Shown piece after piece: positions 1 to 32,000 of a stretch of 32,000 bases of DNA. Each line of letters starts with the position of its first letter. The stretch's first letter is position 1. This DNA comes from Kiritimatiella glycovorans. GTDB lineage: Bacteria > Verrucomicrobiota > Kiritimatiellia > Kiritimatiellales > Kiritimatiellaceae. Made by a program: the position numbers and the translations under genes. Below the pieces are notes generated by a model. It was not told the DNA's origin and ran no database searches. It worked only from the letters and a program-made list of their open reading frames with translations. The stretch covers positions 1,560,001 through 1,592,000 of the forward strand of contig NZ_CP010904.1 of the NCBI RefSeq assembly GCF_001017655.1, read 5' to 3'.

Positions 1-1
1 G

Positions 2-817
2 ACCGCGGCGGACCGGCGGGATCCGCCCGACCCGGAACTTAAAAATACGCCGCAGCTCTACAACCTGGATGCCGTGGCGTATGAAAGCATCATGCTCGGA
101 TTCTATGAGCTGCACCGCGGACCCCCGAACCGGCAGGCCGCCGAACAGGGCACCCCGAAGATCACGGAACTGAATTTCGCCTACAGCCGGGACGGATTCC
201 ACTGGCACCGCCCGGACCGGAACATGGCCATTGCCGCCTCGCGCCGGGAGGGGACCTGGGATCGCGGATACGTGCAGTCGCTCGGCAACCTCTGCGTGGT
301 TCAGGACGACCGGCTGTGGTTTTACTATCTGGGATTCGCGGGCGACCCGGAAAATACCAACGAACGCTCGATGCTCAGCGGGATGTACGCCAACGGCGCG
401 ACCGGGGTCGCTTTTCTGCGCCGCGACGGATTCGCCTCAATGGATGCGGAGAAACAGGGATATCTCACCACCCGGCCCGTCACCTTTTCCGGCCAATACC
501 TGTTCGTCAACGCCGCCGCTCCGCAGGGCGCGGTGCGGGCCGAGATACGCGACCTGAACGGCGAGCCCATTGAACCGTTCACGCTGTCCAACAGCCGTCC
601 CTTTACCGGAGACAGCACCCTGGAACCGCTGACCTGGAGGGGAGGTTCCGATCTCTCCGCACTGGCCGGACAACCGGTTCGATTCCATTTTGAGCTGACG
701 AAGGGTTCGCTCTATGCCTTCTGGGTCAGCAGAGACCGGAGCGGACGCAGCGACGGTTACGTCGCCGGCGGCGGCCCCGGCTTTACCGGTCCCGTGGATA
801 CCGTTGGAAATAGATAA
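2..817 (+). CDS. Glycoside-hydrolase-like protein, 3' portion only (gene starts upstream of the window)
   Basis: The reading frame is open from base 2, with no stop before the GTG at 74 used by the ORF track. TAA stop at 815-817. Motifs LYNLDAVAYESIMLG, NFAYSRDGFHW, DRLWFYYLG and LRRDGFASMDA are followed by a ~130-aa beta-sandwich-like tail ending LYAFWV. This resembles the last blades plus C-terminal domain of five-bladed beta-propeller glycosidases (GH32/43/130-type superfamily). The family cannot be assigned by eye. Confidence 0.55.
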   Translation, partial: TAADRRDPPDPELKNTPQLYNLDAVAYESIMLGFYELHRGPPNRQAAEQGTPKITELNFAYSRDGFHWHRPDRNMAIAASRREGTWDRGYVQSLGNLCVVQDDRLWFYYLGFAGDPENTNERSMLSGMYANGATGVAFLRRDGFASMDAEKQGYLTTRPVTFSGQYLFVNAAAPQGAVRAEIRDLNGEPIEPFTLSNSRPFTGDSTLEPLTWRGGSDLSALAGQPVRFHFELTKGSLYAFWVSRDRSGRSDGYVAGGGPGFTGPVDTVGNR

Positions 818-820
818 TTA

Positions 821-986
821 ATGCCGAGCTGGAGCTCGGCGTTCCCAGGAGAGAAAAATGCCGAGCTGGAGCTCGGCGTTCCCAGGAGAGAAAAATGCCG
901 AGCTGGAGCTCGGCGTTCCCAGGGGGAGAAATGCCGAGCTGGAGCTCGGCGTTCCCAGGAGAGAAAAATGCCGAGCTGGAGCTCGG
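821..986. repeat. Tandem array of 4.5 copies of a 37-bp unit (units start at 821, 858, 895, 931, 968; the third unit is 36 bp), each carrying the palindrome GCCGAGCT-GG-AGCTCGGC
   Basis: Direct reading: ATGCCGAGCTGGAGCTCGGCGTTCCCAGGAGAGAAAA is repeated head-to-tail in the 183-bp gap between convergent genes (stops at 815-817 and 1001-1003). On the minus strand each unit reads as a GC-rich hairpin followed by ATTTTTCTCTCC, which is intrinsic-terminator-like, directly downstream of the sulfatase gene. Confidence 0.95.
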
Positions 987-1000
987 GCGATTGAAGGTCG

Positions 1001-2479
1001 CTATTCCTCGTACTGCACGGTTCCGGTCTCATCCACCGGATAGCCCTGACGCCGCACAAACGTCATGCCGTCGGCGAAATCATCCGCCGTCTCCCTGAGC
1101 CTGCGTTGAAGGAGGCGCTCCAGGCGGCGCTGCAACTGCGCCGTTTCCGGACGGTCGACCAGATTGTTCCGCTGGTACGGATCGGACTCGTTATCGAACA
1201 GAAGCCACGGCCCGTTCAGATCTTTCACATAGGTATGCCGGGCCGTACGGACGCCGCGCCACTCCCTCCCGCCGCGCCGGGCGGACCACTGCCCGAAGGG
1301 ATGGATGTTCACGATCAGCGCGGCATCGTCCGACGCAGGCGCCCCCTTGAGAACCGGAACAAAGCTGTCTCCCTCGACACTCGAGGGCACCGGCACGCCG
1401 CACAGCTCGCAGAGCGTCGGCATAATGTCGGGTGTGTTGAACGGCGCCTCCAGTTCCCGCCCGCCCTTTCCGACCCCCGGATACTTCAGCAGGAACGGGA
1501 CACAGACCGACTCGTCATACGGCCACTGCTTCTTCCAGAGTCCGTGCGATCCGAGCATATCCCCGTGATCGGCGGTAAATACAAAAATCGTATCCTCCTC
1601 GAGGCCCGCATCGCGGATCGCCTGCTGCAGACGGCCGATACAGGCATCCAGTGCGCTGCAGTGGGCATAATACCCGGCCATGATCCGCCTGACGCGGTCG
1701 CGCGGCTCCATCGCGGCGTGCTCGTCCCACTTCGCCGGCGGAATAAAGTCCTCCGCATGCTCCGGCACATTCGGCGGGATCGTCAGCTTTCCGGGATCAT
1801 ACATCGCCCGATACGCCTCAGGTGCGGTCAGGTACGGCGCATGCGGAGGACCCCAGGAGAGGAACAGCACGAACGGGGCGTCCCCGTGACTGCGGATGTA
1901 ATCCACCGCGTGGCGGGTCTGGTCGATGGCGTCGTAGCCCCGCCACCGCTTCGCTTCAGGGTTGTTGTTATCGTAATACAGCGAATCGTTGTAGCGGTGC
2001 GTACACTCCAGCACCTGCCAGAACCCGAACCCCTGCCGACGCTCCGGCGGGATATAGCTGCTGCGCCCGTGTCCGTCGAGATGCCACTTGCCGATAAAGC
2101 CGGTGGCGTACCCGGCCTCGTTGAACACCTCGGCAATCGACGGGCCGTCCTGCTGCAGATGGACATCGTTCACGAAAACGCCGTGCGTCAGCGGATACTG
2201 TCCGGTCATGATCGACGCCCGCGCCGGGCTGCAGACCGGGCAGACCGATACCGCGTTTTTAAAACGGAAGCTCTCCGACGCCAGCCGGTCGAGATGCGGC
2301 GTCTTCACATCCGGATTCCCCGCATATCCCGTCGCCGAAGCCCGCCACTGATCCGCGAATACGAACACCACATTCGGGGGTTTCAGGCCCGGTGTCATCA
2401 TCCTGCAGCCGCCGAGCACCCCCGCGCCACCGGCCGCGCCCGCGGCGGTCAGGAAGTTACGTCGTCGCATGCCGTTCAT
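1001..2479 (-). CDS. Formylglycine-dependent (type I) sulfatase, exported
   Basis: 492-aa ORF with an N-terminal MRRRNFLTAAGAAGGAGVLGGC Tat/lipoprotein-like signal. It has the C-x-P-x-R motif CSPARASIMTGQYP, plus GKWHLDG and FTADHGD metal/active-site motifs. TAG stop at 1001. The start could be 2479 or the ATG three codons in. Confidence 0.9.
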   Translation of the reverse strand: MNGMRRRNFLTAAGAAGGAGVLGGCRMMTPGLKPPNVVFVFADQWRASATGYAGNPDVKTPHLDRLASESFRFKNAVSVCPVCSPARASIMTGQYPLTHGVFVNDVHLQQDGPSIAEVFNEAGYATGFIGKWHLDGHGRSSYIPPERRQGFGFWQVLECTHRYNDSLYYDNNNPEAKRWRGYDAIDQTRHAVDYIRSHGDAPFVLFLSWGPPHAPYLTAPEAYRAMYDPGKLTIPPNVPEHAEDFIPPAKWDEHAAMEPRDRVRRIMAGYYAHCSALDACIGRLQQAIRDAGLEEDTIFVFTADHGDMLGSHGLWKKQWPYDESVCVPFLLKYPGVGKGGRELEAPFNTPDIMPTLCELCGVPVPSSVEGDSFVPVLKGAPASDDAALIVNIHPFGQWSARRGGREWRGVRTARHTYVKDLNGPWLLFDNESDPYQRNNLVDRPETAQLQRRLERLLQRRLRETADDFADGMTFVRRQGYPVDETGTVQYEE

Positions 2480-2518
2480 TGCGTCTCTCCTCCGACGAGC
2501 GCGCCGTCGGCAAAAGAT

Positions 2519-3901
2519 TTACCCGCCGGTCATCTCCTCGAGCGTCTTGCCCCGTGTTTCCGCGATCAATTTCCAGGCGAAGAACACCGAGAGCAGCGCG
2601 AAGAAGGCGTAACAGGCGTAGGCGCCGCCGAGACCGATTCCGCTGAGCAGCATCGGGAAGGTTATCGTGACCACAAAATTCGTCGCCCACTGCGAGAGCC
2701 CGGCAAGCGAAAGCGCCGCGCCGCGCATCTGGTTCGGGAACATCTCGCCGAGCAGCACCCACATCACCGGCCCCCAGGTGACGGCAAAACAGATGATGTA
2801 CCCGTTGGCGGCCAGCAGCGCAAACACGCCGGCCATATCCGTGAGCGCGAGATTGCCGGACGCATCGACCTCCGATCCCGCGAAGATCAGCGCCATGAGC
2901 CCGAGAAAGACCGCCATACCGGCCGACCCCCAGACGAGCAGCGGCTTCCGGCCGACCCGATCGACAAGGAGGATGGCGACGATCGTGCTTCCGATGTTGA
3001 TCGCCCCGCTGATCACGTTGATCAGCAGCGCGTTCTCCTCCGTAAATCCGGCCGCCTCCCAGAGTACTTCACCGTAGTAGAAGATCACATTGATTCCGAC
3101 CAGCTGCTGAAAGGCGGCCAGCAGGATCCCGACCCAGACGATCGGGTAGATGCGTTTCCGGGCCGTGTCCCGCACGTCCCGCAGGCTGGGCCGGTGAGCC
3201 GCGTTCAGCGTACCCCGGATCTGCTCGACCTTCGCCGGCGCGTCGTCGGGATGATCAACACGCGCGAGAACCGATTCGGCCTTTTCATATTTTCCGCGCG
3301 CAACCAGGAATCGGGGCGACTCCGGGATGCAGATCAGTCCCAGGAAGAAAAGAACCACCGGGATCAGTTCCATCCAGAACATCCACTGCCAGGTCTGAAA
3401 TCCCCACAGCGGGTCCGAGGCCCCGCCGCTGACGCCGGCCAGCAGGAAATTGCTCAGAAACGCCACAAAGAGTCCCAGCACGATCGCCATCTGCTGGAGC
3501 GAGGCCAGCCGCCCGCGGACGGCCGCCGGAGCGATCTCGCTGATGTACGCCGGGCTGATGATGCTTGCGCCGCCGACCGCGATCCCGCCGATCAGGCGGT
3601 AGATGACAAACTCGACCGATCCGCCCGCGATACCGGAACCCCATGCACTGACACCGAAACAGACCGCCGCGACGATCAGCGCCCAGCGGCGTCCCAGCCA
3701 GTCGGCGATCCGACCGGCGAAGAAGGCGCCCGCCGCGCAGCCGAGCAGCATCGAGGCTACGTTGAACCCCGACCCGACCTCCGAGGTGCCAAATGCCTCC
3801 TGCAGCGCCCCCACCGTTCCGTTGATCACACCGCTGTCGAACCCGAACAGAAAACCACCCAGCGCCGCTACGCAGGAAAGAAGGAAGACAAATACATTCA
3901 T
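2519..3901 (-). CDS. MFS sugar-porter family transporter (GalP/XylE/IolT-like)
   Basis: 460-aa ORF with roughly 12 hydrophobic segments. Sugar-porter signatures are GRIADWLGRRW, PESPRFL, VDRVGRKPLL, WGPVMWVLLGEMFPNQMRG and AETRGKTLEEM. TAA stop at 2519. It lies 39 nt upstream of the sulfatase on the same strand. Confidence 0.9.
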   Translation of the reverse strand: MNVFVFLLSCVAALGGFLFGFDSGVINGTVGALQEAFGTSEVGSGFNVASMLLGCAAGAFFAGRIADWLGRRWALIVAAVCFGVSAWGSGIAGGSVEFVIYRLIGGIAVGGASIISPAYISEIAPAAVRGRLASLQQMAIVLGLFVAFLSNFLLAGVSGGASDPLWGFQTWQWMFWMELIPVVLFFLGLICIPESPRFLVARGKYEKAESVLARVDHPDDAPAKVEQIRGTLNAAHRPSLRDVRDTARKRIYPIVWVGILLAAFQQLVGINVIFYYGEVLWEAAGFTEENALLINVISGAINIGSTIVAILLVDRVGRKPLLVWGSAGMAVFLGLMALIFAGSEVDASGNLALTDMAGVFALLAANGYIICFAVTWGPVMWVLLGEMFPNQMRGAALSLAGLSQWATNFVVTITFPMLLSGIGLGGAYACYAFFALLSVFFAWKLIAETRGKTLEEMTGG

Positions 3902-4152
3902 CGAGTCTCCCTTCGATTTTCCGTTACGCTAACAACTCCCCGTTCCGATGCAAAGAGATTAACGGGATGAGCTTCGTAACGGCACATACTATTATAGTAC
4001 CAGCAGCTTCGTCATTAATAACCAATTTTCACCGTGTGCAATTTTATTATAATTTTATCATTGACGCATGATTGAGGGGTGTTAGTGTCTCTGTACAAAG
4101 GGTTGGCGCGTGGTGCGCCGGGGCACGTTAATTACAATGGGAGGGTACAGTT
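3902..4152. promoter_or_regulatory. AT-rich divergent intergenic region with candidate sigma70-like promoters for both flanking genes
   Basis: There is a sharp local AT-rich island (about 3985-4075) in otherwise high-GC DNA. Plus strand: TTGACG (4061-4066), N16, TAGTGT (4083-4088), upstream of the ATG at 4153, whose SD is GGGAGGG. Minus strand: a perfect TATAAT (complement of 3991-3996), about 90 nt upstream of the MFS ATG at 3901. These are hexamer matches only, and PVC promoter rules are poorly known. Confidence 0.3.
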
Positions 4153-5313
4153 ATGCGAAAAATACTGACGATGCTGACGGTCTGCGCCTTCGCGGCGGCC
4201 GCGCAGGCAACGAATATCAACTGGCAGGGTGATGAATCGAATGACTTCGGCACCGGAGGCAACTGGGCCGGAGGGGCGGTACCCGGGCCGGGGGACGAAC
4301 TGACATTCGACTCCACGGCCTCGAGTTTTACGGTCGACGTGGATTCCGATTATACGATCGGGGATTCCTATAACGACTTTCTTATCGTAAGCGGGGCGTA
4401 TACCTTCAACGGAAGCGGGACCATCACGGTCGCCAGCTCAAATGACAAGCCCAACGTCACGCTGAACCTCAACGCGGACAGCGGGCAGACCCAGACGCTC
4501 AACAATAATATCTCGCTGACAAACAGCGGTACCGGGGTCACGTATTTCAGAGCCGGTGACAATAACAGCGGCGGTACGGTCAGGTTCGGCGGCAAGCTGA
4601 TTCTCAACGACGCCGGGAGCAGTATCCTTATGCCGCTGGATAGTGTGACGGTTTACTACGATGGAGGCGTTGACCTCTACAATGCGGCACACGCCAATAG
4701 CAAAAACAGCAGCAGTTCGCCCGCGTTTTTCCGGGGCGCGGTCACGGACGCAGACGGCGGCTCTGATTCGCGGTTCGTGGCTGGAGGTGGCTGGTCAGTC
4801 TTTGCCAACACCAACGGCGTCGTTGGCGATTCATCCCTCTCTGATGTACTTTTCCAGGGTGGCGATCTTCGCCTGGGGGCTGATCATCAGGTCGAAACCA
4901 TGCTCCGAACCGCCGCATCAAGCTACTCGCCGAGTTTCGATTTGAACGGCTTCAGCAATACAAATACCGCCAGCCTTTTACTCCTGGACGGAGGCAGCGG
5001 ATTCACGCTGACCATAGATTTCAGCGACGAGGAAGCCGAGAGTCTGTGGTTCAGTGATTCATCCGGCCACGGTTGGTCGACGAATACTTCCGTGCTCAAC
5101 CTCGTCGGATTCGAGTTAGGCAAGGACGAGATTCGCTTCGGAACAGATGAGAGCGGACTGGATGGCGGCCAGTTGAGCGTGATCCGGATCGATGGGGAAT
5201 CCGGCGACTACTCGCTCGACAATAACGGATACCTGATCCCCGAGCCGGCCACCATGGGCCTGATCGGGGCGACCGGCGCGGCGTTACTTTTCATCCGACG
5301 CCGCATACGCTGA
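4153..5313 (+). CDS. Secreted PEP-CTERM-anchored protein with beta-strand repeat body
   Basis: Signal peptide MRKILTMLTVCAFAAAAQA. The N-terminal NWQGDESNDFGTGGNWAGGAVPGPGDELTFD is typical of autotransporter-associated beta-strand-repeat proteins. The C-terminus IPEPATMGLIGATGAALLFIRRRIR* has the PEP motif, a TM helix and an Arg cluster. SD is GGGAGGG 7 nt upstream. TGA stop at 5311-5313. Confidence 0.85.
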   Translation: MRKILTMLTVCAFAAAAQATNINWQGDESNDFGTGGNWAGGAVPGPGDELTFDSTASSFTVDVDSDYTIGDSYNDFLIVSGAYTFNGSGTITVASSNDKPNVTLNLNADSGQTQTLNNNISLTNSGTGVTYFRAGDNNSGGTVRFGGKLILNDAGSSILMPLDSVTVYYDGGVDLYNAAHANSKNSSSSPAFFRGAVTDADGGSDSRFVAGGGWSVFANTNGVVGDSSLSDVLFQGGDLRLGADHQVETMLRTAASSYSPSFDLNGFSNTNTASLLLLDGGSGFTLTIDFSDEEAESLWFSDSSGHGWSTNTSVLNLVGFELGKDEIRFGTDESGLDGGQLSVIRIDGESGDYSLDNNGYLIPEPATMGLIGATGAALLFIRRRIR

Positions 5314-5337
5314 TTCGGCGCAAAACGGTGAATGAGT

Positions 5338-5373
5338 GCGGTCCGGAAGTGGGTTATTCCGGACCGCTTTTTT
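5338..5373 (+). terminator. Rho-independent terminator of the PEP-CTERM gene
   Basis: Perfect 11-bp stem GCGGTCCGGAA (5338-5348) / TTCCGGACCGC (5357-5367), an 8-nt loop, then TTTTTT (5368-5373). It lies 25 nt after the stop codon. Confidence 0.85.
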
Positions 5374-5503
5374 ATAGGCTTCCGGAAGAAGTTTCTCGCA
5401 AAGCGCGCGGAGCGTGCAGGTAAAGAGCCTTTCTCCCCTGTTCCACATTCCTCTTTATTCCCTTTGCGCTCGCTGCGCCTCTGCGAGAATAAACGGGAGA
5501 GGG

Positions 5504-5526
5504 GGTCGCGATATCTCAGCGCGACC
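5504..5526 (-). terminator. Weak candidate terminator hairpin after the FAD-oxidoreductase gene
   Basis: 7-bp GC stem GGTCGCG/CGCGACC with a 9-nt loop, 6 nt downstream of the TAG at 5532 on the minus strand. It is followed by CCCUCUCCCGUUUAUUCU rather than a clean U-run. Confidence 0.25.
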
Positions 5527-5531
5527 GCTCC

Positions 5532-8402
5532 CTATGCCCCGTAGACGCGTATTTCCATCACACGGGCCTGCGGCGCGCCGTGGGTACTCTCGACCGTGAG
5601 GCGCACCTTATCCGCCACGCATGCGGGGAACTCATGTCGGCGGAACCGCTGATAATTTCCCCGGATCCGCGCAACGTTTTTCCACTTCCCGTTCGTCCGG
5701 CACTCGATCGTATAATCGCGCACGCAGACATCCGGATGCGCATCGCGCTGCTTGCCCATGGTTACGCTGAGATCCGTATCAAAGACGCAGTGCACCGAAG
5801 AGACCTTCGCCCGGCGTTCCAGCGTGAGTTCGATCCACTGCGGGAGCGGTTCACCGGCGTCGGAGATCCACATGTTGGGCGCCTCCTCCGTCGGCCGGGC
5901 CGTCCCGTTGATCACGTTCACGGGCGCGTACACCCTCCGCTCCGTGAAGACCGGGTCGGGGTCCAGCGCGAACGTCATTGCATCGCCCTGCACCTTTTGC
6001 CAGACGCCCGGTCGACCGTAAAACCGGAAGACCCCCTCCGTATTCAGGCTTGAGTGTCTCCAGCTTACACCTTCCGCGGTTTCCAGGTACATCCAGGCAT
6101 GGGCCGTCGGGATCTCCCGGTCGATCGGGAAATCCACCCACCCTTTCATCCCGGCGGAGATGCGTCGGGTCACGGTGGCGACATCCGTTGCGGACGACAG
6201 GTCATTCCCGGATCCTGCGGCGCGGAGATGCAGGGTAATCTCCGCATCGCGCTTCGCTTCGAGCGGAAGGCTGATGCGTTCCAGGCGCCGGCCCGCCTCC
6301 CAGGGGAAGAACACGCCGCGGGCCATATTCAGCTCGAACCAGCGCCCCCTTTCGCTGCTCTCCATCTCGCGCCGGAACGGGTTGGACGCGTCCACGAACT
6401 GACTGGAGGCGCGGACCTCCGCGCGGAGTGCCAGATCCTCCGGGTCGCGGTTGCGCACGCCGGGGATGTACTGATCGTGCTTCAGCAGGAGCTGCTGCAG
6501 TTCGTCCATATGCCTGCGGTACACGCCCCGGGGGGTGGTCCGACGATGCAGCGCCAGCGCCGCGGCCGTACCGGCCGCCTGCCCCGTGATCGAGGTCTGG
6601 CCCTCGACGCGCACGGTGCCCAGCGCGATATGTGAGACGCTCATCGCGCGTCCGGCCATCAGCAGGTTTTCGATGTTACGCGAATAGAGCGTGCGGTACG
6701 GGATCTGCGCGATCGGAATCTTCACCGCGCAGTCGTACGGCCCGGTTGTGGAGAAGAGACCCTCCGCAGCATGGACATCGAGCGGCCATCCCGTGTGGCC
6801 GATCGCGTCCTCGAACGGACGCGCCGACTCGCAGTCGTTCTGATTCAGCACGTAATCGCCCAGAAGTCGCCGCGTCTCGCGTTTGCCGACCATGAACGGG
6901 ACGTAGTCGAGCCGGTGCTTCGAGAGTCGGGACCGTTCGGACCACTTGTTCTTCATGTAGTCCCAGAAGGTGAAATTGATACGGAGCAGGGCGTCGCGCG
7001 CGTATTCGGGATCCCACAGATCGTCCACCTCCCCGTGGTGCTCCAGCCACCAGGTACCGTGCCATGCCACCCGCTCGAGGCGCTGATCGTCGCCGCGACG
7101 GTTGATCCAGTCGGGCGGGAGCCTGTAGATCCACGGCGGCGTCTCGAACTTCTGCGGGGAGGACTCCCGGACCGTCCGGTAAAACAGGCAGCGTTTATAC
7201 TCCTCGCGGGGGCCGCGCAGGCAGCCGCTCATCGTGATGTTGTCCGCCCTTTCCGGCGCGTAGCTCTCATTGTACATCGATCGCGGCTCCCGTCCGACCC
7301 GGTGATCGGCCCCAGCGTAATAGCCGAGCCATCCGTCGCCGGAGGTATCGATGAACATCTTTCCGGGGATGCGGGATCGGCCGCCGGTGAGGGTATGGCG
7401 CGCCAGGGCCGCGCGGATACGTTTCGTCCCGCTCTTTTCCACCGCCTCGACGCGCGTATCCTCATACACCTCCAGGTTTTTCTCTTTCTCGATGAGGGTG
7501 GCGAACGGGCGGCTCATAATCGAGCCCCATTCATTCACCAGGCCGATCCGTCCGGCCTCCTCAATAATCCCGCTCTCGCGGGCGAATCGATGCTGGGAGG
7601 CGGCGCCCTGGACCGGCACGCCGATTTCCACGCTGGCGTTTCCGCCGAGCACGGGGCGATCGGAGATCAGTGCGGTCTTCATGCCCAGGCGTGCCGCAGC
7701 GATCGCCGCGCAGCAGCCCGCCGTGCCGGCCCCGACGACCACGACGTCGTACTCGGGTCTGCGTTGCAGCTGGTCGGATTCGCCACTGAGCCGTGCGCGT
7801 TCCCGCCGGAACGCCTCGAGGTCGGCGGGCGGCCGGTAATCCGTATCCCGCGTCAGTATGATTGAGGAGCAGCGCCCGTAATATCCTGTGAGGTCGCGCA
7901 GCGTCATTTCGACCGTGCCGCCCTGAAGCTCGTGCAGCCCGCCGTCCTGCCAGCTCCAGCCCTTCTCACCCTGGGCGCCGTATTCGATCCCGGAATCCTG
8001 CCCGTTAATCCGGACCGCGAACCGGCCGGGCGAGTGTTCCGGGATCCAGTTGCGGCTCCGAACCCAGAGGCGATAGCGGCCCGGCCGGACATCGGGAATC
8101 GTCAGGCCGGCATCCTCGACCGGCGTTCCCGCGCCGTGGGCGATCAGGTAGGACGAACCCATAAACCCGGAGTGCTGGGTGTCCAGCGCCCATCCGCCGT
8201 AGCTTCCGAAATCGGCGGCATCGGCCCAGAGGAATCCGGGCACGACCTCGCGGATCGTACGGGCCGGTTTACGGAACGGGATCGCGTTGTCGTACGCGCC
8301 CGAATCATAAAAATCGTCGGGGACGAAAGAAAACGCCAGGTCCCGGTTAAGCAGACTGACCGTCAGCACACCGGTCTTTACAAAATCTCGTCGATTCGTC
8401 AT
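5532..8402 (-). CDS. Tat-exported FAD-dependent oxidoreductase with an N-terminal beta-sandwich (CBM-like) domain and a C-terminal discoidin/F5-8-type-C-like domain
   Basis: The likely start is the ATG at 8402 (MTNRRDFVKTGVL, twin-arginine motif), with GAGGTG just upstream; the ORF track starts 4 codons earlier at a GTG. The dinucleotide-binding motif is YDVVVVGAGTAGCCAAIAAARLG...LGGN. The N-terminal ~200 aa contain FLWADAADF..GGW..YRLWVRSRNW. The C-terminus contains WISD..PQWIELTL...VRLTVEST...MEIRVYG. TAG stop at 5532. Confidence 0.8.
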   Translation of the reverse strand: MTNRRDFVKTGVLTVSLLNRDLAFSFVPDDFYDSGAYDNAIPFRKPARTIREVVPGFLWADAADFGSYGGWALDTQHSGFMGSSYLIAHGAGTPVEDAGLTIPDVRPGRYRLWVRSRNWIPEHSPGRFAVRINGQDSGIEYGAQGEKGWSWQDGGLHELQGGTVEMTLRDLTGYYGRCSSIILTRDTDYRPPADLEAFRRERARLSGESDQLQRRPEYDVVVVGAGTAGCCAAIAAARLGMKTALISDRPVLGGNASVEIGVPVQGAASQHRFARESGIIEEAGRIGLVNEWGSIMSRPFATLIEKEKNLEVYEDTRVEAVEKSGTKRIRAALARHTLTGGRSRIPGKMFIDTSGDGWLGYYAGADHRVGREPRSMYNESYAPERADNITMSGCLRGPREEYKRCLFYRTVRESSPQKFETPPWIYRLPPDWINRRGDDQRLERVAWHGTWWLEHHGEVDDLWDPEYARDALLRINFTFWDYMKNKWSERSRLSKHRLDYVPFMVGKRETRRLLGDYVLNQNDCESARPFEDAIGHTGWPLDVHAAEGLFSTTGPYDCAVKIPIAQIPYRTLYSRNIENLLMAGRAMSVSHIALGTVRVEGQTSITGQAAGTAAALALHRRTTPRGVYRRHMDELQQLLLKHDQYIPGVRNRDPEDLALRAEVRASSQFVDASNPFRREMESSERGRWFELNMARGVFFPWEAGRRLERISLPLEAKRDAEITLHLRAAGSGNDLSSATDVATVTRRISAGMKGWVDFPIDREIPTAHAWMYLETAEGVSWRHSSLNTEGVFRFYGRPGVWQKVQGDAMTFALDPDPVFTERRVYAPVNVINGTARPTEEAPNMWISDAGEPLPQWIELTLERRAKVSSVHCVFDTDLSVTMGKQRDAHPDVCVRDYTIECRTNGKWKNVARIRGNYQRFRRHEFPACVADKVRLTVESTHGAPQARVMEIRVYGA

Positions 8403-8456
8403 GAAACACCTCACTGTTTGAGCCGGTCAGGGGACCCGGGCATTGCATTCACAGGA

Positions 8457-9299
8457 TCAGTTGGACAGCTCGCGCCTTAATTCCTCGCATTGTTCCCGAT
8501 AATCATCGTTGAACTGTTCCTCGGGAAGCCAGAAGAACATCTTGAAAGGATCCGCCGAAAAATTATTTACGAGGCGGACATCCGTCAGGCTGACGTGTCC
8601 GTCGGCCCACAGGATGTGGCCCCGACCCTCGTGACGCCCTCCCCAGACGCTCTGGGAGGGCACCCGGCCGGAGAGGATCCAGGCCATCTGCCCTGATCCG
8701 TACTTTTCGACTTCCTCGGCGGCGTGACCGCTCTCGGCCAGGACGATGAACTTCGACGGGAAGCGGATCTGAGCAAAGCGCAGCTGCGGACGGTAGGTGG
8801 GGCCGAGCATGAGGTTTCCGAGTTCGACATTGCATCCGTACGACGGCTCCAGGTAGGGATGCGTCGCGTCCGGATCCTCGAAGTACCGGCGATCGGCCGG
8901 ACAGCGCAGGACATCGGGGAGCCGGGTCGACGGGTCGTTGGGATCGTAGCGCTCGCCGTAATGGTCCCCGATATCATAATTGATATACGGACCGATCCCG
9001 ACGTCGCGGCTCCCGTGGGGTCCTTCCGGATCCAGCGCCGGGGAACACCAGCTCTGTGCAGTGCAATGCCAGAACCCGCCCTGGATCCTGATGAGCGGCA
9101 TGCGGCCGTCGTGATCCGCCGTATACTGCTGAACCGCCGTCCCGAGCGTTTTCATGTTGCCCATACAACCGGTCGCGTCGGCCATGGCACGCATCTTCGT
9201 AAAGGCCCCGAACATCAGACCCGCAAGCAGGGCAATAATCGCCAGGACCACCAGCAGCTCGATCAGCGTGAATCCCTTATAATCGCTTTTGTGTTTCAT
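8457..9299 (-). CDS. Prepilin-type N-terminal cleavage/methylation domain protein of the DUF1559 / H-X9-DG class (type II secretion/type IV pilin-like)
   Basis: The N-terminus has KG|FTLIELLVVLAIIALLAGL, the class III signal and methylation motif. The C-terminal HEGRGHILWADGHV fits H-X9-DG exactly. TGA stop at 8457. Confidence 0.85.
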   Translation of the reverse strand: MKHKSDYKGFTLIELLVVLAIIALLAGLMFGAFTKMRAMADATGCMGNMKTLGTAVQQYTADHDGRMPLIRIQGGFWHCTAQSWCSPALDPEGPHGSRDVGIGPYINYDIGDHYGERYDPNDPSTRLPDVLRCPADRRYFEDPDATHPYLEPSYGCNVELGNLMLGPTYRPQLRFAQIRFPSKFIVLAESGHAAEEVEKYGSGQMAWILSGRVPSQSVWGGRHEGRGHILWADGHVSLTDVRLVNNFSADPFKMFFWLPEEQFNDDYREQCEELRRELSN

Positions 9300-9347
9300 G
9301 CGCCCTCCCTCATTTCAAGGCCCGCGCACCATGTCCTCTTCTCACCC

Positions 9348-10802
9348 TCATGCGTCTTCGCGTTTTTCAAACGCCTCCATCTGGACGCGGGTGACGGGGT
9401 ATTTGTACAGGAACACTCCCGCGATGCAGATGACGACCGGACCGCTGATGAAGGTCAGGATGGCGATGTTACGTACGGCCTCGGGGGTCTGGTCCGTGGC
9501 GCCCGAGACGATCCCGGCCAGGCCGACCAGTGAGCCGCAGATAAACATCCCGATCGAGCCCGCCGCCTTCGCGCAGAACGTGAACACCGACGCGTAGCCC
9601 GCATTCTTCAGCTTGCCGGTATTCTGCTCGTTGATCGCCGCGACGTCGGCGATCATCGAACTGGCCAGCGGTACGAGGAAGCCGCAACCGCCCCACCAGC
9701 ACATCTGCAGGAGGCCGAACACGAGGGTGGCGACGGAAAACGATTTTCCGAACAGGGTAAAGGGGATCTGCCCCGGCTCCATCAGGCCGCCGATAAACAC
9801 GGCCAGCAGGCTCAGCCCCCCGAATACGGCCATCCCGATCCCGATAAATCCGGCCGGCTTCTTATCGAACCGGCGGACCAGCCTGGACACGTTCAGCGAG
9901 GCGAAGGCGAAGGCGAGCATCCCGCCCCCGTGCACAAAGGTCTTCTCAAAGGCGCTGAATTTCATAAAGAAGACGTAGGTGAACATCTGGGTCTGGGCCA
10001 TGAGCATGAACGAGAGCGTGGCGAGCATAAAGAAGCCGAACACGGCCAGGGCGAGCCGATCCCGCAGGATGGAGGAGAAGTCGACCCAGAAATCGCGGAT
10101 CGAGTTGCCTTCGACCGGTTCCTTCCGGTTGTCCACCGCGTAGTTGCGGGTACCCCAGCAGCAGATCGACACCAGCGTCATGATCGCCACACCGAGTGAA
10201 ATGGCCATGAGCAGGTAATTTCCGGGGATCAGGGCACCGTCGATCATCTCACCCGCCTCGTTCATTTCCTCCTGGAAGAACAGCGACCAGGCCATGGCGC
10301 CGAAGAGGAAGTTGCAGGTCTGATTGATGAAGAACCGCGCCCCCTGCAGGCGTGCGCGGGATTCGTATTCGGGGCAGATCTCGAAGCCCAGCGCGGTATA
10401 CGGCACCATGTATACGGTCAGGGCCGTGCGGATCATCAGGTTGAGCACCAGGGCGACGATGAAGATCAGCACCGGCGAACTCAGAAGCTGCGGCAGGGTC
10501 CAGAAGGAGACGAAGAGTGCCGCGCTCAGAAATCCCCCGATCAGCACGTACGGATGGCGCCGCCCCCAGCGGGTTCGCGTATTATCCGAGATGTGACCCA
10601 TGATCGGATCGGTGATCGCATCCCAGAAAATGGCGACGCTGATGGCCAGCGAGGCCCACGCCGGATTGAGTCCCAGGATCTGGGTGAGGTAGATCATGGC
10701 GAAGTTGCTCATGCCGTTCATCGTGATCGAGAACGCGCCGTCACCCACGGCGTACTTGAAGATGTCCAGCTGACTTTTCTGTCCGGTTCGGGATTGTGCC
10801 AT
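9348..10802 (-). CDS. GPH-family glycoside/pentoside/hexuronide:cation symporter (MelB/YicJ-like MFS)
   Basis: Polytopic membrane ORF. GPH signatures are YAVGDGAFSITMNGMSNFAMIYLTQILGL and DAITDPIMGHISDNTRTRWGRRHPY. The preferred start is the ATG at 10802 (MAQSRTGQK), with AAGGAAA 7 nt upstream; the ORF track starts 12 codons earlier. TGA stop at 9348. Confidence 0.85.
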   Translation of the reverse strand: MAQSRTGQKSQLDIFKYAVGDGAFSITMNGMSNFAMIYLTQILGLNPAWASLAISVAIFWDAITDPIMGHISDNTRTRWGRRHPYVLIGGFLSAALFVSFWTLPQLLSSPVLIFIVALVLNLMIRTALTVYMVPYTALGFEICPEYESRARLQGARFFINQTCNFLFGAMAWSLFFQEEMNEAGEMIDGALIPGNYLLMAISLGVAIMTLVSICCWGTRNYAVDNRKEPVEGNSIRDFWVDFSSILRDRLALAVFGFFMLATLSFMLMAQTQMFTYVFFMKFSAFEKTFVHGGGMLAFAFASLNVSRLVRRFDKKPAGFIGIGMAVFGGLSLLAVFIGGLMEPGQIPFTLFGKSFSVATLVFGLLQMCWWGGCGFLVPLASSMIADVAAINEQNTGKLKNAGYASVFTFCAKAAGSIGMFICGSLVGLAGIVSGATDQTPEAVRNIAILTFISGPVVICIAGVFLYKYPVTRVQMEAFEKREDA

Positions 10803-10864
10803 TACGGATTTCCTTCTGTTCAGCGGCCTGCTCCGCATACGTAATTTGTTGCTCTAATAGATTA

Positions 10865-12616
10865 TCAGCGTTCGCACTCCGGGCGGTTACCCTCCAGGTA
10901 CAGTCTTTTCGTACAGCGGAATCGCGCGGGCGGATTGAACCGGCCGCGCATCTCATTGTTTATGAAGAACAGGTCGGTCTGCATCGGGATCCCCGATGAA
11001 CGGGCACCGAGTGTCAGCCAGTCGACGGAAACCATCGGCTCCCGTTCCAGAAATGCGCAGTCGATGATCCGATTCCCGCGCACGACCAGATACCGGGCCC
11101 AGAATCCCTCGGGCCAGTCGGGGGTATTCTCGATACACAGCGCGTGATTCGACAATCGCTCGAAACGGTTATCTTCGATCAGCCCGTACGAGGCCTTGAT
11201 AAAGCCCCCGTATCTCCGCCCGTCGTGCATGTAATTGTCCCGGTACACGAAATAGTTCCCGGTCGCATCGCGGTTGTAGGCGTGATCGTAGATCTTCCAG
11301 TCGTGCCGGTCAAACGGGGTTCCCTCCGGCGCGAGTTCGAGATCCGGGACCGCCGCGGAAAACGTCACGATCCCGTCCCGCACCGACTCCACGCGCCCGC
11401 CGTGGAGGACCCGTCCGGTCTGCGGGCGGAAGAAAGCGAGCCGGTCGCCCGCCCGGATCCGCTCCGGACGCGTCATCCGGAGCCTCCGGTCGTCGAGCCG
11501 GTCGAGCACATACAGCGGGGTACTGTAGACATTGAGGCAGTCATCGGAAAGCCCCTCGAACTCGCATCCCTCGATCCACGGGCCGACCCGCGCGGCCTGG
11601 CAGTGCACCCCGTCCGCTCCGCTCGTCAGGATGCGTCCGTCGCGCAGACGGCTGCGGCAGTCGAGCACATTGAGACGTGAGGTGGTCGTGCCGACGAACA
11701 GCGATCCCGGGCAGGCGTAGTAGGTAATGCGTTCGAAGGTGATCCGTTCGCTGTCGTCGAACCGGCACCCGCCCGAGGCGCGGCCGACCTGCGCGTAGCG
11801 ATCTCCGGTTTCAATGGTCTCCCATCCCCGGGATCCGGACCGCTCTTTCAGGCGGATCCGGAAGACGCCGTCGCCGCGATCCTCACATGAATCCCGCATC
11901 ATGAAGTTGGGCACGCCGTCCTTGAGTTTTCCGGGATGCGCCGGATCCTTGATCATGCCCCATGAGTTGAAGGACTCGAAAAAGGGATCGGCCGGAGCGG
12001 GAAATCCGGGGTCGACCCGCACGTCGATCCAGCCGGCACGACGATCGAGGTCCGTGACCGTTCCCTGGGTGAACGGGAGGGGATCGTAATCGATGGTGAA
12101 ATCGCGGACGATGACCCGTTTCGAGTCCCGGACCCGGAAGAACCCGCACTCGGGCCGCCGGATCACCATCTCCGCGCCGCGTCCGTCGATCACCACATCT
12201 TCAACCGACCTCAGCATGAGGCCCGCCACCGCAGCGTTACTCAAGCCGGCACCCGGATCCACCATATAGCGGCCGGGCTCGAACACGAGTTCCACGCCGC
12301 CGCCTTTACGGTTTATGGCCTGCATCGCGCGGCGGATCGCCTCGCCGTCCTCGCGCCCGTCATCGGGCACCGCCCCGAAATCGCGCGCATCGATCCGTTC
12401 GAGTCCCTCGATATTCCGAAGCGGCGCTCCGCGGACCTTCAGGATGTGTTCGGCGAGCGCTTCGGCCTCGCGAGTGATCTCGACCGCGCTTCCCGCCGCC
12501 GTTCCCCGGGTCGGGCAGAGCGCGGCTGCAAGAAGGATGACACACCCGGGGATCGCCGCCCTCACCGCGACGGGCGCCCTCCATCCGCGTGTACGCTCAT
12601 GCGGTTTACAACTCAT
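10865..12616 (-). CDS. Secreted right-handed parallel beta-helix protein (pectate-lyase-fold polysaccharide hydrolase/lyase candidate)
   Basis: It has a signal-like N-terminus (AIPGCVILLAAALCPTRG). DARDFGAVPDDGREDGEAIRRAM is typical of beta-helix glycanases, and there are repeated short hydrophobic/Gly/Asn turns. The ATG at 12616-12614 overlaps the upstream TGA (12615-12613) as ATGA. TGA stop at 10865. The specific family is not assignable by eye. Confidence 0.65.
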   Translation of the reverse strand: MSCKPHERTRGWRAPVAVRAAIPGCVILLAAALCPTRGTAAGSAVEITREAEALAEHILKVRGAPLRNIEGLERIDARDFGAVPDDGREDGEAIRRAMQAINRKGGGVELVFEPGRYMVDPGAGLSNAAVAGLMLRSVEDVVIDGRGAEMVIRRPECGFFRVRDSKRVIVRDFTIDYDPLPFTQGTVTDLDRRAGWIDVRVDPGFPAPADPFFESFNSWGMIKDPAHPGKLKDGVPNFMMRDSCEDRGDGVFRIRLKERSGSRGWETIETGDRYAQVGRASGGCRFDDSERITFERITYYACPGSLFVGTTTSRLNVLDCRSRLRDGRILTSGADGVHCQAARVGPWIEGCEFEGLSDDCLNVYSTPLYVLDRLDDRRLRMTRPERIRAGDRLAFFRPQTGRVLHGGRVESVRDGIVTFSAAVPDLELAPEGTPFDRHDWKIYDHAYNRDATGNYFVYRDNYMHDGRRYGGFIKASYGLIEDNRFERLSNHALCIENTPDWPEGFWARYLVVRGNRIIDCAFLEREPMVSVDWLTLGARSSGIPMQTDLFFINNEMRGRFNPPARFRCTKRLYLEGNRPECER

Positions 12617-14505
12617 TCGAAATCCCACCGCCTGAGCACACGGCCCTTTCCGTCGAGCAGCTCGATCTCTTCCATTACTACGGGGTCCTCACCGCGGGGC
12701 ACATCGATACGCACCCCGATCAGTTCGTCCCCGACCTCAAAATCCATGATATAGTCATGCCGGCGCCCGTCGCCCTGAAGCCGGAATTCCGTACTCCGTT
12801 CCCTTCGAAACTGCCAGTCGCTGCGATCGGACCAGAAGAAGCGCCCCTGCCCTTCGCGCGAGCTGCGCGCCGTCCATCGCAGCGCCAGGCTTCCGGTCTC
12901 GCGCGGCAGCCCGCGCGTGGAGATCCCGCGTCCGGTGACGATCAGGGTGCCGGCGTCCGTCTCCGGCCATCCGCTGTGCCGGTCCGCTCCGTTCCATCCG
13001 GCGACGGGCAGCAGCGAGGGATCGTAATCGGGATTCGGGATCGGGGGACGATCACAGAGGGTCCTGTAATGGTCCTTCAGCATACGGGCCATTTGCCGTG
13101 TCCGCTCGGGATACTGTTCCGCCAGATTTTCCGTCTCGCCGAGGTCGGCCTCCAGGTTATAAAGCTGGTATCGGTCCGGATGCAGATCGGAGACGTAGAA
13201 ATTCTCGATCAGTTTCCAGTCGCCCATCCGAACCCAGCACCCGGCCGGCGAGCGCTCGCCGAAATTATGCGGGAAGAAGCAGTAGATCGCCTCGCGATCC
13301 GGCGGCGTGCCCGCCTTCAGGGTCGGGACCAGGCTCACGCCGTCGATCGTCTGGTCGGGATGCTTCGCGATACCGCACATCTCAAGCAGGGTGGGATAGT
13401 AATCGACCCCCGTGATGACCGCCTCGCTCACGCGTTCCCGGTCGGCGACCCCCGGCCAGCGGATCATCGCCGGCACGCGCGATCCTCCCTCGAAAATCGT
13501 CCCCTTTCCCTTCTTCAGCGGCGCATTGCTCGTGGCGGGGACCCCGCCGTCGGCCTTAACCCCTTTCCATTCGACCCCGCCGTTATCGGAGGTGAAGACG
13601 ATGATGGTATTCTCGTCGAGGCCGGCCTCCTCCAGGTAGTCGAGGATATCCCCGAGGCTCTCATCGACGCTGTGGATCATAGCCGCGTAGGTCGGACTCT
13701 TCTGGACGCCGCGCGGGTCCGGGTGATTCCGGTAGTACTCGATCAGATCCTCTTTGGCCTGAAACGGGCCGTGAACCCCCCAGTGCCAGAGACAGAGGAA
13801 GAACGGGCGGTCGTCCCGGCTCCTCAGAAACCCGAGCGCCTCATCGGTGGCGCGGTCGGTCAGGTATTCGCCCTCCGGGCCGTCCGTGACATTCCCCGCC
13901 CGGAAGCGGTAGGGCGAGAAGTAGCTCGGCGGGCCCGGATCGGGCGCGCCGTGAAACGTCGACTCAAACCCCTGTTCTTCGGGCCAGTACTCCGGCGCGA
14001 GGCCCATGTGCCACTTACCGACGAACCCCGTCCTGTACCCCGCGTCGCGGAACGCCTCGGCCAGGGTGTACTGATCGAGTTCGAGAACGCGGCGGCTGTA
14101 CGGGAGCAGGTATTCCGAGCCCACCGGCACATGTTCGCGCTGGTAGTCGGGATCGTCTTCGCGCTGCGGGGTATGGCCCCAGGCCGTCGTCATGCCGTGC
14201 CGGGCCGGGTACTGCCCGCTCATGATCGATGCCCGGCTGGGCGAACAGAGCGGACTGGCCGAGTAGGCGTTGACGAACCGGACGCTCGATTCCGCCAGCC
14301 GCTCCATGGCCGGGGTCGGATAGAACGTCGATCCGTAGACCGAGCTGTCCGTCCAGCCCATATCATCCACAAGAAAAAAGAGGACGTTGGGTGCATCCTC
14401 CTGCGCCCGCACCCCCCGGATCCCCCACGAGAGCGGGATGAGGAACACGGCGATCAGCATCCTGAAATAATTGCGCATGTAATCCTGTCTCCGGCTGCTT
14501 TTCAT
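12613..14505 (-). CDS. Formylglycine-dependent sulfatase, exported, with a ~150-aa C-terminal extra (beta-sandwich-like) domain
   Basis: Signal peptide (MRNYFRMLIAVFLIPLSWGIRGVRAQ). Motifs are LFFLVDDMGW, CSPSRASIMSGQYP, GKWHMG and FTSDNGG. The ATG at 14505-14503 overlaps the upstream TGA (14504-14502). An alternative start is the ATG at 14478. Confidence 0.9.
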   Translation of the reverse strand: MKSSRRQDYMRNYFRMLIAVFLIPLSWGIRGVRAQEDAPNVLFFLVDDMGWTDSSVYGSTFYPTPAMERLAESSVRFVNAYSASPLCSPSRASIMSGQYPARHGMTTAWGHTPQREDDPDYQREHVPVGSEYLLPYSRRVLELDQYTLAEAFRDAGYRTGFVGKWHMGLAPEYWPEEQGFESTFHGAPDPGPPSYFSPYRFRAGNVTDGPEGEYLTDRATDEALGFLRSRDDRPFFLCLWHWGVHGPFQAKEDLIEYYRNHPDPRGVQKSPTYAAMIHSVDESLGDILDYLEEAGLDENTIIVFTSDNGGVEWKGVKADGGVPATSNAPLKKGKGTIFEGGSRVPAMIRWPGVADRERVSEAVITGVDYYPTLLEMCGIAKHPDQTIDGVSLVPTLKAGTPPDREAIYCFFPHNFGERSPAGCWVRMGDWKLIENFYVSDLHPDRYQLYNLEADLGETENLAEQYPERTRQMARMLKDHYRTLCDRPPIPNPDYDPSLLPVAGWNGADRHSGWPETDAGTLIVTGRGISTRGLPRETGSLALRWTARSSREGQGRFFWSDRSDWQFRRERSTEFRLQGDGRRHDYIMDFEVGDELIGVRIDVPRGEDPVVMEEIELLDGKGRVLRRWDFE

Positions 14506-15749
14506 TCCCAGCGTTCGAAGTCCTCCTGCGCCATGCGGCAGACCTCGCGCGATTCGTCATACTCCTCGCGCAGGGCGCGAAGCTCGCGGAGGACGGAGGC
14601 GTGAGCGGGGTCGTCGGCCAGGTCGCGCATCTCCCACGGGTCGTCCTTCAGGTTGAACAGGCGGTCCGTTTCGCCCCGACGCTCATGGATCAGCTTGAAA
14701 TCGCCCCGGTAGATGACGCGGTGTTTCATGCGCGGCGTGGACGCCACCAGCCACTCGCGCCAGTCGCCCGCACCGCCTTCCACCAGCGGCCGGAAGCTCA
14801 TGTCGTGGTTGCGCGGCATGCGTTCGACCCCCGCGTAATCGCAGATCGTCGGCGCCATATCCAGTCCGCTCACCAGGTGTGTCCGGTCGCGGCGCGGCGC
14901 GGCGGACGGATCGACCACCGCCAGCGGGATGCGGAGACTGTGCTCATAGGGGGTGCCCTTGGTGAGGTGTCCGTGTTCGCCGCTGGCCTGGCCGTGGTCC
15001 GAGGAGAAGATGAAAATGGTGCGGTCGCGCTCCGGCGAGCGCTGAAAGGCGCGGTAGATCCGTCCGAGGTCCCCGTCGATCATCTCCACGAACCGGAAGT
15101 ACGCATGGGCGTAGAACCGCCATTCCAGCTCCGTCCAGTCCGTGGCCGCGCGTTCGGGATCGAAGTTCGGCGGCAGCGGGGGGAGGCGATCCCTTATCCG
15201 GTCCGCGATCCCGAACTTGCCCGGGCTGTACCTGAACGACCAGTAGCAGATGTCGTGGGGATTGAGCAGGCCGACGCTGAGAAAGAACGGGCGTTCGCCG
15301 CGGTGGTTCAGGAGAAAATCCTCCGCCGCCCGCGCGAGCGCCGTGTCGCCGTACTCGCCGACCGGATTCGAGCCGTGCAGCTGTTCAAACCCGCACTCCT
15401 GCGGCTTGATAGCAATGTGCCATTTACCCATGTAATACGAGTCGTATCCGCCCCGATCGCGCAGCCACGTCCCGAGATCCGTGGGATGGACCTCCTCGCG
15501 GTCGATCCAGCGCGGGTTCTCGGTGATCCCGCTCTGATCCGGTTCGAGCCCCGTATACCAGCTTGTGCGAGAGGGGACGCACACCGGGACGGTGGCGTAA
15601 TACCGGTCGAAGGAGACCGCGTCGTTCATGATGCGGTCCATGCCGGGGGTCCGGACCCGCTCGCAGCCGCAGGCCCCGATCGCGGACTGCTTGAGCTGGT
15701 CGACGTGGACGAAAACGATATTCGGTCTCCGGCTCATCTTACCCGCCAT
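14502..15749 (-). CDS. Formylglycine-type sulfatase without a recognisable signal peptide (probably cytoplasmic)
   Basis: The preferred start is the ATG at 15749 (MAGKMSRRPNIVFVHVDQL), with GAGGAGG upstream, 2 nt after the TGA of the preceding gene. Motifs are CVPSRTSWYTG (C-x-P-x-R), GKWHI and FSSDHGQ. The catalytic core starts about 10 residues after the Met, so there is no room for an export signal. Confidence 0.85.
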   Translation of the reverse strand: MAGKMSRRPNIVFVHVDQLKQSAIGACGCERVRTPGMDRIMNDAVSFDRYYATVPVCVPSRTSWYTGLEPDQSGITENPRWIDREEVHPTDLGTWLRDRGGYDSYYMGKWHIAIKPQECGFEQLHGSNPVGEYGDTALARAAEDFLLNHRGERPFFLSVGLLNPHDICYWSFRYSPGKFGIADRIRDRLPPLPPNFDPERAATDWTELEWRFYAHAYFRFVEMIDGDLGRIYRAFQRSPERDRTIFIFSSDHGQASGEHGHLTKGTPYEHSLRIPLAVVDPSAAPRRDRTHLVSGLDMAPTICDYAGVERMPRNHDMSFRPLVEGGAGDWREWLVASTPRMKHRVIYRGDFKLIHERRGETDRLFNLKDDPWEMRDLADDPAHASVLRELRALREEYDESREVCRMAQEDFERWE

Positions 15750-15751
15750 GG

Positions 15752-15961
15752 TCAGGCCTCCTCGATCCTGTTCAGGGCCCATCCGAGCTGCCCGTGGGTG
15801 ACAAAGAGCGTGCGGCGGTCCGCGTCCACCGCATAGTGCAGAGGTTCGATCCCGCGGCCGAGCTGCTCGTACACGCGCAGCTCGACCGGCCCGCCGGAGG
15901 TCTCGACCGCGACACCGCGCGCAAACCGCAGCACCTGATCGCGGCGCATGTTTGAAAGATC
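15752..15961 (-). pseudogene. 3' fragment of an IS-split gene (continues from 18745-19421)
   Basis: After in-silico removal of 15962-18752, the minus-strand frame runs ...EVPMDMMMDLS|NMRRDQVLRFARGV...NRIEEA* without a frameshift, giving 879 nt or 292 aa in total. The TGA at 15752-15754 lies 2 nt before the next sulfatase ATG. Confidence 0.85.
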
Positions 15962-16089
15962 GTAACTACTCAGGTAGCCCCACCATGGCGCTACCACTGG
16001 AACAATCGTAGACTACCCCCCCCGAGCGCAACAGAAAAAACCCGATTTTCTTCTGGACTCGGATCGCGTGGTCTTCTACGCTGCTGACC

Positions 16090-17001
16090 ATGGCACAGGC
16101 TATGGTCATTCAGGGGCGGAGAATCACGGACGGCGAGATCGCCTTGATCCGGGATTTGATGGCAGAGCATCGGGACTGGGGGCGTACCCGCCTGAGCGAA
16201 GAACTGTGCCGCTGCTGGAACTGGCGCAACGCGCAGGGCCGTATCAAGGACATGGCGGCGCGCTCCCTGCTGTTGAAGCTGGAGCGACGCGGATGCATCG
16301 AGTTGCCGGCGCGTCAACGCCCGTCTTCCAATCATTTCCGCAACCGGTGCGTGCCTGCCGTAGAACCTGCCGCCGAACCGATTCGCTCTGACCTGAGCGC
16401 ATTGCGGCCCCTGTCGGCAGACCTTGTCGCCCCACGTTCGGATAACTCGCAGTTGTTCAAAGGGCTGCTGGGCCGATACCACTACTTGGGCCATCGCAAC
16501 ACGGTGGGCGAGAACCTGCGCTATCTGATCCGCGACCGGCACGGTCGGCTCGTGGCCTGTGCGCTGTTCGGTTCGGCGGCATGGAAATGCGCGGATCGGG
16601 ATCGTTTCCTCGGCTGGGATCGGGCCTGCCGTGAACGCAATCTCCAGGCATTGACCAACAATACGCGTTTCCTGATCCTGCCCTGGGTCGAAGTCCCGCA
16701 TCTGGCCAGCCACGTCCTCGGCCTCATTGCCCGGCGCATCCGGGATGACTGGCAGGGCAAGTACGCTCATCCCGTGCATGCCTTGGAAACGTTCGTGGAC
16801 CGTTCCCGATTCAAAGGCACCTGCTACCGGGCCGCGAACTGGATGCGCCTGGGCGCAACGCAGGGGCGGACCCGCAACGATCGAGACCGCCGCATCCAGG
16901 CGCCGGTCAAGGACGTGTATCTGTATCCGCTCATCCCGGACTTCCGGCGGGAGTTGTGCGCACCCGCCTGCTCCCGAACCGAAGGGAGGGCGGGCAGGTG
17001 A
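16090..17001 (+). CDS. DUF4338-domain protein (DruA-like), IS-encoded accessory ORF
   Basis: 303 aa. The N-terminal winged-helix-like segment is RTRLSEELCRCWNWRNAQGRIKDMAARSLLLKLERRGCIELP. The C-terminal motif series is YHYLGHRNTVGENLRY, RDRFLGW, NNTRFLILPWV, LASHVLGL, LETFVDRSRFKGTCYRAANW. I recognise this as DUF4338 by motif recognition, not by a search. The TGA at 16999-17001 shares its A with the transposase ATG. Confidence 0.7.
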   Translation: MAQAMVIQGRRITDGEIALIRDLMAEHRDWGRTRLSEELCRCWNWRNAQGRIKDMAARSLLLKLERRGCIELPARQRPSSNHFRNRCVPAVEPAAEPIRSDLSALRPLSADLVAPRSDNSQLFKGLLGRYHYLGHRNTVGENLRYLIRDRHGRLVACALFGSAAWKCADRDRFLGWDRACRERNLQALTNNTRFLILPWVEVPHLASHVLGLIARRIRDDWQGKYAHPVHALETFVDRSRFKGTCYRAANWMRLGATQGRTRNDRDRRIQAPVKDVYLYPLIPDFRRELCAPACSRTEGRAGR

Positions 17002-18509
17002 TGACACGCCAAGAGGCCGAAGCGATCTACGACGCCGGCAAGGACACCGTCGTGCGGGTGCTGTTGATGATGGACGCACGAATCCATTCACTGGAGCGTC
17101 AAGTTCAAGACCTGACAAGCCGTCTTGACCAAAGCGATCAACGCGTCCGCCACCTGGAAGAGCAGCTTGCCAAGAACTCGCGCAACAGCAGCAAACCGCC
17201 CTCCAGCGACGGCTTCAAGAAACCTGCGCCCAAAAGCCTGCGCAAGAAGGGCAAGCGCAAGTCCGGCGGCCAGCCCGGCCATACCGGCCATACGCTCGCG
17301 ATGGCCGACAAGCCCGAGCACACCGAAGTGCACCGTGTGAAGGAATGCGAACACTGCGGCCGCTCTCTAGCCGATCAATCCGTCGAGGGCATCGAAAAGC
17401 GCCAAGTCCATGACCTGCCACCCCTGCGGCTGATCGTCACCGAGCACCAGGCCGAAACCAAAACCTGCGCGTGCGGCCATCTGAACAAAGCCGCGTTCCC
17501 CGAGGGGGTCAACGCTCCGGTGCAATACGGCGAGGGGATCAAGGCCGCGGCCGTATACCTGAAGAACTATCAGTTCCTGCCCTATGACCGAACCTGCGAA
17601 CTGCTGAATGACTTCTTCGGCTGCCCGATGAGCGAAGGCACGCTCTGCAATATCATCACCCAATCCCACACGTTGGCCGCCGACCCCGTCGAGAAGATCA
17701 AGGAGTTGATCGAGCAGGCCGCCGTGGCACACTTCGACGAGACCGGCTCACGGGTAGACGGCAAGCTGTGGTGGCTGCATTCGGCCTCGACCGCACAGGC
17801 AACCTATTATGACATCCATCGCAAACGCGGCCGCGAAGCGATCGATGACATCGGCATCTTGCCCGACTTCCTCGGACGCGCCGTTCACGACTTCTGGAAA
17901 CCGTACTTCGGCTACGACTGCCTCCATGGCCTCTGCAACGCCCATCACCTGCGGGAACTGATCTTTGCGCATGAGCAGCACCAGCAGGACTGGGCCGACC
18001 ACATGATCGACTGCCTGCTCGACATCAAAGAGGCCGTCGATCATGCGAAGCAGAGCACCGACCTGTCTGCGTGCAACGCACAGGCAGGCCATCTTGCGGC
18101 AGAGCAGATCCAAGCCTTTGAAGCCCGCTACCAGCAAGTCCTCGACGAAGGCTACGCGCAGAATCCGCTGCCGCCGTTGCCGCGCAACGCGAAGAAACGA
18201 CGGGGCCGCCGCAAGAAGACCAAAGCCCGTAACCTGCTCGAACGGCTCGACGAGCACCGCGATGAAGCGCTTGCGTTCATGTACGACTTCAACGTGCCCT
18301 TCGACAACAATCAGGCTGAGCGCGATCTGCGCATGATGAAGGTGCAGCAGAAAATCTCGGGCATGTTCCGAACCGAGGATGGCGCCCAAGCCTTCTGCCG
18401 CATTCGAAGCTACATCTCAACCGCCCGCAAGAATGCCGTCGGCGCTATGGATGCGCTGACCTGCCTGTTCAGCGGAAACCCCTTCGTTCCGGCGCTCAAT
18501 ACCTCGTAG
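17001..18509 (+). CDS. IS66-family transposase (TnpC-type)
   Basis: The ATG at 17001 is preceded by GAAGGGAGGG; the ORF track's 16956 start overlaps the upstream ORF. It has an N-terminal coiled-coil/leucine-zipper region (LERQVQDLTSRLDQSDQRVRHLEEQL) and a basic stretch followed by the zinc-finger-like CEHCG...C.CGH. The catalytic core has AHFDETG, WWLH, DFWKPY, CNAHHLREL and PFDNNQAERDLRMMK, typical of IS66 TnpC. TAG stop at 18507-18509. Confidence 0.92.
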   Translation: MTRQEAEAIYDAGKDTVVRVLLMMDARIHSLERQVQDLTSRLDQSDQRVRHLEEQLAKNSRNSSKPPSSDGFKKPAPKSLRKKGKRKSGGQPGHTGHTLAMADKPEHTEVHRVKECEHCGRSLADQSVEGIEKRQVHDLPPLRLIVTEHQAETKTCACGHLNKAAFPEGVNAPVQYGEGIKAAAVYLKNYQFLPYDRTCELLNDFFGCPMSEGTLCNIITQSHTLAADPVEKIKELIEQAAVAHFDETGSRVDGKLWWLHSASTAQATYYDIHRKRGREAIDDIGILPDFLGRAVHDFWKPYFGYDCLHGLCNAHHLRELIFAHEQHQQDWADHMIDCLLDIKEAVDHAKQSTDLSACNAQAGHLAAEQIQAFEARYQQVLDEGYAQNPLPPLPRNAKKRRGRRKKTKARNLLERLDEHRDEALAFMYDFNVPFDNNQAERDLRMMKVQQKISGMFRTEDGAQAFCRIRSYISTARKNAVGAMDALTCLFSGNPFVPALNTS

Positions 18510-18633
18510 CCTCTGCCGCGGATGAACGGACCTCGCCGATCCTACTCGCACTCGCCCCCTCGCAAATCCAGGCGGAGCCATCCCGACTTGCCGCCATCGT
18601 CTCGATCCCGTATAGCCCATCTGGAATCGGCTA

Positions 18634-18707
18634 ACGATAACGGGCGACGAGAACGGCTCACGAGTTGGAAGCGCCTATCGTCCACCGCTCTCGTCGCCCG
18701 TTATCGT
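18634..18707 (+). repeat. Perfect 19-bp inverted repeat (hairpin with 36-nt loop) in the 235-bp non-coding 3' tail of the IS
   Basis: ACGATAACGGGCGACGAGA (18634-18652) pairs with TCTCGTCGCCCGTTATCGT (18689-18707). Copy 2 carries one mismatch in the left arm (T to G). Confidence 0.85.
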
Positions 18708-18744
18708 CAACCGTCCTCTGGGAGAGGGGTACCTGAGTAGTCAC

Positions 18745-19421
18745 GAAAGATCCATCATCATGTCCATCGGCACCTCGCGCCCCGGATCGGCCGGGAAGCG
18801 CCGAACGGCATCGAAGAGCGTCCAGGGACACGTCAACGGGTGCCGGTGCTCGAACCGGTCCGTATGGCCATCCGATTCAACCTTCAACACCCCGGGCGAC
18901 GCCGTCCCGCGCTCGCGCCGGGTGTAGCCCGCCTTCGGCTTCGTGTGGCTGCACGTCCAGTCCAGCTCGTACGAGCGAACGGAGGCCGGCCGGTCCTCCC
19001 GGCACGCGATGCGGGCCCGGACCTCCTCCGGCACGCCGGCGGGCTCAAAGATCATCCGGACGTCGCAGTCGGTCGAGCCGTGCGCGCGGGTGACGGCCAC
19101 CTGGCCGAAGATCACGTTTGACATCGGCGAGCGGGCGCGCTGTTTCCTGTACCCCGGCGTGGCTGAAAAACGGAGCATATCATAGACCGCCGTCCATCCC
19201 CCCGCATCATCCATGCGGCCCTCCGGCGGTGAAAAGGCCTCAATGTACCCCGCGAGCATCCGCAGCTCCTCCGGCGGAGTCTTCGCCCCCGGACTCAGCG
19301 GGAACGAGTCCGGCCTGACCCCCAGCTCCGCGGCGCGCACCTGACGGGCCCGAAGCATGCCGAGACTCAGGACGGCCCCCGCCCCCCCGATGTGACGCTG
19401 CATGAAATCGCGACGATCCAT
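18745..19421 (-). pseudogene. 5' fragment of the IS-split gene: Tat-signal exported protein of unknown function
   Basis: The ATG at 19421 (MDRRDFMQRHIGGAGAVLSLGMLRARQVRAAE, twin-arginine signal) is preceded by GGAGAGGAG. As it stands, the frame terminates at a TGA supplied by the IS end (18741-18743). See the 15752-15961 fragment for the continuation. Confidence 0.85.
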
Positions 19422-19544
19422 TTCTCGGCTCCTCTCCCGCACTTGCGGAGATCATGATAATAACGATGAATCTTAACGGGCATGCAGGACCGCAATCAAG
19501 AAAATAATTTTACACGCAATTTAGGGGTTTACGGATCAAAAGAC

Positions 19545-19573
19545 TTATCAGATACTTTTGCACCAAATACAAT
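19545..19573 (+). promoter_or_regulatory. Candidate sigma70-like promoter for the 802-aa gene, within an AT-rich divergent intergenic island (19443-19651)
   Basis: TTATCA (19545-19550), N17, TACAAT (19568-19573), about 80 nt upstream of the GTG at 19652. This is a hexamer match only. Confidence 0.3.
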
Positions 19574-19651
19574 GCGGTATCACAAAGGAAATATGTATAT
19601 GCAACTTTCTGTACCTGACCAAGAGGCCCGGATGCGGGCGGGAGGTGACTC

Positions 19652-22060
19652 GTGGGTCTGAAAACCTGGTTGCTCGCGCTGTTGACGACGGCGGCCGCTG
19701 CGTCGCAGGCCGGACCGGATGGCTATCCCCGGCCGATGCTTTTCAGGGAAAATTTCCCGAAGCTGCTTTCACACTACGACCACATTCAGCTGATGGTCTC
19801 CGACCTGCACGTCGACAAGCGGAAATTCTCGTCGGTCCGGTTCAAGCGCGAACACCCCGACGCGGTGGTGCTGGTGCAGATCAATAACGAACCGACGGGG
19901 ATCTGGGGCACATGGGAGATGCTGCCGCGTCAGCGGATCGAGGACTACGGGTGGCTCGACCCGGAGGTCCGTGACACCTCCCCGCTGATGGAGATCTTCG
20001 AGTACGACATCCATCCCCTCATGGATTTTCCGGGCCACTGGGTCTATGAGACCGGGGCGGAGACGCGGGATTCGATCCCCGCTGACGCCGAAACGATTAC
20101 GGTGGGGGTCGGGGACATGACTCCCTTCCTCCCGCTGACCCACCGCCTGAGTAAAAAGGTGGCGAAGGCGCACCCGGAGATCACGAACGCCCTGCTCAAG
20201 GACGTGGTCATCTACACCCGGGGGACGGACGAAAAACCCGACTGGCTCAATGCGGATATGGGAAGCCTCGTGGCGATCGACCCCGCGGCGCGCACCGTCA
20301 CGATCCGTCGCTGGGACGCCCGCGAAAACCGTCATGCCTTTGACGCCGGGGCGGTGGTCGCACCGGGCGCGGTGCCGGTCATCGTCGAAAACGCGGGGGT
20401 CGTCCGGAGCTTCCCCCCGCATCTGCGCGAATCGATGAAGCAGGCGGTGGTGGTGAAACCGTTCATGCCCAACCTCACCCCATTCTGCCCGGTCGATCCG
20501 CGCACCGGCCTGAACGCCGCCGAAACCATGGCCCGGCATTACGCCGCAATGCGCCGCAGGCACTATCCGAACATCGACGGATACGTCTTCGACGTCTCGT
20601 GCGGGACGCATACGCCCTCGCACCGCGTGTCGAACCGCGTGGACTGCGACAACGACGGGGAGATCGACAACTTCCAGTTCGACGGCGTGCTCGCCTGGCC
20701 GGTGGGCATAAGTGAGTTCGCCACGCTCCTTCGCAAGGGCAAGCCGGGACATTTCAAGGGACTCGGGCGCGACTTCCGCATGGTCTCGGATTCGAATTTC
20801 AACGAGGACCAGCGGCTTTTCGAGGTACTGAACGGAGGCGAGTACGAACACAGCTTCACGCTTTTCTTCCCCCCCTACGAGTACATGTACTCCAGCAATC
20901 TCGACCGCTGGCTGCTCTGGGAGGATCGGGGACGCGACCCGAACCTCTCTTTCGTACACAATAAATACGCCGATGAGGTCCACCACGGAGGCGAGGCCGC
21001 CGACCTCGAACGCCCAGCCACGCTGGCGCACTTCCGGCTCGACATGGCCACCGCCTGCATGGGATCGGGATACGTCGGCAAGATGGTGCTTCGCCCGGCG
21101 CACGGCGGGAACACGGAGGAGGTGAAGTATCCGGGGCTCGAGGAGGAGCGGGCGCGGTACGGGGGCATGCTGCCGAAGATCTACGATGAATACCACGCCG
21201 GCCGCGGCGAGTTCGGCTGGCTGGGGCTTCCCGAGGGCGATCCCGTCCGCGTAACCACTCACCTGAGCAAGCCGGTCTACGCGTTCACGCGGCAGTCGCC
21301 GATGCCCGCCGTCCGCATGGAAAGGCCGCCGTGGCGTCTTTCTGAACCGGAGCGCACCCGGACCGGGGACGGATTCAGCTTCCGGGTCCGCGAACGCGGA
21401 CTCTGGCGTCAGCTGAAGGACAGTTTCCGGGCCACCGTGGCCCTTCCGCTCCCCGGGGTTGAACTGGAACGTAACCGGGAGTACACCCTCTCCTTCAAAC
21501 TCCGCGGATCGCCGGTCTACGACCGCTTCGGACGCGCCCACCGGAATATTCCTAAAAACATGCGTCTGCGTTTTATCACGGACCGGGACGGCGGGAAGCA
21601 GAGCGACCGTGCGGCGGAGGAACTCAACACCAACGTCGGCCAGCTCCTGGGCGGCGGACAGAGCGGCGGCGGTTACATGCAGGAGGTTCTGGTCTTTCCG
21701 CGCGAACGGAAGGTGGTCCTGACACTGATCGCCGGGGGGAGCGGTCCCGCTCAAATCGAATTCGGCGTGACGGAGGAACCGGGAAACTACGAGATTTCCG
21801 ATCTGCGACTGCGCGAGGGTTGTGCCGATGTCCTGGTTCGCGAATTCGAGCACGGGCTGGTCCTGCTCAACGGCTCCGTCTTTTCGGAGGCCGTCGTCGA
21901 CCTGCGCAAACTGTTCCCGGACGCGGCGTTCCGCCGCATCCGGGGCACCCAGGATCCCGTACACAACAGCGGGAAACCTGCCCGCGTCGTCACGATCAGC
22001 GCCTCCGACGGATTATTCCTGGAGCGCGAAGATCGGGCGGTGTCCGTGCGGAAGAAATAG
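19652..22060 (+). CDS. Large secreted protein of unknown function (possible TIM-barrel glycoside-hydrolase-like fold)
   Basis: 802-aa ORF. The GTG start has GGAGG 6 nt upstream. Signal peptide MGLKTWLLALLTTAAAASQA. Coding-like GC3. The motifs NIDGYVFDV, DCDNDGEIDNFQFDG and the C-terminal REFEHGLVLLNGS are reminiscent of GH114/GHL-type hypothetical glycosidases, but I cannot place it. TAG stop at 22058-22060. Confidence 0.7.
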   Translation: MGLKTWLLALLTTAAAASQAGPDGYPRPMLFRENFPKLLSHYDHIQLMVSDLHVDKRKFSSVRFKREHPDAVVLVQINNEPTGIWGTWEMLPRQRIEDYGWLDPEVRDTSPLMEIFEYDIHPLMDFPGHWVYETGAETRDSIPADAETITVGVGDMTPFLPLTHRLSKKVAKAHPEITNALLKDVVIYTRGTDEKPDWLNADMGSLVAIDPAARTVTIRRWDARENRHAFDAGAVVAPGAVPVIVENAGVVRSFPPHLRESMKQAVVVKPFMPNLTPFCPVDPRTGLNAAETMARHYAAMRRRHYPNIDGYVFDVSCGTHTPSHRVSNRVDCDNDGEIDNFQFDGVLAWPVGISEFATLLRKGKPGHFKGLGRDFRMVSDSNFNEDQRLFEVLNGGEYEHSFTLFFPPYEYMYSSNLDRWLLWEDRGRDPNLSFVHNKYADEVHHGGEAADLERPATLAHFRLDMATACMGSGYVGKMVLRPAHGGNTEEVKYPGLEEERARYGGMLPKIYDEYHAGRGEFGWLGLPEGDPVRVTTHLSKPVYAFTRQSPMPAVRMERPPWRLSEPERTRTGDGFSFRVRERGLWRQLKDSFRATVALPLPGVELERNREYTLSFKLRGSPVYDRFGRAHRNIPKNMRLRFITDRDGGKQSDRAAEELNTNVGQLLGGGQSGGGYMQEVLVFPRERKVVLTLIAGGSGPAQIEFGVTEEPGNYEISDLRLREGCADVLVREFEHGLVLLNGSVFSEAVVDLRKLFPDAAFRRIRGTQDPVHNSGKPARVVTISASDGLFLEREDRAVSVRKK

Positions 22061-22080
22061 ACGGGCCCTCCCCGTTTTTC
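22061..22080 (+). terminator. Weak candidate intrinsic terminator
   Basis: ACGGG (22061-22065), loop CCCTC, CCCGT (22071-22075), then TTTTT (22076-22080), immediately after the stop codon. The stem is only 5 bp. Confidence 0.35.
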
Positions 22081-22158
22081 AACACTCGGAACAGGGGGCA
22101 GTCCTCCCGATTCGTTTATCTGTCCTTTGCGCGGGAGAAAGAAAGAGCGGAGGACAAC

Positions 22159-22303
22159 CATGAAGGCGGGAAGGGCATGAAGCGTAATAATCCTCATGCC
22201 CTTCATGTCCTTCATGGTGAATCCCATTCTCTCCCCACCCAATCAACCTTCATGCTCTTCATGCCCTTCATGGTGAATCCCATTCTTTCTCCCTCCCACG
22301 CGG
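22159..22303. repeat. Short dispersed/tandem repeat block built from CTTCATG(C/T)CCTTCATGGTGAATCCCATTCT units and their inverted partner
   Basis: CCTTCATGGTGAATCCCATTCT occurs at about 22209-22230 and 22266-22287. The inverted partner CATGAAGGCGGGAAGGGCATGAAG lies at 22159-22182. The block ends in CTCCCTCCCACGCGG (22289-22303), which recurs at 23511-23525. Confidence 0.75.
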
Positions 22304-23510
22304 GTAGGTTGTAAACCAAATGCCGCATGTAGTGGTCTTGTTTCATTTATGAGATCGTTTTGAGTTCGTTCGTGAAGAGTTCGTGAGGGGTCATGAAGTC
22401 GAGGATCCGGCGCGGGTAGTTATTGATCCATAGCTCGATGTCGCGGATTTTCTGCTTGGTAAAGCGCGCGATATCCCGGCCCTTGGCCACGAACCGTCTG
22501 ATCATCCTGTTGCCGTTCTCGTTCGATCCGCGTTCCCAGGATGAGTATGGGTGGGCGTAGAAGATCTGGGTTCGCTGTTGCTTCGAGAAGGAAGAGGCTT
22601 CTAAGGCTTCGAAGTCCAGGAACTCGCTGCCGTTGTCGACCGTGATGGTCTTGAAGATCTGACGGAAGCAGCGGGAGCCATGTTCACGCTCGAGCCCTCT
22701 GAGAACTTTGAGCACGCTGGCTTGGCTCTTATCAGGCAGCTTGCGAATGATCGTGATCCGATGTCTGCGTTCCACCAGGGTCAATAGGGCGGCATTGGAC
22801 CCGCGCGTGGGGCCGGTCACCAGGTCCATCTCCCAGTGTCCGAACTCCTCGCGCGTCTCGGCTCCTTCGGGACGCTGGTCGATGCTTTTGCCTTTGGAAA
22901 TCCGCTTCGCCAACCGCCGAGCGCCGCGTTTGCGCCGCTTGGCTCGCTTACGCTTCTCCCACAGTGACTCGTTGCTGAGCCCGAAAATGACGCCTTTATC
23001 GATGTAGTTATAGATCGTCTTGGTGCACACCACCTCCTCCAGACCGGCCTGACGCATCCGAAAGGCGACTACATCGGGCGATTCCTTATGTTCCACAATG
23101 CGGCAACGGATGAATTCGGCCAGCGCATAGTTGCGGCCCAGCCTCAGACCGGGCCCCCTTGCGGTGGCGTGGTAATCATGGAGGTCCTGGCCGCGATCGC
23201 TGCTGTAGGTCCGGTATTCCCGCCACTCCGAGTCCCGGTGGGTCACCGTCCCGCGCTTGAGCTCACGCTGGATCGTACGCGGGTGACGCTCCAAGGCGGC
23301 CGCGATGTCCCGTGGGGGGATCCCCCCACGGGACATCCGCTCAATCACCATGCGCTCCACCCTCGTCAAGTGCTTGCCCTTCCTGCTATTCTGATTCTGT
23401 TCCATGCCGTCTCCTTCCTCTGTTGTCCTGTTGTAAGACCACAAAGGATAGCGAACCACGGCATGGAACGCTCTCTCCTATACCTGCGGCATTTCACATT
23501 ACACTTCTCA
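22304..23510 (-). mobile_element. IS30-family insertion sequence (about 1.2 kb)
   Basis: A single transposase ORF fills the element. The imperfect terminal IR core is TGTAA-N3/4-AAATGCCGCA-N-GTA (22310-22332 and the complement of about 23482-23503). It is flanked by a perfect 15-bp direct repeat CTCCCTCCCACGCGG. Exact termini are uncertain by a few bp. GC content is visibly lower than in the surrounding genes. Confidence 0.8.
22347..23405 (-). CDS. IS30-family transposase
   Basis: The ATG at 23405 (MEQNQNSRKGKHLTRVERMVIERM) is preceded by AGGAAGGAGA; the ORF track starts 18 codons earlier. It has an N-terminal HTH (RDIAAALERHPRTIQRELKRG) and a DDE/rve core (HWEMDLV, TITVDNGSEF, YFAHPYSSWERGSNEN). 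TAA stop at 22347. Confidence 0.9.
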   Translation of the reverse strand: MEQNQNSRKGKHLTRVERMVIERMSRGGIPPRDIAAALERHPRTIQRELKRGTVTHRDSEWREYRTYSSDRGQDLHDYHATARGPGLRLGRNYALAEFIRCRIVEHKESPDVVAFRMRQAGLEEVVCTKTIYNYIDKGVIFGLSNESLWEKRKRAKRRKRGARRLAKRISKGKSIDQRPEGAETREEFGHWEMDLVTGPTRGSNAALLTLVERRHRITIIRKLPDKSQASVLKVLRGLEREHGSRCFRQIFKTITVDNGSEFLDFEALEASSFSKQQRTQIFYAHPYSSWERGSNENGNRMIRRFVAKGRDIARFTKQKIRDIELWINNYPRRILDFMTPHELFTNELKTIS

Positions 23511-23535
23511 CTCCCTCCCACGCGGAATATAGTTT

Positions 23536-23564
23536 TTGCCAAGCGGTTACGCGCCTGCTATAAA
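23536..23564 (+). promoter_or_regulatory. Near-consensus sigma70-type promoter upstream of the HD-GYP-like gene
   Basis: TTGCCA (23536-23541), N17, TATAAA (23559-23564). AGGAGG follows at 23572-23577 and the ATG at 23582. It lies 11 bp outside the right-hand 15-bp direct repeat of the IS30 element. Confidence 0.45.
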
Positions 23565-23581
23565 CGCGGCCAGGAGGCTGT

Positions 23582-24649
23582 ATGTGTCCGCTAAGATTCA
23601 GCGAATTACGTCGCCGTGCGGCGGGACAGGAGTCCGGCCCCGCGGAAAAAAAAGAACAGCCTGAGCCGGAAGCCGCGCAGGAACCTCCGCGCGGTGAAGA
23701 CGTGCAGGAGCACGCCTCCTCCTCTTCCGGAAAGATCGGCATCGAGAGTGCGATCGAAGAGATGGGCATCACGGCCGAAGCGATCGATGGGAGCGCGCTG
23801 TTCAAGGCCCGCCGCGATGCCGCCGAGCTGCTCGGTCAGCTCCGCTCCGACGAGGGACTCAACCTGGGATGGCGTGATATCGCCGGGGTCATTGAGCGCC
23901 TCGACGCCGCGATGGAGACCGAACTCGGCGCCTTCTGGGCCGAGGTACTCCGCATGCCCGAACACGGGGACGCCTCCTGAGAACGGCATGTTCTCAACAG
24001 CATCATCGTCGTCCTGCATCTGGCACGCGCGCTCAAGCTCCCGCGGCGCGATCAGATCGGCCTCGGGGCCGCCGCCCTGATTCATGACATCGGGGCGGGA
24101 CAGGGCGTATCGCTTCAGGACGTGGAGGGAAGCGACGAGCGTAATGCGCTGGAGAAGACGGCCCACATCGCCCGGAGGCTGGGCGCGCCGGACCGGATGC
24201 TGCGCGCGCTCACCGAATGCAAGGAGCGTGCGGACGGGTCGGGTACGCCGAATCACCTCCGCGGCAGTCAGATCAGCTCCGAAGGACAGCTCCTGGGCCT
24301 CGCATGCGAATTCGAGCGGGTCTACCGCGAACAGTGGGAGCACTTCGAATCGAGCGGCGAACCCTTTGCTCCGGTGATGGTGATGCTCAAGCGCAATCGC
24401 GACCGCTTTGCGCCGGACGTGCTGAAGGCCCTCCTGCTCGCGGGCGGATTCTACCAGGTGGGCGCGATCGTCGAACTCAACAGCGGCGCGCTCGCCCGCG
24501 TCGTCTCACAGAATCGCGGCGCGCCGCTGCGTCCCCTTGTCGAGATCGTTCTCGACCGGCACGGCAACCATCCCGAACGGCGCCAGATGCTCGACCTGCG
24601 CGAACATCCCGCGCTGTCGATTGTCCGTACCGTCACGAGGGGAGGATGA
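23582..24649 (+). pseudogene. Degenerate HD-GYP-like domain protein interrupted by one in-frame TGA (23978-23980)
   Basis: ORFs 23582-23980 and 23981-24649 are in the same frame. The stretch between the TGA and the first possible start (GTG 24122) encodes HVLNSIIVVLHLARALKLPRRDQIGLGAAALIHDIG, which is the HD signature region. Downstream, CKERADGSGTPNHL corresponds to HHExxDGxGYP with substitutions. Only the first ORF has a good RBS. Confidence 0.7.
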
Positions 24650-24656
24650 TATCCCG

Positions 24657-25766
24657 ATGAAGAAGATCCTCGCGATTACAGCAGCCCTGACCGGAGTCGT
24701 TGCGCTTCTGGCCGGATCGGGCTGCGTGGCCCGCCCGCCGGCGGAGGAATCCTCGCAGGAGGTGACCCAGGAGCGCGAGCTTCTCGAGGCGCAGAAGAAG
24801 CGGATTGTACGCCGACTCAACGAGATGCGACACCGCGAGCAGGAACAGATCCGCGAGCGCCTGGAGGCGGTCGCCTCCCGCGAACCGCGTACGGTCAGGC
24901 TGCAGGTCGACGACGAGATCGAGGTCGAGGTATGGCTGCGCGACATGCTGCAGCAGCAGGACGGATATCCTCTTGAGGACACCATCCCGACCGACGGCCG
25001 GGTCGTCATGCCGAGCATCGGCGAGATGAACTTTTTGGACAGGACGCCTGAAGAACTCCAGCAGGAGATCCAGAGCGAGCTCGACCGACTCCTGAACGAC
25101 CCCGTCGTAAAGGTCCATGTAAAGAAGCACGTAGGCGCCAAGGTATCCATCCTCGGCGAAGTCCAGATGAACCCCAACCGCGACACGGGACCGGGCACCT
25201 ACGAGATCGAGGGGGAAACGCTGCTCTCCTCGTTTATCAGCGAGGTCGGGGGCTACACGGACGATGCGGATATCCGCAACATCCGCGTGACCTACGCGGA
25301 CGGGGAGACGGAGGTGATGGATCTCCAGCGCGTGCTGGACGGTCACATCGAGGAAAACATCTTTCTCACCGGCGGCGAGACGGTCTACATCCCCGAGATG
25401 TCGCGTCGCAGCCATGTGATCATTCTGGGCCATATCGCGCGACCGGGCGTCTACCCGCTTGACGAGGGCATGATGCTCAGCGAGCTGATCGCCGATGCCG
25501 GGGGCAGGGATGCGCAGGGCACCGTCAGCCGCGTGATCACGGTCCGCGGCGACCAGTACCATCCCGAGGTCATCAAGTCGAACCTCCACCGCTTCTACAC
25601 CCGCGGCGAGCCCGAAGAGAACCTGCTGCTCGAACCCGGCGACACGATCTACGTGCCGAAATCCTTTCTCACGCTCTACGAGCAGGCGCTGCGCGTGATC
25701 CTGCTTCCGGTTTCGACCGTGCGTGACATCTATTTTCTCGAGGATCAGATCCAGGACGACGACTGA
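24657..25766 (+). CDS. Wza-like outer-membrane polysaccharide export lipoprotein (Poly_export + SLBB domains)
   Basis: The ATG at 24657 has GAGGGGAGGA upstream. Lipoprotein-type signal MKKILAITAALTGVVALLAGSGC. Motifs are DGRVVMPSIGEMNFLDRTPEELQQEIQSEL, VSILGEVQ and VIILGHIARPGVYPL..GMMLSELIADAGG. TGA stop at 25764-25766. The ORF track start at 24537 overlaps the previous gene. Confidence 0.85.
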   Translation: MKKILAITAALTGVVALLAGSGCVARPPAEESSQEVTQERELLEAQKKRIVRRLNEMRHREQEQIRERLEAVASREPRTVRLQVDDEIEVEVWLRDMLQQQDGYPLEDTIPTDGRVVMPSIGEMNFLDRTPEELQQEIQSELDRLLNDPVVKVHVKKHVGAKVSILGEVQMNPNRDTGPGTYEIEGETLLSSFISEVGGYTDDADIRNIRVTYADGETEVMDLQRVLDGHIEENIFLTGGETVYIPEMSRRSHVIILGHIARPGVYPLDEGMMLSELIADAGGRDAQGTVSRVITVRGDQYHPEVIKSNLHRFYTRGEPEENLLLEPGDTIYVPKSFLTLYEQALRVILLPVSTVRDIYFLEDQIQDDD

Positions 25767-25824
25767 ATCGCAGGCATGGGCCTGACAAACCGAGGGGGGA
25801 GCCCGGGGTAACCGGGACAGACCT

Positions 25825-27465
25825 ATGGCATTTGAAGAACTGAGTCTGAAAGACTATCTGCAGATCCTCTACCGCCGGCGCAGGGTGATCCTGGTGGTGT
25901 TTCTCGCGAGCATCGTCTTTACCGTCCTGATCGCCTTCAACCAGGAAAACATCTTCCAGGCGGAGTCGCGCATCAAGATCCAGCGCCAGCGCACGCTGGC
26001 CGATTTCATGTCGCGACTGCAGCAGGCCCGGCCGGTGGACACGATCGAGAACTACCTCAAGGAGATCACCAGCTACCGGGTCCTGCAGCGCGTGGCCCGA
26101 TCCATGTATCCGGAGGATCCCGATGTGGACCAGCGGGCGGCGGATCTCCAGGAGATGATCGAGGTTGAACGGCTGGGCAACACCGACCTGATCAGCATAA
26201 GAGTCCATTCGACCTCCGGTCAGAAGGCGATGGAGATCGCGAACGCCGTCTCGACCACCTTCATCCAGTACCATCAGGAGAACATCACCCGCAATGCGCG
26301 CCAGGTTAAAGAGCAGATCGAGGAGTGGCGCAATCAGATCATGACCCAGCTCTACACCGACGAGCGCGCGCTCAAGGAGTTCCGTGAAAAATACGGGGTC
26401 ATTGATCTCGAGGCCGAGGGCGAAAATCTCGTGTCCCAGATCGCCGATCTGCAGTCCGAGCAAATCGCCATCGAAGGCGAACTGAGCCGGCTCGAGGGTC
26501 GTATCACGAAATGGAACAGGGCCGTAGACCGCTACCTGAAAGGGGACCCCCGCTCCGGCGGGGATTTCTCCGCCTTCCAGGGACTCGTATCCGACAGCCT
26601 CCACCTCACCGGCGTCAAGGACCGCATCTTTGAGCTGCAGATGGGGCGCACGGAGATCATGGGCACGGGCAACTACACGACGAACCACCCCCGCATGCAA
26701 CTTTTCGAGGTCCTCCTGCAGAACGCGAAGAAGGAGGCCGGTGAAGAGCGGCGCCATATCGTCATGACCCGGATGGAGGATCTCGAGAACCAGCGCGCCG
26801 GGCTGGAGGCGAAGAAAGCGCGTATCGACGACCAGATCGAGACGTTTAAGGCCCAGCTCCAGGAGATCCCGGAGCTGGAGCGCGAGTCGCGCAAGTACGT
26901 CCGGCGCACGGACGTCTCCGAGACGCTCTACACCTTCCTCAGCCAGAAGCTCGAAGAGGCGAAGATCTCCGAGCTCGAACGCGCCGAAATCGCTTACGTG
27001 GTGAGCCCGGCCATGACCGCGGACGAGATCCATGCGGGGCGGTTCCGCACCTCGATCGCAGGGCTCCTGCTGGGACTCGTTCTGGGCGTAGCCATGGCAT
27101 TCGTGGCGGAAAACCTGGACACGAGCATCGCGACGCTGGAACACGTCGAGCAGCTGTTCAAGATCCCGGTCATGGGCGTCGTGCCGCACATTGAGCGCGA
27201 ACCGGAGCCGGGCGAGGACACCGGGGAGTCCGCGCAGCCGGCATCGCGGCTGGCCCGGACCGGCCGTGCGGCCATGGGCATGGCGCGCAACGCCGCGGAT
27301 TACATCATGGCGACCCACTCGAACGTGCGGAGCCCGCACGGCATCGAGATGATCACCCAGCTCGATCCGAAATCACCGGGAGCGGAGGCATTCCGCACGA
27401 TCCGCACGAACCTCGAATACTACAGCCGGCCGCCGGGCGCGCGCTCGATTCCCGGAATGCCCTGA
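25825..27465 (+). CDS. Wzc/GumC-type polysaccharide chain-length determinant, 3'-truncated (tyrosine-kinase domain missing)
   Basis: It has an N-terminal Wzz motif region (LKDYLQILYRRRRVILVVFLASIVFTVLIA), a long periplasmic coiled coil and a second TM segment (IAGLLLGLVLGVAMAFV). DPKSPGAEAFRTIRTNLEYY normally precedes a P-loop kinase domain. Here the frame runs only 15 more non-homologous codons to a TGA. Confidence 0.8.
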   Translation: MAFEELSLKDYLQILYRRRRVILVVFLASIVFTVLIAFNQENIFQAESRIKIQRQRTLADFMSRLQQARPVDTIENYLKEITSYRVLQRVARSMYPEDPDVDQRAADLQEMIEVERLGNTDLISIRVHSTSGQKAMEIANAVSTTFIQYHQENITRNARQVKEQIEEWRNQIMTQLYTDERALKEFREKYGVIDLEAEGENLVSQIADLQSEQIAIEGELSRLEGRITKWNRAVDRYLKGDPRSGGDFSAFQGLVSDSLHLTGVKDRIFELQMGRTEIMGTGNYTTNHPRMQLFEVLLQNAKKEAGEERRHIVMTRMEDLENQRAGLEAKKARIDDQIETFKAQLQEIPELERESRKYVRRTDVSETLYTFLSQKLEEAKISELERAEIAYVVSPAMTADEIHAGRFRTSIAGLLLGLVLGVAMAFVAENLDTSIATLEHVEQLFKIPVMGVVPHIEREPEPGEDTGESAQPASRLARTGRAAMGMARNAADYIMATHSNVRSPHGIEMITQLDPKSPGAEAFRTIRTNLEYYSRPPGARSIPGMP

Positions 27466-27632
27466 TAATTCCGGGCGGAGGGACCGTATTCCGGTCCGGG
27501 ATTGAAGATCGGGGATCCGGTTAAACTTATCTCCACCTCCCCGGGGTTCGCTCCTCCGGCCGTGACCGACAAAAACGCGCCGGAAAAAAATACGGCCGCC
27601 GCGGTTGCGACAATCTTTCCCTTGTACCTCAT
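27420..27632 (-). pseudogene. 5' stub (70 codons) of a secreted sialidase/BNR-like glycosidase gene
   Basis: The ATG at 27632 has GAGGAGAG 7 nt upstream. Signal peptide MRYKGKIVATAAAVFFSGAFLSVTAGG. IFNPGPEYGPSARNYQGIPGIERAPGGRL resembles the N-terminus of PVC exo-alpha-sialidase/BNR-like proteins (tentative), which normally continue with W-A-T-W. Here a TAG follows at 27420-27422. Confidence 0.45.
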
Positions 27633-27874
27633 CGTTCGACTCTCCTCTTCGGTGCTGATTTCTTTAACGGTCCCGTTTCACAGCTGTCTCAAAACGGATC
27701 GATCCGATAGAACGCCTTCGGCTCATCCGTCAGTTCAATCCGTGTTGTAACTACTCAGGTAGCCCCACCATGGCGCTACCACTGAAACAATCGTAGTCTA
27801 CCCCCCCCGAGCGCAACAGAAAAAACCCGATTTTCTGCTGGACTCGGATCGCGTGGTCTTCTACGCTGCTGACC

Positions 27875-28786
27875 ATGGCACAGGCTATGGTCATTCAGGG
27901 GCGGAGAATCACGGACGGCGAGATCGCCTTGATCCGGGATTTGATGGCAGAGCATCGGGACTGGGGGCGTACCCGCCTGAGCGAAGAACTGTGCCGCTGC
28001 TGGAACTGGCGCAACGCGCAGGGCCGTATCAAGGACATGGCGGCGCGCTCCCTGCTGTTGAAGCTGGAGCGACGCGGATGCATCGAGTTGCCGGCGCGTC
28101 AACGCCCGTCTTCCAATCATTTCCGCAACCGGTGCGTGCCTGCCGTAGAACCTGCCGCCGAACCGATTCGCTCTGACCTGAGCGCATTGCGGCCCCTGTC
28201 GGCAGACCTTGTCGCCCCACGTTCGGATAACTCGCAGTTGTTCAAAGGGCTGCTGGGCCGATACCACTACTTGGGCCATCGCAACACGGTGGGCGAGAAC
28301 CTGCGCTATCTGATCCGCGACCGGCACGGTCGGCTCGTGGCCTGTGCGCTGTTCGGTTCGGCGGCATGGAAATGCGCGGATCGGGATCGTTTCCTCGGCT
28401 GGGATCGGGCCTGCCGTGAACGCAATCTTCAGGCATTGACCAACAATACGCGTTTCCTGATCCTGCCCTGGGTCGAAGTCCCGCATCTGGCCAGCCACGT
28501 CCTCGGCCTCATTGCCCGGCGCATCCGGGATGACTGGCAGGGCAAGTACGCTCATCCCGTGCATGCCTTGGAAACGTTCGTGGACCGTTCCCGATTCAAA
28601 GGCACCTGCTACCGGGCCGCGAACTGGATGCGCCTGGGCGCAACGCAGGGGCGGACCCGCAACGATCGAGACCGCCGCATCCAGGCGCCGGTCAAGGACG
28701 TGTATCTGTATCCGCTCATCCCGGACTTCCGGCGGGAGTTGTGCGCACCCGCCTGCTCCCGAACCGAAGGGAGGGCGGGCAGGTGA
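27875..28786 (+). CDS. DUF4338-domain protein (DruA-like), copy 2
   Basis: The protein is identical to the copy 1 ORF, with one synonymous CTC/CTT difference. Confidence 0.7.
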   Translation: MAQAMVIQGRRITDGEIALIRDLMAEHRDWGRTRLSEELCRCWNWRNAQGRIKDMAARSLLLKLERRGCIELPARQRPSSNHFRNRCVPAVEPAAEPIRSDLSALRPLSADLVAPRSDNSQLFKGLLGRYHYLGHRNTVGENLRYLIRDRHGRLVACALFGSAAWKCADRDRFLGWDRACRERNLQALTNNTRFLILPWVEVPHLASHVLGLIARRIRDDWQGKYAHPVHALETFVDRSRFKGTCYRAANWMRLGATQGRTRNDRDRRIQAPVKDVYLYPLIPDFRRELCAPACSRTEGRAGR

Positions 28787-30294
28787 TGACACGCCAAGAG
28801 GCCGAAGCGATCTACGACGCCGGCAAGGACACCGTCGTGCGGGTGCTGTTGATGATGGACGCACGAATCCATTCACTGGAGCGTCAAGTTCAAGACCTGA
28901 CAAGCCGTCTTGACCAAAGCGATCAACGCGTCCGCCACCTGGAAGAGCAGCTTGCCAAGAACTCGCGCAACAGCAGCAAACCGCCCTCCAGCGACGGCTT
29001 CAAGAAACCTGCGCCCAAAAGCCTGCGCAAGAAGGGCAAGCGCAAGTCCGGCGGCCAGCCCGGCCATACCGGCCATACGCTCGCGATGGCCGACAAGCCC
29101 GAGCACACCGAAGTGCACCGTGTGAAGGAATGCGAACACTGCGGCCGCTCTCTAGCCGATCAATCCGTCGAGGGCATCGAAAAGCGTCAAGTCCATGACC
29201 TGCCACCCCTGCGGCTGATCGTCACCGAGCACCAGGCTGAAACCAAAACCTGCGCTTGCGGCCATCTGAACAAAGCCGCGTTCCCCGAAGGGGTCAACGC
29301 TCCCGTGCAATACGGCGAGGGGATCAAGGCTGCGGCCGTGTACCTGAAGAACTATCAGTTCCTGCCCTATGACCGAACCTGCGAACTGCTGAATGACTTC
29401 TTCGGCTGCCCGATGAGCGAAGGCACGCTCTGCAATATCATCACCCAATCCCACACGTTGGCCGCCGACCCCGTCGAGAAGATCAAGGAGTTGATCGAGC
29501 AGGCCGCCGTGGCACACTTCGACGAGACCGGCTCACGGGTAGACGGCAAGCTGTGGTGGCTGCATTCGGCCTCGACCGCACAGGCAACCTATTATGACAT
29601 CCATCGCAAACGCGGCCGCGAAGCGATCGATGACATCGGCATCTTGCCCGACTTCCTCGGACGCGCCGTTCACGACTTCTGGAAACCGTACTTCGGCTAC
29701 GACTGCCTCCATGGCCTCTGCAACGCCCATCACTTGCGCGAACTGATCTTTGCGCATGAGCAGCACCAGCAGGACTGGGCCGACCACATGATCGACTGCC
29801 TGCTCGACATCAAAGAGGCCGTCGATCATGCGAAGCAGAGCACCGACCTGTCTGCGTGCAACGCACAGGCAGGCCATCTTGCGGCAGAGCAGATCCAAGC
29901 CTTTGAAGCCCGCTACCAGCAAGTCCTCGACGAAGGCTACGCGCAGAATCCGCTGCCGCCGTTGCCGCGCAACGCGAAGAAACGACGGGGCCGCCGCAAG
30001 AAGACCAAAGCCCGTAACCTGCTCGAACGGCTCGACGAGCACCGCGATGAAGCGCTTGCGTTCATGTACGACTTCAACGTGCCCTTCGACAACAATCAGG
30101 CTGAGCGCGATCTGCGCATGATGAAGGTGCAGCAGAAAATCTCGGGCATGTTCCGAACCAAGGATGGCGCCCAAGCCTTCTGCCGCATTCGAAGCTACAT
30201 CTCAACCGCCCGCAAGAATGCCGTCGGCGCTATGGATGCGCTGACCCGCCTGTTCAGCGGAAACCCCTTCGTTCCGGCGCTCAATACCTCGTAG
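28786..30294 (+). CDS. IS66-family transposase (TnpC-type), copy 2
   Basis: It differs from copy 1 by two amino acids (E to K in FRT[E/K]DGAQ and C to R in LT[C/R]LFS) plus nine synonymous changes. Confidence 0.92.
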   Translation: MTRQEAEAIYDAGKDTVVRVLLMMDARIHSLERQVQDLTSRLDQSDQRVRHLEEQLAKNSRNSSKPPSSDGFKKPAPKSLRKKGKRKSGGQPGHTGHTLAMADKPEHTEVHRVKECEHCGRSLADQSVEGIEKRQVHDLPPLRLIVTEHQAETKTCACGHLNKAAFPEGVNAPVQYGEGIKAAAVYLKNYQFLPYDRTCELLNDFFGCPMSEGTLCNIITQSHTLAADPVEKIKELIEQAAVAHFDETGSRVDGKLWWLHSASTAQATYYDIHRKRGREAIDDIGILPDFLGRAVHDFWKPYFGYDCLHGLCNAHHLRELIFAHEQHQQDWADHMIDCLLDIKEAVDHAKQSTDLSACNAQAGHLAAEQIQAFEARYQQVLDEGYAQNPLPPLPRNAKKRRGRRKKTKARNLLERLDEHRDEALAFMYDFNVPFDNNQAERDLRMMKVQQKISGMFRTKDGAQAFCRIRSYISTARKNAVGAMDALTRLFSGNPFVPALNTS

Positions 30295-30491
30295 CCTCTG
30301 CCGCGGATGAACGGACCTCGCCGATCCTACTCGCACTCGCCCCCTCGCAAATCCAGGCGGAGCCATCCCGACTTGCCGCCATCGTCTCGATCCCGTATAG
30401 CCCATCTGGAATCGGCTAACGAGAACGGGCGACGAGAACGGCTCACGAGTTGGAAGCGCCTATCGTCCACCGCTCTCGTCGCCCGTTATCG

Positions 30492-31280
30492 TCAACCGTC
30501 CTCTGGGAGAGGGGTACCTGAGTAGTCACCCTGGCGGTTTATCGTGTAATGGGAAATGGCCTGAAGGTTCGGGCGGTGGCTCAGGGTGTCGCGCTGGATC
30601 CAGTCATAATGAAAACCGGCGGCATTCGTGTTTCCTCCCCTGTACAGGGTCTGAAACGTATACCGGAGGACTTCGTCCTCCGGGACCGTATGCCGGTAGT
30701 ACTGACGCCCTCCTCCGCTTTCGCCCACGCCGGCATTTTCGGGGTAATTGATATAATGCTGCATTTCCGCGAAGTCCGGGCTTCCGGCCTCGTCGCGCAG
30801 ATAGGAGGCGGCAAAACCTCCCCATGCGCTCCGATGATCCACCACAAGGTCCGCCGCTCCCGGAAACGCATTGCTGACGGATATATCCGTACTCCGGATG
30901 ACGCCTTTTTCCACTCCGGCATAATAGGGCACGGAGACCTCCCAGACGCCGCGCATCGGCGAAAACCCCGCCGGCCGTCCGGAAGCGTCGACTGTGAGTC
31001 CCGCATTGCGGTTATGCGTTTCGAACACCGCACCGACCTGCCGCTCGTCATCGCCGGGCGCCGCCATAAACCCGAATTCATGCGTCTCGTTGACGCCCCA
31101 CGTCTCATCCGGCGCATAGGTGAGGCTGAGTACATTCGTGGCGGAGGCCCCGGTCGAGAAGTGACCCGTTTCCGGAGAGGTGGAGAGGAATCCCATGTGT
31201 GCCGACGGGATGATCACGCGATCGCTCACGGTGTCGTCCAGTGCACGAAAATCCTGTGAACAGGCCAGCGCGAGCCGCAC
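30492..31280 (-). pseudogene. Hypothetical protein gene whose 3' end is replaced by IS sequence (genuine part 30530-31280 or longer)
   Basis: The minus-strand frame enters the IS right IR at 30529, so the last 13 codons (GDYSGTPLPEDG*) are IS-derived. There is no signal peptide and no RBS at the GTG at 31280. The frame is continuous with the upstream ORF except for a single TGA at 31317-31319. Confidence 0.6.
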
Positions 31281-31316
31281 GGAGGCGACGGGCGAGGTTC
31301 CGCTGAAGTTTCCGAA

Positions 31317-31814
31317 TCACTCCCGCGCCTCGTAGACGAAATTGTCCGATGCGATCCCGTCGTCGTTATGCACGACGTATCCCGTTCCGTCCGAGGCATA
31401 CGTCACGAACCGCACCTTGACATAGAGACGGTCCGCATGGCCGTAGAATCCGAGTTCCGCGAGCCCCGGCCAGGCGCTCCCGTCCTCGGCCCGAAGAACG
31501 ATGTTCACCAGGTGGAACTCGTTGAATACCGGTCCGGTGGCGATCGGATACGCATCCGGGGGGTCCCTGTCGAAGTTGAACGAATACCGGATTCCCGCAT
31601 CCACCAGCGAGAACTCCTTAAGGATCCACTCCGCGTCCCATCCGTCCGGCGAGAATTCGACCGAGGTGGACGGCACGGATCGGTCGTGCCGGATTTGCAG
31701 CGAGTAGGACGGGGTGTCCACCGCGGAATACCCGAGTGCCGTGGTAAAGCGCATATCCTCCGCAGCAGCCGCGAAGACCAGCGAAAGCAGGAGAAAACCC
31801 GCTATCCGACGCAT
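31317..31814 (-). CDS. Small secreted hypothetical protein (166 aa as read to the TGA)
   Basis: The preferred start is the ATG at 31814 (MRRIAGFLLLSLVFAAAAED, a signal peptide). The longer track ORF (to 31940) would overlap the upstream gene end. TGA stop at 31317-31319. Confidence 0.6.
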   Translation of the reverse strand: MRRIAGFLLLSLVFAAAAEDMRFTTALGYSAVDTPSYSLQIRHDRSVPSTSVEFSPDGWDAEWILKEFSLVDAGIRYSFNFDRDPPDAYPIATGPVFNEFHLVNIVLRAEDGSAWPGLAELGFYGHADRLYVKVRFVTYASDGTGYVVHNDDGIASDNFVYEARE

Positions 31815-31843
31815 TTTCCTGCCGGGCCTTTCAGCATTCCACA

Positions 31844-31999
31844 TCATTCGATCTCGACGAGGTGGTGGGGCACGAAATCTTTCGGGTCGGCGGGATACGT
31901 ACGCTGCCAGCCGCGCTCGCCAAAGGCCCCTTCGCCGCACAGGCCTCCGCGCTCCACGATTTTCTCGTCATTGGCGTCCATGATCGAGGCATCGATCTC
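31844..31999 (-). CDS. 3' end of an unidentified gene entering from beyond the window
   Basis: The minus-strand frame is open from the window edge: ...EIDASIMDANDEKIVERGGLCGEGAFGERGWQRTYPADPKDFVPHHLVEIE*. GC3 is strongly GC-rich. TGA stop at 31844-31846, 30 nt before the next ATG. It is too short for the ORF track. Confidence 0.45.
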   Translation of the reverse strand, partial: EIDASIMDANDEKIVERGGLCGEGAFGERGWQRTYPADPKDFVPHHLVEIE

Positions 32000-32000
32000 C

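What the first reader, a model, noticed from the sequence alone, without database searches (positions are those of the whole stretch)
15962..18744. IS66-family element carrying a translationally coupled DUF4338 (DruA-like) gene in place of the canonical TnpA/TnpB pair; two recent copies
Seen: there are two 2,783-bp copies (15962-18744 and 27747-30529) with GTAA-type 19-bp IRs, and copy 1 has an 8-bp TSD. Inside, a 303-aa ORF ends in a TGA that shares one base with the ATG of a 502-aa TnpC-type transposase (GTGATGA at 16998-17004), with GAAGGGAGGG just upstream, so the two are almost certainly co-translated. The 303-aa ORF carries the motif series I associate with DUF4338 (YHYLG, RDRFLGW, NNTRFLILPWV, LETFVD..RF.GTCYRAANW) after a winged-helix-like N-terminus. 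Of 12 coding differences between the copies, 10 are synonymous, and the DUF4338 protein is 100% conserved, which argues that both ORFs are under selection. Established: classical IS66 elements encode tnpA-tnpB-tnpC, the ISBst12 subgroup encodes tnpC alone, and DUF4338 is the signature domain of the Druantia defence protein DruA with unknown biochemistry. Inference: this is a distinct IS66 lineage using a DNA-binding DUF4338 protein as an accessory factor for targeting, regulation or immunity. It links a defence-system domain to transposition.
Basis: partly seen in the sequence, partly recalled or inferred. Interest (0 to 1): 0.75.

Follow-up and report, generated by a model that had tools for sequence, protein, structure and literature searches.

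The report
Transposon carrying a Mom-like DNA-modifier gene
This is a live jumping gene (IS66 family) whose transposase gene is always preceded by, and translationally coupled to, a conserved gene annotated as the defence protein DruA; that gene has an acetyltransferase (GNAT) fold most like the phage Mu DNA-modifying enzyme Mom, and it partners with transposases of at least ten unrelated families.

Summary
Two 2,783-bp copies differ at 16 bases and have GTAAC-type inverted repeats. Copy 1 has an 8-bp target duplication and splits a host gene. A 303-aa PF14236 (DUF4338/DruA) ORF has a stop that overlaps the ATG of a 502-aa IS66 TnpC. The host is Kiritimatiella glycovorans, with at least nine intact copies.

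The ORF is an N-terminal three-helix domain plus a GNAT fold (AlphaFold pLDDT 90). Its only characterised sequence relative is Mom of phage Mu, and Mom's key His-Tyr, Ser and Tyr residues are conserved. Homologues number in the thousands. In 131 related loci the ORF lies directly upstream of a transposase and usually overlaps it, or is fused to it. The partners are IS66 (three lineages, one also with TnpB), ISKra4, IS1182, IS1634, IS4/Tn5, IS701, ISAzo13, IS630 and ISAs1. It is under purifying selection, is far more conserved than its partners, and has switched partners repeatedly. No Druantia genes are nearby.

Best reading: a portable transposase-partner module, probably a nucleic-acid-modifying enzyme. 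The biochemistry is inferred. I found no literature on this, and ISfinder could not be queried.

The parts
15954..15961 (.). Left copy of the 8-bp target-site duplication GAAAGATC (copy 1)
   Evidence: removing the IS and one repeat restores a 302-aa ORF
15962..18744 (+). IS66-family element, copy 1 (2,783 bp)
   Evidence: a gap-free repeat of 27747-30529 with 16 differences
15962..15980 (+). Left terminal inverted repeat GTAACTACTCAGGTAGCCC
   Evidence: The same GTAACT[A/G]CTCAGG ends bound 14 related elements
16090..17001 (+). ORF1, 303 aa. N-terminal three-helix domain (aa 1-70), linker, and DUF4338/DruA-family GNAT domain (aa ~105-290). Conserved H131, Y132, R193, S207, E233, Y246
   Evidence: Pfam PF14236 at 3.5e-38. 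AlphaFold2 pLDDT 90.4. The Foldseek PDB top 50 are all GNATs. Mom link
16981..16990 (+). Shine-Dalgarno-like GAAGGGAGGG inside the 3' end of ORF1, upstream of the tnpC ATG
   Evidence: A GGAG-type motif also precedes the junction in relatives
16999..17003 (+). Stop/start overlap TGATG (ORF1 TGA 16999-17001, tnpC ATG 17001-17003)
   Evidence: In 22 complete pairs the overlap is 1-17 nt in 18
17001..18509 (+). tnpC, 502-aa IS66-family DDE transposase. DUF6444 aa 26-98, zf-IS66 aa 114-158, DDE_Tnp_IS66 aa 175-464
18628..18713 (.). Subterminal imperfect palindrome (36-nt arms) with core GGCGACGAGAACGG; function unknown
   Evidence: The core is shared with type-2 elements L021/L024/L030
18726..18744 (-). 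Right terminal inverted repeat (reverse complement GTGACTACTCAGGTACCCC)
18745..18752 (.). Right copy of the target-site duplication GAAAGATC
18745..19442 (-). 5' part of the host gene split by copy 1. The listed 233-aa ORF ends at a stop formed inside the IS end. The 3' part lies at 15752-15961
27747..30529 (+). IS66-family element, copy 2 (2,783 bp), no target duplication. ORF1 27875-28786, tnpC 28786-30294, palindrome 30413-30498

Best explanation
The feature is an active IS66-family insertion sequence of Kiritimatiella glycovorans. Its transposase gene (tnpC) is translationally coupled to an upstream accessory gene.

The accessory protein has two parts: a small helical, probably DNA-binding, N-terminal domain and a GNAT-fold catalytic domain (DUF4338/'DruA'). 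The only characterised sequence relative of that GNAT domain is Mom of phage Mu, which transfers glycine from Gly-tRNA to adenine N6 in double-stranded DNA.

The accessory gene is a portable, self-contained 'transposase-partner' module. It always lies immediately 5' of a DDE transposase gene, overlapping it or fused to it. It is found with at least ten IS families and has switched partners repeatedly.

Proposed mechanism (inferred): the protein is made with the transposase, at the element. It binds DNA and modifies nucleic acid, most likely DNA bases, in or around the element, using acyl or aminoacyl transfer. This either gates transposition, as Dam methylation does for IS10/IS50, or shields the element's DNA from host nucleases.

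Shown: the anatomy, the activity of the element, the fold, the conservation and the partner range. Inferred: the substrate, the chemistry and the benefit to the element.
For: Active IS:
- Two near-identical copies, inverted repeats, an 8-bp duplication and a restored host ORF.
- At least 9 intact ORF1 loci in the genome, 7 with an adjacent TnpC accession.

Domains and fold:
- PF14236 at 3.5e-38, and IS66 TnpC.
- AlphaFold2 pLDDT 90.4, and the top 50 PDB Foldseek hits are all GNATs. An independent GNAT call for DUF4338 is in PMC10853773.

Link to Mom:
- Pfam Mom (PF25680) is the only other GNAT family hit, in 38 of 75 family members, best E 1.7e-6.
- hhalign of the ORF1 family against the Mom family gives E 1.5e-3 over 154 colinear columns.
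- In reciprocal HMM searches, 208/280 and 115/120 sequences hit, against 6-17 reversed or shuffled controls.
- Mom residues H58, Y59, S124 (essential) and Y159 align with the conserved H131, Y132, S207 and Y246 (residue roles from PMC13219725).

Coupling to the transposase:
- The overlap is 1-17 nt in 18 of 22 complete pairs.

Partner range:
- 35 of 54 genome loci have an IS66 TnpC downstream.
- Of 77 downstream ORFs (74 metagenome and 3 viral-contig loci), 54 are IS66, 7 ISKra4, 4 IS1182, 2 IS1634 and 1 IS4.
- Fusions exist to Tn5-like, DDE_Tnp_1, IS701, ISAzo13, IS630, IS66 and ISAs1 transposases.

Selection and module exchange:
- ORF1 dN/dS is about 0.1-0.2.
- ORF1 identity stays at 64-83% where the partner TnpCs are below 30% identical.
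- Partner families are interleaved in the ORF1 tree.
- Inverted repeats co-vary with TnpC, not with ORF1.
Against: - The Mom relationship is remote. The window ORF itself scores only E 0.19 against Pfam Mom. The ORF1 profile does not retrieve the Mom chain 8BV8 from PDB sequences. 8BV8 is not among the 50 listed Foldseek hits, which are generic GNATs.
- Mom's essential R111 and R151 have only nearby, not aligned, arginines. Mom's HTH-like insertion is absent.
- The N-terminal domain has no significant structural match; the best E is about 1, to Lrp/AsnC and DeoR wHTH domains.
- No modification, no DNA binding and no effect on transposition has been measured.
- A protein or small-molecule acyltransferase, or a passenger function, fits the data almost as well.
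- Canonical IS66 elements transpose without this gene, so it cannot be essential for IS66 chemistry.
- The module is very rare in phages (5 loci in 2.9 million viral contigs) and in plasmids (2 of 72,556). That argues against a Mom-style role in horizontal-transfer anti-restriction.
Confidence: 0.5

Rival explanations
1. ORF1 is a protein acetyltransferase acting as a regulator. It would acetylate the transposase or a host nucleoid or replication factor that many DDE transposases depend on. That would set transposase activity or couple it to cell physiology through acetyl-CoA levels.
For: GNAT fold with a conserved beta5 Glu (E233) and alpha4 Tyr (Y246), the usual positions of the general base and acid. 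The top PDB matches include the protein acetyltransferases RimI, Gcn5 and Naa60. N-terminal fusions to transposases suit a cis-acting regulator.
Against: No canonical acetyltransferase Pfam family is hit; only DruA and Mom are. The canonical R/Q-x-x-G-x-G/A CoA loop is replaced by VPHLAS, as in Mom. One conserved enzyme would have to recognise transposases of about ten unrelated families, or an unidentified common host factor.
Confidence: 0.2
2. ORF1 is host-beneficial cargo: a one-gene defence, anti-restriction or DNA-marking function that the IS merely carries (a 'transporter IS'). It would be selected because it helps the host or the vehicle DNA, not transposition.
For: The family is shared with Druantia DruA. 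Mom's known role is restriction evasion (PMC13219725). A phage carries a stand-alone 224-aa DUF4338 GNAT. ORF1 is more conserved than the transposase and moves between IS lineages.
Against: Cargo genes are not normally placed 5' of the transposase with a stop/start overlap, and they are not fused to its N-terminus. No DruB-E is present. Carrying 9 or more copies per genome is unnecessary for a host function. The module is rare on plasmids and phages.
Confidence: 0.15
3. ORF1 is a selfish hitch-hiker or decaying remnant with no present function for the IS. On this view the coupling is only a historical accident of one successful lineage.
For: Canonical IS66 and ISBst12-type elements transpose without it (established knowledge). 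Internal-deletion derivatives that lose most of ORF1 still keep both inverted repeats (L042, L047).
Against: ORF1 is intact in all listed K. glycovorans copies, with substitutions only outside the GNAT core. dN/dS is about 0.1-0.2 across phyla. Catalytic-type residues are invariant. The same arrangement arose with many transposase families.
Confidence: 0.05

Closest known systems
IS66 family insertion sequences (canonical tnpA-tnpB-tnpC; ISBst12 group with tnpC alone)
   Same: The DDE TnpC matches NF033517 and PF03050 with the zf-IS66 finger. The inverted repeats start with GTAA. The target duplication is 8 bp. The genes are translationally coupled. There are multiple copies per genome.
   Different: There is no tnpA or tnpB. 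A 303-aa HTH-like plus GNAT gene precedes tnpC instead. TnpC has a DUF6444 N-terminus rather than the LZ_Tnp_IS66 one. It is not the ISBst12 layout, because there are two genes. In Acidobacteriota the same gene coexists with tnpB.
DruA of type I Druantia (druABCDE)
   Same: It belongs to the same Pfam family, PF14236/DUF4338. NCBI's pipeline names the IS gene 'Druantia anti-phage system protein DruA'.
   Different: The match to the PADLOC DruA model is weak and partial (E 1e-4, 54 aa). No DruB-E is in the element or the window. The gene lies inside IS ends and is paired with a transposase.
Mom of bacteriophage Mu (PDB 8BV8), a Gly-tRNA-dependent adenine-N6 DNA modifier
   Same: It has a GNAT fold and is the only characterised family with detectable sequence similarity. 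The motif blocks are colinear and H-Y, Ser and Tyr are conserved. Both are carried by DDE-transposing elements.
   Different: The similarity is remote. It lacks Mom's residue 175-209 insertion. It has an extra N-terminal domain. Mom sits at the end of a phage genome under elaborate late control, not upstream of the transposase.
Other IS-encoded helper proteins (IS21 IstB, IS66 TnpA/TnpB, IS3 OrfA, IS200/605 TnpB) and Dam control of IS10/IS50
   Same: It is a second gene co-expressed with the transposase. The idea that DNA modification state gates transposition has a precedent in Dam methylation of IS10/IS50 ends and promoters (established knowledge).
   Different: None of those helpers is a GNAT, and none is shared by about ten IS families. 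In IS10/IS50 the modifying enzyme is supplied by the host, not encoded by the element.

Membership tests
IS66 family | DDE transposase of the TnpC type | tested here: met
   NF033517 at 7e-97 (324.9 bits, cut-off 180); PF03050 at 1.9e-48; zf-IS66 at 3.2e-7
IS66 family | Terminal inverted repeats beginning 5'-GTAA and an 8-bp target duplication | tested here: met
   GTAACTACTCAGGTAGCCC / GTGACTACTCAGGTACCCC. GAAAGATC is duplicated at copy 1 and the host ORF is restored on removal. Copy 2 and most related contigs lack a duplication
IS66 family | Accessory genes tnpA and tnpB upstream of tnpC | tested here: not met
   ORF1 and tnpC are the only ORFs in the element with a family match; ORF1 matches PF14236, not PF05717. 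A relative with tnpB plus ORF1 plus tnpC exists (L036-L038)
ISBst12 subgroup of IS66 | A single ORF (tnpC only) | tested here: not met
   There are two coupled ORFs. The phylogenetic position of this TnpC relative to ISBst12 was not tested because no ISBst12 sequence was available
Type I Druantia / DruA | DUF4338 (PF14236) domain | tested here: met
   E 3.5e-38, 131.9 bits, cut-off 27
Type I Druantia / DruA | Match to a DruA-specific defence model | tested here: inconclusive
   PADLOC PDLC00002 at E 1.1e-4, 19.5 bits, covering only aa 138-191
Type I Druantia / DruA | Operon with druB, druC, druD and the DruE helicase | tested here: not met
   The gene is enclosed by IS ends together with a transposase. 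The ten largest window ORFs have no Druantia hit in PADLOC
GNAT superfamily | GNAT alpha/beta fold | tested here: met
   Model pLDDT 90.4. All 50 listed of the 72 PDB Foldseek hits with E <= 1e-3 are GNATs, prob 1.00, TM (target) 0.5-0.69
GNAT superfamily | Acyl-CoA (or other acyl donor) binding and transfer | not testable with these tools
   Only residue conservation is available: E233, Y246 and S207
Mom family (PF25680) | Significant match to the family model | tested here: inconclusive
   The window ORF scores E 0.19, 11.8 bits against a cut-off of 27.1. 38 of 75 relatives hit, best E 1.7e-6. hhalign E 1.5e-3. Reciprocal HMM enrichment over controls. No hit to 8BV8 by profile
Mom family (PF25680) | Catalytic and important residues R111, S124, R151, H58, Y59, Y159 (PMC13219725) | tested here: inconclusive
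   H131, Y132, S207 and Y246 align and are conserved. R111 falls in a gap next to the invariant R193. R151 aligns to S239, which is flanked by R238 and R240
Mom family (PF25680) | HTH-like insertion (residues ~175-209) and Gly-tRNA-dependent adenine modification of dsDNA | tested here: not met
   The insertion region of Mom aligns to gaps in ORF1. The chemistry itself cannot be tested with these tools

The most novel reading that the evidence does not exclude
DUF4338 proteins would be DNA-modifying enzymes of the Mom type, transferring an acyl or aminoacyl group to bases in duplex DNA. Insertion sequences of ten or more DDE families would have recruited them again and again as a universal, transposase-independent helper. 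The helper would mark the element's own or nearby DNA to gate transposition or to hide it from host nucleases. By extension, DruA would be the self-marking modification component of type I Druantia, and would descend from, or have given rise to, this transposon module.
Probability: 0.25. Interest if true: 0.9.

Novelty: new variant of a known kind. Interest (0 to 1): 0.72.

Why it matters
IS accessory proteins are few, and most are specific to one family. This is a single conserved enzyme module, represented by thousands of sequences (9,033 representatives at 50% identity with E<=1e-3). It is coupled or fused to transposases of about ten unrelated families, which implies a general need in DDE transposition that no one has described.

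It also gives the first concrete biochemical lead for DUF4338/DruA, the uncharacterised first gene of type I Druantia: a Mom-like GNAT with conserved His-Tyr, Ser and Tyr residues. Simple experiments can test this, namely nucleoside mass spectrometry, SMRT kinetics and point mutants.

There is a practical consequence as well. NCBI's pipeline labels these IS genes 'Druantia anti-phage system protein DruA', so single-gene counts of defence content in environmental genomes (PVC bacteria, Acidobacteriota and others) are inflated by transposon genes.

Tried and rejected
- Exact-sequence look-up of ORF1 contigs found nothing. I used the cluster member list for the within-genome census instead.
- A fold search of the isolated N-terminal domain gave no significant hit. 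The winged-helix label is therefore kept as 'plausible' only.
- The ORF1 profile against PDB sequences did not retrieve Mom.
- I considered a programmed -1 frameshift fusing ORF1 to TnpC. The tnpC frame is open from 16956, but I saw no slippery heptamer when I read that 45-nt overlap (sequence shown), so I set the idea aside.
- I considered the two copies plus the 9-kb interval as a composite transposon. I rejected this because copy 1 has its own duplication inside a single split gene.
- No sigma70-type promoter was detected in the element. The consensus may not apply to this phylum.
- I looked for target duplications around 19 related elements in MAG and metagenome contigs and found essentially none. 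I attribute this to assemblies that are chimeric at repeats, so I drew no conclusion on target specificity.
- Searches of the held literature for DUF4338, PF14236, DruA with IS66, ISBst12, and GNAT with IS found nothing linking this domain to transposases.
- ISfinder and TnPedia could not be queried, and the FEMS 2014 IS review is not held.
Full report
**1. The observation**

The window holds two gap-free 2,783-bp copies, 15962-18744 and 27747-30529. They differ at 16 positions, and their flanks are unrelated. The ends are GTAACTACTCAGGTAGCCC and, on the other strand, GTGACTACTCAGGTACCCC.

Copy 1 is flanked by GAAAGATC on both sides. Deleting the element and one repeat joins two minus-strand fragments into one 302-aa ORF. 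This is therefore a genuine insertion into a gene. Copy 2 has no duplication.

ORF1 (16090-17001, 303 aa) ends in a TGA that shares its A with the ATG of ORF2 (17001-18509, 502 aa). GAAGGGAGGG lies 11-20 nt upstream of that ATG. Twelve of the 16 differences are coding and ten of those are synonymous. The ORF1 proteins are identical.

**2. Identity of the two genes**

- ORF2 is an IS66-family TnpC: NF033517 at 7e-97, PF03050, zf-IS66 and a DUF6444 N-terminus.
- ORF1 matches Pfam PF14236 (DUF4338, now named DruA) at 3.5e-38 over aa 66-264. It matches the PADLOC DruA model only weakly (1e-4, 54 residues).
- The ten largest ORFs of the window have no Druantia component.
- The organism is Kiritimatiella glycovorans. 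Its 2.95-Mb genome encodes at least nine full-length ORF1 loci in four protein variants, and the substitutions lie outside the GNAT core. Seven of these loci have a TnpC with the neighbouring accession number.
- The 'degraded passenger' refutation therefore fails.

**3. What ORF1 is**

AlphaFold2, run on a 75-sequence alignment, gives pLDDT 90.4. The model has a beta-hairpin plus three helices (aa 1-70), a poorly ordered linker, and an alpha/beta domain (aa ~105-290).

All of the top 50 Foldseek PDB matches to that domain are GNAT acyltransferases: SpeG, RimI, FeeM, AHL synthases and Gcn5. This agrees with a remark in PMC10853773 that DUF4338 is a GNAT. The N-terminal domain on its own has no significant structural neighbour. 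The best, non-significant, matches are Lrp/AsnC and DeoR winged helices.

Besides DruA, the only Pfam family that members of the alignment hit is Mom (PF25680): 38 of 75 members, best E 1.7e-6. The window ORF itself scores only 0.19. Three further tests bear on the link:

- Profile-profile comparison with a Mom alignment gives E 1.5e-3 over 154 colinear columns.
- Reciprocal HMM searches hit 208/280 and 115/120 sequences, against 6-17 for reversed or shuffled controls.
- Silva et al. 2026 (PMC13219725) showed that Mom transfers glycine from Gly-tRNAGly to adenine N6 in dsDNA. In Mom, R111, S124 and R151 are essential, and H58, Y59 and Y159 are important.

In the alignment, H58, Y59, S124 and Y159 correspond to H131, Y132, S207 and Y246. 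These are invariant or nearly invariant in the ORF1 family. The two arginines have only nearby counterparts, and Mom's HTH-like insertion is missing.

I regard homology to Mom as probable and a shared type of chemistry as possible. Neither is proven. The ORF1 profile does not retrieve 8BV8.

**4. How general the arrangement is**

ORF1 has at least 8,000 close relatives, mostly on 1-3-kb contigs, and the top 120 are at least 74% identical. In the library clustered at 50% identity it has 9,033 representatives.

*Genome loci.* Of 54 loci from many phyla, 35 have an IS66 TnpC directly downstream. In 22 complete pairs the stop/start overlap is 1-17 nt in 18. The partner TnpCs fall into lineages that are only 22-25% identical to each other and have different ends (GTAACTACTCAGG versus GTAACCGTTCACGG). 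The ORF1s stay 64-83% identical. In Acidobacteriota, ORF1 sits between tnpB and a canonical LZ-type tnpC.

*Metagenome and viral loci.* A profile-based metagenome scan gave 80 more loci at 43-79% identity, and a viral-contig scan gave 5. Of the 77 downstream ORFs scored (74 metagenome and 3 viral-contig loci):

| Partner family | Downstream ORFs |
|---|---|
| IS66 | 54 |
| ISKra4 | 7 |
| IS1182 | 4 |
| IS1634 | 2 |
| IS4 | 1 |
| Short or truncated, unassigned | 9 |

*Fusions.* Single polypeptides join the whole ORF1 module to Tn5-like, other DDE_Tnp_1, IS701 (DDE_5), ISAzo13, IS630, IS66 and ISAs1 transposases.

*Tree.* A neighbour-joining tree of ORF1 interleaves the partner families. It places the second IS66 lineage at three positions inside the first (no support values).

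*Selection.* ORF1 dN/dS is about 0.1-0.2, with dS saturated.

*Distribution.* The module is almost absent from sequenced plasmids (2 of 72,556) and viral contigs (5 loci). One of those viral loci is a stand-alone 224-aa phage version without the N-domain.

**5. Interpretation**

Three points are secure:

- This is an active IS66-family element.
- Its upstream gene is a conserved, selected GNAT enzyme.
- That gene is a portable partner of DDE transposases in general, not a substitute for IS66 TnpA/TnpB.

The gene's constant position immediately 5' of the transposase, the overlaps and the fusions all point to one requirement. The protein has to be made with the transposase and at the element. 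Its indifference to transposase family suggests that it acts on something common to all of them, and DNA is the obvious candidate.

Taking the Mom resemblance into account, I propose a DNA-bound acyl- or aminoacyl-transferase that modifies bases in or near the element. The effect would be to gate transposition or to protect the element. This step is inference. I give about 0.45 to nucleic-acid modification and about 0.75 to 'helper of the element rather than cargo'.

Rival readings are a protein acetyltransferase regulator (0.2), host-beneficial cargo (0.15) and a functionless hitch-hiker (0.05).

**6. Comparison and novelty**

The element passes the IS66 tests for transposase, ends and duplication. 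It fails the tnpA/tnpB feature and the single-gene ISBst12 layout. ORF1 belongs to the Pfam DruA family but is not part of a Druantia system. Its membership of the Mom family is inconclusive.

I found no paper in the held library that links DUF4338/DruA to transposases. NCBI calls the transposase simply 'IS66 family transposase' and calls ORF1 'Druantia anti-phage system protein DruA'. ISfinder could not be searched, so individual elements may already be catalogued.

I rate this a new variant of a known kind, that is, an IS with a new class of helper. Its wider implication is a general transposon-associated DNA-modifier that also explains DruA. That would be of high interest if confirmed.

Noticed in passing
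window 17402-17555: Seven of the 16 differences between the two copies fall in this 154-bp stretch of tnpC, and all are synonymous. This looks like a gene-conversion patch from a third, more diverged copy rather than independent mutation.
   Followed up: no
window 27739-27746 and 30530-30537: Copy 2 has no target duplication (TCCGTGTT / CCTGGCGG). With nine or more copies in the genome, recombination between copies is the likely cause. The two direct copies also bracket about 9 kb (18745-27746) that could be deleted or duplicated.
   Followed up: partly
window 18628-18713 (and 30413-30498); L021 3302-3388, L024 2720-2731, L030 2913-2924: A subterminal palindrome with core GGCGACGAGAACGG lies near the right end. 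The core also occurs in elements whose TnpC is only ~23% identical and whose inverted repeats differ. It is absent from closer relatives with short right ends. It could be a shared protein-binding module or a mosaic 3' segment.
   Followed up: partly
window 816-986: About five tandem 36-37-nt units, each holding the palindrome GCCGAGCTGGAGCTCGGC (a REP-like array), lie downstream of the 74-817 ORF.
   Followed up: no
window 22189-22292: Two 48-nt direct repeats 56 nt apart (AATCCTCATGCCCTTCATGTCCTTCATGGTGAATCCC...), 88% identical, lie in an intergenic stretch.
   Followed up: no
window 15752-15961 and 18745-19442 (minus strand): The host gene split by copy 1 would encode about 300 aa with a Tat-like N-terminus (RRDFMQ...). 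Its function was not examined. The neighbouring ORF 14502-15782 carries a sulfatase CxPSR motif.
   Followed up: partly
P0211, P0224, P0250 (library proteins): The ORF1 module is also fused to non-transposase domains: an adenylate/guanylate cyclase domain (P0211) and DUF6788 (P0224, P0250).
   Followed up: no
L060 4932-5606 (134-kb viral contig): A phage encodes a stand-alone 224-aa DUF4338 GNAT without the N-terminal domain (hhalign Prob 99.2 to the ORF1 family). It is similar in size to Mom and sits next to a large structural-looking gene.
   Followed up: partly
L042 3840-5077; L047 3832-4821: These are internal-deletion derivatives (1,238 and 990 bp). They keep both inverted repeats but join the 5' part of ORF1 to the 3' end of tnpC. 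They are non-autonomous, MITE-like relics.
   Followed up: no
related elements in L005, L010, L012, L016, L027, L061-L076 and others: Almost none of 19 related elements with both ends on a contig shows a target duplication. Flanks are often A/T-rich. Chimeric assembly at repeats is the likely cause, but an unusual transposition outcome is not excluded.
   Followed up: partly
L056 and L057 (one 42.7-kb viral contig): The same ORF1/IS66 unit lies in inverted orientation at both ends of a single contig classed as viral.
   Followed up: no
K. glycovorans locus tags L21SP4_01315-01372: Five of the nine listed copies lie within about 57 genes of one another, the two in this window included. This suggests local hopping or an IS-rich island.
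   Followed up: no
window 22350-23459 (minus strand): There is a weak PADLOC match to a CARF-domain model (E 1.5e-5, 60 residues).
   Followed up: no
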